Shown: one piece after another, positions 1 to 64,000 of the stretch
Layout of the letters: the number at the start of each line of letters is the position of its first letter
How positions within the stretch are numbered: position 1 is the first letter of the stretch
DNA from: a virus
Reading direction: 5' to 3' (one strand)
IMG/VR virus record: IMGVR_UViG_3300010885_044958
Coordinates: 1 to 64,000 of that record
Length of the DNA stretch: 64,000 bases
Position numbers and translations under genes: made by a program
The notes under the pieces: model-generated
What the model was told of the DNA's origin: nothing
Seen by the model: only the letters and a program-made list of their open reading frames with translations
The model's database searches: none

Positions 1-1
1 A

Positions 2-3000
2 CAATTTTTACCTAATAATATTACGCATAGATATAAAGATCCACGTAATGCTCCTCCTGATAAAGTATTTGAAAGATTCATAGATCCTATTCGATATAGT
101 CAACCTTGGACAGTAGAAGGAGAGGCTGATCAATATGAGCATGAGAAACACAATGGCAACTATAACTCTATAGTAGACAGAGTGATGTCCAATAACAAAA
201 CCTATCAATCTGGTGGACCTGGACCTGCTCCATATATAACTCATGATCCTAATGATCCAAGGATACAGGCACATGCTGATAGTAGTGCTGTTTATAATTC
301 TTACATAGAAAATAAAAATGCTTTGGAAAAAAACGGATACACTCCAAAGAAAATAAAAAGTGGTTTATTTAGTGGAAAAGATTCTAAAGAAGGCCAAATT
401 AGAAATTTTGAATCAAATAATTATTTGGATTGGTTTTCCCACATGAAAAAAGATTCACCATATAAAAAAGATCTAGGTAATGGAAAATATTTATTACAAG
501 ATTTGGCAGATCAAATGGTAAATACAGACTTACCTTACCAGTTATTTGATTCAAATATAAAACCCAAAGGAGTAAATATATATGAAGACCCCAATATATA
601 TGCCTTTGCGCCAAAAAATATGGATATTCCCCGAACTCAAGATAAATTAATACCCTGGAAACAAGACATTAGACCAATATATAATTATGAAAATGCAAAA
701 CCAGTACAAGATGTAATATATCAACCACAACAACCACAACTATCTATACCACAACCTAAGCCTGAACCTAAGCCAAAACCTAGAACCAAACAACAACTAC
801 AACCAGTTCCTATAGAACCACACCACTTCCCTACAACCAGACAAGAACCACAACCAGAACAAATCAATATAAATGATTGGAACCCAAATGAGGAACATTG
901 GAGTTCACCAGTAACAAATCCGTTTACACCTGCAGGGTTTTATAAACAGAATATAATACCTGGACAACCTCCAGTACCAACTAGACAAGAAGGTGGTCAA
1001 ACACAACAAGATCCTAATTCAAACTTTAGTTGGCTTTCTGAAGATATACAACAACCTCAATTGCAAAACCCTAAAAGAAATTATAAAGGCAGAAATAGAA
1101 CTAAGCCTAATAGGAGTGAGTATATGCCGCATCCATCTGTAAATAAATTTCAAGGTGGTGGTCAACCAACACAACAAGATAGTCTAGATATTTATAATAA
1201 TGCATTGGCCGTAAAAAAATTTTATGACACAAATGATTATAAAAATACACAAACGATTCAAGTTAAAGATTCTCCCACTAAAATTTTTCAAAAACTCGAT
1301 CAATCACGAAAAGAATTTAAAGCAATGCCAAAAGTAGAAGTTGCATACGATCCTTCTCTAGAAAAATACGATACATGGAATGATAAAGAAACATCAGATA
1401 GAGAAAAATTAAAAGGGAGGTTGCATCCTATATTGCCGGAATCTTATTACAGTCAAACAATAGATAAAAACAAGAGGTTACAGCGAGAAGATGCAATGGG
1501 TATACTCAACCTTAAAGCCCCAATGACACTTTATGATAAACGAATTGCCCCACAACTGTATTATGAATACGGAAACAAAAATGAAAAAGACCCTTTATGG
1601 GGGGATGCAGTAGATATCTATGGTTATGATCCTGTTGCAGTGAAACCTTGGAATATGCAAACTCCACAGGAACAACAAGAACGAGTTAAAAAATATGGTT
1701 ATCCAAAACAAGTATTACCAAAAGATGATAATAAACCATACGATGATAACTATGGAATAACTACAATAGATCCATTTACAGGAAATACTAATTTTGAACA
1801 CTATAATAGTAGACAAGAACAGAAAAATGCAATGAAAGGTATTTATCCAAAACAAAAATACGGTGGTTGGTTAGATTCTTATCAAAGTGGTGGGCAGAAG
1901 ATAGGTTATACAGATATGGTCAAAAAACCTATAGAACCTACAGTAAACCATACAGCTATACCGGGTTCTGCACCAAGACCTTTAACTCCTGAAGAGCAGT
2001 CCTACAGAGACATCATGAACCAACCTGCTATAGGTGCTAAACCTGGACAGAGACAAGTTATGCAGAATGTCAGGAACACCATGTCAAGAGTTGCAGGAAA
2101 ACTACCTGAACCTTTTGGTATGGTAGCATCTCCAGTAGTAGACTTTATGAGTTATCCGGCACAGGCAGTAGTAAATGTTCCTACACTTGATCAGTATGAC
2201 TGGAGTAGTGCAGACAGAGGTTTATCCCAAATGGCAATAGATGTTATGTCAGCGTTACCACTTATACCTACTACAAGGTATGAAAAGGTACCTATAGTTT
2301 ATGGAGAATCTAATGTAGCTCCACATGATCCGTACTCATCCATAGAACATGGTTATGCTAAATGGGCACCAAGAAGTAAAGGTCCTGTACGATTAAGATC
2401 TGAAATGACACCCACTATCACTAATCCTAATCCTGCAGATTGGCCTGAGATTAATCCGGGGCAACATTTAGATGCACATGGTTATCCTATAAAACCTAAC
2501 GAGACTCATGTATCTATAAGTAATAATACAGGAGGATGGGATCCTACTACAAGTAACCCATGGTCAGATGCTAATATAGGTAAAGGATATAAACGTCCTG
2601 CAAAATTAGATATATTAGGAAATACTAAACTAACACCTTCTGAACAATTTAAAAGAATAGAGTTTGCAAATAAAACAGAAGGGAGTACAGCTACTGAACA
2701 ACTTCTTGAAAATGCAAATAATCATCAGAATGTAATGAATAATCCTAAATTACAGAATGATATAAAAAATGTCATACAAGAAAGAAGGATGCGAAATACA
2801 TTATTTCCAGGTAAGTCTGACAACGGCTTGATAAATTCTTTAAAGAATCACTTTGCAATGGAGGATGATGATGTGGTAAGAGCATTGGATCAATATAATC
2901 CCTCATCACCAGCTACTAAATATAAATCACAAGAACTGGATGAAGCTATTAAGCATCTCAATGAACAGAGTAATCATTATGACTTAATTGCACCTAAGAA

Positions 3001-3343
3001 TAAACCTAACACATTCCCTATAAATGAAAGAGTTGGATTTCAGGAAGGGCAAGCAAAGTATTTCTCTTCTCAACCACCCAATGAACAGTTAATAGAGAAT
3101 AACTCATGGGCAAGTAAAGCTAACTGGAAAGGGTTTGGTCAAGAAATGAGAGGTGCTATGAAACAAATGAATCTTGATCCTGCCAATGAACAAGAAGTTG
3201 AAATATTTAGAAAGTTGCATATGGAAAATATAAAAGATCGTGCACTTAATCAATATAAGCCTGCAGGGTTAAATGTATTCAATCATATGTCACAACAGAA
3301 ATACGGAGGCAAAATACAAAATAATTGGCTCGATAAACTTTAA
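2..3343 (+). CDS. Modular virion-associated protein, 5'-truncated by the window edge (>1113 aa)
   Basis: The frame of the listed 182..3343 ORF is open back to base 2 (QFLPNNITHRY...YSQPWTVEGEADQY...). It contains repeated YQSGG/RQEGG/FQGGG/KYGG motifs and Pro/Gln-rich linkers. Confidence 0.75.
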   Translation, partial: QFLPNNITHRYKDPRNAPPDKVFERFIDPIRYSQPWTVEGEADQYEHEKHNGNYNSIVDRVMSNNKTYQSGGPGPAPYITHDPNDPRIQAHADSSAVYNSYIENKNALEKNGYTPKKIKSGLFSGKDSKEGQIRNFESNNYLDWFSHMKKDSPYKKDLGNGKYLLQDLADQMVNTDLPYQLFDSNIKPKGVNIYEDPNIYAFAPKNMDIPRTQDKLIPWKQDIRPIYNYENAKPVQDVIYQPQQPQLSIPQPKPEPKPKPRTKQQLQPVPIEPHHFPTTRQEPQPEQININDWNPNEEHWSSPVTNPFTPAGFYKQNIIPGQPPVPTRQEGGQTQQDPNSNFSWLSEDIQQPQLQNPKRNYKGRNRTKPNRSEYMPHPSVNKFQGGGQPTQQDSLDIYNNALAVKKFYDTNDYKNTQTIQVKDSPTKIFQKLDQSRKEFKAMPKVEVAYDPSLEKYDTWNDKETSDREKLKGRLHPILPESYYSQTIDKNKRLQREDAMGILNLKAPMTLYDKRIAPQLYYEYGNKNEKDPLWGDAVDIYGYDPVAVKPWNMQTPQEQQERVKKYGYPKQVLPKDDNKPYDDNYGITTIDPFTGNTNFEHYNSRQEQKNAMKGIYPKQKYGGWLDSYQSGGQKIGYTDMVKKPIEPTVNHTAIPGSAPRPLTPEEQSYRDIMNQPAIGAKPGQRQVMQNVRNTMSRVAGKLPEPFGMVASPVVDFMSYPAQAVVNVPTLDQYDWSSADRGLSQMAIDVMSALPLIPTTRYEKVPIVYGESNVAPHDPYSSIEHGYAKWAPRSKGPVRLRSEMTPTITNPNPADWPEINPGQHLDAHGYPIKPNETHVSISNNTGGWDPTTSNPWSDANIGKGYKRPAKLDILGNTKLTPSEQFKRIEFANKTEGSTATEQLLENANNHQNVMNNPKLQNDIKNVIQERRMRNTLFPGKSDNGLINSLKNHFAMEDDDVVRALDQYNPSSPATKYKSQELDEAIKHLNEQSNHYDLIAPKNKPNTFPINERVGFQEGQAKYFSSQPPNEQLIENNSWASKANWKGFGQEMRGAMKQMNLDPANEQEVEIFRKLHMENIKDRALNQYKPAGLNVFNHMSQQKYGGKIQNNWLDKL

Positions 3344-3345
3344 AT

Positions 3346-3385
3346 GTTTAAATAGTTAATCTTAAATAAATATTGTATATTTTAT
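3346..3385 (+). promoter_or_regulatory. Putative late-type promoter (GTTTA...TATATTTTA)
   Basis: TATATTTT at 3376-3383 lies upstream of the ATG at 3414. A similar element lies upstream of 8924. Confidence 0.45.
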
Positions 3386-3413
3386 TACAGATGCGTTATA
3401 ATTAAAAAATTTT

Positions 3414-5273
3414 ATGAAAAATACAAAATTGCACCCAATAGCAAAAAATTTAGGCTACTCTAGTAATGAGGACTTTTATAAGGACTTTGATACAAAAGAG
3501 AAGTATGATGCCTATATGCAACGTGGTGGACAAATAAATGTTCAGCAAAATCAGGCAATGCCGATAGACCGGACTGTGCAAAACAATTTCAGAAATACAA
3601 CTGAAACTAGATCTGATGGCTATAAAAGACCTAATCAAATACCTTTTGTAATGCAACAAGGACCAAATGTCTTGAAAAAAACAGGTGGCCCAGGTAGTCC
3701 TAATAACAATTATACTAACGCAGGTGGTATTTATAGTTATCAGCAGGGCGGTATTGCATCTAATTATACTTATAATCACATGCCCCAACCACCACAAAAT
3801 CCTGCAGGTTATAATCAAGGTGAGTGGAATAATGAAATGGGAAAAACTTGGAGGCAACAAAATCTACCACAACAAACAGTAGATCAAGAATATGCTGGAT
3901 TTGGCAACCCAATGTCTGATGTAAATTATAAAGCACCTGGAGATGTTTCTGGATTTGGGGCACCCCAGCAAGGTGTTCCTGCAAATACTCCTAGAGGAAT
4001 GGCTGCAACCGGATTTCCTACTTTAGAAGAAGCTAAGGCAAAAGCTAGGAATAGACAAAATCCAATAGGACCATCTGCACCAGAATCTGATTACTCAATG
4101 GCTGCGGTTAGATCTGGAAATCCAGCACCACAACAAAATCTTAGAGATAATAGTAACTATGGTTGCGAGGCAGATTTAAATAATTATAAGTCTGGTGGAA
4201 TACATATTAAACCAGAAAATAGAGGTAAATTTACTGAATATAAAAAAAGAACTGGTAAAACTACTGAAGAAGCATTGCATTCTAAAGATCCCCATGTGCG
4301 ACAGATGGCAAATTTTGCAAGAAATGCAGCCAAATGGCATCATCAAGATGGTGGACCAGTAAATCCACAACAATACATGTATAATCCAGGAGGCAATTAC
4401 CAAGTTGGAGGATTGTACCACAATCAAACAAATCCAAATTATGGCACCTTTACTCCAGAAGGAATTAGAGTAGCACAAATGGGTTGGAATGGAGCACCTA
4501 TTCCTACAGCAAATAATCTAAGAGGTCAAGAATACGGATGCCCACAAGATTTAAATTATCAGGTTGGTGGTCTTTATGCAAATCAAACACAACCTAATTA
4601 TGGTACTTATACTCCTTTTGGTATAAGAGTTGCACAACAAGGAGATAATAATACAGCACAACCAGGAAATGTTCCAGGTAGTGGTCCTGGTGGTATGGAT
4701 AATAGTTTTGACCAAGATAATACTAGTTCACAACCAATTCTAAATCAACCTGGAAACAGACCTGGTTCTGGTCCTGGACAAATGGATACAGATATGGATC
4801 CAAATGACCAAAGTGATTTTGAAAAACAGAATCTACAAGATATGTCAAATGATATGTCAAATAGTAGATCTTCTTCTAAACCCAGATCTAACTGGCCTGC
4901 TTATGTGGGTGCTGGAATAGGTGCTGTTACTGGTGCATTAGCAGGAATCGGCGCAGTTGCAGGTAGAAATCAAAAAGCAAGAAATCAAGCAGGTGCAAGA
5001 ATGAATCAAGGAATGACTAGTTCTAAATATCCTCATAGTAATCCATTAGGATCTAAAGGAGATCAAGGAATAGTTGGTCAAGGGTATGGGCAGAATCTTT
5101 CTCATTTTGGTGCTGGTAATGTAGGTGCGTTTTATCAACCTATTGCACAACAGGGTATGATGGTTACTCCATATCAAAATGGGGGAATGTATCAAGCTGG
5201 CAGCGAACACGAATTGCCAGATCACGAAATCCAGAGATTGCAAAAACTAGGTTACAAATTACAGATTCTATAA
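3414..5273 (+). CDS. Low-complexity Gly/Gln/Asn-rich virion protein with YQxGG repeats and a glycine-zipper segment
   Basis: Many [YM]QxGG/AQQG motifs, a basic module GIHIKPENRGKF...ANFARNAAKW, and the hydrophobic stretch YVGAGIGAVTGALAGIGAVAG. Confidence 0.75.
   Translation: MKNTKLHPIAKNLGYSSNEDFYKDFDTKEKYDAYMQRGGQINVQQNQAMPIDRTVQNNFRNTTETRSDGYKRPNQIPFVMQQGPNVLKKTGGPGSPNNNYTNAGGIYSYQQGGIASNYTYNHMPQPPQNPAGYNQGEWNNEMGKTWRQQNLPQQTVDQEYAGFGNPMSDVNYKAPGDVSGFGAPQQGVPANTPRGMAATGFPTLEEAKAKARNRQNPIGPSAPESDYSMAAVRSGNPAPQQNLRDNSNYGCEADLNNYKSGGIHIKPENRGKFTEYKKRTGKTTEEALHSKDPHVRQMANFARNAAKWHHQDGGPVNPQQYMYNPGGNYQVGGLYHNQTNPNYGTFTPEGIRVAQMGWNGAPIPTANNLRGQEYGCPQDLNYQVGGLYANQTQPNYGTYTPFGIRVAQQGDNNTAQPGNVPGSGPGGMDNSFDQDNTSSQPILNQPGNRPGSGPGQMDTDMDPNDQSDFEKQNLQDMSNDMSNSRSSSKPRSNWPAYVGAGIGAVTGALAGIGAVAGRNQKARNQAGARMNQGMTSSKYPHSNPLGSKGDQGIVGQGYGQNLSHFGAGNVGAFYQPIAQQGMMVTPYQNGGMYQAGSEHELPDHEIQRLQKLGYKLQIL
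4395..4643 (+). repeat. Intragenic direct repeat (~90 nt, two copies)
   Basis: NYQVGGLYHNQTNPNYGTFTPEGIRVAQMG (4395-4484) vs NYQVGGLYANQTQPNYGTYTPFGIRVAQQG (4554-4643). Confidence 0.9.
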
Positions 5274-5299
5274 CATGTTAATACCTAAAACTCAATAAA

Positions 5300-5704
5300 A
5301 TGGCTAATTTCAAACTCGCATGGGCTAAGACTAGGATTCACGAAGGAGGTTATGTCTTAGATAAGGATGATGCCGGGAAAATGACATATAGAGGAATCTC
5401 ATATAGGAGTTTTCCAAATTGGCCTGGTTGGGCAGAAGTTATTAAATCTAAAAGACTTCGTGGAGATATAATACTTACTCTAGAACCTCTGGTAGAAAAA
5501 TTCTATATAGACAATTTCTGGAATCCAATAAAAGGCGATGAAATTATAAATCAAGAAGTTGCCGATGAATTATTTGATTCTTCAGTTCTTCTAGGCATAC
5601 ATCAATCAGTAATACTTACTCAAAGATCTTTAAACATACCTGAATCTGGTAAAATGGATTCTTCTACTTTAAATATTTTAAATCAAAACAATCCTTATGC
5701 TTAA
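5300..5704 (+). CDS. Glycoside hydrolase family 108 lysozyme (endolysin)
   Basis: N-terminal HEGGY...D..DAG..TY.GI motif, followed by Y...FW...GD and LFD..V..G, typical of GH108. Confidence 0.88.
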   Translation: MANFKLAWAKTRIHEGGYVLDKDDAGKMTYRGISYRSFPNWPGWAEVIKSKRLRGDIILTLEPLVEKFYIDNFWNPIKGDEIINQEVADELFDSSVLLGIHQSVILTQRSLNIPESGKMDSSTLNILNQNNPYA

Positions 5705-5948
5705 ATACTTATTTGCATTTTTACTAATTTTTTCAGTGCAAAATGCATCCGCACAACCAATAGACTCAGTAGCTTACTACAGACATAAATGGTTGCAATA
5801 CAGTCTAAAAAATGACACATTAATGCACAAGAACTATATACTTAACAAAAGACTAAACAAATTAGTATTTTACGAAAATCTAGTTATAAAGAAACCAGAA
5901 TATATAAAATTCTTGAAAGGTTGGCAATGCAGGACGCTTAGTAACTAA
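5697..5948 (+). CDS. Small secreted/periplasmic protein (possible lysis accessory)
   Basis: Signal peptide MLKYLFAFLLIFSVQNASA with an AxA cleavage site. Overlaps the lysin stop by 8 nt. Confidence 0.6.
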   Translation: MLKYLFAFLLIFSVQNASAQPIDSVAYYRHKWLQYSLKNDTLMHKNYILNKRLNKLVFYENLVIKKPEYIKFLKGWQCRTLSN

Positions 5949-5951
5949 CTG

Positions 5952-6208
5952 TCTGATCTAACCGATTTGGTAAATAGATTGGTGATAAAAACAAGTCAGG
6001 GCAAAGCCCTAGCCCTAACAAACTTTACCCTGACTACTTCTAACCGATCAGTATAAATGAGTTGGCGAATAGCAGGAAACAAGTCATGAAGACCTTACTA
6101 CTCTTTAAGATAAAAAAACTTAAAAGAAACAATCATTCCCGGTTCCTATGGTTGAGGTTCGGTATGCCATCCTGATTATATTGGCAAAGATTTCTATCAG
6201 TTCGGGAC
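5952..6208 (+). ncRNA. Candidate structured RNA / cis-regulatory element
   Basis: Intergenic region of higher GC with a duplicated unit (CTAACCGAT...TAAAT...TTGGYGA...AAACAAGTCA). Several stems, including GTCAGGGCAAAG/CTTTACCCTGAC, TCCCG/CGGGA and TGCCA/TGGCA. Confidence 0.4.
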
Positions 6209-6226
6209 AATAAAAAAGCCCATTTA

Positions 6227-6511
6227 ATGATTTCGAGAGAATCACCAAATGAGCTAGATATATTAAAAATTGATATATCCCAAACTGATCTTAGCATAGA
6301 ATCTCTCGAATCCTATAATAAAATATACAACAATATTTTCAAAAAACCAAATGCAACTAATAAACTGGTTCAAACAGTTCTCACACCAAGACAGGTTGCT
6401 ATGTTCAGAGCCTGTGTAAGCTATAGAAGGTCCAAGAAGTTGCACTTGGTAAGCAAAAATACGTTATCTTTGTTGAATAACAAAATTAATCTTAAATATT
6501 TTAAATTCTAA
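6227..6511 (+). CDS. Hypothetical protein
   Basis: 94-aa ORF. Its 3' part overlaps a promoter-like TATCTTTG (6465-6472). Confidence 0.4.
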   Translation: MISRESPNELDILKIDISQTDLSIESLESYNKIYNNIFKKPNATNKLVQTVLTPRQVAMFRACVSYRRSKKLHLVSKNTLSLLNNKINLKYFKF

Positions 6512-6515
6512 TACA

Positions 6516-8855
6516 ATGCCTAAAATAAAAATTCTCGCCGCACCCCAAGAAAAAATGGCAATGGGCGGTACTCAAAGACCTCCTAAACAAGGTCCATATG
6601 CTGGTCAATCAGGCTGGGCATTAAACACCGGACAAAGGTTTTTTGATCCTACATTTAGCACTAAAGACCCATTTAAAGCCACTAATACTATAGAGGAAGC
6701 AGAACCAGGTCAAGAAACCTTGGAAGCTGAGAAGGGTGAATTTATGACTAGACAAGATCCAGATGGTAGTTTGTCTGCGTTTGATATTGGTGGAAAAAAA
6801 CACTACGCCGGGGGTACAAAAATTGCCGGGCAATCTGGAGATTTCATTTTCTCAGACTTCAAAAAACTTGCACTTGGTGGTCCAATTACTGAATTATTTG
6901 GCAAACCTAAAGATTCTACAAAGAAATATACTCCTGCAGATTTAGCAAGACAATATGATATAAATAAATATAAAGCAATAATAGATAATCCAGATTCAGA
7001 TAACTTGGCTAAAGATACAGCAAAAAGACAAATTAAAGGTTTTGAAAAAAAATTACAGACTTTGGCACTTTTACAAGAAGCGAAAAAAGGATTTCCTCAA
7101 GGTATGCCAGAATTAACAGGTAATAATGAAAAAGGTATTCCACAAGCAAGATATGGTGGAAAATTTCAACAGGGTGGTGGTAATATTTTTCAACCAAAAT
7201 ATGATCAGTTAGTAAATAAAAGTAAAGAATATTTACAAAAAATGTATCCAGACAGTGATGTTGATATATATCAATCATCAGGAGATAGAAATATTCAGTC
7301 ACAAGCAGCTTTACAAAAGAGTGGGGCATCCCACACACCTGTTTCATTACATAATGTTGGTGCAGCAAGAGATTATCATATTTATATAGATGGAAAACTT
7401 ATAGATAATAAAAATGTAGATGTGTATAAAAACAGTTTGTGGAAGGCTGCAGATGAATTAGGAATGAATCATTTAAACGGAAATCCCCCTTCGCAAGATG
7501 ATCCACATCCATTCGGCAATACAGATCCATATCACATAGCTGTTGTAAAAGAAACTAACAATCATGATGCTTATGGTAGATTGCTTCAACAATATCCTCA
7601 AGTAGCAAACACGCCTATATTTAAAAATACTGAAAGTTATTTATCAAAACAAACTGATCCAAAATTGAAAGACTATTATAATCAAATACAACAATATAAA
7701 CCTACACCAAAGAAACAAGAAGGTGGAGTTGATCCGGAATTAAACACACAGGATGCTGGATATAAATATGTTCCTAGAAAAAGGATAGTAGCTAATAATA
7801 CAAATATTGACGGAATTGAATCTTTACCTCTGTATACTACTACTGCGCGTAGAAAAGTAAAAATTGTAGACGTTCCACAATCAGAATTACAACCATTTTC
7901 AAATGAGCCAAGAACCCAAGAAGATCCAACTCCAATAGATATTTCTCAATTAGCCGCAACTTCTACTCAAAATAACTCAGGAATAAATTCAGCAGCAGGT
8001 CAAATAGATACAACTAGCTATAACGCTCCATATGGTATATCAAATGCAGATCGCAGAAATATTTTTGCAAATCTAGCAGTCCCACCAAGACAAGGAGTAC
8101 CTATTAGAAGCACCCCTAGAGTCTCAATTCCTGGTGTTGTGCTACCTGATGAGCGTGCTGCAATAGCTGCCCAACAATCGGCTGGAAATGCTGCTATGAT
8201 GGCAAATGCAATGACCGGTACAGGAGCTAGAGTAAGATCTTCTAATACAGGTATAACAGGAAGACTTTTAGAAGGTTTGCAGCAAATAGAAGGTCAAACT
8301 GCAGGGGAAAAAGCAAAAATTTTGAATGAGGCAAATAGATATGCTGCAGAAGCAATGTCAAAACAATCATTTGCTACTCAAGAAGCCAATCAACAATACA
8401 ACCAACAATCAGATACTGCTAAATTTAACTATGACCAATCTTTTAGAAACTATCTAAAAATAAATGCACAAGATTTTGGACAAGCAGAAAAAAATGCAGC
8501 AAAAAGGCAAAATCTTAATATGATTAATGCCAAAGACCCCTTCTATGCAGACAATAATTCAATACTTCGTTGGAGACAGGGTTATACAGCACCAGATGGT
8601 CCTGGAAGTGGTTCAGGTGCAGCAAGTTATGGTGAAGAAGTTAGTAGGGCTTATGCTGATTTAAAAGCACACAACCCAAGTTGGTCAGAAGATGATCTAA
8701 GAAAAGCTGCGTTTACAATAGTACATTCACAAAAAACCAGAACTAGATCAATGCCTTATCAGCCAGGAAAACAGCAGGTTACAACTAGTGGTTCTCAATA
8801 TGGATTTGATTATCCTACAGGTGCTGAAAATAACTGGCAAGGAATGTGGCAATAA
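6516..8855 (+). CDS. Virion cargo protein with an internal M15-family (L-Ala-D-Glu/D-Ala-D-Ala type) Zn peptidase domain
   Basis: SGDRNIQSQAAL...SLHNVGAARD...DPYHI matches the R..Q / SxHxxGxAxD / DxxH pattern. Also has an N-terminal EAEKGE...HY.GG module and an Ala/Gln-rich helical C-terminus. Confidence 0.75.
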   Translation: MPKIKILAAPQEKMAMGGTQRPPKQGPYAGQSGWALNTGQRFFDPTFSTKDPFKATNTIEEAEPGQETLEAEKGEFMTRQDPDGSLSAFDIGGKKHYAGGTKIAGQSGDFIFSDFKKLALGGPITELFGKPKDSTKKYTPADLARQYDINKYKAIIDNPDSDNLAKDTAKRQIKGFEKKLQTLALLQEAKKGFPQGMPELTGNNEKGIPQARYGGKFQQGGGNIFQPKYDQLVNKSKEYLQKMYPDSDVDIYQSSGDRNIQSQAALQKSGASHTPVSLHNVGAARDYHIYIDGKLIDNKNVDVYKNSLWKAADELGMNHLNGNPPSQDDPHPFGNTDPYHIAVVKETNNHDAYGRLLQQYPQVANTPIFKNTESYLSKQTDPKLKDYYNQIQQYKPTPKKQEGGVDPELNTQDAGYKYVPRKRIVANNTNIDGIESLPLYTTTARRKVKIVDVPQSELQPFSNEPRTQEDPTPIDISQLAATSTQNNSGINSAAGQIDTTSYNAPYGISNADRRNIFANLAVPPRQGVPIRSTPRVSIPGVVLPDERAAIAAQQSAGNAAMMANAMTGTGARVRSSNTGITGRLLEGLQQIEGQTAGEKAKILNEANRYAAEAMSKQSFATQEANQQYNQQSDTAKFNYDQSFRNYLKINAQDFGQAEKNAAKRQNLNMINAKDPFYADNNSILRWRQGYTAPDGPGSGSGAASYGEEVSRAYADLKAHNPSWSEDDLRKAAFTIVHSQKTRTRSMPYQPGKQQVTTSGSQYGFDYPTGAENNWQGMWQ

Positions 8856-8862
8856 ATCTTTT

Positions 8863-8904
8863 AAGTTTAGTTTTTTAAACTAAATAAATTTACGTATCTT
8901 TTAT
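8863..8904 (+). promoter_or_regulatory. Putative late-type promoter
   Basis: AAGTTTAGTTTTTTAAACTAAA palindrome followed by CGTATCTTTTAT (TATCTTTT 8895-8902), ahead of the giant-protein operon. Confidence 0.5.
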
Positions 8905-8923
8905 ATAACAACAATTAATTATT

Positions 8924-11900
8924 ATGGCAGGTTACAGTCCAAATCAAATAGATCAATATCAAGCAGGGGTAGCCCCCGAAGATATGAGCTTTTTGCAATA
9001 TGCGTTGACAACTAAGAATCAACAATATGAAACTGGACTTAACCAGGTAAAAAGTGTGTATTCTGGAGTGCTTAATGCGCAATTAACTAATCCTTTAAAT
9101 CAAGAAGCAAGAGATAAATATGTAGCAGAAGCGCAAAATAATATCAAAATTTTGTCAAAGGCAGACCTATCTTTACCCCAGAACGTATCTCAAGCAGGTA
9201 AAATATTTGCACCATTTTATCAAGACAATGATATTGTATCTGATATTTATACTACAAAAGGGCTTAATTCAGAAATCCAAAAAGGAGAAGCTGCAAGTAC
9301 AAGTACTGACAAAGATATAAGAGCTTCATTTAATCCAGAATCTGTAAAATATCTTCGAGGAAAATTGCAAGATTTATCAGAAGCTAAAAGAGGCAATGGT
9401 TCAATTCAAGCAATAAAAACAGAATCGTGGGTTCCTTTTAAAGATGTTACAGAATATCTTAATACAAATGCAAAAGGTTCTGGGTTAAAATATGAACAAA
9501 CTATAGATGGTACTTGGCAACTTACTAAAACAGAAGGTGGTCAAAAAGCTATTATTCCGTTTTCTCGTTGGGCAGATTCTCAAATAGGCCCACAATTTAA
9601 TGAACAATTCAGAATTTTAGGGGCAAATGCAAATAGGGATAAAATAAATCAATTAAGAAATCAAGGTATAGATAAAGAATCTGCTCAAAAACAAGTTGGT
9701 GTAGAAAATTTACAAACCTTTGTTCAAGATAAACAAACTTATCTTACTGGACTCAAAGCAGACCATGCAAGAGCAGAACAAGTATTGTCTGCATATGACC
9801 AAGGATTAACCAAAAGAGGTGGCGCAACACCACAAGAAGCTGCTATTAGAGATCAAATGAAATCTGATGTAGATTTGTATGCCGGTCAAATAGATAGACA
9901 CACTTCAGATATTGCATCTTATTTAGGACAAGACGGGCAATTAAATTTAAATAATCACGAATCCCAAGCAGTAATTGCTAATCCAGATTTTGTTAGTGCA
10001 GATAAGATTAAAACAGGAATGCTTAATAACTGGGCAACTGGTTATGCAATGGGTCATTATTCTCAAGATATAACTGCAAATCAAGGTTTTGCAAATCAAA
10101 TGAATTATGCAATATCTAAAGGAACCCTTAGTTTAGCTGTTGCAGCACAACAAGAAAAACAAAAACAAGATGCAATATTAAATCAATTTAAATTACAAGA
10201 ATTAGCTAATTCAACTGCAGAAACAGATCTTAAATATTATCAAGCAGGACTTACAAGAGGTGTGGGTGGAATATCAGCAACAGACCCTTTAACAGGTGCA
10301 ATAACTTTAACTAAATCTACTAAAGATTTTGCTCACGTAGATGAACAAACGTTATATGAAAGAAAAGTTGCATTTCAAAAATCTCAAATTGGCAATGCAT
10401 TATACAGTACAGATTCTAGAGCACCTGGAGTAACTAAGCTATTGGAATTTGCAGGTGTGCTAAGTCCAGATGAATCTGCAGTATTTAATACATATATGAA
10501 TCAGTCTTGGTCTGGAGAAAAACCTTCTACAAGTCCAACAGTTCAACGAGTAATAGATAAATTACATGCGCAAGGAATTTTAAAAGCAGATTGGCATGAT
10601 TCACACGAAGATATGAATAAATCTATAAATGCAGATTTACTTGCCTATGCAACTAATAATATAGCAAATATATCTAGAACCCTCACACCTTTACAAAGAC
10701 AATATTATCTTGAAAGTGTAGATAGACTTGAAAAAACAACTGCAAATTATAATTCAGAACAAGCAAATATCCAAAAAAATGTTATAAATGAATTAGCAAA
10801 AGATGTTACCCACAGATATTCAAAAGTAACTGTTATTGATGAAAACAGTGGTAAACCAAGAATTGCTAATACAAAAGATATTTCTAATAAATTTACAGAT
10901 TTAAATCTAGAAGATCTTTATGGTAATGAGGTATCATTAACAAAAACAGATATAGGTAAAGCCTATGCTGGAGATCAGTTAAAAATGCACCAACCATATT
11001 TTGACGCAAGTGGTAATTTAATGCATCCATTTGATTTTAAAATTGGAGATAAAGTTTATAAAACAAATAATCCTTACCAAGCAGCAGATTTGTGGAATAG
11101 ATATCAAAATACACAAACTAAATTTGGAACATCTGAAGAATTTATAAAAACACAAAAGGAGTTATATACACACGCAAATCCCTATGCACATGCATTTAAA
11201 GATGAAACAGGTAAATATGCTAACGATATAATTCTTCCAGAACAAACACCAACTACACATAAGGTTATAAACGCAATAGTAAATGAAGGTAATTATACAG
11301 ATATATTTGATAACAATGGAAAATCTTTAAAACCACACGATGACTTGATGGTTGCCTTAAGAAATGTTGGACTTAGTGATGAAAAGAAATTGGACGAAAT
11401 TATAGGCAATGTAACTATGAACCCTGTTGGATATGGTCAAACACCTACAATTACTTTACATTTAAATACAGAACGCGTTAAAGATGAAGCAGGTAAGAAT
11501 GCTTATGCGGATGTAGCAAAATTAGTAAAGGCTGGTGCATCTGAAGTTACTTTAGAAATAGATCCAACAACTACAAATCCATTTCTTAAGAAAATTTTAC
11601 AACATGCAGTACAACCACAAAATGATTATTTTCCAGAACTAAAAGAAGGTAAGAAAGTAGTTAGTACACCATTACGTAATCAAATGGGTTCAGGTTATAT
11701 AATATCTCCAAATAGTACAGACCCAAGAAGAATTTCTGAATATAATGTTAAAGTAGATAATTATCAATTTGATACAAAAACGGGAGAATTTATAAATAAA
11801 CCTTTTGTTCAAAACTATCCAAATACTTATTCTGGAACAGATTTACTTAATGAAATAAATAAAATTCAAGCACAGACTGCGCAAGCAAATGAAATTTACT

Positions 11901-11989
11901 TTCAAACTTACAGTAAAAATCATCCAAAAATATCAGTACAAGAATTAGAAAAAAGATATCAAGCAACAGTCGATGCTCAAAATAGATAA
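8924..11989 (+). CDS. Large virion cargo/ejection protein
   Basis: 1021-aa helical protein. First of four consecutive giant ORFs, in the position crAss-like cargo genes occupy. Confidence 0.65.
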   Translation: MAGYSPNQIDQYQAGVAPEDMSFLQYALTTKNQQYETGLNQVKSVYSGVLNAQLTNPLNQEARDKYVAEAQNNIKILSKADLSLPQNVSQAGKIFAPFYQDNDIVSDIYTTKGLNSEIQKGEAASTSTDKDIRASFNPESVKYLRGKLQDLSEAKRGNGSIQAIKTESWVPFKDVTEYLNTNAKGSGLKYEQTIDGTWQLTKTEGGQKAIIPFSRWADSQIGPQFNEQFRILGANANRDKINQLRNQGIDKESAQKQVGVENLQTFVQDKQTYLTGLKADHARAEQVLSAYDQGLTKRGGATPQEAAIRDQMKSDVDLYAGQIDRHTSDIASYLGQDGQLNLNNHESQAVIANPDFVSADKIKTGMLNNWATGYAMGHYSQDITANQGFANQMNYAISKGTLSLAVAAQQEKQKQDAILNQFKLQELANSTAETDLKYYQAGLTRGVGGISATDPLTGAITLTKSTKDFAHVDEQTLYERKVAFQKSQIGNALYSTDSRAPGVTKLLEFAGVLSPDESAVFNTYMNQSWSGEKPSTSPTVQRVIDKLHAQGILKADWHDSHEDMNKSINADLLAYATNNIANISRTLTPLQRQYYLESVDRLEKTTANYNSEQANIQKNVINELAKDVTHRYSKVTVIDENSGKPRIANTKDISNKFTDLNLEDLYGNEVSLTKTDIGKAYAGDQLKMHQPYFDASGNLMHPFDFKIGDKVYKTNNPYQAADLWNRYQNTQTKFGTSEEFIKTQKELYTHANPYAHAFKDETGKYANDIILPEQTPTTHKVINAIVNEGNYTDIFDNNGKSLKPHDDLMVALRNVGLSDEKKLDEIIGNVTMNPVGYGQTPTITLHLNTERVKDEAGKNAYADVAKLVKAGASEVTLEIDPTTTNPFLKKILQHAVQPQNDYFPELKEGKKVVSTPLRNQMGSGYIISPNSTDPRRISEYNVKVDNYQFDTKTGEFINKPFVQNYPNTYSGTDLLNEINKIQAQTAQANEIYFQTYSKNHPKISVQELEKRYQATVDAQNR

Positions 11990-11992
11990 TAA

Positions 11993-14900
11993 ATGCCACA
12001 AAGCCTTAATGATGTTTTAAATCCGCAGATAGACGCTCTTCCAGATCACATTAATCTGCCTCATCCAGATCCTGTTTTACCTAGTGTACAGACAGGATCT
12101 TCTGGTATGGCTAGTCCTGATCTATTTGATAATATCTATAGTCAGGCTGCAGGTCGTGCGCAACAAAACCCAGAAGATTATGATCTTAGGGCAATGAATT
12201 TTGATTGGGACGCAACCAGAGCAGATAGATATACAAATAGTCAATATCTAAATTCAGTAGGTTTTAAACCAGATGCAGGACAACTTAACGAGTATAACTA
12301 TGGTCAAGCGCAACCTTGGTATAAAGCTTTATGGAATACAGTTGCAGGTACAGTTGCAAATGTAGGTCATGGATTTTACGATCAATTATCTACTTGGCCT
12401 GATACTTTTTCGGCTTTAGGTCATGTAGCACAAGGAGATTTTTCTCTTGGTTCGGCATTTCAATCTGATGAATTAGATCAAATAAACAAAAAATCTGTAG
12501 CGTTTCAAAATGCTTATCCAGTATATCAAACAGCAGCCCCAGATGGGTTTAATTGGAGATCATTTGGGCAAGAAGTTCAAGGTTTAGGTGCATTGCCAGG
12601 AGCTATTTTAGAAATGGGGGCTGAACAAGTAGGGCTTGGATTATTAACAGCAGGAACTCTTGGAGCAGATGCTCCTGTACAAGCAGCTAGAGCTTTAAAA
12701 AGTGCACAAAATCTAGGAAGAATTCTTGACGCAACAGGAAATATGCGTAAATCTTGGGAAGCCTTTAATCAATCCAAAACACTTAAAAACTCTTGGGATG
12801 TTTTAAAAAATTCTGCTGCAATAGTAGGTTCTGGGTTAGAAAAGGGTGGAATAGGTCATTTACCAGGAATAGGTAATACACTTGCTTTTGGTGCTGACGC
12901 GTTAAATCCTGGAAGATCTTTAGGGCTAGCTAAAACATCTATAAATGGATTTCATGCTTTATATTCAGATCTTAGAGACATGAATCTTGCTATTAACATG
13001 GGTCAAATGAGTGCTTCAGGTACTTATCAAACTCAGTTACAAAAAAATCAAGATGACTTTAAAAAACTTCATGGAACTAACGCACAAGGCCAAGATTGGT
13101 TAGATATACAAGATAATGCACAAGCAGCAGCAAAAAAAGATGGGGCATTAAATGCTGTAGCTGCAATGATGCTTAACAAATTAAGTTTTCACAATATACT
13201 AACACCTTCAAGATCTATTCAAGAAGCTATTGCAGCTAATGGATTAGATTATGGTAATAAAATAGGTATTAATAGTGCATCTGTAGCAGAAAAAACTGGT
13301 GAAAAACTATTTGTAAAAGCAGATGGATGGGAAGGATTTAAACAGTCATTCCTTTCGGCTGATTTAGGAAATATTTTTGCACACGGTCTTACATTTGGTA
13401 CTCAGATGACCACTATGTCTGCTATAGATAAAGCCACAGAAGCTTACTATAGTGCTGTTTATAACAAGAAAAATCTTTCTTGGACAGATGCAGTAAAACA
13501 AGGAATAGATGCTCAATTTACAAAAGAAGGTGCAAAAACATTTATTTCAGGATTTCTTACTGGTGCAATCGGTATTGGAGTTGTAGGAGAAAAATTTACA
13601 CAGGGTGCAAAATACGGAGTAGAAAGAATTAGAGATAGATTTGATGAAGTAGGTAAACAGGAAAGACAAGAAAGATCTGCACAAAATGCTGCAGATGCAA
13701 AAATATTTGTAGACCAATTTAACGAATTACGAAAAAATCCAGTAAATGATCAATTAAAATATGTAATTCTTCAAAAAGAATTTGCAGAAAAAATTGCTTC
13801 TAATTTAGCTAATTCAGATAAAAAAGGAGCACAGGATGCAAAATCAGATGCGACTTTAGTATTTTTAGCCAATGCTGCAAAAAATGGATTTATGGATGTA
13901 TACCTAGACCATTTAAAGGATTACACTAAAAATCTAACATCCGAAGAATTATTTGCAAAATTTTATGGAAAAGATGTTGAATTTAATCCAGATCAACACG
14001 CAGATCTTACTAAAAGACTTGATACTTTTTTTAAACAAGCTAATGACGTTAGGAAAATCCACAATGAATTAATTAGAAAATTTCCAAATCCTTACAATCC
14101 TTACAGATTTAAACAAGGCACTCCTGAAAGAGAAGCTGCAATGTCTGATTGGAATAACTTTAAAGAATCTATAGCACTTGCAACTTATCATAAAGCCCTT
14201 ACTCAAGATTATGTTGAAAGACTTAACAACATAATGAATGACAACGGATTATCTAAAGGTATTAATAATTTAGGTGGTTTTAAAAGTCTCCCATTTACAA
14301 CTGTTCAGGCATTAACCGATTCTTCTAATTTAGCTAGAGAAATTACTTCATTACAGGAACAATTAAAAACATCAATGTCTTTAATTGCGGATACAACCGG
14401 GACAGAAGCAAGACAAGACGCAGAATATCAAAAATCTAAATTAAACGCATTAACAGATTATAATCAACATTTATCAGCTTTTCAAAATGCATACAGAGAA
14501 GCAACAACAATAAAAGATCCACAACAAAGACAAAATGCAATAGACAAAGCCAGAGAAGATCATCAAGACAATTTACAATCTACTTTACAAACTATTGCTA
14601 ATATTGAATTAAAACATAATAATTTAGATGCGATAACTACAGACGATCTCGAAAGAGGTATGTCTAAATTTATGGATTACTATCAATTAACTGTAGATCA
14701 CGGATTTGCAACAACATATACCAATACTATTCTAGATCCAGTTGGATGGGGGCATTATGTTGGTTCAATGCGGCTTGCTCGTGAAAAAGCTAAAAATCCT
14801 CCAGATACAACGCAAGATAAAACAACTCCACCAAAAGCAGGAGAACCTACACAAAAAGAATTTGATGGAAATTTACATGGTTGGAATCCAAAAACTAAAT

Positions 14901-17900
14901 CTTGGGAACCAATTGTAAAAGGTGATATATATGATTCAAAAACGGGTAAATGGGGACCAGCACCAGAACCACCAGAAGACAAGACTAAAGCAGAAAGAGA
15001 AAAGCAAGAAACTATTCTTAAGACTCACATAGATGCAACTAACGAAGCAAAAATTAAATATGAAGAGAATAGTCAAGCATTAACAAAAGCTGTAGATGGT
15101 CATCAACAAAAAGTAACTGATTTAGATGAACACACTAAATCTCTTAAAACTGATTTGGATAATTTAAAAACAAATATTAATTTAACTCCTTCAGAAAAAG
15201 CAACTTTAGTAGCAACTATTCAAAAAAATATAGACAAGGCAAATACACTTAAAACAGGTCTTGCTCAAAACCTTACACTCTTAAAAGAGCAACAATCTAT
15301 TTTACAAAGTTTTTCTAATGTAGTAAATGAGTATAATAAATATTTACAGCAATGGCAAGAAGGTAGAGATCTAATTGATACTAATAAGAAGCCAATAGTT
15401 TATGCAGAAATCCAAGGTGAAATGAAACATCTTGGAGATGAAAAAACAAAATTAGAACAGTTCTTAACAGATGTTAAATCTAAATTAAAAGATATAAACG
15501 AACAAGTAAAAACTGTACAAGAAGATTTTGATTTTTTAAGCAAAGAGATAGATAAGTCTGATGTAATTAGGGGTACGTTTGATGCTTTAAAAAATTTAAC
15601 AACTAAAGAACAATATCAAAAAGCTTTGACTGATTTATTTGCGCAAGAAAATAAAAAATCTGCAGAAATACAGGATAAAGAATTATTAAGTTTTTACAAA
15701 AATCTTTTAGGAAAAATAAATAAATCTACAGCAGAACCAGAAGATATTAATAATATATTATTACAAGATCTTGACGATTCCGTTTCTACACATTTAGATT
15801 TAATTAATAATCAAAAAGAATTAATTGAAAGCCAAAAAGAAAAAGAAGACGCTTTATACAAATTAGAAGATAGACTTGCTTATCTAAATACTATAGGTAA
15901 AACTCTGTTTGCAGGCGGAATTGCGCCACCAAAATTTCCAGAACCAATTTATCCAGAAGATATTAAAGACCATGATGAAGATGAACCAGACACAACAGAT
16001 GTAGAAAGAGCTAGAAACTCATTTGGGCATTATAACCTAGATGAATTTACAAAACCTTTTAACAAGACTCAATTGCGTTCTCATCAACCAGAACATTTTG
16101 AGGTAGAATCTATTAAAGATAGAGATGGTAAAAATGCACGTATTAAGGTATCTACAGGTGAAAATAAAAATAATGAAGTTTGGGTTACATTAGATATACT
16201 TGATCAGTCACGATTTTCTTCAGAAGACTTAAACAGACTTGACACACTTGCTAATAAAATATTAGATGCTCTAAGTGATCATTTAGCTGATAATCAAGAT
16301 ATTAAAGATTTTAAAACTGTACGAATTGGTAATCTAGAATACGATTTAAAACACTTTGCAAATGATGAATTGGTAACAGAAACGGAAGGAACTCCAAGAA
16401 TGGCAAACACCATAGTAGAAATTCCTTTAGACATGCAAGGTGAAAACAAAGCATTTCTGATGCCGTTTAATAAAGATTATGATCCCCACGGAATAGTAAC
16501 CGAAGATCCTAATAATATTAAAATAGCAATAGTAAATGTTAAAGGTGAACCTATAGATAAAAACGGCAATGTAGTAGAATCTAAAGATATAAATTACGCT
16601 TCTATTCCTTTTGATGAATCATTTATTAATTCGCCAATAGAAGAACAACGTGAATTACTTGAAAGACTTTATGACGGAACTATAACAGATGAGGATAAGA
16701 AAACCTATTTGTTGTCTCAATGGGGACATCCAGAAGGTTTCAAGGATGAACAAGACATGCAAAACTATATTGAAGACACAATACAAAAAATCCAAAACTA
16801 TCGGCAATTACATAAATATATTCAAGGTGAATTAGCTGCAAAAAGACCTGTTTTATTACAAATAGAAACTAAAACTGTGGGTATTCCCGTATTTGAAAAA
16901 GCTCAAGAAAAAGATGGTAAAAAAGTTGTACCTAAAAACAATTTAATAAATAGAATAGTAAAACCTTCTAAAACATTTGAAGAATTATATCATCCTAACG
17001 GGCAACCAGTAGAAGTAAAATTTGGTGATAAAGGCAATCTGTGGTTTGAAACCAAAGATGGACAACAATACCCTGCAGAATCTAGTAAATTTACTCCAGA
17101 ACAAATTAATAATGTTGCTAATGCAATAGATGAGTATTTTCAATTAAATACTATTTTAAAAAGTCTGCGTTCAGAAGATGAACAAGTCAAAAGAGATTTT
17201 ATCCGAAATAAATTTCTTAAATCAACACTTAATTTTAATGAACCGACATTTGAAAAAGATAAAGATAATGAAGAAATTCATAATGAAAATAATCAAAAAG
17301 ATTGGCTTAAAAACGGTGATCCAAAATTAGGTAAAAATAGTATATGGATCTCTGGAACAAAATTATATTTTCCTGTTGCACATTCAAACAAAACAATAAC
17401 AGATAAATTAGAAGTTTTAGTTATTGATTGGAATGATGCCGATTTTATGGATAACCTAAAAGGATTTTTAGAAGAATTGCCTTTTAATATTTCTAAAAAA
17501 GCTTGGAATAATTTAGACCCTTATCGAGTTCCAGATTTTAGTAAAGACGATTATATGACTAATGGTGAAAAATTTGCAAATTATCGGCAATACACCATTA
17601 GCAAAGACATTATCCAAACTAAAATGATTGAATATGGAACAAAAGATGCAAATGGAAACACTTTACCTCAACAAAAAAGTGTATCTTTGCTTTTTGATTT
17701 GCCTCAACGTGATATAATTCTAGGAAAAATAGAAAAAGAAGTTGCAGAAATAAAACCAAAAACACCCATTACAGATATAGAAGCTAAGAAAGCTGAGATA
17801 GTTAACAATGCTGAAGCTAACAAAGATTATGAAATACTCAATATATTAGACGATCTAAAAAAGGGAGCAAATAAACATCTTGATGATAGATTAACAGCTA

Positions 17901-18796
17901 TTGTAAAAGATAGAATGGGATTACCCTTAACGGTCAGAGAATATTTATTAAAAGGTTTTCCAGGAATTAAACTAGATGGAATAAATGAATGTTTGTCATT
18001 AACCTTTCCGCAATTATTACGACAAATAGACTCATACAAACAATCAAATGGTATTAATTATGCGGAAATAGATAGTCTTCCTATAATATATAGAGCAAGA
18101 ATTATATCAGAATTAGCAATTAAGGGAATTGATGTAGATGGGCAAACAAAATTAAGTGATATTGTTGAACATTTTACAGAACTAGCAGCACTTGAACAAC
18201 AACCAGAAATAAAACCAGCAACACATAATATAATTGCTTCAGATTATTTGTTAACTGGCGGTATAGATGTTATTCTTAGTTCAGATTATTTTTTACAAGC
18301 TCTTTCTGGTGCATTTATAACTGCAGGGGATAAAATTAATATTATTAGAAATAAATATGCTAAAGAAATAATTAAAAATGGTTTTGAAGATCTTAAAAGT
18401 TTTATTAATACTCCTTTATATAATAGTTTGATAACAGAAATTAAAAATGCTATTAAAGAAGTATATAACAATGAAGATGCAGACAAACTATTTGAAGATA
18501 TTTTAAAATACCCAACTGGGTTACCTTTTAAAGAAGGTAATAGAATAAGTATTGTTTTAGATAAGTTAAATGATTTAACAAAACCAGAAGAAGCAGAACT
18601 TCAAAGATTAAAAGATCTTTATGAATCTATGACTAATCCAGATGCGCAAACAAAAGAAACAGTAGAAAACAAAGATAATCTAACTACTAAAGACGTTTTA
18701 GATAAATTAGATCAAGACGAAACCAAACCACATATTCCAGAATCTAAAATAAATGATTTAAAGAAAGATTGTGATGATTTTTTAGGAATGTTTTAA
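11993..18796 (+). CDS. Giant virion ejection protein with Gly/Ala-rich membrane-like segments and coiled coils
   Basis: 2267 aa. Hydrophobic segments VGLGLLTAGTLGA and FISGFLTGAIGIGVVG, and long heptad regions. Lies immediately upstream of the RNAP gene. Confidence 0.7.
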   Translation: MPQSLNDVLNPQIDALPDHINLPHPDPVLPSVQTGSSGMASPDLFDNIYSQAAGRAQQNPEDYDLRAMNFDWDATRADRYTNSQYLNSVGFKPDAGQLNEYNYGQAQPWYKALWNTVAGTVANVGHGFYDQLSTWPDTFSALGHVAQGDFSLGSAFQSDELDQINKKSVAFQNAYPVYQTAAPDGFNWRSFGQEVQGLGALPGAILEMGAEQVGLGLLTAGTLGADAPVQAARALKSAQNLGRILDATGNMRKSWEAFNQSKTLKNSWDVLKNSAAIVGSGLEKGGIGHLPGIGNTLAFGADALNPGRSLGLAKTSINGFHALYSDLRDMNLAINMGQMSASGTYQTQLQKNQDDFKKLHGTNAQGQDWLDIQDNAQAAAKKDGALNAVAAMMLNKLSFHNILTPSRSIQEAIAANGLDYGNKIGINSASVAEKTGEKLFVKADGWEGFKQSFLSADLGNIFAHGLTFGTQMTTMSAIDKATEAYYSAVYNKKNLSWTDAVKQGIDAQFTKEGAKTFISGFLTGAIGIGVVGEKFTQGAKYGVERIRDRFDEVGKQERQERSAQNAADAKIFVDQFNELRKNPVNDQLKYVILQKEFAEKIASNLANSDKKGAQDAKSDATLVFLANAAKNGFMDVYLDHLKDYTKNLTSEELFAKFYGKDVEFNPDQHADLTKRLDTFFKQANDVRKIHNELIRKFPNPYNPYRFKQGTPEREAAMSDWNNFKESIALATYHKALTQDYVERLNNIMNDNGLSKGINNLGGFKSLPFTTVQALTDSSNLAREITSLQEQLKTSMSLIADTTGTEARQDAEYQKSKLNALTDYNQHLSAFQNAYREATTIKDPQQRQNAIDKAREDHQDNLQSTLQTIANIELKHNNLDAITTDDLERGMSKFMDYYQLTVDHGFATTYTNTILDPVGWGHYVGSMRLAREKAKNPPDTTQDKTTPPKAGEPTQKEFDGNLHGWNPKTKSWEPIVKGDIYDSKTGKWGPAPEPPEDKTKAEREKQETILKTHIDATNEAKIKYEENSQALTKAVDGHQQKVTDLDEHTKSLKTDLDNLKTNINLTPSEKATLVATIQKNIDKANTLKTGLAQNLTLLKEQQSILQSFSNVVNEYNKYLQQWQEGRDLIDTNKKPIVYAEIQGEMKHLGDEKTKLEQFLTDVKSKLKDINEQVKTVQEDFDFLSKEIDKSDVIRGTFDALKNLTTKEQYQKALTDLFAQENKKSAEIQDKELLSFYKNLLGKINKSTAEPEDINNILLQDLDDSVSTHLDLINNQKELIESQKEKEDALYKLEDRLAYLNTIGKTLFAGGIAPPKFPEPIYPEDIKDHDEDEPDTTDVERARNSFGHYNLDEFTKPFNKTQLRSHQPEHFEVESIKDRDGKNARIKVSTGENKNNEVWVTLDILDQSRFSSEDLNRLDTLANKILDALSDHLADNQDIKDFKTVRIGNLEYDLKHFANDELVTETEGTPRMANTIVEIPLDMQGENKAFLMPFNKDYDPHGIVTEDPNNIKIAIVNVKGEPIDKNGNVVESKDINYASIPFDESFINSPIEEQRELLERLYDGTITDEDKKTYLLSQWGHPEGFKDEQDMQNYIEDTIQKIQNYRQLHKYIQGELAAKRPVLLQIETKTVGIPVFEKAQEKDGKKVVPKNNLINRIVKPSKTFEELYHPNGQPVEVKFGDKGNLWFETKDGQQYPAESSKFTPEQINNVANAIDEYFQLNTILKSLRSEDEQVKRDFIRNKFLKSTLNFNEPTFEKDKDNEEIHNENNQKDWLKNGDPKLGKNSIWISGTKLYFPVAHSNKTITDKLEVLVIDWNDADFMDNLKGFLEELPFNISKKAWNNLDPYRVPDFSKDDYMTNGEKFANYRQYTISKDIIQTKMIEYGTKDANGNTLPQQKSVSLLFDLPQRDIILGKIEKEVAEIKPKTPITDIEAKKAEIVNNAEANKDYEILNILDDLKKGANKHLDDRLTAIVKDRMGLPLTVREYLLKGFPGIKLDGINECLSLTFPQLLRQIDSYKQSNGINYAEIDSLPIIYRARIISELAIKGIDVDGQTKLSDIVEHFTELAALEQQPEIKPATHNIIASDYLLTGGIDVILSSDYFLQALSGAFITAGDKINIIRNKYAKEIIKNGFEDLKSFINTPLYNSLITEIKNAIKEVYNNEDADKLFEDILKYPTGLPFKEGNRISIVLDKLNDLTKPEEAELQRLKDLYESMTNPDAQTKETVENKDNLTTKDVLDKLDQDETKPHIPESKINDLKKDCDDFLGMF

Positions 18797-18805
18797 TAAA
18801 GATAA

Positions 18806-21800
18806 ATGAGTTATTGTAACCCACAAGGCGTAAAAGATATACATCCAACATTATTAAAGGATGCAATAGATAATTTTAAGTATCTGGTTTTTTCTAATAT
18901 TAGAAAGAATGGTAATAATATAGATCATCTTGCTGATATGTCTCCAAAAGATAGGACAGATTTATTTAATAATACTTGGAATGCATTTGAAACTAAGGTT
19001 TTAGAAAAACCAAGGGAAGCCTATGCCTATTTAAAACAACAAAACCCGGATTTTACCAAAGACCAATTGCAAGAAAAGTTTTTGCAAGAGTTTAATCCTT
19101 TAAAAAACAATATCGAATTAATCAAGCAAAAAGAAGCGTTTATAACAGAATTTTCTAATTCATTAAAAGATCTTAAATTAAATCTTACCTTTAAAGCAAA
19201 AACGCACGAACCACTTTCTTACGAAGATCTTTTAGATAAAGAATTTGGCGAAGAAGGTAGAGAAGGTATTGTAGTAGATAAATTTGGTATAGATAATGCT
19301 GATTTAGCTAGTCTTAATTTGCGTTTATTTTTTGCAAGTTTTGCAGATGAAAAATATCACGAAGGCGCAATTGTACCTAACAATAGTTGGTTTGGAATAC
19401 CTAAAACAGTAGACTATGATTTTGTAAATAGAACTATGAATTCAATAGCTCTAGATGCAGAAAATACTTTTCAGATATTAACAGAATTTGATAAAAGATT
19501 CAGATTACCTTCTGGTAGATATAAAGAAGGTTATTTATGGGGTAAAGAACTCAGAGAAGGTCTTAACTCAGGCGATTTAAGAAAACCACTTTCTCCAGAA
19601 GATGTTAGACTTATAACTGCTTTTGAAACTTATCTAAAAGGGACTAACTACGCACCTAAGCAGCTTATAATGAATAAAGGTGGTGAGAATACCATAATGG
19701 ACACCATTAACCACCGTAATGAATTAGATGCCGTAGATGCTTGGGAAAATAATGTTTTGGCAAACATCATGTCTGAAGAAAATACTTCAATGTTTTCTCA
19801 AGAAGGCGCAGAACTTGCTATAGACAGAGAATCAAAAGCTTATAAAGATTTCATAGAACCAACTACTGAATTACCTATAACTTTAGAAAAGCTAAAAACT
19901 CTTGGTGTAGAGATGCCTGTAGCAGACATTTTAGATTCACAAGATACACAAGTAAAATTAAATGATGGCACTACTAAGTCAATAAAAAATATAGTAGAAG
20001 ATTCTTATAAAGGTATTGTAGCTGCGTTGACTTCAAAAAAAGTTTCACCACAAACATTCGATGCTTTATTTTCAGAATCTGCAACAGGTAGGTTTAGAAA
20101 TCTAGCTAGAGTTTATAATGAAATATTTCCTGCAAACAAGAGATTTACTATTTTAAATGCAGACAATAAAGCACAATACATGAGACAATCTCAAAGTGTT
20201 GCAGCTCAACAATCTTTAAAAATTAATAATTTAAAATCAATAGCCGATTTAGAAACGGCAATACCATACTATAAAGCACAAGGATATCTTACACCACAAA
20301 GAAATATTGACGGACAAATAGTAATGAGTCCAACAATGAATGTTTTATTTAATGAATCAGGTCAAAGACGTACAGGTTCTAAATATGAAATAGTTTTACA
20401 ACAAGGTATTAGATCTAGAGAAACAGATGAAGGTACTAAAGAATCTAATCTAGTACAAGATGACCAACTTTTATATGCAACTAATTTAATTTTAAATAAC
20501 ACCTATCCTTTAGCAATGAATGGTGATAAAACCATGTCTTATGCAATACAACTTTCTAGACCTTATATGTTCTGGCGAGATGTAAATGGAGAAAATGGCA
20601 AACAAAATATAACAGAAACATTTTTATATTTACTTAGAGATGAAATGGATTGTGCTTGGATGGAACGAGTAAATCCTAAAAATATTAAAACTTTTTCTAA
20701 TGAGATTTATAAATTAGGTATATTTGGTAATATCTTACCCAAAGACTTATTAAAACAATTTATAGAAGAAGGTTATAATTGCAAAATAGAAAATCCTACA
20801 AAACCAGTTACTGCTTGGAAAATTACAAAAAATACAACGCAACTAGGTACTACACCAGATTTTACTACTTGGCGTGAAAAATTTATTCAGAAAAACTACA
20901 AATCTCTGCAAAACGCAATTGTATCAGAATATATAAATAATAATCAAGTAACAGCATTTATAGATAAACTAGAAGAATTAAATATAATAAAACTTGCAAA
21001 AGATGGCGCATACAAATTACAAGGCATCTCTAAGAATACAATAGAAAAGTTCTTAGGACAAGATATTTTCGGAGAAGATTCTACTAATGCTAAAAGAATG
21101 ACTTATTCTCAATTAGAAGATTTAGCTAGATATGTTTTAACTAATTATGCTATAGCTAGAGTTGAGCAAGATAAATTACATTTTGGAAATGCATCTTATT
21201 ACAAAGATCCATTTAAGAGGTGGAATATGTTTACTGCAATAAAAACTCAAATGACTTCTGATGAAGCAGTAGTAAAAGCACTTTCTCCAACAGCATTAGG
21301 CACAGATGGGTTTTTAACTAGAGTAGACAAAAGACAAGATACAATAAGTGCAACTAATCCTGATAAATTTATTCGAGTAATTTGCCATGCAGATCATATT
21401 TTTCAGCAAGAAGGTTATGAAAATATGGCTGAAGAATGGTTTAAACAACAATCTGCTTCTGGTTTAGATAAAAAGCAAATAGAAACTATTATAGGCGCAG
21501 AATTTAATTCAGACGAAACATTTAAAAAACTTATATTAATAGATAGCAAACCCGTTGGATTAGTTTCTAATTATATAGGTACAAAAGGCGCAGACTCATA
21601 TTCACATATGATACATGATTTTTATTGGAACTATCGCCAAAGACTTGGTGATATGGAAAATGATGAATATAAAATCATGAAATATGACTGGGCATATAAT
21701 ATTGAAGGTCTTTCTAATTTAAACTCAAAAGAATACCCAGGACGTAAATTTGATTTCTCGTCTGAAGTAAAACAACGAGCCAAAGAAATACTTAAAGAAT

Positions 21801-24800
21801 TTAATAATATTTGCCCGGATGTACCAATAAATTCTATAAAACCACAAGCATCTACATTTACAGATTCTGGTGTACCTGTTGCTGCAAAAACAGCTCCATC
21901 ATATTTGACTTGGAGAATTGCAGAAGGTACTGAAATGGAAAATGTTTATCTAGATGCAATAGAAAAAGGTATAGATTGGATAATGCCTGAATCTGCGCAA
22001 AAATTTGGCAATCCACAATCAATTCCACATATAGCTAATCTAGATGGATCAATGTCTTTAAAAGACAAAGATTTTCCTGTGCAAAACTGGTATCCAGAAG
22101 GTATGGGAAAACAGTCTGAAATAACTGAGCATGATTCTGTAAAGGGTTCTCAAGAGGCAAAACTTATTTATTCTAATGCAATTGCTAATCCAGAATTGGA
22201 ACAGCATATGCGAGATTCTATTGCAGCTAAAAATGAATTAACTAAGAAACTAACTAAAAAAGTATTGGCAGAATGTGCAATAGATGGGGTGCATACAGAT
22301 CCGGCTAAATTCTATTCTCAGATTAAAGATGCATTAAGAAGATCTGGTATATCAGAAGATAAACTAGAATCTTTTAATGACACAGACATGCCTTTTGATG
22401 CAAGTTCTATTAAGTCTCAGATAGAAAACATGTGCTGGTCTAAATTTAATGATGACATAGTTAATCCACATCATCCAGGTATTCAGGCAACACAGATACA
22501 TTCTATAGGCATAGAACCTATTAAATGGTCTTGGATAAACCCAGAAACAGGTCGGCATGAGCAATTGAATGCAAAACAAATAGTAGAAAAAGGTCTTTCA
22601 CAAAAAGATCTACATATAATTTCTCCAAGAACAGATATACCTAGAATAGAGAACGGTAAGATTCAACCAGTAAAAGTTATTATGGGTTGGCCTTTTAAAG
22701 GTGTAACTCCAAAACAATTAGGTTTAGATAGAGCAAAAGATTTTTCTAAAGGAACCTGGGATTTGTCTAAAGCAAAAATAGATCCAGATTTGCTTCGTGC
22801 AACAATGATTCGTATCCCTACACCTTCTATTAACTCAATTCACTATGTACAATTCCCTAGAGTATTTGATGCTTCTAGAGGTAATATAGTAGGTATAGGT
22901 TCTGGCATAGTAGTAATAGGTGGATCTGACTTTGATGGTGATAAAATGCAAGTATTTTTTAGATCTTTTAATGTATTAAAACATGATTTAGAGTCTAAAG
23001 AATTTAAAGAACTTTTATCCAAAAGAATTCTAGAATCTGATTTATCAAAACTTGGAGTAGAAACTGAAGAACAAAAGAAAGATTTAATTGCGTCCACTAC
23101 TTCAGATTTAATTTATAGAATAAATAATGCGGCAGAAACAGATGCTGGAAGAGATTTACATATTCAAGCAGGAACTAGGGATAATGACCACGAGTCTATT
23201 CAAGATATTGCTGCAGGAAATGATGCAAGTTTAGAATATTATAAACTAGTAAAAGATGTTTTACAACATTATAAAACACCTTTTGGAGATAATAAAAAAC
23301 GTATTATAAAAGTAAATCCAGAAGAAGATTCTGTAAAAGGAATCCGTAATAAACTCATGGATTATCGTGAAAAATTTCTGGAACACCCTGCAAATTATTC
23401 TGCGGTAACAACGCCACTACTTATTGGAGATCTTGAAGCACAAGCTAAAAGAATAGATGATTTAAAAGGAATTAAAGATGATGATTCAAATATTACAAAA
23501 AATCATGAACTAATAACTACTTTAGATGCTCGTAGGCAATTTATAGATGCTAAGAAAGGTCTTGGTCCAGCAGCTAGAGCATTTTCACAACATATTTGGA
23601 ATCAAGTAGCTCAATTTAGGCTTACAGGCCATTATAAAGTTCCAGGGCAATATACGTTTCTTGGATTAAATGAACCAGGTAAACCTAAAACAATTTATAA
23701 TCCGTTTACAACTGAACGAGTTCCTCTATTAGGTCAAGTATATAATGAAGGCCATCAATTAATTTCTGAGGCACTTGCAAATCTTACACAAGCCATACTC
23801 GAAGCAGCTAAAAATCCAACTGCATTTAAATTAGGAATTAATACAGATAATATAGGAGCAATATTTAATCAACTGTTACAAGGAGCCGAAGGTTATAAAA
23901 TAGCTCTTCTTGCAACACAACCTATTGTTCAAGATTTTTTACAAGCACGCAAATTAGGCGGATCACTTAATTATCAAACTAACATAGCACAAAAAGATGT
24001 AGAAACAGGTATAACTGAATCTTCTCTTAGTATGGATAAAATAGTAACTAAACTCCTATCTAAGTACGGAACTACTGTTAAAGATGCTGTTAAATCTGCA
24101 AATCTTTTAAATAAATTTACTCAAGAACAACTTGAAAGTGGTTTAGCTAAAAAAACTGATCAAGGTGCATTTTTAATAAAATATTTAGAAATGGAAATGC
24201 AAGGTAGTCCTGCATTTACCTTTAACCAAAGAATTAACTCAGATACAGTAGCTATAAAAACATTTATGGAACTTAAGAGACATAAAGCATTGTCTCAAAA
24301 AGTTGCTTCAGATGACTATATAGATAACCCAGAAGCTTTAGATAAAACATTTATTACTGAAATAGATAATGCTACCTCTCAAATAATGCAGGGTTTTGAT
24401 AAATATTTCATGACTTTGCATCCAGCATTTTCAGATTTGAATGATACAATGCTTAATTTTGTAGGTTCTCATCCTATGGATGGAGATGCACGAGACAGAA
24501 TTCTTAACAAATTTACTAACCATACAATAGACTTTTTACTTCAAACTTTACCAAATCCCCAAGGAGAATTCCTTTCTACTAAATCAAAAGATTTAATGAT
24601 TGGTGAGAATTCTATGGGCATGTTACTTGCAGACATAAAAAAATCTAAAGCAGGTGCTGCAAATCTGTGGAAAAATTTGCAACCAATAATAAATCAAGAA
24701 GGTAATGCAAATACAATGAAGATTCTGAAAATGAACCCTACTCCACACGAAATCAAACTTTTAATAGATGAAGTAAATACTAATTCTGCTCTGTCAAAAA

Positions 24801-27763
24801 ATCCTAAAATACAAGAATTTGTAAGAAATCTTGCAGGTTATAATATATTACAAGCAGGATTAAATTCTTCTAGAAACTCTATAAATAAGATTGTTCCTTA
24901 TAAACTACACAAAGATGTAGTAGAATTTGTATTTAGTCTTTATAAAGAGCATTTAGCAGCAGATACAATGCACGATTGGATTTCTCCAGACCTGCAAAAC
25001 TCTCTGCAAGAATCTTTCTTTAGAACTAACTGGTCTGATGAAAATCTTATAAAATCTGTAAAAAAACTAGAAGTAAAAGATGGTGATGAGGTGGGTGATT
25101 ATTCTATTGTGCCAGGCAAACCAGGAATAATTTTTTTACCAAACGCACATGCAGCAACTAAATATGATTATATAAAAAATGTAAAATATCTAGGTAAAGG
25201 TGAAAAGAAAACTGCAACACCAACTTTATTCAGAAAACTTGCACAAGACAAAAATAAAACTTATTATTCCAGAATAAATCCTTGGGGTAGACCCGGCATT
25301 CACGTAGAAATAAATCCTACAAATCAGCAATCTATTCATCCAGAAAATAAACCTTTTGATGAAAACGCAGAAGAATTTGTAAATAATCAAAGGACTTTGT
25401 TAGACAAGATAAATGTTGTACCTTTACCAGAAGATAAAGATTTGGAACAAGGAGATTTATTTAATCAAACCACGGCAGAATCAAAAACTGGAGAAATAGA
25501 AAAAATTAAACCAGGTATAGAAAAAGTTAAAAATACTGGATTAACTCCAGAACAAGGTAATTCATTTATAGATTTATTGCAACCGTTTATTTTACAACAA
25601 TCATATAAAGAAAATAAGGGTAAAAATGCAAACGACATGTTTCACATAGGATTAATGTGGAGCCGTAGAAATGATTCAAGATATCCTAATAAATCACAAC
25701 CAATATCTATAAAAAGTAGAGATTCTGCTTATGGATACACTATAAAAGATCAGCAAGGACGAGATTTGCCAAAATTAACTCAAGTGCAACCTATTTTAGA
25801 TTTTATTCAGTCTAAATTAGGTATTGATATGAGTAATTATGATTCAATGATTGGTAATATTTATGAAGAAAATACATTCATATCTCAACACAGAGATATA
25901 ACCGAATCTTCTGATGCGAGTAAATACCCCGTTATCGTTATAAATCTTGGCGCAGATGGTAAAATTTTATTTGGAGAAAATGCAGATACAAAACTAGGCT
26001 TAACTAATGGTTCTATTTATGCATTTGGGATTAATGGAGAAAACAGATATGAATCACATAGAACAGTTGATAAACTAGATTCTAATACTCCTTTGAAGCC
26101 ATTAGAAATGCCAAATGGTAAATCTATAAAAGATTATAGAATTACTCTTACATTTAGACGTGCTCAAGATTTAACTCCTGAAATGCCTAAATCACCAAAA
26201 CGTATTGGAGAACCAGTAGCAACTAAACCTGGACAAATTACTAAAATGTCTGATTTAACAGATCATTCTGGAGGAGCTTATGGTGCAGATACAGATTGGG
26301 ATATAATAGGTCGGAAAGAGTTTGGTTTAACTGATTTTAGACACTATAGAGAAGAAGGAAATGCAAGTTTAAGTAAAAGGCTACGTGACCTTGGTGTTAA
26401 GGCTACAATCGTCTCTAAAGAGGATTTAGCTACTGGATATGCAGAGTTAGAAAAAGTTTTTGGTAAGAAATTTTCAAAAAGTCTTGAAAATGATTTAAAA
26501 GCTAGAAACTATTTGCAAGTTAAAAATTCCGATGCCGTTTTTGCAATTGGAACTTTTAAAGCACCGGAAGTAGATAAATCTGTACCAGATAATACAATTG
26601 ATTCAACTAAATCTGTAAAATCTTATAAATTTACTCAAATTGAAGGTGGTACAAATGCAGCAGTACAAATGGCAATTGCAGTAGGAAAACCAGTGCATGT
26701 TTTTGATTTAACTTCAAAAACTTGGAATGTTTGGAATGGAACTAAATTTGTACAAGAAGAAACTCCTATTTTAACTAAAAATTTTGCAGGAATCGGCACT
26801 AGAGATATAGAAAACTATTCTGTAATGAAAGATGGTCAATGGGTTTCTAGACCTAGTTATAAAGGAATGGCTGCTGAAAAATCTGCACAAAATGCAATTC
26901 GTGATGTTTATAAAAAGACCCAAGAAAGCATTGGGCAGCCCACAACTCCTTCAGAACCAATACCAGAAGAAAAAAATACTGATATTGTACAACATAGCAA
27001 TTTTGCTAATATGATAGATAATGCAAATAAAGTTGTTAATTCAGGCAATCTTATACAAGATGTTGATGGGTCTTATTCACGCAGTAAAGAGCCACAACCA
27101 AATCTATCTTATCACATTGATAAAATATCTGGTAAAAAAATATATTTTGATGAAAATGGAGATTATTATTGGTCAGATGATAACAGTTTTAAAGTGTATA
27201 TAAAATCTAAAGGTGGCAATCCATTTGGTGAACCTATATATGACATAACCCCTGTAGAACCAATTAATTGGCAAGATAAAATATCTGAAATATATCAACA
27301 GAAATATGGTAATGCGCCAGAAATAGTACAAAAACCTAGTGCAAAAATAACTGAACCTGGTAGATATATAACATTTAAAGGTGAAACATATATTGTAACT
27401 AAATTTAATAAAAATGATACAATACAAATATATAATCCTTTAAAAGAGGGTGTCGAAGCAAAAAAATCTATTGCTGGACGCAATTTAGAATTATTGGAAT
27501 ATAAAGCAAATATAGTAACTTATAAAGATATTGATTATATAGTAACACCTAAAAACACTATAATTTCTTTAAAGACTAATAAAGTAATGAATTGGGGTGA
27601 AGAAAATGGTGATAGAAAAAATATTTTAGATTTGGCAAACCCACAAGAAAAACCAACAAAATCTAAAGAAGAATTTGTTAGTAAGTCCCGTGAAATATAT
27701 AAAATAATGAAACAAGCAAATGCAACAGAAGAAAGTATTCTGGATGCAATAAAATGCCTTTAA
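18806..27763 (+). CDS. Virion-packaged single-chain DNA-dependent RNA polymerase (crAss-type) with C-terminal AlkB-like and SLOG domains
   Basis: Catalytic GGSDFDGDK (DFDGD at 22928-22942), preceded by RIPT...SI and ESAQKFG. The size and gene context match crAss-like virion RNAPs such as phi14:2 gp66. Confidence 0.88.
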   Translation: MSYCNPQGVKDIHPTLLKDAIDNFKYLVFSNIRKNGNNIDHLADMSPKDRTDLFNNTWNAFETKVLEKPREAYAYLKQQNPDFTKDQLQEKFLQEFNPLKNNIELIKQKEAFITEFSNSLKDLKLNLTFKAKTHEPLSYEDLLDKEFGEEGREGIVVDKFGIDNADLASLNLRLFFASFADEKYHEGAIVPNNSWFGIPKTVDYDFVNRTMNSIALDAENTFQILTEFDKRFRLPSGRYKEGYLWGKELREGLNSGDLRKPLSPEDVRLITAFETYLKGTNYAPKQLIMNKGGENTIMDTINHRNELDAVDAWENNVLANIMSEENTSMFSQEGAELAIDRESKAYKDFIEPTTELPITLEKLKTLGVEMPVADILDSQDTQVKLNDGTTKSIKNIVEDSYKGIVAALTSKKVSPQTFDALFSESATGRFRNLARVYNEIFPANKRFTILNADNKAQYMRQSQSVAAQQSLKINNLKSIADLETAIPYYKAQGYLTPQRNIDGQIVMSPTMNVLFNESGQRRTGSKYEIVLQQGIRSRETDEGTKESNLVQDDQLLYATNLILNNTYPLAMNGDKTMSYAIQLSRPYMFWRDVNGENGKQNITETFLYLLRDEMDCAWMERVNPKNIKTFSNEIYKLGIFGNILPKDLLKQFIEEGYNCKIENPTKPVTAWKITKNTTQLGTTPDFTTWREKFIQKNYKSLQNAIVSEYINNNQVTAFIDKLEELNIIKLAKDGAYKLQGISKNTIEKFLGQDIFGEDSTNAKRMTYSQLEDLARYVLTNYAIARVEQDKLHFGNASYYKDPFKRWNMFTAIKTQMTSDEAVVKALSPTALGTDGFLTRVDKRQDTISATNPDKFIRVICHADHIFQQEGYENMAEEWFKQQSASGLDKKQIETIIGAEFNSDETFKKLILIDSKPVGLVSNYIGTKGADSYSHMIHDFYWNYRQRLGDMENDEYKIMKYDWAYNIEGLSNLNSKEYPGRKFDFSSEVKQRAKEILKEFNNICPDVPINSIKPQASTFTDSGVPVAAKTAPSYLTWRIAEGTEMENVYLDAIEKGIDWIMPESAQKFGNPQSIPHIANLDGSMSLKDKDFPVQNWYPEGMGKQSEITEHDSVKGSQEAKLIYSNAIANPELEQHMRDSIAAKNELTKKLTKKVLAECAIDGVHTDPAKFYSQIKDALRRSGISEDKLESFNDTDMPFDASSIKSQIENMCWSKFNDDIVNPHHPGIQATQIHSIGIEPIKWSWINPETGRHEQLNAKQIVEKGLSQKDLHIISPRTDIPRIENGKIQPVKVIMGWPFKGVTPKQLGLDRAKDFSKGTWDLSKAKIDPDLLRATMIRIPTPSINSIHYVQFPRVFDASRGNIVGIGSGIVVIGGSDFDGDKMQVFFRSFNVLKHDLESKEFKELLSKRILESDLSKLGVETEEQKKDLIASTTSDLIYRINNAAETDAGRDLHIQAGTRDNDHESIQDIAAGNDASLEYYKLVKDVLQHYKTPFGDNKKRIIKVNPEEDSVKGIRNKLMDYREKFLEHPANYSAVTTPLLIGDLEAQAKRIDDLKGIKDDDSNITKNHELITTLDARRQFIDAKKGLGPAARAFSQHIWNQVAQFRLTGHYKVPGQYTFLGLNEPGKPKTIYNPFTTERVPLLGQVYNEGHQLISEALANLTQAILEAAKNPTAFKLGINTDNIGAIFNQLLQGAEGYKIALLATQPIVQDFLQARKLGGSLNYQTNIAQKDVETGITESSLSMDKIVTKLLSKYGTTVKDAVKSANLLNKFTQEQLESGLAKKTDQGAFLIKYLEMEMQGSPAFTFNQRINSDTVAIKTFMELKRHKALSQKVASDDYIDNPEALDKTFITEIDNATSQIMQGFDKYFMTLHPAFSDLNDTMLNFVGSHPMDGDARDRILNKFTNHTIDFLLQTLPNPQGEFLSTKSKDLMIGENSMGMLLADIKKSKAGAANLWKNLQPIINQEGNANTMKILKMNPTPHEIKLLIDEVNTNSALSKNPKIQEFVRNLAGYNILQAGLNSSRNSINKIVPYKLHKDVVEFVFSLYKEHLAADTMHDWISPDLQNSLQESFFRTNWSDENLIKSVKKLEVKDGDEVGDYSIVPGKPGIIFLPNAHAATKYDYIKNVKYLGKGEKKTATPTLFRKLAQDKNKTYYSRINPWGRPGIHVEINPTNQQSIHPENKPFDENAEEFVNNQRTLLDKINVVPLPEDKDLEQGDLFNQTTAESKTGEIEKIKPGIEKVKNTGLTPEQGNSFIDLLQPFILQQSYKENKGKNANDMFHIGLMWSRRNDSRYPNKSQPISIKSRDSAYGYTIKDQQGRDLPKLTQVQPILDFIQSKLGIDMSNYDSMIGNIYEENTFISQHRDITESSDASKYPVIVINLGADGKILFGENADTKLGLTNGSIYAFGINGENRYESHRTVDKLDSNTPLKPLEMPNGKSIKDYRITLTFRRAQDLTPEMPKSPKRIGEPVATKPGQITKMSDLTDHSGGAYGADTDWDIIGRKEFGLTDFRHYREEGNASLSKRLRDLGVKATIVSKEDLATGYAELEKVFGKKFSKSLENDLKARNYLQVKNSDAVFAIGTFKAPEVDKSVPDNTIDSTKSVKSYKFTQIEGGTNAAVQMAIAVGKPVHVFDLTSKTWNVWNGTKFVQEETPILTKNFAGIGTRDIENYSVMKDGQWVSRPSYKGMAAEKSAQNAIRDVYKKTQESIGQPTTPSEPIPEEKNTDIVQHSNFANMIDNANKVVNSGNLIQDVDGSYSRSKEPQPNLSYHIDKISGKKIYFDENGDYYWSDDNSFKVYIKSKGGNPFGEPIYDITPVEPINWQDKISEIYQQKYGNAPEIVQKPSAKITEPGRYITFKGETYIVTKFNKNDTIQIYNPLKEGVEAKKSIAGRNLELLEYKANIVTYKDIDYIVTPKNTIISLKTNKVMNWGEENGDRKNILDLANPQEKPTKSKEEFVSKSREIYKIMKQANATEESILDAIKCL

Positions 27764-27781
27764 GAAAAAATAAAATTAGAT

Positions 27782-30700
27782 ATGCAAGCCTGTCCAGATA
27801 AAAACAATCCATTATACCAAGACTTAGAAAAAGAATTAGGTGAGATAAACGCACTAGCAAGTTTTCACATGCTTGGTACTGGAGAAATTCCTAGTATTGA
27901 AAAAGCTCGTGAATTATTAGAACCAAAACAAAATATTGAAAATAAAGGTTTTGGTGTTGGTATATTGAATCCTAAATATAATCAACTATCTTTTGCAGCA
28001 CAAAAGCATCTTGGTGCTTATTTGGAAAAATCTCGCGGGTTATTGCCCCCTCAATTTTTTGACGAAGGCACTAGAAAATTATGGGTTAAGTCTAGTACTA
28101 AAAAAAGTAGTAAACAATATAATATTATAGATCCGGAATCTGGAGAAATAATTGCAGAAAAGCAAAGGCTTGATATAAATCAAAAACAATCTTGGCAAGA
28201 TAAACAAACAAAAGTTGCTAATGAAATTAATGATTTAAAAACTAAATCAGAAGAACAAAAAAAATATGGAATAGGTGAAATTGTTCTAGGAAAAAGATCT
28301 GGAGTAGAAAAAGATGTATCTGTAGCAAGAAAAGTTGCATTTTTAGCGTATCTAAATAAACCTTCTAAGGAAAGATATGTGAGAACTGCTGCAAACTATT
28401 TATATGAAGGAGCAAAGTTTAGTGGGGTAAATATTCCAGTAACTATTATCGAAAAGATGCTAGAAAGATTTCCAAAAGAAATTTGGGATTATATTATAGC
28501 TAAAAAAACTGTTGAAGAACCTACATTAGGTGCATTAACTCGTGGCCATATTCCAGAAATTACTAGTATAAGTAAAATATCTAAAATTAAAGCAATTGAA
28601 AAAGCGTTAGGTGTGGAGCTTTTAGGTAAAGAATTTAAAACAAGAAGAAGCTATAATAATTTTGATGATAGACAATGGGGTGAAAATATAAAAATAGATC
28701 CTAAAAACAGAGGTAAATATTTATCTGCTGATATACGTGAATATCTTGAACAAAAAGGTCTTGCAAAACCCCCTATTTCTGATGATGAAGGTATGCGTAA
28801 TTATGCAGAAATTCATAATATGACTTTAGAACAAGTAAAAGAACTTGTAACACCAAAAGAACAAGCAAATGAAGATGGTTTATATATAGGTACTGAAAAT
28901 TATGACATGGAAATGTCTAAATTTCGGCAAAACGTATTTAATACTTCTAAAACAGATGTTGCAATGCATAATGCAACTACACAACTTAAAAAAGATATTT
29001 CTGCTAAATTACAAGAAAAAATTAAATCAGGTGCAATTAAATCAGGATGGTTAGAAACAGGATTTCATTTATTTGATATATTATTTAATAAAGTTGGATG
29101 GCAAGAATTAGACCAAGCAGGTGATCCTAGTTTTCACACCGCATTTAATAGATTAGCTGCAATTGTTCATGAACCATTTCATGTAATGCACGCATTAACT
29201 TATGGTACTGAAGAAGAACGTGCAATGAAAAATGCCTGGGATCAATTATATTCTACTAAAATAGGCAGAGAAATAGTTGATTCTATGGAGTTACAAAATA
29301 GTTCTGAACATGTTAAATATGCAGAAACAGTTGCACATTTATTTCAAGCAATAATTCTACCGCCAGAATATTTAAAAAATCTTTCCCCAAAATACAAAAT
29401 TCTTTCAGACGCATACGCATATATACAGTTTAAATTAAATAACCCGGAATCTAAAGAAGAACCTTTAGGGGAAGAAACAAACAGTTCTTATACTGAAATT
29501 GAAAAGAAAGATGCTTTGAGCTTTTTTCAAAAATTTTTAAATTGGTTAATAAAAGCGTTTAATAAAGTTGCTGAATTTTTTGGAAAAGAACTACCATATT
29601 TAGAAAGAAATGTAGACATAGAAAAGGAACATGTTGGTGAAGATGAAAAACCTTCAAAACTAACTCCCTCTAAAGATTTGCAAACTCATGAAAAAGATTT
29701 TGTTGCTGCAATGGATAATTTATCTGCATCAATAGAACAATTATTAGATATAGATAAAAATAAAATAACTACAAATAAATCTGGAGAATTTTTTGCAGGT
29801 GCGGCAGACTTTAATATGGGTGAATCAAATATTGAACCTACTTCAGAGCAACCAACTCTATTTGACAATTCATTACCGTTTAATGAAGTAAAAGATAAAA
29901 TCTTAACAGGCTTTACAAAATACACCCTATATCCAAAAAGAATAGGTGATATAAAACTAAAAGATTCTTATACTACTAAAGAAGGTAAAATGAATAAAGA
30001 GGTTGCAAAATCTATGCAAAATTGGGTAGACGGTATTCCTGAATTTAAATCTGCTCAAATAGAATATAGTGCTGTAGAAAATGCAATTCGTATAATGCCG
30101 AGCCAGAAATTTTTTCCACAAACTGGCAGTATCACAGGAAATCAATATGTAAATCCAACATTTGAAACTAGTTCAGGATTAACTCCAAATCAAAATGTCA
30201 CACCTACTTCAGAACCTAATTACAAAAATACTAACAATCTTACACCAGAATCTTTTGAGAAATCAATAGATAAGATGAAAGATATGCAAAACAAAATAGA
30301 ACTGCATGACTTAATAACAGATCCAATAACAGGACAAGTAAGAGAACATAAATATACAGAAGAACTACCAGATGGTACAAGATTTATTGCAGACGGTTCT
30401 GTAACTAGTGTGGTAGTAGAAAAGAAACTTAAAAACTTTGGTTCTGGGCTACCACAAGATGATGTAGATAAAAAAATAGCAATCATTGCCTCTGAATCAG
30501 GAACTTTAGTGCATGGTTATGCCGAAAATGTTTGGAAAAATATTCTAGACAAAGATGGCAAACTATTACCAGATTCTGAATTTAAAGAAGATAATGAACC
30601 AAAACCTTCAGAAGGAGTAAATTATAGAATATATAATAAAATTCAACCATTTATAGAGAATTTTGCAAAGACTTTTCCAGAAGGCACTAGATTTTTCACA

Positions 30701-33700
30701 GAAATCAAGGCAATAGATAAAGATTACAAATGGAAAGAAAGAGTTTATGATGAACAAACTAAATCTTATCATTACGAAGATAGAGTAGGTATGGGTATGT
30801 CTGCGGATTTACTAGTATTTACTCCAGATGATGTTTGTCATATATTTGATTATAAATCAACTAGTGAATTAGAAAAGAAGAAAGAAATACCTCAATGGAA
30901 AATTGTAGCAATAAATGCGCAATTACCAGAATATGCTAGAATTCTTAAGAAAGAATACGGTATACAGAAATTTGGTATGATGCGCGCAATTCCTATAAAT
31001 CTTTATTATGCTATAAAACCAACTGGAAAAGTTGTAGAAGGCAAAAAAGAATGGACTAAAACACTTATAAACGCAGCAGTAGGAAATGCAACTGGAGTAA
31101 ATAAACCAAAAACAGATTATTTAGATTTTATCCCAGTAGACCAAGAAGCTGCAAAAGACAAAAGAATAGATGAACTAGATAAAAAACTAAAGGCATTAGA
31201 AGAATCATTAGGCTCTACTAGAACTTCAGATATAAACAAACAAGAAGAACTACATCAGCAAGTATTAAAACTTAGAAAAGCTAGATACAACCTAAAACTT
31301 TTACAAGACAGCAACAATTTTAAAGCTCAGGTAGAAAAAACTATTGCTTTTGCACAAGAATATTTTGCACAAGCTCAAAATAATCTTTTAAATCTCACAC
31401 CAATAGATAGACACAATCTTAAATCTAAATTACAGATTTTTGGTAATCTCACTACATCTTTTGCAGATGGTATGAAAAATTTAAAAGAAATCATTTCTGA
31501 TAAAGATTCAACAGAACAGCAAAAGAAAGAAGCTAAAGATTTACGTGATTCTTTGTTAGAATTCTCTAGTGATGCAATAGATCTTTTAAAAACTTTTGAT
31601 GAAACAGCTATAGAAACTACAGATAATTTGATAGTTAAGAATATTGGTATGCGTCCAGACATAATAGAAAAAGAAATAACTGGAATGCAACATACAGTAG
31701 TAACTCAATCAAGATTACCGTTTCAAACACAACAATTACTTTGGAAAGTCATTACTCAAAATAACTCTGAAGTACAAGATGTAATGAAGGGTATAAAAAA
31801 GCAAGTAGAAGACTTAGTAGAAAAATTCCAAAAAATCACTGGCACAAAAGACGGTAAAGCTCTTTATGCAGCAATAGATAAATATTTTTCACCTAAAACA
31901 ACAGTTTATACTAAAGATTTTTGGGATAAAGTAAAAGAGGGTAGAAATCACCAGAATAAAAAAGGTGTTGAACAGCTTAAAAAATTATTTGATTTTGATC
32001 AAGTTGCTTACGATGCTGCTTACGATAAGTTTAAACAAAATATAGAAAATAGTGTATTATCTGCGGCAGAAAAGAAAAAACGCATTGAAAACTATAAAAA
32101 AAGATTTAATGTAAAATCTGGTGGCACTAACAGATACGCTTGGCAAAATAAAAGAAACTTTTTTTTAAAACCAAAAGCAGAATTTAAAAGCAAAGAGTAT
32201 AATATAATTAATGATAATCCAGAAATAAAAGAAATATTTGAAGGCACCTTTAAATTAGTCCATGATAAAGCAGTAGAACTTGGGTTAGTAAAGCCAGGTG
32301 CAAGTATGTTTAAAATATTTGAAGGATTAGAAGCAACAGATGAAGAACTAATAGCTAGAGGAATTCCTAATAAAAAGTCTTTATTAGATAGATTGCGTGT
32401 GCAAGATGAAGAATTAAATCGTATACATGATATAGATCCAATTACTAGTCAGTTAGTTAGACGATTACTTCAACCTAAATTAACTAATGCGGAAGTTTCA
32501 ACTGTAAATCCATTTGAAGGCACATTAAGATTATATGAACAACTACTTCAATATGAAAAGAAAAATCAATCTGAAGGTATGTTGTTGGATTTTATAACTA
32601 AAGAAGAAGCTCGTAAATTATTACATACTAATAAATTTGGCAGGTCTTCTAATAAATTAGGTAAAGAAAATCCTCCAATAGAAAATGTAAAAAACCTTGC
32701 GCTTTTAAAACAAAATATTGATTATTATCTTTACGGATTAGAACCTAATGTAAAAGATAAAGAAATAAACATTCCTTTCTTAGGTACATTTAGTGCTACA
32801 AAATTTGGTGGTGCAATTGTAGATATGTTTACTCTAAGCAAACTTGGTTGGAATCCTAAATCAGGTTTATCAAACGCTGTGGGTGGTTTAATACAGGCAC
32901 ATTCTAGATATGGGAAATTGCTTTTAAAAGCATGTGAGTTACTACTCAGACGAGATATAAAGTTACTTGATTTGATGGATTACTTTAATTATAAATTAGG
33001 GGAACATGCTGCTTTAGAACAATTAGATTTAACGGGTATTCCTTTTTATAGAAAAGTCAATATAGATAATATTAAAGATCTATTAATGATTCAAATGCAC
33101 ATAACAGAAAATTTTGTGCAAGCTGCTATTTTTACAGCAGAAGCAATGCGGAATATGTTGAATGAAAAAGGACAAATTGTTACTATTGAAGCCTATGTAA
33201 AAACTAAACCAGAATTTCAAAAACTATTTGACTTAAATACCCCACAAGTTGAAAAAGATAAATTAGAGGCAAAGGCAGACGAAGAAATAGCCGCTTTAAG
33301 AAAAACACACAATATTGCAGCAATTAGTGAAAAAAGCGAAGATGGTTCAATACACTTTACAAATCCTCTAACTGGTAAAGAAGAAGATTTAAATAAAACT
33401 GAAGAGGGCGATCTTAACTCGGAAAAAGTCAAATTTGAAAATAGAGTAAAAGATGAAAGTAAAAATGCACTTGGTACAGCAGATAGTGCAGACAGAACTG
33501 GCTCACACGGTTCGTTCTTAGTAAAACTTATTTCTAATTTTAGAAGGTGGATTACTGATATAATTAAAGCTAAATTTGGGCATATAGAACATAGCGCAAT
33601 TCACGATAAAATGATTGAGGGCTATTGGAGACATTTTGCACATCAGTTTACTAAAGAAGAATTTCTTCCAATGCTAAAACATTTGTTAAATAATTTAACA

Positions 33701-34279
33701 GGTGGTGGATTTACTACTAGCATGAATGAATCTGCAAAAAGACAATATGAAAAATTAAAAGAAAAAGCAACTCAAGAAGGCAATATTTTTGATATTCATG
33801 GCAATCCGTTTGGTGTAACTTACGAGCAATTCGCAATGCACCACAGAGACATGTTAGGTAGAACATTTAGAGATATAGGCGCAATATTAATCACTTTAGC
33901 TCTTTTAACAGCAATAAATGCTATTGCTGCAAATGAAGATGATGCCGATGCAAAATACAGAGATATTTATGTGTCTAGATATTTTCAAAAATTCTACAAC
34001 GAGACAAGCTTTTGGTTTGACCCGCGTGAATTTAAACAATTAATGGGTAATTCTGTACCTGCAATAGGATTGTTTTCAGATTTATATCGTGCAATAGCAA
34101 GTGCTATTAGTTATTCTCATAACTTTTTAACAGGAGATGAAGAAGCTATGGAAAAGAAGCATCCTCTAAAAAATACCTTGAGACTATTCCCTTTTGGTAG
34201 CACTGCAATGGATTTATTATCAATAGACCCAGATATTCGTGAAGCATTGGGTACTAAACCAGGAATAATTAGATTTTAA
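27782..34279 (+). CDS. Giant virion ejection protein with zincin (HExxH) and PD-(D/E)XK nuclease-like domains and a C-terminal TM segment
   Basis: AAIVHEPFH...YAETVA zincin motif. GTLVH..AE / TE / ADLLVF...IFDYKS / QL..YA nuclease motifs. Hydrophobic segment DIGAILITLALLTAINAIAA. Confidence 0.75.
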   Translation: MQACPDKNNPLYQDLEKELGEINALASFHMLGTGEIPSIEKARELLEPKQNIENKGFGVGILNPKYNQLSFAAQKHLGAYLEKSRGLLPPQFFDEGTRKLWVKSSTKKSSKQYNIIDPESGEIIAEKQRLDINQKQSWQDKQTKVANEINDLKTKSEEQKKYGIGEIVLGKRSGVEKDVSVARKVAFLAYLNKPSKERYVRTAANYLYEGAKFSGVNIPVTIIEKMLERFPKEIWDYIIAKKTVEEPTLGALTRGHIPEITSISKISKIKAIEKALGVELLGKEFKTRRSYNNFDDRQWGENIKIDPKNRGKYLSADIREYLEQKGLAKPPISDDEGMRNYAEIHNMTLEQVKELVTPKEQANEDGLYIGTENYDMEMSKFRQNVFNTSKTDVAMHNATTQLKKDISAKLQEKIKSGAIKSGWLETGFHLFDILFNKVGWQELDQAGDPSFHTAFNRLAAIVHEPFHVMHALTYGTEEERAMKNAWDQLYSTKIGREIVDSMELQNSSEHVKYAETVAHLFQAIILPPEYLKNLSPKYKILSDAYAYIQFKLNNPESKEEPLGEETNSSYTEIEKKDALSFFQKFLNWLIKAFNKVAEFFGKELPYLERNVDIEKEHVGEDEKPSKLTPSKDLQTHEKDFVAAMDNLSASIEQLLDIDKNKITTNKSGEFFAGAADFNMGESNIEPTSEQPTLFDNSLPFNEVKDKILTGFTKYTLYPKRIGDIKLKDSYTTKEGKMNKEVAKSMQNWVDGIPEFKSAQIEYSAVENAIRIMPSQKFFPQTGSITGNQYVNPTFETSSGLTPNQNVTPTSEPNYKNTNNLTPESFEKSIDKMKDMQNKIELHDLITDPITGQVREHKYTEELPDGTRFIADGSVTSVVVEKKLKNFGSGLPQDDVDKKIAIIASESGTLVHGYAENVWKNILDKDGKLLPDSEFKEDNEPKPSEGVNYRIYNKIQPFIENFAKTFPEGTRFFTEIKAIDKDYKWKERVYDEQTKSYHYEDRVGMGMSADLLVFTPDDVCHIFDYKSTSELEKKKEIPQWKIVAINAQLPEYARILKKEYGIQKFGMMRAIPINLYYAIKPTGKVVEGKKEWTKTLINAAVGNATGVNKPKTDYLDFIPVDQEAAKDKRIDELDKKLKALEESLGSTRTSDINKQEELHQQVLKLRKARYNLKLLQDSNNFKAQVEKTIAFAQEYFAQAQNNLLNLTPIDRHNLKSKLQIFGNLTTSFADGMKNLKEIISDKDSTEQQKKEAKDLRDSLLEFSSDAIDLLKTFDETAIETTDNLIVKNIGMRPDIIEKEITGMQHTVVTQSRLPFQTQQLLWKVITQNNSEVQDVMKGIKKQVEDLVEKFQKITGTKDGKALYAAIDKYFSPKTTVYTKDFWDKVKEGRNHQNKKGVEQLKKLFDFDQVAYDAAYDKFKQNIENSVLSAAEKKKRIENYKKRFNVKSGGTNRYAWQNKRNFFLKPKAEFKSKEYNIINDNPEIKEIFEGTFKLVHDKAVELGLVKPGASMFKIFEGLEATDEELIARGIPNKKSLLDRLRVQDEELNRIHDIDPITSQLVRRLLQPKLTNAEVSTVNPFEGTLRLYEQLLQYEKKNQSEGMLLDFITKEEARKLLHTNKFGRSSNKLGKENPPIENVKNLALLKQNIDYYLYGLEPNVKDKEINIPFLGTFSATKFGGAIVDMFTLSKLGWNPKSGLSNAVGGLIQAHSRYGKLLLKACELLLRRDIKLLDLMDYFNYKLGEHAALEQLDLTGIPFYRKVNIDNIKDLLMIQMHITENFVQAAIFTAEAMRNMLNEKGQIVTIEAYVKTKPEFQKLFDLNTPQVEKDKLEAKADEEIAALRKTHNIAAISEKSEDGSIHFTNPLTGKEEDLNKTEEGDLNSEKVKFENRVKDESKNALGTADSADRTGSHGSFLVKLISNFRRWITDIIKAKFGHIEHSAIHDKMIEGYWRHFAHQFTKEEFLPMLKHLLNNLTGGGFTTSMNESAKRQYEKLKEKATQEGNIFDIHGNPFGVTYEQFAMHHRDMLGRTFRDIGAILITLALLTAINAIAANEDDADAKYRDIYVSRYFQKFYNETSFWFDPREFKQLMGNSVPAIGLFSDLYRAIASAISYSHNFLTGDEEAMEKKHPLKNTLRLFPFGSTAMDLLSIDPDIREALGTKPGIIRF

Positions 34280-34311
34280 TTTGTTTATTTCAGAATAATT
34301 CTTTATCTTTG
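34280..34311 (+). promoter_or_regulatory. Bacteroidota housekeeping-sigma promoter (-33 TTTG / -7 TAnnTTTG)
   Basis: TTTG 34280-34283, 20-nt spacer, TATCTTTG 34304-34311. Confidence 0.75.
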
Positions 34312-34332
34312 TGTCTTAAAACCAATAATAAT

Positions 34333-34761
34333 ATGACTGATTACAAGACAATGTTTCTTACTAAGGCAACACAACGACTTAGAGATGGTGGATCAATGGC
34401 AACATTTCGACTTATTCCACTAACTGCCGATGCCCCGTTTTTGGCAGGAGAATTTGATACTACTCGAAATGTTCTAGTACTTTTATCTAAAGAAAAAAAG
34501 GGTGAATTGCAATCTATCCCTGCAATAACCGAAGCAGGAGATTATAAAGTGACAAAGACAAACAAACCTGTAATTGAAAGGCGAACTATCGACGAGTGGT
34601 TTGAAATTCACGTGGATAATATAGAGTCAATAGTTTCTTTTATTAAAACTATAGCTGTAAATGGAGATGATTCGAGCATCTATATGCCGTATCTCAGCCA
34701 GATCATACCGACTGTAAAAGGTGAAATGGAAAAGCCCAAGTCTTTAATCCTCGAAGCCTAA
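34333..34761 (+). CDS. Hypothetical phage protein
   Basis: ORF 34309..34761. The ATG at 34333 is preferred because the promoter overlaps the listed start. Confidence 0.65.
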   Translation: MTDYKTMFLTKATQRLRDGGSMATFRLIPLTADAPFLAGEFDTTRNVLVLLSKEKKGELQSIPAITEAGDYKVTKTNKPVIERRTIDEWFEIHVDNIESIVSFIKTIAVNGDDSSIYMPYLSQIIPTVKGEMEKPKSLILEA

Positions 34762-34785
34762 ATAATTACCCCTTCCTCTAGATTA

Positions 34786-34818
34786 GTACCATTAGAGCAA
34801 TCTTTTGGTACTTTTTTA
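34786..34818 (+). terminator. Intrinsic terminator
   Basis: AGTACCA...TGGTACT stem followed by a T-run. Confidence 0.65.
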
Positions 34819-34845
34819 TGTCCTTAAAAATGCTTATATTTTAGT

Positions 34846-35508
34846 ATGAAATACTTAGTAATAGTTCTTGGGATAATTATATTATTGCTTTGTGGAGTAA
34901 TTATATATAAAAATCATCAATATAATAAATTGCAAGTGCAAACTACTGAAAAGCCAATTTTTGCGCCAGTTTTGCAAAAATCTGATAAAAATGGCAATAA
35001 TTATGTAGAAATTAAGCAAACACTTTATACTCAAGACCAAATGAATAAAGTCACGGATAGCCTTAGACGTGTTTATAAATCTGGAAAAATCGTTGGGCAA
35101 GTACAAATAGTTACAAAACTAGATACAATTTCCCAGATTATACCAATTTATATCCATGATACTTTAATTACTGTTGTAGACAGCAACAGGTATATAAAAC
35201 AATCATTTCAAGGCAATCTAAACACTAATTCAGGGCAATTTCACTTAGATCTTACTAACGATACAATGACCTATATAGATGCCGTTAAGTACCGTATATT
35301 TAAGGCAAATGAGCATAATATTATCATAAATCATAGCAACCCGTATTTATCTACGATTTCTGGCAATGCAATAAAACTAAAAGAAAAAAAAGTTCAAGCG
35401 GTTTTTGGTCCATATTTTGGATTTGGCTACTCACCTATGAGTAACAGATTAGAACCAACTTTAGGGTTATCATTAACATATAATTTAATTTCAATTTATA
35501 AAAAATAA
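34846..35508 (+). CDS. Membrane-anchored protein, candidate spanin-like lysis protein
   Basis: N-terminal TM helix and a C-terminal amphipathic beta-hairpin FGPYFGFGY...TLGLSLTYNL. Confidence 0.55.
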   Translation: MKYLVIVLGIIILLLCGVIIYKNHQYNKLQVQTTEKPIFAPVLQKSDKNGNNYVEIKQTLYTQDQMNKVTDSLRRVYKSGKIVGQVQIVTKLDTISQIIPIYIHDTLITVVDSNRYIKQSFQGNLNTNSGQFHLDLTNDTMTYIDAVKYRIFKANEHNIIINHSNPYLSTISGNAIKLKEKKVQAVFGPYFGFGYSPMSNRLEPTLGLSLTYNLISIYKK

Positions 35509-35511
35509 ATC

Positions 35512-35916
35512 ATGGCGTATCAAATACCAAAATCAACAATCTCTACCCCAGACCTAGACTATTATGCGTCTATGCTCTTTCAGTTACCTACTAAAGTACA
35601 GTTTTGTCATCATTCTACAACATCTTACGCAAGTCATAAAGCCTTGGATAAAACTTATGATGCATTAAATGACCTAAAAGATTCAATTATAGAAAAACTA
35701 ATAGGTTGCATGGGACATAGATATAAAAATCTTAATATGATTTCGTTATCAAGTTATTATGAAGGAATGAATATGCAAGTAGCTGAGGAAATTTGCCAAT
35801 TTGCCAAAAAATTAATGGATTGGTCAGATAAAAACGGTTATTCTGATATAAATAATCTAAGTCAAGAGTATCTCGGAGTGGGATCACAATTGAAATATTT
35901 ACTTACTTTATCCTAG
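35512..35916 (+). CDS. Ferritin/Dps-like protein (DUF5856-type)
   Basis: H..T.SYA.HKAL...YD.L....D..IE...G and C-terminal KYLLTL. Confidence 0.75.
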   Translation: MAYQIPKSTISTPDLDYYASMLFQLPTKVQFCHHSTTSYASHKALDKTYDALNDLKDSIIEKLIGCMGHRYKNLNMISLSSYYEGMNMQVAEEICQFAKKLMDWSDKNGYSDINNLSQEYLGVGSQLKYLLTLS

Positions 35917-35918
35917 CA

Positions 35919-35950
35919 TTTGGAAATACCAAATTAATTCGTTATATTTT
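35919..35950 (+). promoter_or_regulatory. Promoter TTTGG-N-TATATTTT
   Basis: TTTG 35919-35922, 20-nt spacer, TATATTTT 35943-35950. Shares TTTGGAAATACCA with the element at 36423. Confidence 0.6.
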
Positions 35951-35972
35951 ATTATCTAAATAAATACTAACA

Positions 35973-36296
35973 ATGGCTAATCATGAATGTTTAAGGTACT
36001 TCACTCCTAAAGATCCGTCAGGCTGGCCTACATGCGGCCAGATGCAAGGTTTTACAAATAACGTGGCTTTACCTTGTTTAAACAAGGGTTGTGACTTTAT
36101 TGAGTTACCTGCAAAACAAATGACTATTCCAACTGGAAATAAACGCTGTTTTCACCCTCTAGGGTTGCGCTATTTCTACAGAGTTTTAAGAACTACACCA
36201 GTAACTATACAGCCAAATTCATTGGTTTGCGCCTATGATTTTCCAAAAACTCCAAATGACTGCCAATGGTTGGAGTGGTATAAAATATGTATGTAA
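35973..36296 (+). CDS. Small Cys-rich protein with a duplicated LRYF motif
   Basis: 107 aa with 8 Cys. LRYFTP and LRYFYR halves. Confidence 0.65.
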   Translation: MANHECLRYFTPKDPSGWPTCGQMQGFTNNVALPCLNKGCDFIELPAKQMTIPTGNKRCFHPLGLRYFYRVLRTTPVTIQPNSLVCAYDFPKTPNDCQWLEWYKICM

Positions 36297-36344
36297 ATAA
36301 TTCCCACCACAAATTCTAAGTCTTACTCAAGATTTAAGAATTTA

Positions 36345-36398
36345 AAAAAGATCCAAGCTATCCTTTTAAGGAAATCTGCCTGGATCTTATTTTTTTAT
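36345..36398 (+). terminator. Intrinsic (possibly bidirectional) terminator
   Basis: AAGATCCA...TGGATCTT stem flanked by A-run and T-run. Confidence 0.6.
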
Positions 36399-36422
36399 TC
36401 AAATAAAATGCACTACATTTGA

Positions 36423-36454
36423 TTTGGAAATACCAGAACTTTTACGTATATTTT
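36423..36454 (+). promoter_or_regulatory. Promoter TTTGG-N-TATATTTT
   Basis: TTTG 36423-36426, 20-nt spacer, TATATTTT 36447-36454. Confidence 0.6.
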
Positions 36455-36553
36455 ATTATACAGGTTCTGATACAACCAACAAAGACATTGCCTTATTTAG
36501 ACTTGATTGGTATCAGCTTTCATTTACTATTTAAGGCTTTTTTATTTTATACC

Positions 36554-37090
36554 ATGCCTAAAAAAATTGAAATTGTTGAAGGTAAAAAATTATGTAGTAA
36601 ATGTAAAGAATGGAAAGAATTGGATAAATTCGGTTTAGATAAAGTTAATTTATCTGGTTATGCTTCTAGATGCAAAAAATGTAGGAGTGAGGATGCAAAT
36701 AAAAAATATATTCCTAAAAAACCCAGAGATAGAATAAGGGTTGATCGTGCTACGCAAAATAAAAAATATAAATATTCTAAAGAAAAACTTCAACAATATA
36801 ATTTATATAAAAAATATAAAATTATTCCTGAACAATATCAAGAAATGCTCAATCAACAAAATCATTGTTGTGCAATATGCAAAAAACCTGAAAATTCTAC
36901 TAACTCTACAAATGAATGTAAAGCATTAGCAGTTGATCATGATCATGATACAGGAGAAAATAGAGGACTGCTGTGTCAAAAATGTAATACTGCTTTAGGT
37001 TCTTTCAAAGATTCTATAGAAAATTTAAAAGAAGCCATAAAATATTTGGAATATTGGCAAAACAATAGTAATTTTACAAACAATATATAA
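36554..37090 (+). CDS. Endonuclease VII-family (His-Me finger) nuclease, probably homing-type
   Basis: N-terminal CxxC...CxxC and C-terminal CAIC...LAVDHDHDTG..RGLLCxxCN.ALG. The start is moved to the ATG at 36554, downstream of the promoter. Confidence 0.88.
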   Translation: MPKKIEIVEGKKLCSKCKEWKELDKFGLDKVNLSGYASRCKKCRSEDANKKYIPKKPRDRIRVDRATQNKKYKYSKEKLQQYNLYKKYKIIPEQYQEMLNQQNHCCAICKKPENSTNSTNECKALAVDHDHDTGENRGLLCQKCNTALGSFKDSIENLKEAIKYLEYWQNNSNFTNNI

Positions 37091-37109
37091 AAACTAAATC
37101 AATAAAAAT

Positions 37110-37415
37110 ATGCCAGAACAATTACAAACAATTCCCAAGATTAATGCTGATGCCCAAATTAAGATGACTTTAGATTACAACGATTCAGGTAGTGTAGCTA
37201 CGGCAGTGTATGTGATCAGTAAATTTTGGAAAGACAATAATCCTGAAAAACTTGAAGAACTCAAGAGATTACTTGAAAACAAAGAGCCTATAACCGAGAT
37301 AGAGCATCATACTTTGCTTTGCCTAGACTTGCTCTACAAAAAAATAGTAAAAGCAGCCAAAGATCAAGGCATGACTACAGAAATCGAGTTAAAAGATGCA
37401 TTTTCTACTTTTTAA
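37110..37415 (+). CDS. Hypothetical protein
   Basis: 101-aa ORF, last gene of the + strand block. Confidence 0.65.
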   Translation: MPEQLQTIPKINADAQIKMTLDYNDSGSVATAVYVISKFWKDNNPEKLEELKRLLENKEPITEIEHHTLLCLDLLYKKIVKAAKDQGMTTEIELKDAFSTF

Positions 37416-37669
37416 TCTTCTTCAAAGAAAGATACAATATCTAAAAAATCATTGTCAATTACATCATCTAAAGCTATAGGATCAATTCTTGTAGCTTTTT
37501 TTTGTTCCCCATCCATAAGGACTGAATCACTAAAAGCTTCATTATCAAAATAGCCCATATCCATTGCGATTAAATTTTCTATTTCTTCTGCAAATTGGTC
37601 ATCGGGCATTTCAAAAAAGAAACTGCTAGGAAAATTTACGACCTTGCCTGTAGGTAAACTGAATTTCAA
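37412..37669 (-). CDS. Small acidic hypothetical protein
   Basis: 85 aa, D/E-rich, with its own promoter upstream. Confidence 0.6.
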   Translation of the reverse strand: MKFSLPTGKVVNFPSSFFFEMPDDQFAEEIENLIAMDMGYFDNEAFSDSVLMDGEQKKATRIDPIALDDVIDNDFLDIVSFFEED

Positions 37670-37691
37670 TTTGTGTATTGTTTAGTTACTA

Positions 37692-37722
37692 CAAATATAC
37701 GAATTTCTGAATACTAACCAAA
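37692..37722 (-). promoter_or_regulatory. Bacteroidota-type promoter
   Basis: Minus strand TTTG (37719-37722), 19-nt spacer, TATATTTG (37692-37699). Confidence 0.7.
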
Positions 37723-38007
37723 TGCCTCGGTTTCTTGAAATTTTAAAGCTTTTACTGCATTTATAGATTCTCGTCCTGCTTTGTTGTGGTAGAGTATCTT
37801 TATAATAAGATCTAATTGAGAATTTCCCATTTTCTCAATTTTAGATGCATCCTTCTCACAAAATTTTCTGTATTCTCCTAATTGATGCTTAAACTGTTTA
37901 TTTTCAGATTTAATTCTAGTATTTTCAGCCTTTAACTGAACAAACTTGTCCAACAAATCATAATAGAGATCTTCTCTTAATTCTTTTACTTTAGATTCTG
38001 TATACAT
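37714..38007 (-). CDS. Hypothetical coiled-coil protein
   Basis: 97-aa ORF in a tightly packed operon. Confidence 0.6.
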   Translation of the reverse strand: MYTESKVKELREDLYYDLLDKFVQLKAENTRIKSENKQFKHQLGEYRKFCEKDASKIEKMGNSQLDLIIKILYHNKAGRESINAVKALKFQETEAFG

Positions 38008-38008
38008 A

Positions 38009-38431
38009 TTAAGTATCTTTTATATTCCATAACATTTCATTCTGTTTTTCTTGCATTTTATCTCCAAGATCTGCCCACAATCCAATTTCTTTTACTGTTG
38101 TAAATCCAGGTTGATAACCCACATCTCCATGTCTTACCATGCAACAACCTTCTTCTTTACCTATAAATTCACCTCTTCGCCATGCATTACATAACTCAGA
38201 CATTGTAGGATATTTAAGAATTGGCTTTTCTTCTATTACATAGTAACAAAATTTAATACATTCTTCTAGAGTTGGTTTATTTACATGTTGCGTTGCCACT
38301 GTAAAAATTTGCCAACTACCATCTCTTTGTTTTTCAAATTTTGGTTCATGTTCTTTTATGAATTCTAATAATTTATTTTTTCTGGTTGCCATATAAATAA
38401 TCTGTAGCTTCTTTTCTTCCTTCTGGGTCAC
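38009..38431 (-). CDS. Hypothetical protein
   Basis: 140-aa ORF, start uncertain. Confidence 0.55.
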   Translation of the reverse strand: MTQKEEKKLQIIYMATRKNKLLEFIKEHEPKFEKQRDGSWQIFTVATQHVNKPTLEECIKFCYYVIEEKPILKYPTMSELCNAWRRGEFIGKEEGCCMVRHGDVGYQPGFTTVKEIGLWADLGDKMQEKQNEMLWNIKDT

Positions 38432-38834
38432 TAACCCATTCTGTCATACCAACTAACCTACATTCTTTAGGTATTCTTTGTACAGGGGTACCTCTTTCAG
38501 TAGTTCTACCAAATGCAACTACCGGACTGCAAACTAGATATTTTAGAATTTGTATTACTGTCCAAGGTTTTTTCATTACATAATTTGTACTATTTGGTGG
38601 AATTCCAATACCCCAGTAATATAATTTTTCTTTATTATTATTTACATTTTCTCGTTCTTCAAATTTTACCCAAAGATAATCCTCACTACCAAATATTCCA
38701 GTTGGTGCTTCGTGATAAAACGGATCATTAAATTCTACTTTACCTATTAAAATCCAATTTTCTGTAAATCTGTCGCGCATCATTTGAAGATATTCTTCTT
38801 CATTTTCTGGTCTTTTATATTTCTTATCTTCCAT
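38373..38834 (-). CDS. Hypothetical protein
   Basis: 153-aa ORF. Confidence 0.6.
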   Translation of the reverse strand: MEDKKYKRPENEEEYLQMMRDRFTENWILIGKVEFNDPFYHEAPTGIFGSEDYLWVKFEERENVNNNKEKLYYWGIGIPPNSTNYVMKKPWTVIQILKYLVCSPVVAFGRTTERGTPVQRIPKECRLVGMTEWVSDPEGRKEATDYLYGNQKK

Positions 38835-38843
38835 ATAAACATT

Positions 38844-39278
38844 TTACTTTTCATACTCCCAATTTTGCTGGTACGCAGATAACTCCTGCCCACATAACTT
38901 GTAATAATCATTAACCATTTGAATTATAGAATTATTCCCTTGCATATTTAAGCCATGTACTACTACTTGATTTAGAAAAATCTTATTAGCAATTGCAAAC
39001 TCAATGAGAGCTTTGGACACATGGAGGCCGGTATCAGCCTTAAACATTTCATATTCTATCTTTCTTCCGGCAGGTCTACGAAGTTCTAAAGAAATGTGTT
39101 CATCCGTTAAATCGTGATTTATTGATACTAGCTTGGGCATCTCACCATGCGTTTTATAAAAGTCTACCAAACCCATTTTAAAATTTTCTAGGTTCGGCAA
39201 ATATAACCACGTACTCAGATTCTTCGGTAAAATAGGAAGCTTTTTACTTCCATCAATATAGAAACCAATTGTGTTCAT
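38844..39278 (-). CDS. Cyclic-phosphate-processing receiver-like domain protein (divergent)
   Basis: FYID...P, S.NHDL, TG....., VH..N..G pattern. Confidence 0.6.
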   Translation of the reverse strand: MNTIGFYIDGSKKLPILPKNLSTWLYLPNLENFKMGLVDFYKTHGEMPKLVSINHDLTDEHISLELRRPAGRKIEYEMFKADTGLHVSKALIEFAIANKIFLNQVVVHGLNMQGNNSIIQMVNDYYKLCGQELSAYQQNWEYEK

Positions 39279-39523
39279 ATTTTCTTAGATTTTAATTTCT
39301 CTTGTGCCCACGGCTCATTAACGTCTGACGAATGCACTGTGAATTGATAAGGCTCTTTATTTCTTTCATCTATTATATCTTGCATTTCATCTTCTACTTT
39401 AGACTTCAAATCACGATTTAAAAATGCTTGAAATTCTGGCGTATAAGTCGCACTTCCAGTCATACTAGTAGCTATTTTAACAAGATGTTTTGTATATTCG
39501 TCTCCTTCTTGTGTTATATTCAT
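39275..39523 (-). CDS. Hypothetical protein
   Basis: 82-aa ORF with ATGA overlaps on both sides. Confidence 0.6.
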   Translation of the reverse strand: MNITQEGDEYTKHLVKIATSMTGSATYTPEFQAFLNRDLKSKVEDEMQDIIDERNKEPYQFTVHSSDVNEPWAQEKLKSKKI

Positions 39524-40374
39524 AAAAATCTTTGTTTAAAATCTTGGAAATTTAAAATGCGTTTGTATCCAACATCATATCTACGATTATGTAATGCATC
39601 CATCAAAAATGTGCAAATACCATTTTTATTAAGATCTACATAATTCTCCCATCTATCGTCAATAAACCAAGTAAGACCAGATGCCTTTGCAATTTCTACT
39701 TTAGATTCTCCTACACCAACTGTATAAACAGGAACACTGGGAAATCCATTCATTTGCAACCATTCTTTGGTCCATTCATTAGGTATTGATCGGCTGGTAA
39801 TATAGCAGTGGGGTTCAAATCCTAATTCTTTAGGTTCAATTTTCTTAGGTATTGTTAACCAAAATTCTTTATTATCTTTTAATAATTCAAATTTTGCGCC
39901 AATATCTTTATCAAAATTCCAAAATTCTGGAATATCTTGAGAATGATATCTAGTCCAATGTCCAAGCCAATCTGCAATTACTTCATCTATATCAAGACCT
40001 ATTTTGGGTTTCGGTAAAAATGTGTGTAGCCTATCATCTCCTTGCGGATAATATTTGTAGTAAGATATTATACCAAGACAATTCCATGCTGCATGTGCCA
40101 TGTGTAGAAGATTCGTATGATTTTTACATGTTCCCTCTTGACATTCTTTACAATTAGGATCAAAATCATAGTCTTCTCCTTTTTCAAATGCCGCAATATG
40201 CCTTTTTAAAGATGCAAGCATTTTAGACCATTCCATACCTTTAAGCCAGTTGAATGGCGCATATTTCTCAGCTCCTTTACTAAAAACTTTAACAACTTGT
40301 TCTATTGCATATGGTTCAAGTAAATCATACTTTATTTTTTCAGAATTAAATCGCAATGCCTTTTCTTCGCTCAT
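39520..40374 (-). CDS. dATP/dGTP diphosphohydrolase-like domain (DUF5664) fused to a HAD 5'-nucleotidase-like domain
   Basis: R.N..K..YDLL...GAEKY...NW.KG..W.....S..RH...GED.D...H.AHAAWN, followed by GLDIDEV, YITSR and FIDD. Confidence 0.8.
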   Translation of the reverse strand: MSEEKALRFNSEKIKYDLLEPYAIEQVVKVFSKGAEKYAPFNWLKGMEWSKMLASLKRHIAAFEKGEDYDFDPNCKECQEGTCKNHTNLLHMAHAAWNCLGIISYYKYYPQGDDRLHTFLPKPKIGLDIDEVIADWLGHWTRYHSQDIPEFWNFDKDIGAKFELLKDNKEFWLTIPKKIEPKELGFEPHCYITSRSIPNEWTKEWLQMNGFPSVPVYTVGVGESKVEIAKASGLTWFIDDRWENYVDLNKNGICTFLMDALHNRRYDVGYKRILNFQDFKQRFL

Positions 40375-40688
40375 ATCTTTCCAACATATTTATCTTCTGC
40401 TAAATATTCAGTAAACTTACCTAATTTATATTTAATTCTATCTTCAACTGCACCTTCGCCAAACATTTTTGATAAAATCCAAATTCTTATCTGTACGTCT
40501 CCAAGTTCCTCAATTATTGCAGAAACATTTGGTTCTTTTGGTCCGCCTTCCTTCAAAACTTTTTTCATCAAGACCTCGGCAAGTTCTAAACATTCCTCCA
40601 CACATTTTTCAAGATTATATCTTTTAGAATTAGTAGTTAAAATTGTTTCTAATAATACAGTGTTATTTTCATATTCTTTTGTTCTCAT
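40371..40688 (-). CDS. MazG-like nucleotide pyrophosphohydrolase
   Basis: EECLEL...EELGDV acidic metal-binding motifs. Confidence 0.75.
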   Translation of the reverse strand: MRTKEYENNTVLLETILTTNSKRYNLEKCVEECLELAEVLMKKVLKEGGPKEPNVSAIIEELGDVQIRIWILSKMFGEGAVEDRIKYKLGKFTEYLAEDKYVGKI

Positions 40689-40972
40689 ATATTGATTTTA
40701 TTTAATTCATTCTCTAAAATTTCTAGCCCTTCGGCAATTCCCAACGATTCTGCTTCAACTCGTGTCGAACATATATCAATAACTATCCCACATATCTCTA
40801 CTAACCAATCAGTTCCCTCTATAGATGTTATTCCTACATAAATCTCTTTAGAATCTAAGAAATAAATGATTGCAGAATTGCTATATATTTCGGCGCATTC
40901 GTTTTTAATAAAATCCAGTAGTAATAAATAGGATTTTGGGTAATTTTCATGTATTTTGTGTGCATTTACCAT
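40685..40972 (-). CDS. Hypothetical protein
   Basis: 95-aa ORF. Confidence 0.6.
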   Translation of the reverse strand: MVNAHKIHENYPKSYLLLLDFIKNECAEIYSNSAIIYFLDSKEIYVGITSIEGTDWLVEICGIVIDICSTRVEAESLGIAEGLEILENELNKINI

Positions 40973-40983
40973 TCATTTTTAAT

Positions 40984-41985
40984 TTAACTCATTTTCACTA
41001 ATTCTAATACACGATCTCTTATTTCTTGAGTTAATTCTGGGTTATCTTGCATCATTTGTATAAAAACTGGATATTCAAATTTCTCGTCTTTATACGTAAT
41101 AGTTTTGCCCCACTTTTTTAAAATTTCTAAATCGTTTCCAATTCTTATTATCTCGCCTATTTTATCTATGCCTATGCCATATAAAATATCAAATTCACAA
41201 TTTTTAAATGGCGGCGCAACTTTATTTTTAATAACTTTTACTTTAGTAAGATTTCCAAGTATTTCATCACCATTTTTAACTGAATTATCTGATGTAGTAC
41301 TACGTCTAACATCTAATCTAACAGATGCATAGAATTTCAAGGCATTGCCTCCAGGTGTCGTTTCTGGCGAGCCGAACATTACTCCAATTTTCTCGCGTAA
41401 TTGATTAATAAATATTAGTAATGTATTAGTCTTTTTAACAGTTCCTGCAAGTTTTCTACAAGCTTGCCCCATCATTCTTGCCTGCAATCCCATTTTTTGA
41501 GTGCCCATCTCATCTTCTAGTTCAGCTTTTGGAACTAGAGCTGCAACAGAATCTATTAAAACTACATCATAAATACCCGTACTTATTAATTTTTCAGCTA
41601 CTTCAAGACCCTGCTCACCAAATTCTGGCTGATTAATATCTAATCTAGATAAATCTACGCCTAATTTTGCAGCATATTCCATATCAAATGCGTGTTCTGC
41701 ATCTACAATAGCACATAATACATCTGGATCTTTTTGAGCTTCTGCAATTGTATGTATTGCAAGTGTTGTCTTTCCTGATGATTCTGGACCATATATTTCA
41801 ATAATTCTACCTCGTGGTAACCCACCTATACCTAATGCTATATCAAGCCCAAGAGAGCCTGTAGAAATTGATTCTATGTCCATATCACCTCTATCTGACA
41901 GAGACATTACTGTACCTTTACCAAAATCTTTATCCAAAGATGTCTTCACTGCAATACGTGCCTTTGTCTTTTCCTCTAAATTCAT
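40984..41985 (-). CDS. recA: RecA recombinase
   Basis: [67 protein letters not shown]. Confidence 0.97.
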
Positions 41986-42046
41986 AATTAAATATTTTAG
42001 ACAAAATTACGAAATTATTTACGCAATTCCATCTAAAATATCATAT

Positions 42047-42190
42047 TTATGTTTGTATTATAGACCTAATTCGTCTAGCCAGCATCTCAGAGTACTTGTC
42101 CAATGCATTTTTTAGATGTACTAATTCTGTTATATTTAATTCTTTTATTTCTTGCATTTCTGGTAAAATTATATTTGGCAATTCATCCAT
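42047..42190 (-). CDS. Small hypothetical protein (MDELPNIILPE...)
   Basis: ATG at 42190 within the listed 66-aa ORF. Confidence 0.4.
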   Translation of the reverse strand: MDELPNIILPEMQEIKELNITELVHLKNALDKYSEMLARRIRSIIQT

Positions 42191-42205
42191 ATTGTTGTAT
42201 TTTTG
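42174..42205 (+). promoter_or_regulatory. Bacteroidota-type promoter
   Basis: TTTG 42174-42177, 20-nt spacer, TATTTTTG 42198-42205. Confidence 0.65.
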
Positions 42206-42222
42206 TAATAAATAATTATTGT

Positions 42223-42495
42223 ATGAAAAAAATAAAGCAAGTACCATTTTTTCAGGCAGACCAAATCTTTGAAATCACGGCAGATGAAATGGAAACTATA
42301 TTGACAGTTCTAAATAAACTACCTAAGCAGATCTATTTCATGGAACACCTCATAAGTCGTTTCATTGATTTAGGTCAGATAGAAATCGCTTATCAAGATC
42401 AATATGGAAATCCAGCTACTCAAAAAGATCTAATAGATTATTTAAAATCTTCTTTAGATTCTATTAGTGAAGAAAGTATTGAGCCTGAGATATAA
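42223..42495 (+). CDS. Hypothetical protein (lone + strand gene in the - block)
   Basis: MKKIKQVPFFQADQIFEI..., with a promoter upstream and a terminator downstream. Confidence 0.65.
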   Translation: MKKIKQVPFFQADQIFEITADEMETILTVLNKLPKQIYFMEHLISRFIDLGQIEIAYQDQYGNPATQKDLIDYLKSSLDSISEESIEPEI

Positions 42496-42545
42496 AAAAA
42501 AAGGGATGCACTTGTTATAAATGCATCCCGATTTTTATTTTTTTT
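42495..42545. terminator. Bidirectional intrinsic terminator
   Basis: A-run, GGGATGCA...TGCATCCC stem, T-rich run, located between convergent genes. Confidence 0.8.
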
Positions 42546-43299
42546 ACAGAGGCAAATCTCCATCTGATATATCTATTTCATTTTCAATTATTTCCTGTTC
42601 AGCCAAGTCTCTTTCTAGCTCTACTTGATCTGCATTATCTAAAGTTATATTTGGAACCATTGTAATACTTGGTTGTGGTGGAATAGTCCAGGTATAGAGA
42701 TCATTTAATTCCTGTCGTAAACTATTAGCAGTAAAACCACCTGTGCTATATGTCAATGGTCTACTTGGTTCATCAAAACCAGAAACTTCTCTACCTCTAG
42801 CATCTAAAACAACTCTACGACCACCACCACCTCTTGTATTTCTCCTAGGCATTTCTGTTTCTACTTTAAATTTTGCAAGTTTTGCACGATATTGCAATTT
42901 AAATTTTGAAAATTCCTTTTCCATATTTGCTCTAAGAAACCAATTACCTTCTTCAAATTCAAATAAATCTGGATTTTCTTCTATATTTAAAATGCCAAAC
43001 TTTTTTTCAAAATCTGTCTGTGCAAATGTACTTACTATTTCTTCAAGGTCTACCTTATTAGATTTTTCTTCGGAACTGCGCAATTTCCAACCTTTATCTT
43101 CTTTTACTTCAGTTTCAAAGAATGTGTTAACTTGTATATCTTCAAATTTATTATTGGTTATTTCATTAATAGTTTTGTAGATATCATTATGTGCTTTATT
43201 TCGTGCATCTTCTTGTTCATATCCTTTTTCTAACATAGATTTAGGATATTTAAACTCTTTTGTTAGTCTTACTTTATAAAATATTTTTCCTTTTTCCAT
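42544..43299 (-). CDS. Hypothetical protein
   Basis: 251-aa ORF with an acidic tail. Confidence 0.65.
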   Translation of the reverse strand: MEKGKIFYKVRLTKEFKYPKSMLEKGYEQEDARNKAHNDIYKTINEITNNKFEDIQVNTFFETEVKEDKGWKLRSSEEKSNKVDLEEIVSTFAQTDFEKKFGILNIEENPDLFEFEEGNWFLRANMEKEFSKFKLQYRAKLAKFKVETEMPRRNTRGGGGRRVVLDARGREVSGFDEPSRPLTYSTGGFTANSLRQELNDLYTWTIPPQPSITMVPNITLDNADQVELERDLAEQEIIENEIDISDGDLPL

Positions 43300-43301
43300 A
43301 A

Positions 43302-44000
43302 TTATTCTGATCTAAATTTAATAATGTTTTTATAATGTTTTTTATATAAGTCGTCATACCTCAATTTATCTGCCTTTGCATCAAATTTTACAAAAATCCG
43401 CGCAATTTCTTCCATACATAAGAAATCAGCTAGTTCTCTTATATTTATTACATCTTGTTCTTTTCTATCTATTTTACCTATTGCAAGAAGACCATATTTT
43501 TTTAGTTCGTCTTCACCTTGAATAATTTCACCTGTTTCATCTAGTACTTTTACTCTGATTTCAGTAATTTTTATTTTTGGTTCAGCATCAGAAAAATCAG
43601 TTCGCAATTCATACTTTATATCCCCACCATTGTAATCAAAGCTTAAATTTGGGTCCATTATATCACTTTCGTTATACCTGATCCCTATAAATTTTGATAA
43701 TGCATCCTTTAAATTAGCATAAGAATATCCTGAAGTGCCATTTACAAGAAAAATTTGACCGTTCAATAAAAACTGTCTATCTTTACCATACATAGATATT
43801 TCTACAGCTCCCATATCTAATACTTTCTGAGCTTCATCTATTGGTTTATCTTCTTTTGGTATTGGTACTGCCTTTTTATTAGATTTTTTTGTAGCTGGGG
43901 CAAATTGTCCACCGTATGCTTCACCATACGTTAATGGTGTTTGCCTTAAATATTCCCAACTCATCCCCCCGTCACTCCTTCTTATATTTTCTCCTGGCAT
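43302..44000 (-). CDS. Hypothetical protein
   Basis: 232-aa ORF. Confidence 0.65.
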   Translation of the reverse strand: MPGENIRRSDGGMSWEYLRQTPLTYGEAYGGQFAPATKKSNKKAVPIPKEDKPIDEAQKVLDMGAVEISMYGKDRQFLLNGQIFLVNGTSGYSYANLKDALSKFIGIRYNESDIMDPNLSFDYNGGDIKYELRTDFSDAEPKIKITEIRVKVLDETGEIIQGEDELKKYGLLAIGKIDRKEQDVINIRELADFLCMEEIARIFVKFDAKADKLRYDDLYKKHYKNIIKFRSE

Positions 44001-44431
44001 AATATATTATTTTTAAATCTATAATTTAATTCTTCTAAAAATATTAGATGTTTTATTTTCCAAGCATCTGAAATTTTTTGGTCTTTTTGCATTTTCTCTG
44101 TAAAATATTTAAGAATTGCAATAATGTGATCTGTAGATAAGTCTTTAAGTAAAATCCATTCTGTTGTAGGTAATCTATTGTTATCCGCATCATAATTTTT
44201 CCCCCATTTAAAGTCCAAACGTATATCTCCTATTATTTCACTTATTTCTGATTCTTTTGGTTTACTGCCACTGTATCTACAATATTCTTCTGGTAGTGAC
44301 GATCCGCCCCCATCAAACATGAAGAACTCTCCAGACGCAGTTGTATGTGTTTTATAGTCATGACCAAACCAGCTAAATAGCTTTATACCATCAGATGTCT
44401 CAACATATTGTATTTTCATAGAACCTCCCAT
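43982..44431 (-). CDS. Hypothetical phage protein
   Basis: HD...DGG...Y.R motif and WG...LKDL..DHI.AI. Confidence 0.6.
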   Translation of the reverse strand: MGGSMKIQYVETSDGIKLFSWFGHDYKTHTTASGEFFMFDGGGSSLPEEYCRYSGSKPKESEISEIIGDIRLDFKWGKNYDADNNRLPTTEWILLKDLSTDHIIAILKYFTEKMQKDQKISDAWKIKHLIFLEELNYRFKNNILCQEKI

Positions 44432-44664
44432 TTATATGTACTATTCAAGGTCTTAAACGTATTTGTTTCTGGAAATACTTCTGTTACTTCTGATGTAATT
44501 AACCAGTTTTCTACAGTTTGTCCTCTTACTATAAAACTTTGACCTACGACAGGTTCACTTTTTACATCCCCGGTTACATTATAACCTTTATAAATTCCCT
44601 TCGGATGATTACCTTCAAATTTATCATCACTTATTTTTGTTAATTGAACTTTCATATATTTCAT
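44416..44664 (-). CDS. Hypothetical phage protein
   Basis: 82 aa. HP.GI...P.VG..F...TS.V...FKTLNSTY. Confidence 0.6.
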   Translation of the reverse strand: MKYMKVQLTKISDDKFEGNHPKGIYKGYNVTGDVKSEPVVGQSFIVRGQTVENWLITSEVTEVFPETNTFKTLNSTYKWEVL

Positions 44665-44914
44665 TTATTTTAGATTCTATTCCACCTTCAATAATTCTAT
44701 TTAATTTTTCAAAACCAAGCGCATATAAATTAGTATAAAATCTTGTCGAACCAAATTTTAATTTTATTTGCATATACTTAAAACCTTCAATTTTAATTAA
44801 TTCAGGAAAAATAGAATCTAGATATTTCGTGACTTTTTCTTCTCTTATATCTAATCCATAATGCCCTTCTTCTAGATATTCCTTGTATTTTTCATTAAAT
44901 TGTGCAGTTGTCAT
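44627..44914 (-). CDS. Hypothetical phage protein
   Basis: QIK.KFG..RFY motif. Confidence 0.6.
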   Translation of the reverse strand: MTTAQFNEKYKEYLEEGHYGLDIREEKVTKYLDSIFPELIKIEGFKYMQIKLKFGSTRFYTNLYALGFEKLNRIIEGGIESKINEIYESSINKNK

Positions 44915-44924
44915 ATACTAATTT

Positions 44925-45722
44925 TTAATCACGGTAGTTAAATAGCTCGTGTTTTTTATGTGCGCGATCGTAGATCTCTTCCCAAGTATCCATTTCTTTT
45001 CTAAATTCATCTAATTCTTTTAGATTTATTATCTCACCCTTATCATTTTTTGGCGCAAAATGCTTTGCAATTAAATCTTTTCTATACGCAGATTTATGTA
45101 TTACTCCCCACATAAGACTTTCTGTTTCTGGTTTTCCTGGGCCATTTGCAGTTTTTTGTGGAAATAATATCTTATACTCTTTAGAAAATTTAAAATACCT
45201 CCCTGCTTTAAAATGATAATAATCTTCTTTCCATTTTTCAGCAGTTTCAAATACTAGCATTACTAGATTCTTATCGTCTTGTCTACCTAAGTCATAATCC
45301 ATTTTAAATCCAGGAATTGCCCAAAGAAATTTTATAACTTCTTTATAATCTTTATCAGAGAAATCCTTTACTGATAAAAGCACAAATATTGGTCTAGTAT
45401 AATCATGATCATAATCTACATCATCTAAATATGCATTTTTAAAAAATTTTTTAAACTGCGCATTTCTTAAATTCAACCCTAACATTGGTAAAAGAAAAAG
45501 AGCCGTCTTAGTGAACGGCCCATTATATATGGATTCTTCTGCGCGAAATTCTTCCTGTATTACTTTATCTGCTTCTGGTGTTTTAATCATTTTTACATTT
45601 GGTTTAACTATAGCACTAAGATCACTTTTAACCTTTAATACTATACTATGTTTTTTAAAATCATTTGTCCATCTTTGTTGTACTCTGCCATCTCGTACAA
45701 AATGCTCTAATAGCCATTCCAT
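44925..45722 (-). CDS. Hypothetical protein
   Basis: 265-aa ORF downstream of the exonuclease. Confidence 0.65.
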   Translation of the reverse strand: MEWLLEHFVRDGRVQQRWTNDFKKHSIVLKVKSDLSAIVKPNVKMIKTPEADKVIQEEFRAEESIYNGPFTKTALFLLPMLGLNLRNAQFKKFFKNAYLDDVDYDHDYTRPIFVLLSVKDFSDKDYKEVIKFLWAIPGFKMDYDLGRQDDKNLVMLVFETAEKWKEDYYHFKAGRYFKFSKEYKILFPQKTANGPGKPETESLMWGVIHKSAYRKDLIAKHFAPKNDKGEIINLKELDEFRKEMDTWEEIYDRAHKKHELFNYRD

Positions 45723-45725
45723 TTA

Positions 45726-46901
45726 TTAATTATTTATTAAGTTTAATTGTATAATCCCGTTTTCTAACATTTCTCTGCATTCTGAAAAATCGTTTTTGCA
45801 AATATGCCACGCAATTTCGTCTAGCAACTGATTCCAACCCTTTTTAATTCTAAACTGATGATGTTTACCAAATGCGCCTTCTAGAAATTTTTCATTACCA
45901 TATCGTGCATTATATAAATCTCTTTCTGAATAAGAATATATGCAGGGTGTTTTATCAACTATGTCGATTGCAATATTAATTGGTGGTAATTGTTTATAGT
46001 CTTTTAGATAATAAAAATTTGCATCCTGCTCAATTAATTTTGAAATAAGGTATTGGTAAAAACTCAATTGCATATCATAATTGAACTTATATATATTGTT
46101 TTTGAATTCATGTGTTGAGAACGTTTTCTTAAAATCTACTATTTGATATGTTTTATTCTTGTGGTCAACTCTAAATATATCTAATGCACCTTTAATTGGG
46201 ATTTTTCTGATTTCTGGTTCACGAATTTCATGCCAAGCTATTGGGTCTTCAAATTCTACCTCATAATCATACTCAGCAAAAATTTCTAATTGAAAATGCA
46301 ATTCATTATCAGGAGATTCTACTAGATAATCACGAGTATGCTTGTTTGCCTTAAGGATTTCTATCAGTTCTATTGCTTGCATATTTAAACTAGACGAGAT
46401 TATCTTACGATGATTTGCCTCAGCTAAAATTGAGAAATACGCATTTCCACGTTCTATTATTTTATTTACTCTAGTATCATCTTTCCATCCAGATTGCCAT
46501 TTTTCAGTATTACAGCAAGATAATAAAATATCCCAGTTTTCTGCCAAATCAATTTTTAAAAATTCTGGCTCTTCTGGCAATACTTCATTTAATTCTTTTA
46601 AGGAATTGTTATATTCAATAATCTGATTATAGGTACATTCAATGATTTTGCACTCAGTCTCGCTAGGAATTTTTTCCATATTAGCTATATAGAATCTCTC
46701 TTCTAACTTATCTGGGCATGTTATCAATGTATCCAAAATTTCTCCAAGCAAAAACGCCGGGTTCTCATTTTCATCATCTTCAATATTTTCTACATATTTT
46801 CTGTACCACTTTTTGGGGGAAAAATTGCGCCATGCCTTTATAGAACTTTGACTTATACAAAACCCTCTACCACCACCATTCTTATAATCCGCTGTTTGCA
46901 T
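45726..46901 (-). CDS. PD-(D/E)XK exonuclease (RecE/Cas4-like)
   Basis: ISQS.IK, G...D, KGALD...VDH....IVDFKK, Y..QL.FY. Confidence 0.8.
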   Translation of the reverse strand: MQTADYKNGGGRGFCISQSSIKAWRNFSPKKWYRKYVENIEDDENENPAFLLGEILDTLITCPDKLEERFYIANMEKIPSETECKIIECTYNQIIEYNNSLKELNEVLPEEPEFLKIDLAENWDILLSCCNTEKWQSGWKDDTRVNKIIERGNAYFSILAEANHRKIISSSLNMQAIELIEILKANKHTRDYLVESPDNELHFQLEIFAEYDYEVEFEDPIAWHEIREPEIRKIPIKGALDIFRVDHKNKTYQIVDFKKTFSTHEFKNNIYKFNYDMQLSFYQYLISKLIEQDANFYYLKDYKQLPPINIAIDIVDKTPCIYSYSERDLYNARYGNEKFLEGAFGKHHQFRIKKGWNQLLDEIAWHICKNDFSECREMLENGIIQLNLINN

Positions 46902-47127
46902 ACTTTCTTATTAATTTAAATATTTCTCCTATGTCTGTAAATTGCATTTCTTGCCCAAATTTTATTGGTAAAAACGCTATAGTAAATCCATGTTCTCCAT
47001 GAAATTTTTCTGCGACTTTTTTGCCATTTATTGTATCTAGATATAACCAGGGAAAATTGCCAAAATATTCGGTTTCAATTCCTAATTTCTTTAGTCTATT
47101 TCTAAATATTGTTAATTTGTCATACAT
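46882..47127 (-). CDS. Hypothetical phage protein
   Basis: 81 aa. GNFPW.YL..ING..V.E.F...HGFT. Confidence 0.6.
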   Translation of the reverse strand: MYDKLTIFRNRLKKLGIETEYFGNFPWLYLDTINGKKVAEKFHGEHGFTIAFLPIKFGQEMQFTDIGEIFKLIRKYANSGL

Positions 47128-47128
47128 A

Positions 47129-47284
47129 TTAATAGTCTTCTTCTAATTTATACAAAACATCTTCTAAAAATCCTAAAAATGCATTATCAGCTTTCCACCA
47201 ATATTCATCATTATATCTAATATCTTTTGTATTTTCTTTTAAATAAAATATTTGATCTTTAATCATTTGTATTGCTTCATCCAT
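47129..47284 (-). CDS. Small hypothetical protein (51 aa, not in ORF track)
   Basis: MDEAIQMIKDQIFYLKENTKDIRYNDEYWWKADNAFLGFLEDVLYKLEEDY exactly fills the gap between neighbouring genes. Confidence 0.55.
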   Translation of the reverse strand: MDEAIQMIKDQIFYLKENTKDIRYNDEYWWKADNAFLGFLEDVLYKLEEDY

Positions 47285-47285
47285 A

Positions 47286-47714
47286 TTATTTCATTTTTGA
47301 TCTATAGTAATGGGCACGTATATTATCGTTATATGAATCTTCTCTTAATATTGCATCTTCACAAAATAAGATTTTTTCTTCAGTATAATTTAATTGCATT
47401 TTTGAAGTGCAAAAAACTAAAATTTCTTTTTTAATATTTGCTCCATTTTTAATATCTTCATTGAGTGTAGCATTGCTGCCAGTGTAATCTAACCAATTAG
47501 ACTCTTTAACAACAATTTTATTTTTTTTGCGTCTATTGTTAGTGGCTTCTTGCTCTTTAAGAGAAATTTTAGTCTTTCTATGTGTATGTAATATCTTACG
47601 CCCCCAATATTTCTTATCATTGTCTAAATTAATTATTAAGTACACGAATCCCACAGAATTTTCTGGGCATTTTGCAATATCATCCACTATCTGACCTCTA
47701 TAAATCCAACTCAT
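47286..47714 (-). CDS. GIY-YIG-like nuclease domain protein
   Basis: GFVYLI.N......YWGRK...ESNW..Y.GS...KEIL...E...YN. Start set at MSWIY, downstream of the promoter. Confidence 0.7.
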   Translation of the reverse strand: MSWIYRGQIVDDIAKCPENSVGFVYLIINLDNDKKYWGRKILHTHRKTKISLKEQEATNNRRKKNKIVVKESNWLDYTGSNATLNEDIKNGANIKKEILVFCTSKMQLNYTEEKILFCEDAILREDSYNDNIRAHYYRSKMK

Positions 47715-47719
47715 AGGTG

Positions 47720-47751
47720 CAAAGATATAAAAAAAGAAAGTCTTAAACAAA
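47720..47751 (-). promoter_or_regulatory. Bacteroidota-type promoter
   Basis: Minus strand TTTG (47748-47751), 20-nt spacer, TATCTTTG (47720-47727). Confidence 0.75.
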
Positions 47752-47806
47752 TATTACTTTATCTAAGACTCTCTTATCAAACAACACACTCAATCACAAA
47801 CGACTT

Positions 47807-48040
47807 TTAAGATATTTCATTTTTATTTTTAGCTAGCCATTTATCTAATCTTTGACCATCTCCTTCCCATATTTCTTCTTCTTCATCATATCCCCAAGCA
47901 TAAATCCATAATTTATCTGGATTTTCAAGAGCCATTAATTTTCTGGTGTCTCTTTTGCACATAACATTTTGTCTATGCCGTGCAATAATTTTTCCAGACT
48001 TATCTTTTATATCATATTCTACTACATTTGCACTTGTCAT
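47807..48040 (-). CDS. Hypothetical protein
   Basis: 77-aa ORF. Confidence 0.55.
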   Translation of the reverse strand: MTSANVVEYDIKDKSGKIIARHRQNVMCKRDTRKLMALENPDKLWIYAWGYDEEEEIWEGDGQRLDKWLAKNKNEIS

Positions 48041-48051
48041 ATTTTAATTTT

Positions 48052-49596
48052 TTAATCTCTAAACAATGCCTTTCCGTCAAATTGGAATTTATACGTGAGG
48101 TCATCTTTAAGACACCATTCAGATACTTTATCTCCATTTTCAATATCCTTAGCAAATCTATTTTTACGCTCTGTATAATACGCGATCAAATAATCTGAAA
48201 GAAACATTGCGTCTTTACTACTCTTATAATGCGTTTTATAAAAATTTAACACATCAATAAAACTAATTGTGTCTCCACATATAATCTTTTTTATGTTGTT
48301 TTCAGCAAACGCAATTACAGCACGATTCATAAACAACCAATTAACTGCTCTCTGACTATTCAAAGTTGCATCATGCAGTCTGGATTCGCAAGTACCGCTT
48401 GGAGAAAATAACATGTTGATAAAATTCCAATCATAATATCTACAACTTCTTTGCCATTTCTCCCTAATTGGATGCCTCATTTGTGTTCTATTTACTTCTT
48501 GATCCGCATGATGTCCCTCACTTAAAAACTCAAATATTCTATTATAAACCACATCTACAAATTGATCATACCCTTCTTTAGACTGATCTTTAAGTGAGTA
48601 AATAGACATTTTTTTGAGCTTTTGACAATAGTTTTTGCGTTTGATTCCACGATGATCTAGCTTATAATATGGAAACATCTTGAATATATCATCTTGAATT
48701 TGATAACATAACATATACAACGCAACCAGATAAACTCTTTCTTTAGGTAGATTTCCAAGATGAATGTGATAAGAACACCTTATATCTATTTGATTCCTCT
48801 TTTGCAATTCCTTACAAGTGTTTATTATATTCTGAATACCTTTTGCGCCTTCCATTGGAACAGTTACGTACTCAGGTCCACCTTCAAGACTACCATCTCT
48901 ACAAATTACTAGTCCAAGACGATTTTGTAAATAATCAGGCATACTGCCAACAGAAGCTTCAAACTCACACCCAAAACTTGTATTGCCTAAAAACTTTGCA
49001 TACTTTTTTGCATCATCCCCTATTTTCAGTCCATAATTCTTATACAATTCTTTCTTTTGTTCAAATTCCTTTGCATTATCTTCTATGTTATATCCTTTGT
49101 TAGTATAAGATTTGCTTGGACGAATTTTTTCCATTTGATTCTTATCGCCCTTACCAACTTCTCCTGTTTTATAAAATACATTTGCAGAAACGTCTTCAAA
49201 GAAATGCATTTTCAAAATTTCTGGATTCAGTGCAGTATAATTAGAATTTTTCCAGACAACTGGGCAATTATTGTATTCATTTTTAGTGAACCTACCTGTT
49301 ATAACATTGCCAGAAAAATCTACATCAACAATACCATTAATCATTTTCTTAGTATCCTTAATAAACCATTCTCCAGTTTCCCAATCTTTTTCTATTTTAC
49401 CAGAAGTAGTTCTATACCATTTTTGTTCAGATTCAATATAGAATATATCTGTAAAAACACTGTAATACTTGCCTTTAACAAATTTTGTATTCTTTCTATA
49501 TTCTGTTTTTCCATCGTGCGTCTCTACAACAGGAAAACCCAATGAAGGGTTCTCCGTGTAGGACTGTATTGTTGTTATTAATTTTTTTTGTATCAT
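48052..49596 (-). CDS. Putative amidoligase (glutamine synthetase-like COOH-NH2 ligase fold)
   Basis: FGCEFE, DGSL, EYVT.P, C..HIH, RY...N, T.E.R.H.AT. Confidence 0.85.
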   Translation of the reverse strand: MIQKKLITTIQSYTENPSLGFPVVETHDGKTEYRKNTKFVKGKYYSVFTDIFYIESEQKWYRTTSGKIEKDWETGEWFIKDTKKMINGIVDVDFSGNVITGRFTKNEYNNCPVVWKNSNYTALNPEILKMHFFEDVSANVFYKTGEVGKGDKNQMEKIRPSKSYTNKGYNIEDNAKEFEQKKELYKNYGLKIGDDAKKYAKFLGNTSFGCEFEASVGSMPDYLQNRLGLVICRDGSLEGGPEYVTVPMEGAKGIQNIINTCKELQKRNQIDIRCSYHIHLGNLPKERVYLVALYMLCYQIQDDIFKMFPYYKLDHRGIKRKNYCQKLKKMSIYSLKDQSKEGYDQFVDVVYNRIFEFLSEGHHADQEVNRTQMRHPIREKWQRSCRYYDWNFINMLFSPSGTCESRLHDATLNSQRAVNWLFMNRAVIAFAENNIKKIICGDTISFIDVLNFYKTHYKSSKDAMFLSDYLIAYYTERKNRFAKDIENGDKVSEWCLKDDLTYKFQFDGKALFRD

Positions 49597-51890
49597 ACAA
49601 CTGCTGTGTTTAATGTGCGATTGATTAATCCTGCAACCTCTTCGTCATCATTTTCTGTGGCGATATCTGCAATTTTATGCTTTATGTTATCTAAAATTTT
49701 GTACATTGCATCAGTTACTTCTTGAGCATACTTATTTGAAAGCATCCCAGACAATTCATCTACAGAATTATTTAATTCACCAAGAACTACAATCATTTCA
49801 CCAATTTTATCTCTGGCTATTGCCTCATCTATTTCTTCGTGATTTGGTTCATCTAGTTCTGGTTCATCCACTATTTCTGCATTTTCATAAACAATGATAT
49901 CTAATGGTTCTTTCTCCTCTGTTTGCAAAAGTTTTTCTTCTATTGTTGTTGTACTCGAACCTGGAGTATCTATTCCAAGCATTGATTTAATAGATTTTTT
50001 ATTCCAGTATTTATAAGGAATATCTGCAATTCTAAATCGCTTTTCCTCGTATCTTTCTAGAACATTCATTGCATCTTCTATTTCAGTTCTGATACTAGTT
50101 TGTCTTTTTACAGCATCTTCAATAGTCTTAGCAACTTCCCTATCCAGTTCTTCATTATCTGGGTCTAAAGTAGTATTTGGATCTTTAACCATACAATCAA
50201 AAACAAAATACTTTATTGCGTAGTACTGTTGCTCTTTTATTGCATTCATTGCTTCTGCTGCTGTAGTAAACACCTTATCATAAACAGAATCTCCGCCTGT
50301 TTGCAAAGTAAATTCTTCGTAAAACATTTTAGATTCATGCTTCTTATCGGATGTTTTTATGTCTTCCAAATAACCATTCTTTCCTATTGAATAATTTCTT
50401 GAAGAAAACAACGGTGTAAAGCTCTTAGACTTATATCTGTTATCGTCTAAATAAAATCCAAAACGCACATGCGCAGTCTGTCCTGTAGATTCTCCATGTA
50501 TATTTGTTACTGGATACATTGAATATTTACTAATCTGATGAGCAAAATTATGACTCATTAGATCTGGCAAAATCTTTTTATTTTTAATATCATCTTGAAG
50601 ATTATTCCATGCTTGCCCCCCTTTTAACATCACACCTCTATAAAAATAGTAAGCCTGTACATTTTGACCTTCTATATCATACCTTACACCCTTCTTATCT
50701 AACCAGAGTTTACCCATGCACAAAGCCGCGCTAGCATTCGGCATACGAAATCGCCCTTGCCAGAAATAGACCCTCCCACTTCCATCTAATGATTGATAAG
50801 GTCTTGTTTCATTCCAAATCTTTGAGCTTGAAGGTGTTACTCCCGGAATATCAAAAGGAATCATACCCTGTCCTTGTTGACCTCTTGTTATCAAATTTCT
50901 ATTTTGGCAACCTCTATTGTAATTAGGATAACACCCATCTCCATCCCAATTATAAGTATTATTATGCCCTTGATAAGTACTTACATGTACTACTTTTTCT
51001 TTACAATTAGGCCCATATAACCTCTTTACTTCGTGTTTAAATGTAGTAAATTTGCCATTTTTAATTTGCAAAACTACATTATAAGGAAAAACACAAATTT
51101 TATCATCTTTACTTGCTATTGCTCTTAAATATTCTGGAAGAGATGCAAAATACATACCTTCAGTAGTTTTCATATACCACATTGGTCTTTCTTCCCAGAC
51201 TGTATCCCCTTTATCTTCTGATTCATCTGGATGAGCATAATAACTACCGTGATAAACAAATAAACTATTTGGATCTCCTGCAAAATTCCATGCAAGTGCG
51301 GCATCTCCTTCATACTCATCCAATACTTTAAGACCTGCTTTATCTATACACATAGCAAGTCCTTCAGAATCTACTTGGTAACTACTATAAGGTATATTTG
51401 CCTCATTAGTAAGTTTTTGAATGTTACGGATGACTCCATTGTGAACGAGCCGTAAACATTTCTTAGGATCTTCATTTTCAATTGTAAATGGATGATTTGT
51501 ATCTTTTCCAGGAATTCCACCACCAGCAGCTTTACGATTATGAATCATTATTACACCACCATTATAAGTGATATTTTGCACATTATCTAAGTCTGAAATA
51601 AAGTTTTTCCAAGCCTTAGTATCTTTTTTAGTTGCGTTTGGTCCTTTCCAATCATCCCATCCTTTATATACTTCTCCGTTAATAAGCATTCCACAGCCAT
51701 CTCCACCACGATCTTGCAAATATAATCCTAAAATTTTCATTTTTTGGTAGGCAAGCATTTTTTGTGCTTCAGTAATTGCAGCTATCGGGGAAAAACAAGC
51801 CACTCCACATGGCAGTATCCCCGGAGTTCGTTTAAAGCAATTTATCAGTATAATCTGAATTATGATATAATAAAATATTATTGTTGACAT
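49593..51890 (-). CDS. Class II (Ntn) glutamine amidotransferase with an N-terminal hydrophobic leader and a long C-terminal extension
   Basis: CG at residues 28-29, RGGDGCG, HNRKA, HPF, HNGVI.N, VDSE, ERP. Confidence 0.85.
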   Translation of the reverse strand: MSTIIFYYIIIQIILINCFKRTPGILPCGVACFSPIAAITEAQKMLAYQKMKILGLYLQDRGGDGCGMLINGEVYKGWDDWKGPNATKKDTKAWKNFISDLDNVQNITYNGGVIMIHNRKAAGGGIPGKDTNHPFTIENEDPKKCLRLVHNGVIRNIQKLTNEANIPYSSYQVDSEGLAMCIDKAGLKVLDEYEGDAALAWNFAGDPNSLFVYHGSYYAHPDESEDKGDTVWEERPMWYMKTTEGMYFASLPEYLRAIASKDDKICVFPYNVVLQIKNGKFTTFKHEVKRLYGPNCKEKVVHVSTYQGHNNTYNWDGDGCYPNYNRGCQNRNLITRGQQGQGMIPFDIPGVTPSSSKIWNETRPYQSLDGSGRVYFWQGRFRMPNASAALCMGKLWLDKKGVRYDIEGQNVQAYYFYRGVMLKGGQAWNNLQDDIKNKKILPDLMSHNFAHQISKYSMYPVTNIHGESTGQTAHVRFGFYLDDNRYKSKSFTPLFSSRNYSIGKNGYLEDIKTSDKKHESKMFYEEFTLQTGGDSVYDKVFTTAAEAMNAIKEQQYYAIKYFVFDCMVKDPNTTLDPDNEELDREVAKTIEDAVKRQTSIRTEIEDAMNVLERYEEKRFRIADIPYKYWNKKSIKSMLGIDTPGSSTTTIEEKLLQTEEKEPLDIIVYENAEIVDEPELDEPNHEEIDEAIARDKIGEMIVVLGELNNSVDELSGMLSNKYAQEVTDAMYKILDNIKHKIADIATENDDEEVAGLINRTLNTAVV

Positions 51891-51917
51891 GTGTTTGTTT
51901 GTTGTTTTGTTTAAAAA

Positions 51918-51947
51918 TCGGGCTAGAATTATTAGTTCTAGCCCGTT
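51918..51947 (-). terminator. Hairpin (terminator or processing site) within the ligase cluster
   Basis: CGGGCTAGAA...TTCTAGCCCG stem with a T-run on the minus strand. Confidence 0.65.
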
Positions 51948-51956
51948 GTTAATAAA

Positions 51957-52865
51957 TTATTGTTTTACTTGTTCTTTATAGATACCGAGTTGCCTAGCTT
52001 TTTGTCGAGCTATTATTGGTAACTGATCTATATACCTCTGTGCTGTTATAGATCCGTAGCTTGGAGCACTACAAGATTCTATTACGATAAAATCTGGTGC
52101 CTCTCTTTGCTTACCTTTACCGTTTAATTCAGACTGTACTCGCAAATCTATTGCACCTACATCAAGACCTACAGATTTGATTGCTTTTACACATTCTTCT
52201 ACTATAGAATTCCAATTAGATGGTTTTTCAAATGTCTCATTATTTTCCAAAATCCAAACGCAATTATCATCATGCTTTTGAAATTTTTCATTTTCAGGCG
52301 TTCCATTTTTCAACATCTTACGACAAGTATAAAAACATGTACCGTTTACAGCATCAATATGTAACCTATATTCCCTTGAATAAGACATATAGTGTTCTAT
52401 AATATAATTACTCATATCATGTCCGGCTATAAATCTGTTTAATTCTTCTGATGTTTTTATAAATGAATTACCTTCGCCTCTAGACCCAAACAAACTTTTT
52501 ACAATAAGTGGGAATTTTAAATCCTCTATTTTTGCCGTTTTATCTGAACCAGAAACATGAAATAATGAATCTTTATATGTATACCAAGGTGCGGTTTTTA
52601 TTCCTGTCTGTGCAAAACATTTTTTCATCAATAATTTGCTAGAACTATTTTGCACACCTTTTATTTCATTTATTTCAATCATCTTTCCACCACGACTTAC
52701 AGCTTCTTCTGCGATTGTGGTACTACCTAACCTAACCACACATTTAAATGGCATACGAGGCAATTCTGTACGTAATACAGCATGTGAGGGATGACGTGAG
52801 AATACATGAAACTTATGACTTGTAGTTATTACCTTAGGCTGCAACTTCTTCTTTAGAGTATTCAT
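51957..52865 (-). CDS. ATP-grasp ligase (RimK-like)
   Basis: SSKL, FPLIVK...GSRGEG, IE.Y....EYR.H, GLD.GAID, IE..SAPS. Confidence 0.85.
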   Translation of the reverse strand: MNTLKKKLQPKVITTSHKFHVFSRHPSHAVLRTELPRMPFKCVVRLGSTTIAEEAVSRGGKMIEINEIKGVQNSSSKLLMKKCFAQTGIKTAPWYTYKDSLFHVSGSDKTAKIEDLKFPLIVKSLFGSRGEGNSFIKTSEELNRFIAGHDMSNYIIEHYMSYSREYRLHIDAVNGTCFYTCRKMLKNGTPENEKFQKHDDNCVWILENNETFEKPSNWNSIVEECVKAIKSVGLDVGAIDLRVQSELNGKGKQREAPDFIVIESCSAPSYGSITAQRYIDQLPIIARQKARQLGIYKEQVKQ

Positions 52866-53397
52866 ATATTTGTTTTAGATGTAAATAATTTAATCCGTCT
52901 GTTAATACTTCTAGTCTTGGTGTACCATTTTGTGTTCCATTATCATCATAATGTGATATTGCCGAACTAAAATATTTATTTTCTTTATCGTAGTCTTTTC
53001 TATTATCATAGTACCAAACCCTAGCTTCAATTTGTGGGCATTGCAAACTATAAATTTCTAAATTTTCATTCAATTCTACTAAAATACAAATACATTCTAA
53101 CAGAGTAAGACTTGGATAATAGTAATTAGCTAACAAAAACAAATCATGTGTTGATCTATTTTTATGCCCACGACATTGCATTATATTTTTTTCTTTTTCT
53201 TCGGCAGTTTCATCTACCCAAATACAATTATGTTCATATTCTTTATTCCATTTATTCAAAAACCAATTTAAAAATGATTTTGCATCCGGCAATTCATTAT
53301 AATCTAGTTCTTCATTCATTTTAAATCTGCGTTCTTGCAAATAATTTTTTTCGTTAGATGCAATTATTTCTAATATTTCTTGATCTTTTAGTTCCAT
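52834..53397 (-). CDS. Hypothetical protein in the ligase cluster
   Basis: 187 aa. QC....RS..D...L and C..I..RV. Confidence 0.6.
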   Translation of the reverse strand: MELKDQEILEIIASNEKNYLQERRFKMNEELDYNELPDAKSFLNWFLNKWNKEYEHNCIWVDETAEEKEKNIMQCRGHKNRSTHDLFLLANYYYPSLTLLECICILVELNENLEIYSLQCPQIEARVWYYDNRKDYDKENKYFSSAISHYDDNGTQNGTPRLEVLTDGLNYLHLKQIYEYSKEEVAA

Positions 53398-53400
53398 ATA

Positions 53401-54033
53401 TTATAGTTTATCTTCCATTAATTTTTTTAACAAATCTTGGCAATACTTTACTGGTTCTGATTCTACTTGCATAGCCTCTGGGTGCCATTGCGTTCCTAAA
53501 AACTGAGTCTTAGAGAAAAATAGAATTTCTGGTTCAATTGGCACATTCATTTGCTTACCTTCACCATCATCATGATGATTTGATAAATTATCTGCTGCAC
53601 CTATGATTCGATATTCATCTTCTGGCAAATTAAACGGATAACACATTTGGTGATGCATTGAGTTCACAGAAAATACTTTACCATCTTCTGTTTTAATTGT
53701 ATGCCTCCCTGGATGAGAAATATCTTGTATTAATTTTCCACCAGAAACTGCGCAACCATACTGAATTCCTTTGCATGTACCCCACAACTTTTTTCCAAGA
53801 CCTATCGCAGTTCTAATATCAGCAAGTTCTTCATCATGTTCCATTCTAGTAAATCCCCAACTAGCAGAATGCCTCTTTTCTTCGCCATAAATTCTTGTGT
53901 CGATATCGCTACCTCCATTTACAAAGACCAAATCAGCTTCTTCTACAGAATGTACTATTTCTCTATTTGGAACCCAGTTAGAATAACCAGAACCTCTTTT
54001 ACCTGCGTGATATACTTTTATCTTTTTTTGCAT
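53401..54033 (-). CDS. Class I glutamine amidotransferase / peptidase C26 (gamma-glutamyl hydrolase-like)
   Basis: GGSDID...YGE, GTCKG.Q nucleophile, VNSMHHQ, QWHPE. Confidence 0.9.
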   Translation of the reverse strand: MQKKIKVYHAGKRGSGYSNWVPNREIVHSVEEADLVFVNGGSDIDTRIYGEEKRHSASWGFTRMEHDEELADIRTAIGLGKKLWGTCKGIQYGCAVSGGKLIQDISHPGRHTIKTEDGKVFSVNSMHHQMCYPFNLPEDEYRIIGAADNLSNHHDDGEGKQMNVPIEPEILFFSKTQFLGTQWHPEAMQVESEPVKYCQDLLKKLMEDKL

Positions 54034-54038
54034 AATTT

Positions 54039-54863
54039 TTATTTTGGCATTTTAATTTTAAATTTTTCTATCCAATTCTTTGCAGATTCCAAGTCATTAT
54101 TATTTATTATTGCTTGAATATCATCTCCAAAGTTTTCTATTTCATATATGCGTCCTGCATTTACAAATTTTATTGCTTCTTCTGTTTGTTTAAAACACCA
54201 TTCTATTAGAGTCTTGGAGGATGCAAAATAGCCTGACAATACGCGATATTCTGCACCCCAAGGCTGTTGCCTCCAGTTACCAGCACAACCATATCCAGAT
54301 GTTCTCCTTTCATTTTCAGGCTCTAGAAACAGGCTAGGAATGCCTACAAATACATCCATAGCTTTCATTAATTCTATGTTTGTTTCTTTATTTGGAGATT
54401 CATAGCCAATATGCAAATGTGTCCCATTAACACGAAGACTATCACCATTTGGTACAGGATGTATTTCATCCATTGTCCAACAATTTAAGCTACTTTCGCA
54501 ACCGAAAGTATTTGCTGTTTCTGATTGTAATTGATCTTCATCTAATCTTGCACAGGCTGCAATTTCTATTTGTAAATTTTCTGGTAAAATACTATCTATA
54601 TATCTAAGAGCTTTCTGTACATTTAGATAAAATTGCCCGGCAGTTTTTGCAGGTTCAAGACCGAATTCTGCGCTGACACAATCTAAACTAGTAGCAAAGA
54701 ATTTACTACTCTCATCAAATTTGTGCGGATTTTTCTTTGTGCCCTTTATAATTCCTTCAGCAGTAACAACCTTATCTGAGATCTTATCTTTTAAAAAAAC
54801 CTCAATGTCTGAGCCTACTAACCAGTCAACAACCTTCTGTTTTTTTGCTTTTGCTATTGTCAT
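54039..54863 (-). CDS. phiEco32-like COOH-NH2 ligase type 2
   Basis: GSD.EVF, GTK..P, D.V.AEF, FGC, R..G.H.HIG, RR..YG.AG..R...WG.EYR.LS. Confidence 0.88.
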   Translation of the reverse strand: MTIAKAKKQKVVDWLVGSDIEVFLKDKISDKVVTAEGIIKGTKKNPHKFDESSKFFATSLDCVSAEFGLEPAKTAGQFYLNVQKALRYIDSILPENLQIEIAACARLDEDQLQSETANTFGCESSLNCWTMDEIHPVPNGDSLRVNGTHLHIGYESPNKETNIELMKAMDVFVGIPSLFLEPENERRTSGYGCAGNWRQQPWGAEYRVLSGYFASSKTLIEWCFKQTEEAIKFVNAGRIYEIENFGDDIQAIINNNDLESAKNWIEKFKIKMPK

Positions 54864-56032
54864 TTTGCATTTTTTAAAAAATTATACAACCCTTCATAAT
54901 CTTTATTTGTTATAAATGTTTTGCATTTTGGTATATCATTAATTCTATCTGGTAGATATTCAAATGATTCCCACATCTTATGCTTTGTTCTTATGTTGTT
55001 TACTATTACTTTTGGATCTGCAAAACAATTTAAAAGTCCTTTTGTTTGATAACCCATATGTACCAAACCTCTTTCTGTTAGATAATTCGGACCTAAATGT
55101 GCCATCATTAATGCTTCCCAATTAGATACTTTATCTTCTAAAGCATCTTTTATTTGCATTGCTAAAGCTGGAATATACCAGTGATTATTATGGTGCAAAT
55201 ATCTGAGTAACATCAAATGCAAATGACAATGCCATTCGTCTGCGTGATTTTTTACTTTAATTTCGACAAATGTTGATTTGCCTCCTGGAAAAATAGTGTA
55301 ATTGCTTGAATTTAAAACAAAATCTCTATCTTTTTCTGCAGGTGTTAATAATTTCTCGTAACATTTTGGAATTGCGCATTCACCTTCTAAAATATACTTA
55401 AATTCTATTTGGCAATTCTCTAAAAACTGCAACCACTTATGCACATCATAAATAGAATAGCCATAATAATTTAAATAGTAAGTAGGTAAATAATAAACAA
55501 AATCCATTTTTGTCTTGATATAATCACAACAATCTGCTTTAAAGCCAATTTGACCTCTACAAGCTTCACTTGCTAAATCTTCTTTAATTTGTCCAGTTTT
55601 AAAATCTATTGTGCATTTAGCTGTATAAACATACAATGTAATTGCCGATAAATTATTTTTTAGAATTCGTATATTCTTATTACAATCTATCTGAGAATAA
55701 TTTCCAGTAGAAGGTTTTCTAAATAGTTCTTCTGTGTCTAAAATATGTTTAAATGCTTCTTTTTCATATGCTGCTGCAATTTCTTCATATTTTTTAAAAT
55801 CTTTTTCTGCAATTTCTTCTAGATCTGCTTGTTGAAAAATATATCTTTTTGTATTTCCTGCACTAAAATAATTTACATAAAGTTGCCAAGCATCAGGTCT
55901 TGTATAGCCTTTGCTTGCAGTTTCTGAAGAAATGACTCCATACACACTATGTTTTTGTAAATTTTGCATTTCATTATTCAAACTGGTATACTTGTGGGGA
56001 TTCTTTATTAATACTCTGCTTCCAATTTGCAT
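54860..56032 (-). CDS. Hypothetical protein in the ligase cluster
   Basis: 390-aa ORF overlapping both neighbours. Confidence 0.65.
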   Translation of the reverse strand: MQIGSRVLIKNPHKYTSLNNEMQNLQKHSVYGVISSETASKGYTRPDAWQLYVNYFSAGNTKRYIFQQADLEEIAEKDFKKYEEIAAAYEKEAFKHILDTEELFRKPSTGNYSQIDCNKNIRILKNNLSAITLYVYTAKCTIDFKTGQIKEDLASEACRGQIGFKADCCDYIKTKMDFVYYLPTYYLNYYGYSIYDVHKWLQFLENCQIEFKYILEGECAIPKCYEKLLTPAEKDRDFVLNSSNYTIFPGGKSTFVEIKVKNHADEWHCHLHLMLLRYLHHNNHWYIPALAMQIKDALEDKVSNWEALMMAHLGPNYLTERGLVHMGYQTKGLLNCFADPKVIVNNIRTKHKMWESFEYLPDRINDIPKCKTFITNKDYEGLYNFLKNAK

Positions 56033-56457
56033 TTTGTGTCCAGTTTATGTGATTTTCTAATAAATTTTCTTTTACGATAATCGCCTGATTCAATTAGTTG
56101 TTCTTTAGCCCCAACAAAATCTGGTTGCCAAAATATAAATGCATTTCCAAATTCAGTTTCTATTAATTTTGCTTGGCCTCCACAAATATATTTTAAGAGA
56201 TTTTGCAAAACTGCATTTTGAGTAATTTTATATACTTCACAATGAATTGCAGAACTTCCCTTACCTAGTATACATGTATACCCTAAATTATACATTGTAA
56301 ATATAGGTTCTGTTAATATATTTCCTAGATATTCCGATTTATACTCAAGTAAAATTTTATTTTTAACTGATCCTTTTAATAAAGATCCCGAAACCAATAT
56401 TGTGATTTCGGGAGTAGTTTTATCTATCTTTAAATTTTTATTTAAATTTGTCTCCAT
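56008..56457 (-). CDS. Gamma-glutamylcyclotransferase-like protein (divergent)
   Basis: V.GSL.KG, F.MY.LG.., I..EVY.I, C-terminal I.SGD(Y/W). Confidence 0.65.
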   Translation of the reverse strand: METNLNKNLKIDKTTPEITILVSGSLLKGSVKNKILLEYKSEYLGNILTEPIFTMYNLGYTCILGKGSSAIHCEVYKITQNAVLQNLLKYICGGQAKLIETEFGNAFIFWQPDFVGAKEQLIESGDYRKRKFIRKSHKLDTKCKLEAEY

Positions 56458-57166
56458 TTATATATTGTTTTATTAAATTTATAATTAATTCTTCTGGCCA
56501 ATCAAGCTTTAAACTATTCCACCACCAGCAAACTATTCTACAATTATCTTGAGTATATCCTTTGCTATTATCAATTCTATCTATTGATGGAAGTAACGGA
56601 TTTGATTTGTATGCTTCTTTAGATGGAGATATTATTAAATCAAATCCTGTAGCTTCACATTTTAGTAAGGAAATTTGTGTAAGAAACCATTCTTTTGTTA
56701 AATTAAATTCAAGATTTCTTTTTTTAGCTGAATTTTTAGTAGAGCAAAATAGTTTATTTGCAAATCCGGTAAATGTTAAAAAATGCTCTTTTCTAGATCT
56801 TCTTTCGTGCATTTTTTCTGGATTGTTATGATAGTATTCTTTTGATTTATTTCGATGTGTTTCCATTACATCAGGCCTCTGACGGTATATTTGCATATAC
56901 TTATCTTCGCATTCAATGCATTTTGATCTATAGCCTATCTTAACTTTTGGATTTTTATAAAAACAATCTGTTGTTTTTGTTTCTTTACATAAATCACAAA
57001 CTTTATATCCGGTTTCAATTAATTTCATAGCTCTTCTGTACTTTCCAACAGCAGCATTTCTACACTTCTTACACTGGTTTATATAACCATCTTTAATACA
57101 TTTTGAACGAAAAAAGTGTGAGATATCTTTTTCTTCTTTACATACATGGCATATCTTTTTTTCCAT
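56438..57166 (-). CDS. HNH-type (His-Me finger) homing endonuclease with two Zn-finger repeats
   Basis: Two CxxC..K....F......GY...CxxC repeats, and C..TG...PSIDRIDNSKGYTQDNC..VC...N..K. Confidence 0.85.
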   Translation of the reverse strand: MEKKICHVCKEEKDISHFFRSKCIKDGYINQCKKCRNAAVGKYRRAMKLIETGYKVCDLCKETKTTDCFYKNPKVKIGYRSKCIECEDKYMQIYRQRPDVMETHRNKSKEYYHNNPEKMHERRSRKEHFLTFTGFANKLFCSTKNSAKKRNLEFNLTKEWFLTQISLLKCEATGFDLIISPSKEAYKSNPLLPSIDRIDNSKGYTQDNCRIVCWWWNSLKLDWPEELIINLIKQYINGDKFK

Positions 57167-57201
57167 AACATTCTATCGGGCATTCACTTTTAAGCCCTAA
57201 T

Positions 57202-57233
57202 AAAATATACAAAATTTATTTTAATATACCAAA
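57202..57233 (-). promoter_or_regulatory. Promoter TTTGG-N-TATATTTT for the HNH gene
   Basis: Minus strand TTTG (57230-57233), 20-nt spacer, TATATTTT (57202-57209). Confidence 0.6.
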
Positions 57234-57399
57234 CATAATATTACCTAGCATTGTGATAGGCATATTAAAATTTTGTTTTTGTGTTTGCATGTGTTTGTTT
57301 TATTAGTTATTTTTCATTTTCTAGAGTAATTGTTCCTTCAAATAATTCTAAATCTAACAGATTTATTGTGTTTAAATTTGCGCATTTTCTAAAATTTTT

Positions 57400-57618
57400 T
57401 TAATCTTTGGCAATATTACCATCTACTAATTCACTAAAACTAGGAGTTCCAATTTGTATTCTATTTTGCTTGTACCACAAGTTGTCGATATCCAAATGCT
57501 TTATTCTGAAGTTTTGGCGTGAAATAATTTTTAACTGCTCGGCAATTATTATATTTTTATCTTCTATTAATTGTTTCAGATCATTTATTGTTTGTTCTAA
57601 TATTTCTATATCTGTCAT
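57400..57618 (-). CDS. Hypothetical coiled-coil protein
   Basis: 72 aa, ATGA overlap with the primase gene. Confidence 0.55.
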   Translation of the reverse strand: MTDIEILEQTINDLKQLIEDKNIIIAEQLKIISRQNFRIKHLDIDNLWYKQNRIQIGTPSFSELVDGNIAKD

Positions 57619-58643
57619 AAAAATCCTTTATTATGTAATTGATTTTCTAATTCTTCTCTACCAAAATGTGACGTAATATCATAGCTATCTTCCAAACTAT
57701 ATTTTTCATAGTCTGATTTTGCTGTATTAAAATATTCTAATCCATAAGTTTTAGTTAATTCAGTACAAACACCAACAGCATGTGGGTCAGATCCAAGGCA
57801 AACTATAATTCTCTTATATTTTGATTGCAAATCTTTTATAATTTTTTCTGGCAAAGCCGCAACTGATTCGTTTTGAAGCCAAATTTGATCTGAAAAGTAG
57901 CGCATACAAGTAAGCCAGTCTTTCTTAGATTTTTGTACAAACAATCTATCATCTTTTTGTGGTAATGTATCCAAATTTCCTGGGCAATTCAATGGTACAC
58001 TACTTAAGAATTTCATTTTCTTATCTTGTGGGCAATAAATTTTTACACGTTTTTGCCATTTACCATTTATTTCACAATTAACTACATATGCGTATCTATG
58101 AAAATTATTTGGATTAAATATTTGTTGATTGTTAATATATAATTCTTTTACATAAAATACATCTCCTGCATTATTTAATTCATCTATTGTTATTTCACCA
58201 CGCCTAAAAAACAATGAGTTTTTCTTAGACCATTGTTCTGCAGAAAATTGTATCACAGTCTGCTTAGAGATTTCTTTATCTAAACTTTCTAATTCTTTAT
58301 AAAAACTTGCTGGTATTTTAGATTGCCTTCCAATAATTCCAAAATCTTCTGCAACAATGCGCAAACAATTTGCAAAATCACATCCGCATTTCTTTTTTAC
58401 TACTTGCCAACAATTTAGAATTTCAGAAGTCCTAAAGTCTTTATATAGAAGAGTTCCATTAGTATGTATAAATACTCCTGCACTTGCTAATTCATCTTTT
58501 CTAAACGGACTATTAAATGCCTTACCTATTTTAAATCGACCTAAGTAGAACAACATTATCTGAGTTTGATCTATCTTAGATAGGATATACTCCGGAGTCA
58601 ATCTAATCGGACTTCGTACTTTTGAAAAATCTAATTCTTGCAT
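57615..58643 (-). CDS. DNA primase (crAss-type, TOPRIM)
   Basis: SPFR.D...S......YKDF N-terminal domain, KIYCP, KS.KD, .NES, D...G-like region. Confidence 0.75.
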   Translation of the reverse strand: MQELDFSKVRSPIRLTPEYILSKIDQTQIMLFYLGRFKIGKAFNSPFRKDELASAGVFIHTNGTLLYKDFRTSEILNCWQVVKKKCGCDFANCLRIVAEDFGIIGRQSKIPASFYKELESLDKEISKQTVIQFSAEQWSKKNSLFFRRGEITIDELNNAGDVFYVKELYINNQQIFNPNNFHRYAYVVNCEINGKWQKRVKIYCPQDKKMKFLSSVPLNCPGNLDTLPQKDDRLFVQKSKKDWLTCMRYFSDQIWLQNESVAALPEKIIKDLQSKYKRIIVCLGSDPHAVGVCTELTKTYGLEYFNTAKSDYEKYSLEDSYDITSHFGREELENQLHNKGFL

Positions 58644-58752
58644 AGATTCTAATTTTTATTTTTTATTGCTCTACATATATCCCATAAAGCCATTACAATT
58701 AAGAATAGCCAAAAATTTGTTCAATACATCTTTGAATTTTTAAATATTTTAC

Positions 58753-58786
58753 AAAAAATGGGCTGCAAAACTTAATCTGCAGCCCT
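58753..58786 (-). terminator. Intrinsic terminator
   Basis: GGGCTGCA...TGCAGCCC stem with a T-run on the minus strand. Confidence 0.75.
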
Positions 58787-58812
58787 TACATTATTTTAAC
58801 TTGAGATTAAAC

Positions 58813-58944
58813 TCAACACATCTTCCCACCTTTCTTAGCTGTAGGCATTACTTTTCCTTTCGGATTCAGATTTTTTGTAACACTTGGAGTTGGACTCTTT
58901 GAAGCTGTTACTTTTGGATTTGCAGTCTTTGTTGACTTTGCCAT
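58813..58944 (-). CDS. 43-aa basic peptide (not in ORF track)
   Basis: MAKSTKTANPKVTASKSPTPSVTKNLNPKGKVMPTAKKGGKMC. Has an internal repeat and is followed by a terminator. Confidence 0.6.
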   Translation of the reverse strand: MAKSTKTANPKVTASKSPTPSVTKNLNPKGKVMPTAKKGGKMC

Positions 58945-59124
58945 AGTATTTAAATTTAAATTGGTTACTTGATTAAAAAAGCTTGCCGAGTTACCATAGT
59001 GCAGTACGGTTCTTCCTTAGTTTCTACAGATAATTTCTGGCTAGTATAATAGTCTACTACGCAGGACTGGCACATAGAAATAGCAAGGGTAATTTTACAT
59101 AACTTATTGATTATCAACGAGTTA

Positions 59125-59742
59125 TCAGAAAGGAAGATCATCGCTTGTATCTGGAACCTGTGATGCTGAAGCTGGCAACATTACATCATCTGTTTTATGA
59201 CTAGCATTAGGAGCGTTCTTTTGTATATTATTAATATAATTTGTAGAACCTACTTCAAATACTTGTTCTTCAAAACCTGATTTTTTTGCAAGGTCGGCAT
59301 CTATAATAAAATACAGATAAGGTAAGCAAGCCCACAATCTATTTTTATTATCTTCTTTTGCACCTACTACCATTGCCAATTTCTTAGAAGTTACACGAGA
59401 ATCATTTAGTAAAGTCTCATAATATTTTCCACATTCGGCAATTGACTTAAATGGCTTAGAACAATCCTTACCAGTTAATCCATGATGCAAAAACTGCAAC
59501 CTTTTCATTAGACCTTCTTTAGGGCTAACATAAAACTTCTCTATTACTCGACCTTTTTCACCTGCAAATGTTACTTCTAGATATGCAGTCTTTAGTGTTC
59601 CTGCTTGATTATTATCTGTTGGTTGTACAAATTTAGCTTCACTTACACTAAGCCAATAATGCCCAGGTGCCAAAAATTCCTGACGTTCTGGCACTACTAC
59701 CGATCCAAAATCCATTACTTCACTGTTCGTATTCACACTCAT
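59125..59742 (-). CDS. Putative single-stranded DNA-binding protein
   Basis: PG.Y...V..A N-terminal strand and C-terminal acidic DDLPF tail. Adjacent to the AAA ATPase and primase. Confidence 0.7.
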   Translation of the reverse strand: MSVNTNSEVMDFGSVVVPERQEFLAPGHYWLSVSEAKFVQPTDNNQAGTLKTAYLEVTFAGEKGRVIEKFYVSPKEGLMKRLQFLHHGLTGKDCSKPFKSIAECGKYYETLLNDSRVTSKKLAMVVGAKEDNKNRLWACLPYLYFIIDADLAKKSGFEEQVFEVGSTNYINNIQKNAPNASHKTDDVMLPASASQVPDTSDDLPF

Positions 59743-59761
59743 ATTATTTAGTTTTAATTGT

Positions 59762-59941
59762 TTATATTTTAAAATTAGTCCAACATACTACATTATCTAT
59801 CTTATTTTCAAAATTTGCAACACCACGCATTGCAGAAATAGACGAAAATCTTAAATTTGTTTTAGTCTGAAACTCTGTCAATAAATCAGACAATTTTTTA
59901 TCCAATTTATCTTTCTCTACTTTTAAATCCTTACTATCCAT
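59762..59941 (-). CDS. Small hypothetical protein (59 aa, not in ORF track)
   Basis: MDSKDLKVEKDKLDKKLSDLLTEFQ...VCWTNFKI fills the gap between genes. Confidence 0.5.
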   Translation of the reverse strand: MDSKDLKVEKDKLDKKLSDLLTEFQTKTNLRFSSISAMRGVANFENKIDNVVCWTNFKI

Positions 59942-59942
59942 A

Positions 59943-60698
59943 CTACACAGCTTCTTTTTTAGCTTTTACTTTAATTGGTTCTTCTGATTTGCCTTCACAG
60001 TCTCCTGAATAGTAGCAAGCAATTGCTTTATTTACTAATTCAAGATCATTATCAATGTATTCATCTGGGAATAAATCAATTGGTGATTTCGCTGTTGATG
60101 ACATATCTCTAGTTTTAAACTTATAGACGATATTGTTATCTCCATCTTGCATTTTACAAGCTAAAAGTACAATTTCAAATTGTGCCTCAACAGAAGCTAA
60201 TTTTTCTTGTATCATTTTGCCAGAACTCATTGCTCTCTTTACTTTTTCCTCGATCACACCATCCCCGACACTATCGGCATGAAAAAGAAAATACACATTT
60301 AGGTCTTCTCTTAAAGTATTTGCAACTTCTGCTAAATGTAAAAAATCATGGGCAATGTCACTGTACTTATTGTAACCAGGTTCTTCCCTGCGCCGATCCA
60401 GCTCCTTTATTGAAAAAAATGTCGAATCGTCCAGGCATATAGTCCTAACATGTGGCATTTTATCACTAATATGTCTCAACCACTGACTCACAGCTTTGGC
60501 TGACGAGCTTATTATTAAATTACCTGTTGGATTTGATTCACGATTCCAGACAGTATAATTTATACGACTTTTTGGGAATGGAAGACCTTTCCCTAAACTT
60601 GAGAAAATCATAGTCGTCTTAGGATCTAGATTTCTCATACTTGTGCTTTTACCAACACCACTTTCTCCAATAATTAATATTCCTTTAGATGTATTCAT
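59943..60698 (-). CDS. P-loop ATPase (AAA_24 / Sak4-like)
   Basis: Walker A GESGVGKSTS, Walker B ICLDD, F.FH, GK.I......E..F..VL, TAKSP..LF....IDNDL. Confidence 0.85.
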   Translation of the reverse strand: MNTSKGILIIGESGVGKSTSMRNLDPKTTMIFSSLGKGLPFPKSRINYTVWNRESNPTGNLIISSSAKAVSQWLRHISDKMPHVRTICLDDSTFFSIKELDRRREEPGYNKYSDIAHDFLHLAEVANTLREDLNVYFLFHADSVGDGVIEEKVKRAMSSGKMIQEKLASVEAQFEIVLLACKMQDGDNNIVYKFKTRDMSSTAKSPIDLFPDEYIDNDLELVNKAIACYYSGDCEGKSEEPIKVKAKKEAV

Positions 60699-60718
60699 AT
60701 CTCTCTATTTCCTTTACA

Positions 60719-60749
60719 CAAAGTTACAATCATTTCTATTCTCTACAAA
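60719..60749 (-). promoter_or_regulatory. Bacteroidota-type promoter
   Basis: Minus strand TTTG (60746-60749), 19-nt spacer, TAACTTTG (60719-60726). Confidence 0.7.
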
Positions 60750-60824
60750 ATATTTTCTTCTATTTTCCTATATATTTCTTTAATTAATTTGGTCCTCTAA
60801 TTTGTATTTGCATAAATTTCTATT

Positions 60825-60983
60825 TTAATCATAAATATCATCATCTATTTCTCTGTCTCGTAATTCTGACCAACATGCGTCTTGTAAAAAATTTTCAGGA
60901 ATCGGCAATTTATCATCACGCATTGCATCTTCTTCTAGATCTTCCCAATCTAAATCTTCTGGTTCTGGATAGTTGTTTTTCAT
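60825..60983 (-). CDS. Very acidic 52-aa protein (not in ORF track)
   Basis: MKNNYPEPEDLDWEDLEEDAMRDDKLPIPENFLQDACWSELRDREIDDDIYD. Confidence 0.55.
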   Translation of the reverse strand: MKNNYPEPEDLDWEDLEEDAMRDDKLPIPENFLQDACWSELRDREIDDDIYD

Positions 60984-61002
60984 ATTATTTGCGTTTTAAT
61001 TT

Positions 61003-61209
61003 TTACAAATTATCGTTTACATGACTTCCAAAACTTGTATTTTTTTTAGAAATTTTTAATGGTTTTGCAACAATACTAAACGTATCTGATAGATATTGTT
61101 CTTCTAATAAATCTCTAACAGTATTAAACATATTTTCTTCAGCTTCTTCTTTAGAATTTGCTTTAATAATATATTCTGTACTCATTTTTACTAACCAGTC
61201 TTTTTCCAT
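61003..61209 (-). CDS. Hypothetical protein
   Basis: 68 aa with an A.S.EEA motif. Confidence 0.55.
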   Translation of the reverse strand: MEKDWLVKMSTEYIIKANSKEEAEENMFNTVRDLLEEQYLSDTFSIVAKPLKISKKNTSFGSHVNDNL

Positions 61210-61212
61210 ATT

Positions 61213-62280
61213 CTAAAATATTGATTTTTGTGCTCCATACTTAGCTATCTTGTTTTTCTCTTCGGTTATAATCTGTAAATAAATCTTTTCTAAAGCTTCT
61301 TTATCATCTGCTTTTGGTAATTCCTGAAAAATTTCATGTCTACCATCAAAAAGCATTCCTAATCTAGGCGCAATTTCCTCTTCATTTGTTTTTAGATTTA
61401 TTAAAGATTTAAACCTACCTCTAAGAATATCTATATTATAGTCTCCTGAATGAGGATATTCTTTTATCTCGAACCTGTTAGGGTCAAAAAGTCCAAATAC
61501 ATGGTGCATTGATCTAGCTACAACTTTTGCATCTGCCACAGAACTAAGATTAGGTTCAATATTTATAAGACTTCCTTTACCTGCGTTTCTAAAAGTATTT
61601 TTTTCAGAATCTGCGTCTACTTGTAAAACAGTTATTGTTGTAATACCTACTTTACAAAATTTAAGTCGTATAATATCTCTACTTAATCTTTTTATTGCAG
61701 CCCATTCAGTTGCATCCTGCTCGTTCTGAGTGACGTTTGACTGATTATCAATTAGGACCACGATGTGGAAATCTTTGCCCAGCTCTTTATAAGTTTCTGC
61801 TACTTTTTTATAAATCTGGTCTGGGGAAGATAAATCGTTAGTTATTTCTACTATAGACTCTAAATGTTCGTAGAATTTTTCATCTTTCTTTAATGCGTCC
61901 AAAAATTTTTCAGGTAAAGGCAACTCCCTACTATTTAATACTTTAGGACTAATAGATAATTTATGACGTGTAAAAAGATAGTGGCTCATTATTTTTTTCA
62001 TAACTGGGATCTCTGGGTCTTCTAGGGCAAAATACAAAATTTTACAAGGATAATCATTCTCCATTATAAAATCTAACATATTATACATCCAATATCGCAT
62101 TAATCTTGACTTGCCCGAACCTGTCATACCCAAGAGTCCTATGTATTCTCCAGGATTAAAGCCATCAAAATAATTTGAATATCTAGGAAATCCACTTAGG
62201 GGTATTCCGTTAAACCCACCACTTTCTCGTATTGCCTTTTTCTTTAATAAATCTTCTAAGGTTTTATCATACCACCCCAA
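61213..62280 (-). CDS. DnaB-like replicative helicase (SF4)
   Basis: G.TGSGKS, YFALE, VLID, V.Q, D.......V.GLFDP.R, LFDG...F.ELP. Confidence 0.85.
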   Translation of the reverse strand: MGWYDKTLEDLLKKKAIRESGGFNGIPLSGFPRYSNYFDGFNPGEYIGLLGMTGSGKSRLMRYWMYNMLDFIMENDYPCKILYFALEDPEIPVMKKIMSHYLFTRHKLSISPKVLNSRELPLPEKFLDALKKDEKFYEHLESIVEITNDLSSPDQIYKKVAETYKELGKDFHIVVLIDNQSNVTQNEQDATEWAAIKRLSRDIIRLKFCKVGITTITVLQVDADSEKNTFRNAGKGSLINIEPNLSSVADAKVVARSMHHVFGLFDPNRFEIKEYPHSGDYNIDILRGRFKSLINLKTNEEEIAPRLGMLFDGRHEIFQELPKADDKEALEKIYLQIITEEKNKIAKYGAQKSIF

Positions 62281-62380
62281 CTCACACCTCCTTTTTAATC
62301 TTTTTTGTTAAATATTTTTTCTATTTCTAAAACACACATGGCTATAAAAAGTGCCAAAGATGCAATTATTATAATTACTA

Positions 62381-62584
62381 TCATGCTTTCATTCGTTTTA
62401 ATATTTCTGTATCTGAATCATTGTAGATGTCTCTCAGATTATAATTTGCATTTTCTGAAAAATTTTTGTCTACAAATTCATTTATACCAAGATTTGTTAG
62501 AGCTTGTCCAAATTGGATGTTTTTGTTATTATGTAAATAATGTGCAATTGTAGCAATTATTTTTGTAGCTTCTTCTGTTATCAT
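62381..62584 (-). CDS. Hypothetical phage protein
   Basis: FGQ.L..L and D.YN..D..IL motif. Confidence 0.6.
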   Translation of the reverse strand: MITEEATKIIATIAHYLHNNKNIQFGQALTNLGINEFVDKNFSENANYNLRDIYNDSDTEILKRMKA

Positions 62585-62585
62585 C

Positions 62586-63281
62586 TCAGGCAGTATTTAA
62601 AAAGCTTAAATCATAAGTTGTTTCTTCATTATTTTTACTTGATTCTATCCTAGCACACCAATTAGCTAATTCATATATTACTTCTTTGCCTTCTGCTTTA
62701 AAAATAAAATATTGGCAATGACGCATAAATTTAAGACTTTCATCTTTTTCAAGATTTTCCTTCACATATAATTTAGCTGCAGAAATTAAAATTTTCTGAT
62801 TTTTATATTCTGGAAAAACTTTGAAGAATCGTTCTAATCTTATTAAAGCTACCTTTGAATTGGCTCTATGGCTCTTAGGGAACACATTTACAAATTCTTC
62901 AGAAAACTGCTCCCACGATTTTTCTGTCTCTACTATTGGTACTACTAATTTTTCTAGACTAGGTTGCAAATCTTCTGCATGAATCTCGTCATCAAATGCA
63001 TTATATAAATCTTTGACAAATATTGCGCCCTGTTTAGAAATTTTATATAGATACTTTGAATCTCCATCTGGTTCCAAAAGATTTCTACGATACATTAAAC
63101 GATACAATATAAGCATCCTTTTGGCTCGGCTAGAATCGTCTGCATAATCCAGCAATTCTAACTTTTGCTCGGCTAATGCCAACATCACAAACATGACTGT
63201 ACCGCCAATATCCATATATATTTCATTCTTCCTCAGTAAGTCTATTATCTTCTGGTTATATTGAATATTTATAAACTTCAT
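62586..63281 (-). CDS. Hypothetical protein, possible replication initiator/helicase loader
   Basis: 231 aa upstream of the helicase, with F...FP...AA..YV...YFI.K pattern. Confidence 0.55.
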   Translation of the reverse strand: MKFINIQYNQKIIDLLRKNEIYMDIGGTVMFVMLALAEQKLELLDYADDSSRAKRMLILYRLMYRRNLLEPDGDSKYLYKISKQGAIFVKDLYNAFDDEIHAEDLQPSLEKLVVPIVETEKSWEQFSEEFVNVFPKSHRANSKVALIRLERFFKVFPEYKNQKILISAAKLYVKENLEKDESLKFMRHCQYFIFKAEGKEVIYELANWCARIESSKNNEETTYDLSFLNTA

Positions 63282-63610
63282 TCTTTATTTGGTTTAAATT
63301 CTTTAAAATATAATTTTTCTTCTTCTATCGACCTATCTTTAGAAAAATCAATACCTAATAAGATATAAGGAATCCAATAAAAGCTAATCTGATCTTTTTC
63401 TTGTGTTTCTACTTTTAGATAGTGATTGTCTTTATCTAGTGGCAAATCTTCTTTTGCAATTTCTACAAAATTTTCTCGGCAAGATTCTCCAACATGATAC
63501 CAATGATCATTTAATTGATGATAGGGCATCCATCTATCTTTTGTATTAAACAATAAAAGAATTATACCAGATTTGTATTTTTCTATAAAATAACTTTCTA
63601 TGTGTTGCAT
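63278..63610 (-). CDS. Hypothetical protein
   Basis: 110-aa ORF. Confidence 0.55.
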   Translation of the reverse strand: MQHIESYFIEKYKSGIILLLFNTKDRWMPYHQLNDHWYHVGESCRENFVEIAKEDLPLDKDNHYLKVETQEKDQISFYWIPYILLGIDFSKDRSIEEEKLYFKEFKPNKE

Positions 63611-63834
63611 TATTCTATAGATTGTTTTAGTTCTTCAATATATTCTTTACCTTTTTCATAAGTTACTTCGTTTAAATCTAAATCAAATGCGGCAGAAATG
63701 CATTTTGTTCCATAAATTTTCATAAGATAGCGCACATCTTCCAAGCTCAGGTCGAAATCTTCCAAACTAGTATTTTCTTCGTCTTCATAAAATATTTCCA
63801 CGTATTCCTGTATTACTTCTAGTGTATTTTGCAT
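63610..63834 (-). CDS. Acidic hypothetical protein
   Basis: 74-aa ORF. Confidence 0.55.
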   Translation of the reverse strand: MQNTLEVIQEYVEIFYEDEENTSLEDFDLSLEDVRYLMKIYGTKCISAAFDLDLNEVTYEKGKEYIEELKQSIE

Positions 63835-64000
63835 ATTCTATTTTATTTTAGATTGTTTTTAAATTCTTCAAATGCATCATAATCATATAATGCAGATTCA
63901 TGTTCTGGACCTTCACCTATTGCATAAATCATACTAGGATCATCTAATATCTGATCTATTTGATACTTACAATATTCTATCATTGCTTTATGTACTTCTT

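Follow-up and report, generated by a model that had tools for sequence, protein, structure and literature searches.

Three adjacent plus-strand genes near the start of a window of 64,000 nucleotides (positions 1 to 64,000 of the IMG/VR record IMGVR_UViG_3300010885_044958) encode proteins punctuated by a short peptide that ends in Gly-Gly, a pattern that is real and widespread. The genes probably specify proteins that an uncultured crAss-like phage carries in its particle and injects. We see an even chance that two things hold jointly, namely that they are cargo (ejection) proteins of the class of crAss001 C1 and that the motif is an uncut joint between the cassettes of these chains; the evidence favours such joints over sites of protease cutting.

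The three open reading frames (ORF1, 2-3343; ORF2, 3414-5273; ORF3, 6516-8855) lie between the gene for a muzzle protein (PF25731 match, E 6.4e-15) and three giants of the virion RNA-polymerase block, of 2,267, 2,985 and 2,165 aa.

Motif enrichment

A sequence-only reading had reported roughly 20 copies of the motif in the three proteins; every copy that it listed is present at its position, and the true total is 18. Thirteen of these match the pattern [YFKM][QKA].GG, which was picked from the same sequences on which its enrichment was then tested: the three ORFs, 2,511 aa in all, hold 13 matches, and the remaining 40 defined ORFs, with 16,812 aa, hold 2 (Fisher p 2.4e-10). The narrower pattern [YF]Q.GG occurs eight times versus none, and the motif prefix precedes 13 of 27 GG dipeptides versus 2 of 49 elsewhere. 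Shuffling the residues globally or within 30-aa blocks gave on average 0.71 and 0.80 matches, respectively, and 13 were reached in 0 of 2,000 shuffles, which places the motif above the Gly-rich background; GG alone exceeds expectation mildly, with 27 occurrences where about 19 would be expected, a number reached in 35-62 of 2,000 shuffles for the 27. The pattern recurs in 119 ORF2 homologues, where [YFMW]xx stands before 711 of 1,552 GG, compared with a mean of 109 and a maximum of 135 in 200 shuffles, with many of these copies mutually homologous and so non-independent. No residue is preferred directly after GG; three positions before it, Y, M, F or H occurs at 58% of 1,421 homologue sites, each at about 4-6 times background. 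A passive swivel would need no conserved residue at that position, which points to recognition by something and counts against a simple joint. The codons beneath the copies change freely between synonyms; the signal therefore resides in the peptide and not in the DNA.

The confinement of the motif is narrower in one respect and looser in another than had been supposed. Virion proteins at large are too broad a class: the description fits the three ORFs, but a single [YFMW]..GG occurs in the muzzle protein (1,533 aa) and none in the adjacent 858-aa protein, the three RNA-polymerase-block giants (7,417 aa) hold no match to [YFKM][QKA].GG, and a 1,021-aa neighbour carries no copy. The minus strand, in whose enzymes the motif had gone unnoticed, does contain two matches, YKNGG (in 45726-46901) and KAAGG (in 49593-51890).

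Cassettes of the three proteins

ORF1 is part of a cargo-like protein of 1,323 aa, of which it supplies the C-terminal 1,113 aa. The gene continues from one end of the record to the other: positions 133595-134236 code for the first 214 aa, and this N-terminal part contributes two further copies, EYQSGG and KMQSGG. The protein matches no Pfam family; its modules are common to the related proteins P0242-P0248, P0040 and P0089. The window opens with the end third of an HExxHxxQ...TxEGE cassette (2-217), a candidate zincin-like peptidase that contains WTVEGE and closes with TYQSGG (203-217); HExxH itself is encoded at the record end, beyond the window. RQEGG (983-997) closes a Pro/Gln-rich module, ...FYKQNIIPGQPPVPTRQEGG, and the same module closes with RQYGG or RQNGG in P0040 and P0028. 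FQGGG (1148-1162) is followed by an extended junction, KYGG-WLDSY-QSGG (1856-1894), made up of KYGG (1856-1867) and YQSGG (1880-1894). In P0243-P0248 the same junction, GGWLxxYQxGG, lies within the chain, while the N- and C-termini of those proteins consist of its two halves. Among eight members of the family, four start with MGWLKKYQxGG and six end in ...WLxKY(K). The C-terminus of ORF1, KYGGKIQNNWLDKL (3299-3340, with KYGG at 3299-3310), is a variant of the family ending ...GGWLSKY.

ORF2 is a C1-like cargo protein of 619 aa, mostly predicted disordered, with eight copies (MQRGG, KKTGG, YQQGG, YKSGG, HQDGG, YQVGG twice and YQNGG). An N-terminal helical module (aa 1-39; 3414-3530), conserved in P0002-P0007 and confidently modelled by AF2 over residues 1-38, closes with MQRGG, at which its helix 28-37 stops. 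KKTGG (3675-3689) and YQQGG (3738-3752) follow. YKSGG introduces a conserved module, IHIKPENRGKFT...NAAKWHHQDGG (aa 263-314; 4185-4355 with YKSGG included), which is flanked by a copy on both sides, is modelled with confidence over residues 264-310 and matches crAss001 gp45 residues 374-430 by BLASTP (E 3e-8). A short repeat, YQVGG-LY(H/A)NQTxPNYGTxTPxGIRVAQ, occurs twice (4398-4478 and 4557-4637), and relatives carry this repeat in tandem, as 25-aa units that each close with AQEGG. A Gly/Ala-rich hydrophobic segment, WPAYVGAGIGAVTGALAGIGAVAG (4893-4964), read from sequence as a candidate membrane segment, weakly matches the Gly-rich region of gp45; AF2 puts a helix at residues 510-531. Finally, YQNGG precedes a conserved C-terminal tail, ...HELPDHEIQRLQKLGYKLQIL (5172-5270 for the two together), confidently modelled over 592-619; the last motif lies at most 30 aa from the end in 46 of 119 homologues, most of them with a 22-aa tail of the ORF2 type. 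In an alignment of 27 homologues with a mean column identity of 15%, the motif glycines G39, G112, G113, G261, G262, G313, G314 and G332 fall in columns that vary little or not at all, G112 being invariant and G113 nearly so.

ORF3 is a 779-aa cargo-like protein with four copies: MAMGG, (A)RYGG, FQQGG and KQEGG. MAMGG stands near its N-terminus (6555-6569); the consensus there is MAYGG in a 60-sequence alignment, and the copy is kept in five of nine close homologues, ORF3 included. A conserved folded domain follows (aa 55-195, ...GGKKHYAGGT...GDFIFSD; 6678-7100; pLDDT about 90-96), in which, across the 60 sequences, G93 and G100 never vary and H96 almost never does; neither profile comparison nor Foldseek matched this domain to C1. 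RYGG and FQQGG (7149-7178) occupy a linker (pLDDT below 50 over residues 196-225; G214 invariant in the 60 sequences) ahead of an M15-like peptidoglycan peptidase cassette (aa 216-404, with SLHNVGAARD at 277 and DPYH at 337; 7161-7727) that closes with KQEGG (7713-7727). This assignment is suggested by a match to the endolysin family phrog_465 (E 9.3e-4) and by L-Ala-D-Glu peptidases making up four of the top five Foldseek matches, at weak E-values of 0.26-2.4. The C-terminal region (aa 501-694; 8016-8597) is long, helical and rich in Gln and Asn, with a weak BLASTP match to gp45 residues 713-757 (E 0.7).

Module borders and cassette exchange

That the copies sit at module boundaries, as the sequence-only reading held, is borne out by the AlphaFold models, which place them in linkers of low confidence, in many cases 0-4 residues away from a module edge. 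All four ORF3 copies fall in segments with pLDDT below 50 that edge confident domains, and the confident 55-195 domain contains three further GG. Four of the eight ORF2 copies end at most three residues from a confident-module edge (38/39, 263/264, 310/311 and 591/592), compared with about 11% expected at random positions by our own arithmetic.

The modules are also swappable. The M15 cassette begins directly after a conserved AKYGG and is gained or lost at motif copies, being present in two of nine close homologues and absent from seven, and modules of ORF1 are found fused to those of ORF2 in other phages (P0040, P0089, P0242). A pairwise indel test was weakly positive, with 29 of 122 indel boundaries, not independent of one another, lying at most 4 aa from GG against about 16 expected.

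The HExxHxxQ...TxEGE cassette of ORF1, newly described here, could be a protease. It is conserved, inside motif-bearing proteins, in all 49 representative clusters, with GG at its border in most of them and its position ranging from 19 to 2,803. The cassette, as a candidate processing protease, weighs against a joint, as does the retention of the motif by free-standing HExxH proteins such as P0279.

Discussion

We propose that each protein would be a string of small cassettes. Among these are enzymes (the M15 wall peptidase and the HExxH cassette) and short modules of helical or repeat type, together with a hydrophobic segment and the conserved tail at the C-terminus. The same signature, an aromatic residue or Met, then Gln, Ala or Lys, any residue and Gly-Gly, stands at the border of nearly every cassette. 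The Gly-Gly would interrupt secondary structure and serve as a swivel, and the aromatic or Met residue may cap or weakly anchor the adjoining cassette. With swivel and cap, each cassette could fold, unfold and fold again independently of the others, both in storage, with the chain extended via portal and tail, and at infection, when the chain is threaded outward from N to C; a border common to all cassettes would make insertion, loss and exchange between cargo genes harmless to their neighbours.

The first alternative, which we regard as rather doubtful, is that the motif is a docking or sticker code, a short linear peptide bound repeatedly by one partner (portal, paralogous tail-ring proteins, scaffold or other cargo) or sticking to itself through its aromatic residues, such that the uncut, unfolded thread is held and ordered in the particle or recruited at assembly. 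The conserved residues preceding GG would suit such a role, as would the terminal signatures of the ORF1 family. Of the 119 homologues, 26 have their first copy at most 25 residues from the start, often as MKKxxKYQxGG, with no preceding module that it could cap, an observation that fits docking and counts against a joint. According to the published account of crAss001, short C1 segments contact the ring and muzzle walls, and the modelled portal-bound segment starts within a copy, A425-F426-G427-G428 (PMC10172136). The motif is, moreover, limited to C1-class proteins, the occupants of tail and portal channel. Against this, the N-terminal ORF3 copy is missing in four of nine close homologues, and the RNA-polymerase giants, also packaged, have none. 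A general capsid-loading tag, as had been suggested, is therefore unlikely, the 1,021-aa neighbour likewise being without copies. The disorder of the copies in the models speaks neither for nor against a peptide whose folding depends on binding.

Less likely is the reading first proposed, that polyproteins are cut after Gly-Gly by a phage protease, in the head or after injection and possibly by the HExxH cassette in cis, freeing domains such as the M15 peptidase one by one. Cleavage after GG or AG is known from the proteases of adenovirus, African swine fever virus and poxvirus, and cleavage after GG from bacteriocin leaders; lambda gpH, which contains HFATGGF at 733 and GYATGGY at 778, is trimmed near its C-terminus. 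The motif does resemble a recognition site, with defined residues before GG and exposed linkers at module edges, and the ubiquity of the HExxH cassette in the 49 clusters is joined by sub-threshold metallopeptidase hints from Pfam (M91, E 0.0044; DUF6782, E 0.026; each in one of 11 members). Autoproteolysis by metallopeptidase domains has been proposed for phage polyvalent proteins (PMC5512222). Yet no homologue among the 119 ends at GG, the residue after GG shows no preference, four of nine close homologues lack the N-terminal ORF3 copy, and inter-motif distances (quartiles 20, 60 and 126 aa, n=592) leave many pieces too short for domains, 25% being of 20 aa or less, besides the tandem 25-aa units. 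The HExxH cassette is present in one of five crAss-like records, whereas crAss001 C1 and the cargo of the other three carry copies. Direct hmmscan found no Pfam protease family in 16 structural-block ORFs, and a six-frame search found S78, C48, C39, C5, S77 and ClpP in none of the five records, a weak negative given that its C5 and S77 controls gave no signal and that it overlooked PF14395 in this record, which hmmscan detects at E 4.8e-9. The published text describes crAss001 C1 residues 425-552 as a single portal-bound density segment, and this range crosses G427-G428 of the copy NAFGG unbroken; the evidence of continuity, drawn from text rather than map, is confined to a single site of one distant phage (PMC10172136).

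A role in the host envelope after ejection seems improbable. Aromatic-x-x-Gly-Gly repeats would bind peptidoglycan, the membrane interface or a periplasmic protein and help the injected chain to build a channel, such as gp45 is expected to form across the envelope (PMC10172136). The motif is confined to proteins with wall hydrolases (M15 in ORF3; SLT, glucosaminidase, YkuD and lysozyme domains among homologues) and a hydrophobic segment, and the WLxKY junction cores appear to contain many residues of the kinds usual at membrane interfaces, but no Pfam wall-binding repeat family was matched, even at E up to 10, and the location of the peptide at cassette borders would be left unexplained. That the motif has no function, and arose from low-complexity composition rich in Gly, Gln and Tyr or from recent duplication within the proteins, is hardly credible, for although ORF2 is Gly-rich (12.8%) and mostly predicted disordered and its two YQVGG copies are part of an internal repeat, this reading is contradicted by the composition-preserving shuffles, by the recurrence of the same borders in hundreds of divergent proteins, where the cassettes that they flank are unrelated, and by the motif glycines being among the most conserved columns.

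Kinship with crAss001 C1 and its published structure favour the uncut joint. The ORF2-family profile matches PDB chain 7qog_M, "Cargo protein 1 gp45", at E 4.5e-8, and in this match the gp45 copies FAEGG, AKDGG and NAFGG align with ORF2-family motif positions; gp45 has copies of its own at 209, 263, 332, 427, 562 and 828. As published, its helix 214-245 begins four residues past G210, and the intact gp45 chain links tail with capsid (PMC10172136).

Distribution of the motif

The Gly-Gly motif of this uncultured crAss-like phage is a genuine pattern, confined to cargo proteins of the class of cargo protein 1 (C1, gp45) of Bacteroides phage crAss001, kept at the peptide level and tied to the borders of small exchangeable cassettes. 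It consists of an aromatic residue or methionine, then glutamine, alanine or lysine, any residue and Gly-Gly, and it recurs in three plus-strand ORFs at the start of the window, ORF1 (2-3343), ORF2 (3414-5273, 619 aa) and ORF3 (6516-8855, 779 aa). All the copies listed in the sequence-only reading, 18 in total, are there, and the enrichment it proposed to check is borne out: the pattern [YFKM][QKA].GG occurs 13 times in the 2,511 aa of ORF1-ORF3 versus twice in the 16,812 aa of 40 other ORFs, and [YF]Q.GG eight times versus none. The prefix precedes 13 of 27 GG dipeptides in the three proteins and 2 of 49 elsewhere; composition-keeping shuffles, global or in 30-aa blocks, gave a mean of 0.7-0.8 matches and reached 13 in 0 of 2,000 cases. 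Codon choice at the 27 GG sites is variable (GGT/GGA/GGC/GGG, TAT/TAC, CAA/CAG), with glycine codons in agreement with the general glycine codon usage of these genes; a fixed DNA crossover or linker signal was therefore rejected, and it is the peptide that is under selection. Literature searches on crassvirus cargo, on the motif strings and on phage polyvalent proteins brought up no account of the motif.

Over the whole record, several [YFMW]..GG are present in just 7 of 109 ORFs of at least 100 aa, namely ORF1 (counted as two pieces), ORF2, ORF3, a Gly-rich capsid protein (three copies) and ORFs of 481 and 149 aa (two each). The muzzle protein has one, and the [YFKM][QKA].GG pattern is absent from three giant ORFs downstream (window 11993-34279; 7,417 aa with 15 GG dipeptides) and from a 1,021-aa ORF. 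This concentration in a few ORFs, with scarcity in muzzle and giants, means that the motif marks one protein class, and "virion proteins", to which it had been ascribed, is too wide a term. Its proposed role as a general capsid-loading code is likewise unlikely because the giants, whose packaging, like that of the 1,021-aa ORF, is presumed by analogy with crAss001, are devoid of it. Cargo-loading tags are known elsewhere, among them the T4 capsid-targeting sequence and the encapsulin loading peptides. In the ORF2 family, a better targeting candidate than the motif is a conserved C-terminal tail (ORF2 aa 587-619, window 5172-5270; GG-(E/Q)Y(D/E)L...E(I/L)..L.K.GYK(I/L)..(L/I)), mostly of exactly 22 residues, which closes 44-46 of 119 homologues that otherwise differ greatly and has the look of a common signal for targeting or docking.

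An obligate pairing of this tail with the N-terminal helical module of the family was considered and rejected, as both modules are seen by eye with many partners; rough patterns counted both in 6 proteins, the N-terminal module only in 19, the tail only in 22 and neither in 73, the tail pattern having missed several true tails (e.g., P0002, one of the numbered homologues).

Genome setting

The gene order is muzzle, an 858-aa ORF, ORF1, ORF2, a GH108 lysozyme, ORF3, the 1,021-aa ORF and the giants (2,267, 2,985 and 2,165 aa), and the remainder of the window is a block of smaller genes on the minus strand. The record is 134,236 bases long and has the window as its first 64 kb; further along it, Pfam recognises a muzzle protein of crassviruses (PF25731, E 6.4e-15) at record 126169-130770 and also their major capsid protein (PF23898, E 1.5e-23). 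Crassvirales were the sole source of tblastn matches to ORF2, including IAS virus, DAC15/DAC17 and "cr" phages. A 1,323-aa protein on another contig (P0241) is identical to full-length ORF1, the first 214 residues of which are encoded at record 133595-134236, overlapping the first codons of the window (1-13). Since the gene is split over both record ends with an overlap, it wraps around them and is not a chance truncation; the record thus looks circular or circularly permuted, and its completeness estimate of 73% may be too low.

The GH108 lysozyme (PF05838, E 7.4e-15; window 5300-5948), between ORF2 and ORF3, overlaps the beginning of an ORF of 83 aa, the N-terminus of which, MLKYLFAFLLIFSVQNASAQ, resembles a signal peptide; the two may act as a pair in lysis or entry. 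On the minus strand, consecutive genes at window 48052-56457 encode Amidoligase_2, GATase_6, ATP-grasp, Peptidase_C26 and COOH-NH2_lig (phiEco32-like) domains by Pfam. By analogy with Pup, which has a GGQ end, modification of the Gln-x-Gly-Gly peptides by this amidoligase cluster was considered, but the idea is given no weight.

Kinship with cargo protein 1 of crAss001

C1 is documented by PDB entries 7QOG, 7QOI, 7QOJ, 7QOL and 8CKB, by the Pfam family PF25725 (crAss_CARG1) and in PMC10172136 (Bayfield et al. 2023). ORF1-ORF3 lie between the muzzle gene and the candidate virion RNAP genes, the position that the cargo proteins C1 and C2 occupy in crAss001 (PMC10172136). ORF2 aa 261-338 match gp45 374-446 (BLASTP E 3e-8), and in PDB a profile of 27 ORF2-family sequences matches only "Cargo protein 1 gp45" (7qog_M, E 4.5e-8, and four further entries of the same protein). 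The shared module of about 55 aa reads GG-IxIK..N.GKFT...NA..W...GG, and in the profile search FAEGG, AKDGG and NAFGG of gp45 align with motif positions of the ORF2 family. Like ORF2, gp45 has a Gly-rich hydrophobic segment, and the edges of the segments resolved in it bear some six aromatic-x-x-GG copies; the motif is not mentioned in the passages of PMC10172136 consulted. ORF3 gave a best E of 0.7 against gp45 by BLASTP and no profile match, and neither Foldseek against PDB nor the profile retrieved a C1 chain for ORF3 in the search for the portal-bound domain of gp45 (425-552). PF25725 has no match at E up to 10 in ORF1, ORF2, ORF3 or P0241, and is present in some ORF2 homologues (P0032, P0045, P0069, P0077, P0114). 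Given position and one shared module, without a PF25725 match, the three proteins are best regarded as probable C1-class cargo and not as members of the Pfam family. Unlike C1, they divide the C1-type features among three genes and carry other cassettes (M15-like, HExxH), and at the second motif position they have mostly Gln, crAss001 Ala.

IAS virus, DAC15 and crAss001 have related copies in their syntenic proteins (such as FAEGG, YAALGG, FSAYGG, NAFGG and MFAYGG), as do two IMG/VR relatives (MAxGG, YQxGG, MKKGG). In the 119 ORF2 homologues, [YFMW]xx precedes 711 of 1,552 GG, compared with a shuffle mean of 109. The third position ahead of GG holds Y in 22%, M in 14%, F in 11% and H in 11% of 1,421 sites, and the second holds A, Q, K or E; as one conserved module supplies part of the H and W signal, the copies are not all independent. 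Searching for close IMG/VR relatives by peptide patterns yielded one locus each; among 50,697 phage records tblastn gave no match to ORF1 or ORF3, and in PDB sequences phmmer turned up nothing relevant to ORF2, to ORF3 or to the HExxH piece.

ORF2 contains, at window 4398-4637, two copies of a unit of about 27 aa, YQVGG-LYxNQTxPNYGTxTPxGIRVAQ, and close relatives have two to four tandem units, each ending AQ(E/Q)GG.

Module edges and moving cassettes

The sequence-only reading had placed the copies at boundaries between globular-looking modules and Pro/Gln linkers, and the AlphaFold models agree for all four copies of ORF3 and for four of eight in ORF2. The ORF3 model, built with a 60-sequence alignment, has a mean pLDDT of 69 and confident domains at 55-195 (also conserved), 226-398 (patchy) and 501-694; MAMGG, RYGG, FQQGG and KQEGG all have pLDDT below 50 and sit at domain edges, and three further GG fall within the 55-195 domain. 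The ORF2 model is mostly disordered (mean pLDDT 48), with confident islands at 1-38, 132-152, 201-212, 264-310, 515-532 and 592-619, and the four copies ending at 39, 262, 314 and 591 are at most three residues from an island edge. In crAss001, the resolved helix 214-245 of gp45 begins four residues past G210, and the portal-bound segment 425-552 begins inside NAFGG (PMC10172136).

The suggestion of a swappable set of cargo modules is likewise upheld, both by gain or loss of a segment at copies and by modules rejoined in other proteins. Among nine aligned sequences (ORF3 and its closest homologues), segment 216-404 of ORF3 is present in ORF3 and P0125 alone, starting directly after a conserved AKYGG and ending with KQEGG or MQGGG. 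It carries an H..D...H zinc-binding signature of the M15 type (L-Ala-D-Glu or D-Ala-D-Ala peptidases; SLHNVGAARD at 277, DPYH at 337) and has a weak match to the phrog_465 endolysin (E 9.3e-4) and none in Pfam. The best Foldseek matches of the ORF3 model are T5, RB49, LysECD7 and ChiX, weak at E 0.26-2.4 with nothing at 0.001 or better, and four of the five top matches, weak as they are, are L-Ala-D-Glu peptidases. Modules of ORF1 reappear in P0040, P0089 and P0242, joined to an ORF2 module and the C-terminal tail, and other wall-hydrolase domains lie between copies in homologues (SLT, glucosaminidase, YkuD, lysozyme and M23 by Pfam). A pairwise indel test was weakly positive, with 29 of 122 boundaries, not independent cases, at most 4 aa from GG versus about 16 expected; we give it little weight because global pairwise alignment fragments low-complexity regions and makes the test noisy.

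The HExxH cassette

ORF1 carries a further cassette, encoded at record 133907-134236 and window 2-217 (its last third) and corresponding to residues ~109-282 of P0241 (HESYHEYQ...WTVEGE). Its first 110 residues, used as query in a full HMMER scan of 1.84 billion representatives, retrieved 49 clusters, a family without a Pfam name that follows the pattern HExxHxxQ...GPLK.P...YYNR...P.T.EGEA; HExxH is kept in all 49, and in an 11-sequence alignment G3, G4, H46, E47, H50 and Q53 are invariant. GG lies 30-60 residues upstream in 39 of the 49 clusters, mostly in motif context, and within 45 residues after TxEGE in 30. The proteins that contain the cassette measure 162-3,028 aa, and its location within them ranges from residue 19 to 2,803. 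Pfam gave sub-threshold hints only, to metallopeptidase families, Atlas leads fell below the score that counts, and the family profile found nothing in PDB. The cassette is a candidate zincin-like peptidase. Of five crAss-like records only this one has it, and yet copies of the motif are present in crAss001 C1 and, for the three remaining records, in their syntenic cargo proteins; the cassette therefore cannot be the general reader of the motif and may simply be one more effector cassette.

Joint, handle or cleavage site

The structure of crAss001 raised the question of how a particle can hold, and then inject, protein amounting to several megadaltons. We favour, at about even chances of being right, a reading in which each motif copy would be an uncut joint, a swivel with a cap. 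With such joints, a string of mini-modules could be kept extended in storage and then threaded out, and the cassettes would become exchangeable.

Among the alternatives, an uncut docking or sticker code fares best, although we consider it unlikely. Recognition of some kind, or cutting, is favoured by the residues preceding GG, which are conserved beyond the expectation for a passive linker. The same holds for the Lys-rich start with a copy within 25 residues in 26 of the 119 ORF2 homologues, and for the ends of the ORF1 family (P0243-P0248). Here the start is MGWLKKYQxGG in 4 of 8 and the end ...GGWLSKY(K) or ...WLxKY in 6 of 8; the internal junctions have the core GGWLxxYQxGG (window 1856-1894; the C-terminal end is at 3299-3340), so that the natural ends look like half-junctions.

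That the copies are protease sites, as first suggested, is distinctly unlikely despite these features. In crAss001, gp45 425-552 is modelled as one segment across G427-G428, and a single chain bridging tail and capsid is argued for, with peptides of the connecting region detected (PMC10172136). The distances between copies (quartiles 20, 60 and 126 aa, n = 592) fall short of domain-sized products, and relatives have tandem 25-aa units each ending AQEGG; cutting would thus yield many tiny peptides instead of cargo domains. None of the 119 homologues ends at GG, no residue is clearly preferred directly after GG (1,421 sites), and the N-terminal copy of ORF3 is missing in four of nine close homologues. 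Direct Pfam scans of 16 structural ORFs revealed no protease, and six-frame searches for S78, C48, C39, C5, S77 and ClpP found none in five crAss-like records; the latter negatives are weak, the search having missed PF14395 (COOH-NH2_lig) in this record, where hmmscan finds it, and its C5 and S77 controls being silent. Gel bands of ~15 to >300 kDa are listed in PMC6235969.

An address-and-release code, in which the copies would first serve as uncut docking handles and be cut after injection by cassette proteases of the same chain (e.g., HExxH), strikes us as a long shot. As part of that reading, the handles would align the cargo thread along the walls of portal, ring and muzzle before injection; if true, the effectors of one injected string, wall hydrolases among them, would be freed in a defined order, and the phage would possess a polyprotein system with its own portable protease. 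Envelope binding by the motif after ejection is very improbable, and a pattern by chance, set beside the shuffles, has next to nothing to commend it.

Comparison with known systems

A single border peptide common to hundreds of divergent C1-class proteins would provide a sequence rule by which to find and dissect them; the three motif-bearing proteins here have no Pfam family. It would also explain the extreme mosaicism of the class and offer a precise experimental handle in cultured crassviruses. Polyvalent proteins of phages and conjugative elements (Iyer et al. 2017, PMC5512222) are alike in size, in their many shuffled domains and in delivery with DNA, and often combine lysozyme or peptidase domains with a metallopeptidase domain to which processing of the protein has been ascribed as a proposed role. 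The text of PMC5512222 contains neither "linker" nor "glycine" and thus describes no border peptide common to the domains. Polyvalent-protein domains are much larger than the cassettes here, for which the median distance between copies is 60 aa, and an Atlas lead to LPD23 in this comparison scored 0.81, under the level that counts.

The adenovirus protease, African swine fever virus pS273R and poxvirus I7L cut polyproteins after Gly-Gly or Ala-Gly, and double-glycine bacteriocin leaders are cut by C39 peptidases. The hydrophobic residue of the motif sits, we presume, one position farther from GG than in the adenovirus consensus. Like the viral polyproteins, the cargo studied here has a short recognition-like peptide ending in GG, lying in exposed segments, and a probable place inside the virion, and, like double-glycine leaders, some of its proteins open with a short stretch ending in GG. 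In contrast to the viral systems, no C5, C48 or C39 peptidase appeared in the five crAss-like records (weak negatives), and in crAss001 one copy or more is modelled as uncut (PMC10172136).

The lambda tape measure gpH, which also exits through the tail, has HFATGGF (733-739) and GYATGGY (778-784) near its C-terminus, just two copies where a rough estimate expects ~0.7 by chance, and the likeness is in the peptide alone. gpH is trimmed to H*. To our knowledge, podovirus ejection proteins have no repeated border peptide. As here, however, these proteins (T7 gp14/gp15/gp16, P22 gp7/gp16/gp20) are stored in the particle and expelled before the DNA, and they have wall-hydrolase activity and a channel-forming role in common with the crassvirus cargo (PMC10172136).

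Follow-up and report, generated by a model that had tools for sequence, protein, structure and literature searches.

Three giant genes with cysteines at their facing ends

The window analysed here is a 64,000-nucleotide stretch (positions 1 to 64,000) of the virus record IMGVR_UViG_3300010885_044958. Three very large genes follow one another on its plus strand: P0001 (11993..18796; 2267 aa, 255 kDa), P0002 (18806..27763; 2985 aa, 338 kDa) and P0003 (27782..34279; 2165 aa, 248 kDa). When translated with genetic code table 11, P0001 ends in ..KKDCDDFLGMF and contains cysteines only at residues 2000 and 2260, with none at its N-terminus. P0002 starts with MSYCNP and ends in ..DAIKCL, its cysteines being at residues 4, 616, 659, 860, 1003, 1157, 1210 and 2984, while P0003 starts with MQACPD, has cysteines at residues 4, 1019 and 1718, and lacks one at the C-terminus. 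Two candidate links can be drawn between these ends. Link 1 would join Cys2260 of P0001, the eighth residue from its C-terminus (donor end; TGT codon at 18770..18772, plus strand), to Cys4 of P0002 (acceptor end; TGT, 18815..18817, plus strand). Link 2 would join Cys2984, the second-last residue of P0002 (donor end; TGC, 27755..27757, plus strand), to Cys4 of P0003 (acceptor end; TGT, 27791..27793, plus strand). The offsets from the chain ends are therefore –8 and 4 for link 1, and –2 and 4 for link 2. The terminal cysteines listed in the initial annotation agree with this translation and with the computed cysteine positions, and its description of the proteins as cysteine-poor holds, since the three together contain 13 cysteines in 7417 residues. 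For both P0002 and P0003, no possible start lies between the preceding in-frame stop and the assigned ATG, and close homologues begin likewise.

According to profile searches, P0001, P0002 and P0003 are orthologues of gp47, gp50 and gp49 of phage crAss001, and of g067, g066 and g065 of phage phi14:2. An HMM for the first protein, built from 55 loci with the window left out, recovered P0001 (E 1.6e-84), gp47 (1e-73) and g067 (6e-33); that for the last protein (52 loci, window left out) recovered P0003 (E 6e-139), gp49 (2.5e-110) and g065 (3.6e-99). A polymerase-core HMM, which did include the window, matched g066 (6e-142) and gp50 (7e-97), and tblastn with the polymerase family alignment reached E 3e-156 for the relative L004. 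P0002 carries the DFDxD motif of the crAss-type two-barrel RNA polymerase as DFDGD (residues 1375–1379; 22928..22942, plus strand), with D1375, D1377 and D1379 invariant in alignment A1. Its C-terminal extension holds a putative AlkB-like 2OG-Fe(II) oxygenase module (residues 2307–2451; 25724..26158, plus strand; Pfam PF13532, E 3.9e-7, 30.9 bits against a cut-off of 31.2), and a DprA-like module was also detected (phrog_768, E 6e-4). Both modules are 40–54% identical to those of giant proteins of 4000–5000 aa that also bear helicase domains. P0002 may be comparable to the polyvalent proteins of phages, giant virion-delivered proteins in which several unrelated enzyme modules are strung together. 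The window polymerase is unlike those of the crAss001 and phi14:2 triads in being ∼800 aa longer, with the AlkB-like and DprA-like modules, and in retaining six internal cysteines, which could scramble the proposed links; the terminal-cysteine pattern, however, is identical. Mass spectrometry identified the orthologues of the triad as virion proteins (PMC10172136; bioRxiv 10.1101/2020.03.07.982082), and the notes in the phi14:2 record list them likewise.

The placement of the cysteines was compared with chance in three ways. When each protein's own cysteines were shuffled, all four junction-facing segments (the last 10 or the first 8 residues) were filled in none of 200,000 permutations (analytic P = 4e-8); at the cysteine frequency of the other ORFs of the window (1.67%; 174 cysteines in 10,405 aa), the chance of the terminal pattern was 3e-4. 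For the third comparison, the 135 ORFs of the entire 134-kb genome were counted: nine have a cysteine at positions 2–8, and 12 have one in the last 10 residues. The six ORFs of at least 500 aa in the cargo block contain only 15 cysteines in 9836 aa (0.15%). They include cysteine-depleted, cargo-like genes upstream of the chain and outside it (3414..11989, plus strand), namely a 619-aa gp45-like protein (3414–5273; BLAST E 5e-7 against crAss001 gp45) with two cysteines, and ORFs of 779 and 1021 aa with none.

Terminal cysteines in the relatives

Conservation of the terminal cysteines in orthologues was found in database homologues as well as in crAss001 and phi14:2. Among the database matches to P0002, 50 of 54 have a cysteine within the last 10 residues and 35 of 54 contain no more than two cysteines within 1900–5200 aa. 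All six homologues of P0003 have a cysteine at position 3 or 4, which in three of them is the only one. A C-terminal cysteine is present in five of the seven matches to P0001 and an N-terminal one in none, one of the seven (P0064) being the window's own protein read from a later start; in the homologue P0065, the only cysteine occupies the position equivalent to Cys2260. The first protein of L004 ends in ..KHQSCDNNIIEI. Among the cysteine columns of P0002, the two terminal ones are conserved and the six internal ones are not: the Cys4 column holds cysteine in five of five aligned polymerases, and the Cys2984 column is nearly invariant in alignment A1 and invariant in A3. The Cys4 column of P0003 is invariant in alignment A2. 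In phi14:2, the single cysteine of g067 (1797 aa) is its last residue, g066 has cysteines at 3 and 2179 only, and g065 a single one at 3. In crAss001, gp47 has a single cysteine (2339 of 2341 residues), gp50 has three (5, 1334 and 2404 of 2412) and gp49 one, at position 5. More broadly, 91 of the 117 chain proteins of the relatives contain no cysteine outside their termini, and their internal cysteines number 40 in 309,223 aa (0.013%).

To count pairings, 113 non-redundant adjacent pairs of large ORFs were collected from 71 viral loci. Both facing cysteines were present in 63 pairs, the N-terminal one only in 12, neither in 38, and the C-terminal one only in none (Fisher P = 7e-20). In 55 of the 63 junctions the N-terminal cysteine is residue 3 or residue 4, and in 48 the C-terminal one is trailed by 0–2 residues; the full ranges are 1–6 residues ahead of the former and 0–7 beyond the latter. 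The cysteines are set in conserved motifs, for example ..EILxxIKxC, then M..CPNxN..E[WF]. Irregular cases were seen: the cysteine of the first protein lies 18 (L031) or 31 (L034) residues from the end, and two loci (L013 and L019) have an extra protein starting with MSC.. that lacks a terminal partner.

These last two proteins would suit an explanation in which the terminal cysteines are independent of one another, each anchoring its protein to another part of the virion (capsid interior, portal or other cargo) or carrying a modification, the head-to-tail match being a by-product. The several intersubunit disulfides in structural parts of crAss001, both at its portal vertex and in its tail (PMC10172136), might also be cited in its favour. 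We consider it improbable, because no C-terminal cysteine, set against the 63 paired ones, lacks an N-terminal cysteine on the next protein, because N-terminal cysteines are never found on the first protein or C-terminal ones on the last, and because gene fusion removes both cysteines at once.

An origin in chance, in wrongly assigned starts or in a signal at the nucleotide level, such as stop-codon readthrough yielding one polypeptide, has next to no probability. In its favour, P0001, P0002 and P0003 are all read in the same frame, with just one TAA between the last two. However, at the 63 junctions the intergenic gap is anything between –8 and 921 nt, with no enrichment in multiples of three, and the first gene of crAss001 lies on the other strand; the permutation result speaks against chance, and the conservation of the starts in homologues against misassignment. 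Split inteins were considered as a route to trans-splicing and rejected: the two intein parts would have to flank the junction cysteine with some 100 and 35 residues, and the stretches available beyond and ahead of the cysteines at these junctions are far too short. A Pfam search of P0001, P0002 and P0003 returned no intein families.

Gene splits and fusions

The relatives differ in whether the modules are encoded by separate or fused genes, and their terminal cysteines are kept where the genes are separate and dropped where they are fused. Polymerases separate from the first protein have an N-terminal cysteine in 17 of 17 cases, and those fused to it in 0 of 45. Where the polymerase is instead fused to the last protein (L042), its C-terminal cysteine is missing, and an ORF in which everything is fused (L057; >5632 aa) contains no cysteine. 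The number of links in the relatives runs from one to three and tracks the gene splits. On a tree built with FastTree, in which the branches at the window are long, at least five changes between the split and fused states are required, and all five independent split/fused pairs changed in the same direction, although with only five pairs the sign test gives P = 0.0625. The authors of the phi14:2 work suggest that fused polyproteins undergo cleavage into parts (bioRxiv 10.1101/2020.03.07.982082); if so, fusion would provide no lasting tether, and the argument from splits and fusions would be weaker.

The same comparisons bear on which ends are joined. In a three-protein set the pairing cannot be fixed from the sequence alone, and the middle protein might close on itself (Cys4 to Cys2984) while the first pairs with the last. 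This arrangement seems very improbable. The commonest form, with two proteins, allows only a bond between the C-terminus of the giant and the N-terminus of the last protein. The fused lineages share one junction motif, ILKxIC and then MATCPN, and the window and L004, both split, have a similar one. With every further split, one pair and no more appears, at the place where the gene is divided (L031, L064), and in the disulfide of cyanopodophage A4 the C-terminus of one protein is joined to the N-terminus of the next (PMC12002296).

A proposed disulfide tether of the cargo

The cryo-EM structure of cyanopodophage A4 (Anabaena phage A-4L) contains a disulfide between Cys1715 of gp27 and Cys5 of gp26 inside the virion (PNAS 2025, PMC12002296), which the available part of that paper treats as a structural detail, not a general rule. 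These are the sole cysteines of gp27 (1717 aa) and gp26 (1114 aa), which are encoded by consecutive genes. As in the window, they lie near the facing ends (–3 and 5) of consecutive large proteins that are otherwise cysteine-poor. A4, a T7-like phage of the family Saffermanviridae, has one link between two ejected proteins; the window, which comes from an uncultured phage, has two candidate links one after the other, on either side of an RNA polymerase. BLAST detected no homology of the window proteins to gp27 or gp26 (E above 0.1), the polymerase-core, first-protein and last-protein HMMs had no match among the A-4L ORFs, and a Foldseek search with a model of P0003 residues 559–1500 had no A4 chain among the matches listed, none of which had E ≤0.001. 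The window system would appear to work like that of A4, with homology searches giving no support for kinship. That crAss001 virions contain intersubunit disulfides at all (PMC10172136) also speaks for the tether. For the crAss001 triad itself, the structural atlas reports no ordered density for gp47, gp49 or gp50 (PMC10172136). The word 'cysteine' does not occur in the available portions of PMC10172136 or bioRxiv 10.1101/2020.03.07.982082, and our literature search found no paper describing the terminal-cysteine pattern in crAss-like phages.

The A4 structure can also be enlisted for non-covalent docking, since the C-terminal helix of gp27 is docked in a cleft of gp26 beside the disulfide (PMC12002296). 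On that explanation, the terminal peptides would be recognition motifs and their cysteines buried packing residues or a metal bridge, with no disulfide; the cysteines are indeed embedded in conserved motifs, and the cytoplasm in which the particles assemble is reducing. The related gut hosts are anaerobes, which we count against thiol oxidation. Docking of this kind, with no bond, is nonetheless unlikely. The chain proteins have been cleared of cysteine internally but have retained it where they face a junction, and this points to the chemistry of the residue rather than its bulk; buried packing is hard to reconcile with cysteines lying within 0–8 residues of the chain ends, and the bond in the A4 structure is real (PMC12002296). 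A metal bridge would have only two ligands, there being one cysteine per end and no conserved histidine or other obvious metal ligand seen in the aligned ends or the listed termini. The initial annotation had proposed either a disulfide or a shared metal; the former fits better, and the latter loses ground.

The pairing rule, the covariation with gene splits and fusions, and the A4 precedent together make a head-to-tail disulfide tether the best reading. With conservation added, they strongly support the pairing of C-terminal and N-terminal cysteines that had been put forward at the outset. On sequence and analogy, we judge it rather probable that the C-terminal cysteine of each protein is disulfide-bonded to the cysteine at position 4 of the next, as a reducible tether of the crAss-type cargo. 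As for the earlier idea that the cargo is chained in gene order, that order is not essential, given that crAss001 gp47 is encoded on the strand opposite gp50–gp49 and still keeps the cysteine pattern.

A possible course of events is as follows. The three genes would encode a crAss-type virion cargo set (first protein, RNA polymerase and last protein), which intermolecular disulfides would make, inside the particle, a single thread running N to C, with 7417 residues and a mass of 841 kDa. Each disulfide would do, in a form that can be reduced, what a peptide bond does between the corresponding modules of fused-gene relatives. During packaging and on the way through the tail, the link might hold the cargo components to one another in a set order and at a 1:1:1 ratio, until thiol reduction, in the cytoplasm of the host, released the polymerase. 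What is observed is the cysteine pattern, how it is conserved and how it varies with gene splits and fusions, along with the disulfide already seen in A4; the formation of the bond in this phage, its purpose and its undoing are what we infer from these comparisons; ordered ejection, with release in a reducing cytoplasm, is plausible.

In the human gut, no viruses are more abundant than the crAss-like phages. It is an unsolved problem how close to a megadalton of protein, with the infection-starting polymerase among it, gets into their particles and from there into the host. A covalent, reducible chain, if true, would explain why the stoichiometry is fixed, why cysteine is so extremely depleted and why fused and split genes are freely exchanged; it would likewise make a general principle of protein ejection out of the single structural detail of A4. 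A wider proposal, which we offer tentatively and hold a little short of an even chance, is that disulfides and peptide bonds serve as equivalent joints of a single 'pseudo-polyprotein', both in Crassvirales and in one or more unrelated podophages. All of the injected protein, with the polymerase, would then form one redox-cleavable thread, the N-to-C order of which would determine the order and ratio of delivery, and which evolution would freely cut and re-join by gaining or losing a cysteine pair at each joint.

Cysteine depletion of ejected proteins has a parallel in the N4-like phages (Schitoviridae; DEV gp71, N4 gp50), in the ejection proteins of which cysteine makes up 0.00075% of residues as opposed to 0.865% of the proteome (PMC11445570). 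There too, the giant ejected proteins, including the virion RNA polymerase, are nearly cysteine-free. The N4-like polymerases differ in being single proteins without any cysteine, while the depletion in the window spares exactly the junction-facing ends.

Complex prediction for link 2, using the last 180 aa of P0002 and the first 420 aa of P0003, gave weak support for a contact. The scores were 0.46, 0.46 and 0.38, with 0.00 for the best of three controls. The mark used is one that 116 out of 157 solved complexes attain, along with 2 out of 215 mismatched pairs; at scores of 0.60 or less, only 18 of the 157 solved complexes attain it, and so do both mismatches. The fragments gave a partner pLDDT of at least 51 and a contact agreement of at least 34%, with no interface given.

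Cysteine residues of the three giant proteins

Three consecutive large ORFs on the + strand (11993-34279) specify the giant proteins P0001, P0002 (the RNA polymerase) and P0003. P0001 (2267 aa) ends in ..KKDCDDFLGMF and has Cys at 2000 and 2260 only; P0002 (2985 aa) starts with MSYCNP, ends in ..DAIKCL and has Cys at 4, 616, 659, 860, 1003, 1157, 1210 and 2984; P0003 (2165 aa) starts with MQACPD and has Cys at 4, 1019 and 1718. Terminal Cys residues are therefore found at the C-end of P0001, at both ends of P0002 and at the N-end of P0003, and the translated termini and Cys positions showed the ends described in the initial annotation to be exact. The Cys-poverty it had noted in P0001 and P0003 was also borne out; the six large cargo-block ORFs contain 15 Cys in 9836 aa (0.15%), the figure for the window's other ORFs being 174 in 10,405 aa (1.67%). 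The six internal Cys retained in P0002 count against a reading in which the three proteins form a chain through their facing ends. For both P0002 and P0003, no earlier start is possible between the preceding in-frame stop and the N-terminal ATG. Mis-called starts, stop-codon readthrough and split inteins were considered and rejected. One reading frame is common to all three genes across 11993-34279, P0002 and P0003 being divided by a single TAA (27761-27763) and P0001 and P0002 by three stops; this looks like chance, since the gaps found in other loci are not divisible by three.

When the Cys residues of each protein were shuffled within it, none of 200,000 random placements put one at all four junction-facing ends (analytic p 4e-8); at the 1.67% Cys content of the window's other ORFs, the probability of all four ends is 3e-4. 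Across the whole genome (134,236 bases, 135 ORFs), Cys occurs at positions 2-8 in 9 ORFs and within the last ten residues in 12; no further giant Cys-poor protein was found elsewhere in it. Two ORFs of this genome have cysteine-rich N-termini (G000:C1:116320-116667 and 120586-122028).

The polymerase motif DFDGD lies at residues 1375-1379 of P0002, within GGSDFDGDKM, and a 12-sequence alignment shows no variation at its three Asp. A polymerase-core HMM built from the window and viral loci matched g066 of phi14:2, the crAss-type virion polymerase that has been crystallised, at 6e-142, and crAss001 gp50 at 7e-97. An HMM of the proteins encoded 3′ of the polymerase in 52 loci, the window left out, matched P0003 (6e-139), gp49 (2.5e-110) and g065 (3.6e-99), while one of residues 1-1100 of the leading protein from 55 loci, again without the window, matched P0001 (1.6e-84), gp47 (1e-73) and g067 (6e-33). 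These three profile searches fix the orthology of P0001, P0002 and P0003. According to the accessible parts of the sources (PMC10172136; preprint 10.1101/2020.03.07.982082; phi14:2 record notes), orthologues were detected in virions by mass spectrometry. Among 50,697 phage records, neither megablast with window 17800-28800 nor tblastn with the polymerase N-terminus gave a match, and the polymerase core was found in cr108_1 only (23.7% identity). Neither P0002 nor the profile of the P0003 family matched any PDB sequence, and neither P0001 nor P0003 could be assigned to a family in Pfam or PHROGs.

An additional C-terminal region of P0002 contains an AlkB-like 2OG-Fe(II) oxygenase module (just under the Pfam cut-off) and a DprA-like module. 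These lie at window 25724-27000 (P0002 residues about 2200-2750) and are both 40-54% identical to those of helicase-domain giants of 4000-5000 aa, many of which have Cys at both ends only, e.g. the database homologue P0012 (MINCTL...NKKC, 2 Cys in 4740 aa). An AlphaFold model of P0003 559-1500 (mean pLDDT 68.6) gave no Foldseek match in the PDB at E ≤0.001; the best weak rows, at E 3.9e-3, were Cas4/RecB-type PD-(D/E)xK nucleases, and none of the matches listed was a chain of the cyanophage A-4L (A4) structure. The confident core of the model, with pLDDT 80-97, covers P0003 residues about 823-1280 (window 30250-31600). A D..FDYK motif lies near residue 1020, and a zincin-like HExxH, HEPFH, in the N-terminal third of the protein.

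Conservation and pairing of the terminal cysteines

The terminal Cys residues turned out to be largely conserved in database homologues. P0002 had 54 matches: Cys lies within the final ten residues in 50 and at positions 2-8 in 27, no more than two Cys in total are present in 35, and the whole set contains 150 Cys in 222,404 residues. The four without a C-terminal Cys are P0004 (from a 7.4-kb contig, aligned to P0002 residues 1-1914 only), P0033, P0041 and P0046. All six P0003 matches have Cys at 3 or 4, which in three of them is the sole Cys in about 2400 residues. A C-terminal Cys was present in 5/7 P0001 matches and an N-terminal one in 0/7; the two Cys-less matches are weak and partial, and one of the seven, P0064, corresponds to P0001 itself read from a later start codon. 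When five polymerases were aligned, Cys was present in every sequence at just two columns, those of Cys4 and Cys2984; the internal Cys of P0002, six in number, were not conserved.

The same arrangement was seen in reference phages. In phi14:2, which infects Cellulophaga baltica, g067 (1797 aa) terminates in its one Cys, g066 (2180 aa) contains Cys at 3 and 2179 only, and g065 (1421 aa) has one, at 3. In crAss001, which infects Bacteroides intestinalis, the sole Cys of gp47 (2341 aa) is residue 2339, gp50 (2412 aa) contains Cys at 5, 1334 and 2404, and the sole Cys of gp49 (1349 aa) is residue 5; the masses given for gp47, gp50 and gp49 in PMC10172136 are 262.5, 276.9 and 154.5 kDa, adding up to about 694 kDa. 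The cr108_1 junction reads ..NLCK then MANVCPN. Since crAss001 gp47 is encoded on the strand opposite gp50-gp49, the Cys pattern tracks protein order, not gene order; the gene order of the proposed chaining is not essential. In cr108_1 (L002:10591-22181, MT774385), the annotation divides the polymerase region into ORFs of 2967 and 798 aa about 290 nt apart, both matching the catalytic core (E 3e-93 and 6e-57); an intron, insertion or frame break is possible.

Scanning viral contigs with the polymerase alignment yielded 230 relatives, the best 80 of which gave 71 loci. ORFs of ≥500 aa were called on the + strand from the first ATG, and adjacent pairs with intact junction ends and a gap of -60 to 1500 nt were kept (131 pairs, forming 113 clusters at 70% identity). 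Within this set of the best 80 relatives, both the upstream C-terminal and the downstream N-terminal Cys were present in 63 clusters, the upstream one alone in 0, the downstream one alone in 12, and neither in 38. A less likely, rival explanation is that the terminal Cys anchor independently of each other; the two showed a strong association (Fisher p 7e-20). Nine of the 12 clusters with the downstream Cys alone belong to a separate family with Cys at 5, 10 and 18, encoded 3′ of the last chain protein; in two the upstream Cys sits deeper in the chain (18 residues from its end in locus L031, 31 in L034), and one (L019) has no partner. The gene following the last chain protein frequently encodes a member of the separate family, perhaps a fibre, starting with M..xC-x4-C-x7-C and continuing into GTSGTS collagen-like repeats (L017:18290-21493, L024:19652-23668, L029:20794-23079 and six more clusters).

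The N-terminal Cys occupies position 3 or 4 in 55 of the 63 junctions, and the C-terminal Cys is followed by 0-2 residues in 48 of the 63. Disulfides might also pair in a topology other than head-to-tail. Among the chain proteins of these best 80 relatives, 91/117 have no non-terminal Cys, the internal Cys of the 117 amounting to 40 in 309,223 residues (0.013%), and each extra middle protein adds one Cys pair (L031, L064). A few loci are irregular, and count against the chain reading.

Split and fused genes

The first protein is fused to the polymerase in many relatives, giving a polypeptide of 4000-5400 aa whose only Cys often lies at the C-terminus or a few residues from it. The 73 polymerase-bearing ORFs include 11 truncated at the 5′ end, which were left out of the N-terminal count. 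Among the best 80 of the 230 relatives, an N-terminal Cys was present in 17/17 polymerases separate from the first protein and in 0/45 fused ones. A FastTree tree of 67 core segments (six of the 73 being dropped as short or identical) required at least 5 changes between the split and fused states, with the window and L004 forming a split pair within a fused group. The N-terminal Cys accompanied the split in 5/5 independent pairs (sign test 0.0625; five pairs cannot reach p 0.05). The small size of this test and the quick method by which the tree was built count against the chain reading. At the second junction, a C-terminal Cys was present in 66/69 ORFs with an intact 3′ end. The exceptions are L063, where the ORF reaches the locus end; L042 (6431-17773), where polymerase and last protein are fused (3780 aa, sole Cys at 4); and L057 (2-16900), an ORF of >5632 aa that is truncated 5′ by the edge of its locus, comprises polymerase and last protein and has 0 Cys. 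The accessible part of a preprint (10.1101/2020.03.07.982082) indicates that fused polyproteins may be cleaved, which counts against the chain reading.

Nature of the probable link

The facing ends of P0001, P0002 and P0003 are probably tied by disulfides. A rival possibility is that the ends dock non-covalently or via a metal bridge. The structure prediction proposed for the terminal fragments was performed with the last 180 residues of P0002 and the first 420 of P0003, each with a small alignment. The complex scored 0.46, 0.46 and 0.38 (best of 3 controls, 0.00), with a partner pLDDT of at least 51 and a contact agreement of at least 34%. The score mark was reached by 116/157 solved complexes and 2/215 mismatched pairs, although at scores ≤0.60 by only 18 of the 157 and both mismatches. 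The prediction thus lent weak support to the pairing and returned no interface.

A disulfide of this kind is already known from one structure. The accessible text on the A4 pre-ejectosome (PMC12002296, PNAS 2025) reports cryo-EM density for a bond between gp27 Cys1715 and gp26 Cys5, adjoining a gp27 C-terminal helix docked in a gp26 cleft. In the A-4L record, gp27 and gp26 (1717 and 1114 aa) are products of consecutive genes, and each Cys is the sole one. BLAST and the three family profiles found no sequence similarity between the window proteins and A-4L, the polymerase-core HMM giving no match. N4-like phages are known to avoid Cys in the proteins they eject (PMC11445570, in part), and the accessible text of the crAss001 atlas (PMC10172136) describes several intersubunit disulfides in structural parts of the virion. 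The available portion of the atlas supplement contains nothing on gp47, gp49, gp50, disulfide or reduced; reduced versus non-reduced crAss001 mass-spectrometry data may bear on the disulfide claim. A full-text literature search found no paper describing terminal cysteines of crAss-like cargo proteins, and the word 'cysteine' is absent from the two key crAss papers (PMC10172136; 10.1101/2020.03.07.982082). Three aspects seem not to have been described before: the proposed chain of several links that includes the polymerase, its distribution across the order, and its trade-off with the fusion of genes.

Disulfide-tied ends would produce one thread of uniform N-to-C polarity (P0001, polymerase, P0003) of 7417 residues and 841 kDa. 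Since the overhangs beyond each Cys are short, the joint would be barely wider than a hairpin and could pass the tail channel, which in crAss001 already demands partial unfolding (PMC10172136, accessible text). We infer that such a joint would do the job of the peptide bond of the fused relatives, that loss of all other Cys would avert wrong links, and that reduction in the cytoplasm would free the parts. Among 49 other ORFs of the window, none belonged to a thioredoxin or glutaredoxin family. The gene for a glycoside hydrolase 108 lysozyme lies amid the cargo genes (5300-5701), and endonuclease VII and RecA genes are present in the neighbouring region (36554-37087 and 40987-41985, respectively). 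On the - strand, a cluster at 48055-56032 encoding an amidoligase, a glutamine amidotransferase, an ATP-grasp protein, a peptidase C26 and a COOH-NH2 ligase suggests the synthesis of a peptide-like small molecule, or a modification.

Follow-up and report, generated by a model that had tools for sequence, protein, structure and literature searches.

An Amidoligase Cassette of the phiEco32 Type in an Uncultured Freshwater crAss-Like Phage

Amidoligase Cassettes in Phages

The amidoligase cassette of phiEco32-type phages was reportedly described from sequence by Iyer et al. in 2009, and one of its families, PF14395, is entitled "Phage phiEco32-like COOH.NH2 ligase-type 2". In phiEco32-type phages the cassette sits among early DNA-metabolism genes, as stated in parts of PMC5498523 and PMC6209634, and just an amidoligase and a GATase are reported for OM43 phages in part of PMC10580990. 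The 2009 idea of a role in the cell wall or in superinfection is restated without experiments in portions of PMC5498523, PMC10580990, and PMC11706807; this agrees with the first-pass annotation of the locus treated here, which had called the function proposed but unproven by experiment. No functional study of the cassette or experiment on its product was found in the literature.

The window considered here comprises 64,000 nucleotides (positions 1 to 64,000 of the IMG/VR record IMGVR_UViG_3300010885_044958), and its eight-gene set is, judged by sequence, an intact crAss-like copy of the phiEco32-type cassette. The COOH-NH2 ligase, Amidoligase_2, class-II GATase, ATP-grasp ligase, and GGCT are common to the window and to podoviruses of the phiEco32, LUZ24, and RIO-1 types, the COOH-NH2 ligases being about 30-33% identical; beyond this set, as its content is given in the literature, the window has a C26 enzyme and two proteins named U390 and U187. 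The link to phiEco32-like phages that had been proposed is borne out. The same gene set is present in 73 IMG/VR loci, and tblastn with the COOH-NH2 ligase matched 243 deposited phage records (among them 121 of Pseudomonas and 29 of Escherichia phages), a recurrence that places the set far beyond chance. The long amidotransferase of the window has tblastn matches in only five deposited records.

Cellulophaga phage phi14:2 (Crassvirales, Steigviridae; NC_021806.1, g037-g041) resembles the window in the position and core of the cassette, with the order primase, GGCT, ATP-grasp, COOH-NH2 ligase, class-II amidotransferase, amidoligase, UDG, and exonuclease. Its amidotransferase likewise has a hydrophobic leader ahead of the cysteine (residue 32) and aligns with that of the window over 665 columns (BFVD Foldseek, E 2e-30), although the two Ntn domains are only about 30% identical by tblastn. 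Unlike the window, it has no C26-type amidotransferase, U390, or U187, and the order of the ATP-grasp and COOH-NH2 ligase genes differs. Because it is cultured, phi14:2 is a natural test system. In cr108_1 the cassette is found at the same place, between the primase and exonuclease/UDG genes. The nearest uncultured relatives, the IMG/VR loci L007 and L008, are 45-66% identical to the window across the cassette and share with it a hairpin, an A/C-rich leader, and the hydrophobic pre-Cys leader; they depart from it in that an insertion of about 1.2 kb splits the COOH-NH2 ligase of L007, whereas in L008 neither U390 nor the C26 enzyme is present and the ATP-grasp enzyme is a fusion with U187.

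Gene Order and Genome Setting

The carrier of the cassette is an uncultured freshwater crAss-like phage with a record of 134 kb. Its source records are freshwater metagenomes; the Bacteroidota host of the first-pass annotation was an assumption. From 56457 to 48052 on the minus strand, to which all coordinates below refer, eight co-oriented and mostly overlapping ORFs encode six enzymes and two family-less proteins, all of them as first annotated. Neighboring genes overlap by 25, 4, 32, and 4 nt or are separated by 5 and 3 nt; the sole exception to this tight packing is a gap of 66 nt before the 765-aa gene, with a hairpin inside it. An HNH/endonuclease VII-like gene (56438..57166; phrog_3322, E 6.6e-28; phrog_1035, E 3.5e-27) abuts the cassette upstream and is a flank outside the pathway. 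Downstream lie a 77-aa ORFan (47807-48040), for which homologues were sought in 76 loci and in the rest of its own genome and none was found, and a GIY-YIG SegE-like homing endonuclease gene (47286-47750; SegE_GIY-YIG, E 5.9e-24).

In 7-deazaguanine DNA modification, phage Ntn amidotransferases act together with an ATP-dependent enzyme that carries out the amidation. The cassette of the window is flanked by primase and exonuclease genes, and in all crAss-like relatives it likewise has the primase on one side and recombination/exonuclease genes on the other; this setting would suit a hypermodification in which a base or nucleotide precursor is decorated with glutamyl or amide groups against restriction. 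A BFVD match (rank 10) to a Pantoea phage protein, which we take to be of the "Gat-QueC" type in 7-deazaguanine DNA modification, points in the same direction. However, ThyA/hydroxymethylase-like and TGT/DpdA-like genes are absent from the 134-kb record (73% complete by the CheckV estimate), nucleic-acid-binding domains were not detected in the cassette proteins with Pfam and NCBIfam, and a thymidine-hypermodification kinase or transferase was not seen among the scanned subset of ORFs, all of which makes DNA a quite improbable target.

Three Enzyme Pairs

The set, earlier described as three ligases, two ammonia donors or hydrolases, and a gamma-glutamyl eraser, is more aptly seen as three enzyme pairs, of which one is an invariant core, according to a census of the 66 loci (out of the 73 in IMG/VR) with at least 8 kb upstream. 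The Ntn amidotransferase is present in 66/66 loci and the amidoligase adjoins it in all of them, as judged, like all census counts, with profiles that derive from the proteins of the window itself and are prone to drift. The COOH-NH2 ligase was detected in 65 loci, the C26 enzyme in 56 (in a given locus the class-I amidotransferase profile hits GATase-like ORFs of more than one kind), the ATP-grasp enzyme in 55, and the GGCT in 47, which bears out the co-conservation of the cassette genes. The C26 enzyme adjoins the COOH-NH2 ligase in 45 of the 58 loci having both genes, and ten census loci have the two ligase-amidotransferase pairs alone. The core pair is thus formed by the Ntn amidotransferase and Amidoligase_2, the second by the COOH-NH2 ligase type 2 and the C26-type class-I amidotransferase, and the third by the GGCT-like protein and the RimK-like ATP-grasp enzyme, with U187 probably as an accessory.

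All six enzyme assignments stand when Pfam scores (in bits) are judged against the curated cut-offs and PHROGs are considered, the GGCT-like one being the weak call. Degenerate catalytic residues had been named as an argument against the pathway; the alignments show these residues kept, with the Tyr and Arg of the GGCT-like protein as the sole loss.

In the core pair, the class-II (Ntn) glutamine amidotransferase (49593..51890; 765 aa; GATase_6, 37.3 bits, cut-off 27) comprises an Ntn domain (28-290) with fold matches to EgtC, PurF, and AsnB, a conserved middle domain of no assigned fold (about 350-527), and a helical, acidic tail. Its residues C28, R119, N151, G152, and D174 are invariant (n=61), and Cys28 aligns with residue 1 or 2 of PurF, GlmS, AsnB, and EgtC. 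Amidoligase_2 (48052..49596; 514 aa; 33.1 bits, cut-off 22) consists of a beta-rich N-terminal domain (about 20-145) and a glutamine-synthetase/glutamate-cysteine-ligase fold (186-514) that matches GshA, YbdK, GmaS, and GS, with E211, E213, H277, H279, E404, and R406 invariant (n=50).

In the second pair, the COOH-NH2 ligase type 2 (54039..54863; 274 aa), an ATP-dependent carboxylate-amine ligase, reaches 36.3 bits with PF14395 (cut-off 25) and matches phrog_3815 (E 1e-50); D19, E21, K43, D61, E66, R144, H149, R186, R198, E205, and R207 are kept in at least 99% of sequences (n=68). Its partner is a class-I glutamine amidotransferase of the peptidase C26 (gamma-glutamyl hydrolase) type (53401..54033; 210 aa; Peptidase_C26, 46.5 bits, cut-off 20.5), whose closest solved structure is Lin1909 (3fij, E 4e-9) and whose C87, H184, and E186 each occur in 97% of 76 sequences.

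In the third pair, the RimK-like ATP-grasp ligase (51957..52865; 302 aa) narrowly passes the cut-offs of Pfam ATP-grasp (27.1 bits, cut-off 27) and RimK (21.4, cut-off 21), matches phrog_2599 (E 4.5e-25), and hits NCBIfam rimK_fam under the family cut-off (E 4.6e-10). K77, E165, R167, H169, K183, D240, and E263 are kept in at least 98% of sequences (n=59); the metal motif, usually E-x-N in ATP-grasp enzymes, reads E-S-C here, without the Asn. The GGCT/AIG2-like protein (56008..56457; 149 aa) is subthreshold for both Pfam GGACT (18.8 bits, cut-off 22.8) and AH_C (20.4, cut-off 27), and its assignment is backed by phrog_2520 (E 7e-5) and an HMM alignment with 62 related-locus homologues. In this alignment of 63 sequences, the catalytic Glu74 is present (52 sequences have E there and 10 have D), but the family motif YGTLR reads SGSLL in the window protein: position 23 is Y in 60 sequences and S in the window only, while at position 27 an R is found in 53 sequences and an L in five, with L27 in the window. 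Since S23 and L27 replace the Tyr and Arg and the score lies under the Pfam cut-off, this protein may be weak or inactive.

The Two Family-Less Proteins

Neither U390 nor U187 has a family match in Pfam, PHROGs, NCBIfam, or PADLOC. U390 (54860..56032; 390 aa) has three homologues in a search of 5.8 billion proteins, and its Atlas model is poor (pLDDT 0.39). Profile searches place it in 10/73 IMG/VR loci, nine of them within the census, and directly upstream of the COOH-NH2 ligase in 9/10; hhalign found no relation to two hypothetical proteins at the same position in cr108_1. It is an accessory gene limited to one subclade, not a core part. U187 (52834..53397; 187 aa) occurs in 12/66 census loci, and its family amounts to 18 ORFs over 14 loci, elsewhere often near the primase, with S82 and C120 invariant (n=17); its profile gave no PDB match and no consistent Pfam match. 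In L008 (4024-5445, 474 aa) and L020 (6280-7716, 479 aa) U187 is joined N-terminally to the ATP-grasp enzyme in one ORF, for which reason it is probably an accessory domain of that enzyme and not a substrate.

The two proteins had previously been put forward as candidate substrates or scaffolds; as a general role, this is at odds with their rarity and with these fusions. They enter, with the 77-aa ORF, the list of candidates (ORFs of at least 60 aa) for a tagging system, Pup-like or RimK-like, in which a glutamate or small peptide would be put on a phage or host protein and the hydrolases would remove it. Members of the RimK family, to which the ATP-grasp enzyme is nearest, extend the C-terminal glutamate of a protein or cofactor, and the C-terminus of close U187 homologues is an acidic tail, E-E-[VI]-[AS]-A. 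Nonetheless, the candidates are poorly conserved (U390 in 9/66 loci, U187 in 12/66, the 77-aa ORF homologue-less in 76), the tail turns into a linker in the two fusions, and the metabolite ligases GS, GmaS, YbdK, and GshA match the same fold equally well, so protein tagging appears rather improbable.

Amidotransferase Leader and Hairpin

A membrane-helix-like hydrophobic leader of 27 codons (51810..51890) precedes Cys28 of the Ntn enzyme, with a helix at residues 2-18 in the AF2 model. Pre-Cys leaders (23-41 aa) are found in 88 of 150 amidotransferase family representatives and, among the 72 distinct sequences from the loci, in 32; near-identical relatives can differ by a clean indel of the leader. 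Since the other 40 locus sequences have none, the leader is dispensable for the core reaction. To expose Cys28, the Ntn enzyme would have to shed it, presumably by self-cleavage, and until then the leader would probably keep the pro-enzyme at the membrane or delay it there.

In the gap that separates the ATP-grasp gene from the amidotransferase gene, a scan found a terminator-like hairpin (51919..51945) with a 10-pair stem, a T-run, and then an A/C-rich leader (RNA MFE -16.4 kcal/mol, z -8.4; 0/200 shuffles equally stable). L007 and L008 have a similar hairpin at this position, whereas in the remaining 72 of the 74 loci it is unconvincing; the A/C-rich sequence before the leader ATG is conserved in the window, L007, and L008. 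The hairpin may split transcription of the cassette in this clade only.

A membrane location would fit envelope remodelling, in which the cassette would amidate, extend, or trim the peptidoglycan stem peptide or a lipid-linked precursor at the inner membrane face, blocking superinfection or tuning lysis. The stem peptide contains a gamma-D-Glu bond as well as free carboxylates that class-I and class-II amidotransferase systems (MurT/GatD, AsnB-type) amidate. The same phage encodes a sugar-nucleotide and glycosyltransferase cluster elsewhere in its genome, so it invests in surface chemistry. This is also the published hypothesis, worded as a "peptidoglycan modification cassette" in PMC5498523 and found in parts of PMC10580990 and PMC11706807. 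On the contrary, the charges after the leader helix suggest a cytoplasmic enzyme, the leader is missing from the 40 relatives mentioned, and Pfam and NCBIfam revealed no peptidoglycan-binding, Mur-ligase, or export signals in the eight proteins. In addition, the cassette lies among replication genes in all clades, and the core pair occurs, according to part of PMC11706807, in viruses of predicted archaeal hosts without peptidoglycan. Envelope remodelling is thus unlikely, if less so than the tagging or hypermodification readings.

Proposed Chemistry and Target

The best explanation of the whole, to which we give slightly better than an even chance, is that the cassette carries out glutamine-dependent amidation together with the building and trimming of gamma-glutamyl bonds. 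Each ligase would turn a carboxylate and ATP into an acyl-phosphate, and in both ligase-amidotransferase pairs the amine would most likely be glutamine-derived ammonia, so that carboxylates would become carboxamides. The ATP-grasp enzyme would extend a terminal carboxylate by a residue of the glutamate type. As the C26, Ntn, and GGCT enzymes could also cut gamma-glutamyl amide bonds, the set would both build and trim them. Like EgtC and PuuD, however, both the Ntn and the C26 enzyme may be gamma-glutamyl hydrolases and not ammonia donors, two roles that sequence cannot discriminate.

MurT/GatD and Gat-QueC are two-protein glutamine-dependent amidation systems, and PuuA/PuuD, GshA/GshB/GGCT, and BtrJ/BtrG are gamma-glutamyl cycles. 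The window set would work like them: in such systems an ATP-dependent carboxylate activator is encoded beside a glutaminase or gamma-glutamyl hydrolase, or a GS/GCL-fold ligase and an ATP-grasp ligase are accompanied by a GGCT-type remover. The likeness is one of function and not of orthology, the window ligases not having Mur-ligase or QueC folds. In our ranking of what this chemistry would serve in the phage, a small gamma-glutamyl or amidated metabolite comes first, followed by an envelope precursor, a protein, and DNA.

Genomic Setting of the Cassette

The phage record is a single sequence of 134,236 bp, of which the window represents the first 64 kb. Three giant ORFs (2267, 2985, and 2165 aa) follow one another at positions 11993-34279 of the plus strand, as in crAss-like phages; the closest deposited relatives are members of the Crassvirales (cr108_1 and Cellulophaga phage phi14:2), and the metagenomes carrying DNA of this phage are exclusively from freshwater. 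The record is therefore assigned to an uncultured freshwater crAss-like phage. Its last 13 bases (134224-134236) are identical to its first 13 (1-13), which hints at a circular assembly, despite its classification as linear and 73% complete.

The amidoligase cassette is located within a minus-strand gene arm spanning roughly 38-84 kb. The eight minus-strand ORFs (48052..56457) proposed by the first-pass annotation are all present, exactly as delimited there. Their junctions consist of overlaps of 25, 4, 32, and 4 nt, gaps of 5 and 3 nt, and one larger gap of 66 nt before the gene of the 765-aa class-II amidotransferase. The cassette is preceded on its 5′ side by an HNH endonuclease (56438-57166), a primase, Sak4, and a DnaB-like helicase, and followed on its 3′ side by a 77-aa ORFan, a GIY-YIG endonuclease (47286-47750), a PD-(D/E)XK exonuclease, and UvsX. 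It thus lies among early and DNA-metabolism genes, and phi14:2 and cr108_1 carry theirs at the corresponding site; crAss-like phages have the block between the primase and UDG or the exonuclease. The 77-aa ORF 3′ of the amidoligase was considered as a carrier protein, and no homologue of it was found. A search for defence systems with PADLOC, covering nine proteins, returned no matches.

Outside the window, the same genome encodes on its plus strand (L004:11146-19291, about 95.1-103.3 kb) PhoH, a GDP-mannose 4,6-dehydratase, a second NAD-dependent epimerase/reductase, and two GT2 glycosyltransferases, with a GT1-like glycosyltransferase further upstream (L004:7645-8718). This block resembles a cluster for sugar nucleotides and glycosylation, and it could serve host-surface or virion modification.

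Identity and Integrity of the Enzymes

Most of the enzymes can be assigned to families by profile searches: the COOH-NH2 ligase type 2 (PF14395, 36.3 bits, cut-off 25; phrog_3815, E 1e-50), the Amidoligase_2 protein (PF12224, 33.1 bits, cut-off 22), the class-II amidotransferase, whose gene overlaps that of the amidoligase by 4 nt (GATase_6, 37.3 bits, cut-off 27), and the Peptidase_C26 or class-I GATase enzyme, which is above its Pfam cut-off. The ATP-grasp protein barely exceeds the Pfam thresholds for ATP-grasp (27.1 bits, cut-off 27) and RimK (21.4, cut-off 21) and reaches 39.3 bits against the NCBIfam rimK_fam model, whose cut-off is 143.4; its match to phrog_2599 has an E-value of 4.5e-25. 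The GGCT-like protein scores 18.8 bits in Pfam, under the cut-off of 22.8, matches phrog_2520 with an E-value of 7e-5, and aligns with 62 GGCT homologues from other cassettes.

The catalytic residues were checked for degeneracy, which would have spoken against the first-pass annotation, and the homologue alignments show them to be kept, with the exception of the Tyr and Arg of the GGCT-like protein. In the amidoligase, E211, E213, R233, D234, E242, H277, H279, R386, E404, and R406 are invariant among 50 full-length homologues. The same is true of C28, R119, N151, G152, and D174 in 61 amidotransferase sequences; we take R119, N151-G152, and D174 to be the Arg, Asn-Gly, and Asp that in GlmS bind the glutamyl moiety and form the oxyanion hole. 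HMM alignments of the related loci show conservation at 95-100% of D19, E21, K43, D61, E66, R144, H149, R186, R198, E205, and R207 in the COOH-NH2 ligase and of K77, E165, R167, H169, K183, D240, and E263 in the ATP-grasp protein. The last metal motif of the latter reads E-S-C, where the usual motif is E-x-N. The triad of the C26 enzyme (C87, H184, E186) is kept in 97% of 76 sequences, and its alignment to Lin1909 (3fij) spans the Cys and H-P-E motifs. In the GGCT-like protein, Glu74 is retained (E in 52 and D in 10 of the 63 aligned sequences), position 23 is Ser in the window alone (the Tyr of YGTLR being present in 60/63), and position 27 is Leu instead of the Arg found in 53/63. Judged from these alignments, the enzymes are intact, with one reservation concerning the GGCT-like protein. 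The set is a copy of the amidoligase cassette of phiEco32-type phages.

An Obligate Core Pair

The gene content of the cassette was compared in a census that started from 73 IMG/VR loci found by amidoligase alignment, whose ORFs were searched with profiles iterated from the proteins of the window. Loci were counted if 8 kb or more of sequence lay upstream of the amidoligase, which left 66; L009, L010, and three deposited phages are not among them. The class-II amidotransferase is present in 66/66 loci and directly adjoins the amidoligase in all of them, followed in frequency by the COOH-NH2 ligase (65/66), the class-I/C26 enzyme (56/66), the ATP-grasp protein (55/66), and GGCT (47/66). The C26 enzyme adjoins the COOH-NH2 ligase in 45 of the 58 loci having both, and GGCT adjoins the ATP-grasp gene in 20/48. 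In ten loci, whose contigs measure 42 to 305 kb, the C26 enzyme, the COOH-NH2 ligase, the amidotransferase, and the amidoligase are the only cassette components. These adjacencies and counts suggest a cassette built of three pairs, with the amidotransferase and the amidoligase as its obligate core. A description of OM43 phages, in which only the amidoligase and amidotransferase genes are reported, fits this view (PMC10580990).

Several irregular arrangements were noticed in the relatives. In many of them a cassette gene is split into two ORFs about 0.4-1.3 kb apart, which suggests introns, inteins, or homing-endonuclease insertions; this affects the COOH-NH2 ligase in L007 (2424-4466), L023, L038, L065, and L074, the amidoligase in L020, L021, and L031, and the ATP-grasp gene in L013 and L025, the window copy being intact. 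A free-standing 74-aa ORF at L007:5466-5687 aligns with positions 1-70 of the profile for the N-terminal domain of the amidoligase (E 2e-23), and it is the only stand-alone copy of this domain in the genome of the window plus 76 loci. Finally, the 177-kb locus L063 contains, about 7 kb beyond its amidotransferase-amidoligase pair, a second run of C26 enzyme, COOH-NH2 ligase, and amidotransferase that reaches the locus end and may be a duplicated module.

The Proteins of 187 and 390 Residues

Two proteins of the cassette, U187 (187 aa, 52834..53397) and U390 (390 aa, 54860..56032), had no match in four family libraries, and an exact-word search of 5.8 billion proteins recovered only two and three relatives, respectively. 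The first-pass annotation regarded both as candidate substrates or scaffolds. This proposal is not sustained: U187 is found in 12/66 loci and U390 in 9/66, and in L008 (474 aa) and L020 (479 aa) U187 and the ATP-grasp protein form one ORF, head to tail. In the window, the two genes are read in different frames and share 32 nt (52834-52865). The wider U187 family comprises 18 ORFs in 14 loci and is often located near the primase instead of the ATP-grasp gene, so the link between U187 and ATP-grasp is real without holding throughout. Ser82 and Cys120 do not vary within the family; a profile search of PDB sequences found none related, and no Pfam family was matched by more than one of the 17 members searched. 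U187 is read here as a probable accessory or substrate-selecting domain of the ATP-grasp protein, not as a substrate. U390 is restricted to the subclade of the window; of the 10 loci having it, 9 place it directly 5′ of the COOH-NH2 ligase. Its Atlas model is of low quality (pLDDT 0.39) and led to no usable structural match, and hhalign detected no relation to two hypothetical proteins of cr108_1. From its distribution, U390 appears to be an add-on that is dispensable for the core chemistry.

Predicted Structures of the Core Pair

The amidoligase model (pLDDT 93.2, from an alignment of 50 sequences) combines a beta-rich N-terminal domain (about 20-145) with a C-terminal domain that has the fold of glutamine synthetase and glutamate-cysteine ligase (GS/GCL). 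The amidotransferase model (pLDDT 85) shows a helix (2-18), a disordered linker, and a well-modelled middle domain (about 350-527) with conserved E361, R380, N448, R498, and Y500, the rest being made up of helices, a disordered acidic segment, and a helical hairpin. On superposition, Cys28 coincides with residue 1 or 2 of PurF, GlmS, AsnB, and EgtC. In fold searches with the whole models of both proteins, the matches were filled by the catalytic domains. Residues 350-640 of the amidotransferase found no match in an Atlas feature search, and outside the GATase families the 61 amidotransferases share no recurring Pfam domain, one member having a single weak match to Phage_int_SAM_4.

A Leader before the Catalytic Cysteine and the Transcription Units

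In Ntn amidotransferases, the catalytic Cys must be the free N-terminus. The amidotransferase ORF encodes 27 residues before Cys28, a hydrophobic helix followed by basic residues, and there is no start codon directly 5′ of the Cys. An exhaustive search yielded 1095 relatives at E<=1e-3; among the best 150 representatives, in which the leader was scored, 88 carry a leader whose length is 23-41 residues (median 28), 52 begin with Met-Cys-Gly, 5 have short or weak extensions, and 5 lack the motif. The phi14:2 amidotransferase has a leader, as in the window. In 72 distinct locus sequences the leader is present in 32 and absent in 40, and on a quick ML tree of these sequences the trait requires 16 changes, of which well-supported branches make 10 or more unavoidable. 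Near-identical pairs show, at the DNA level, an ATG plus about 27 codons that is cleanly present or absent. The leader is thus a translated and optional element that is frequently toggled; it would be removed by self-cleavage and may serve as a membrane tether.

Between the ATP-grasp and amidotransferase genes there is a G+C-rich hairpin of 10 bp with a T-run (MFE -16.4 kcal/mol, z -8.4). The ATG of the leader is found after this hairpin and an A/C-rich leader sequence, both of which recur in L007 and L008. A second terminator-like hairpin (58760-58785, minus strand, 10 pairs, 6 of them G-C, T-run) is located 5′ of the primase and could mark the start of a transcription unit with the first six cassette genes. 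On account of these hairpins, the cassette may be read as two units in the clade of the window. Elsewhere the genes abut, and L007 and L008 are the only ones of 74 related loci with a convincing hairpin at this site; three more have 6-7-bp stems in long gaps. A terminator as a general split of the cassette was therefore rejected.

Proposed Chemistry and Target

The enzymes suggest a pathway with three ATP-dependent carboxylate-amine ligations, two of which would be paired with enzymes cleaving the gamma-amide of a free glutamyl moiety. Given the invariant Arg, Asn-Gly, and Asp, the substrate of the amidotransferase would be glutamine or a gamma-glutamyl-X compound. In the simplest reading, each ligase-amidotransferase pair would carry out a glutamine-dependent amidation, the ATP-grasp protein would then add a glutamate-type residue, and GGCT or the C26 enzyme would take off gamma-glutamyl groups. 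We consider this scheme as a whole slightly better than an even bet, and the ammonia-transfer step somewhat less likely than not.

A small-metabolite target fits the very wide host range of the matching records, which includes Pseudomonas, Escherichia, Vibrio, Cellulophaga, Leptolyngbya, and a planctomycete. One further report points to the cassette possibly in archaeal viruses too (PMC11706807). Peptidoglycan has been put forward in the literature as the target, and the membrane-like leader speaks for this idea; against it, the leader is dispensable and the cassette proteins contain no wall-related domain. The resemblance to MurT/GatD is one of logic only: that system uses a synthetase subunit of the Mur-ligase fold, which the cassette lacks, since its Amidoligase_2 model has the GS/GCL fold and its COOH-NH2 ligase matches PF14395 and no Mur-ligase family in Pfam. 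Tagging of proteins, for instance of the Pup type (PafA/Dop) with a small tag protein encoded beside the ligase, would call for a substrate, but among ORFs of at least 60 aa the cassette shows no conserved candidate gene. In the case of DNA modification, the known partner enzymes are absent, with neither a ThyA-like nor a TGT-like gene in the record, which is 73% complete.

A bolder reading, which we consider improbable but worth stating, is that the leader constitutes a switchable zymogen device: an inactive pro-amidotransferase would be anchored in the inner membrane beside the amidoligase, and its self-cleavage would trigger the pathway at a defined moment or site. We know of no membrane-tethered, self-releasing Ntn amidotransferase. 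If this reading were true, the target would be membrane-bound, for example a lipid-linked envelope precursor, and the gain and loss of the 27-codon module would represent rapid tuning of the switch in an arms race.

Significance for the Cassette Family

The cassette was reportedly described by sequence analysis in a 2009 study, and Pfam contains a family named after this cassette type. It is also listed in several genome papers (PMC5498523, PMC6209634, PMC3517423, PMC10580990). In the published literature, supplements aside, genome descriptions were found but no experiments on its product or activity. The window copy is a further member of this known cassette, to which it adds the C26 enzyme (common to many relatives), two lineage-restricted proteins, the hairpin, and a divergent GGCT. 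Without revealing the product, the comparison usefully refines the picture of the family at large through the pair structure, the U187 fusion, and the toggling leader.

Carried by cultured podoviruses in the hundreds and by many crAss-like phages, the cassette is among the most widespread phage enzyme sets without a known function. The comparison narrows the question of its product in four respects: the obligate amidotransferase-amidoligase core, the assignment of U187 to the ATP-grasp protein, the dispensability of U390 for the core chemistry, and the processing of the leader. The putative self-processing of the leader in many family members offers a simple biochemical entry point, and the cultured carriers phi14:2 (Cellulophaga), phiEco32 (E. 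coli), and LUZ24 (Pseudomonas) make these ideas testable.
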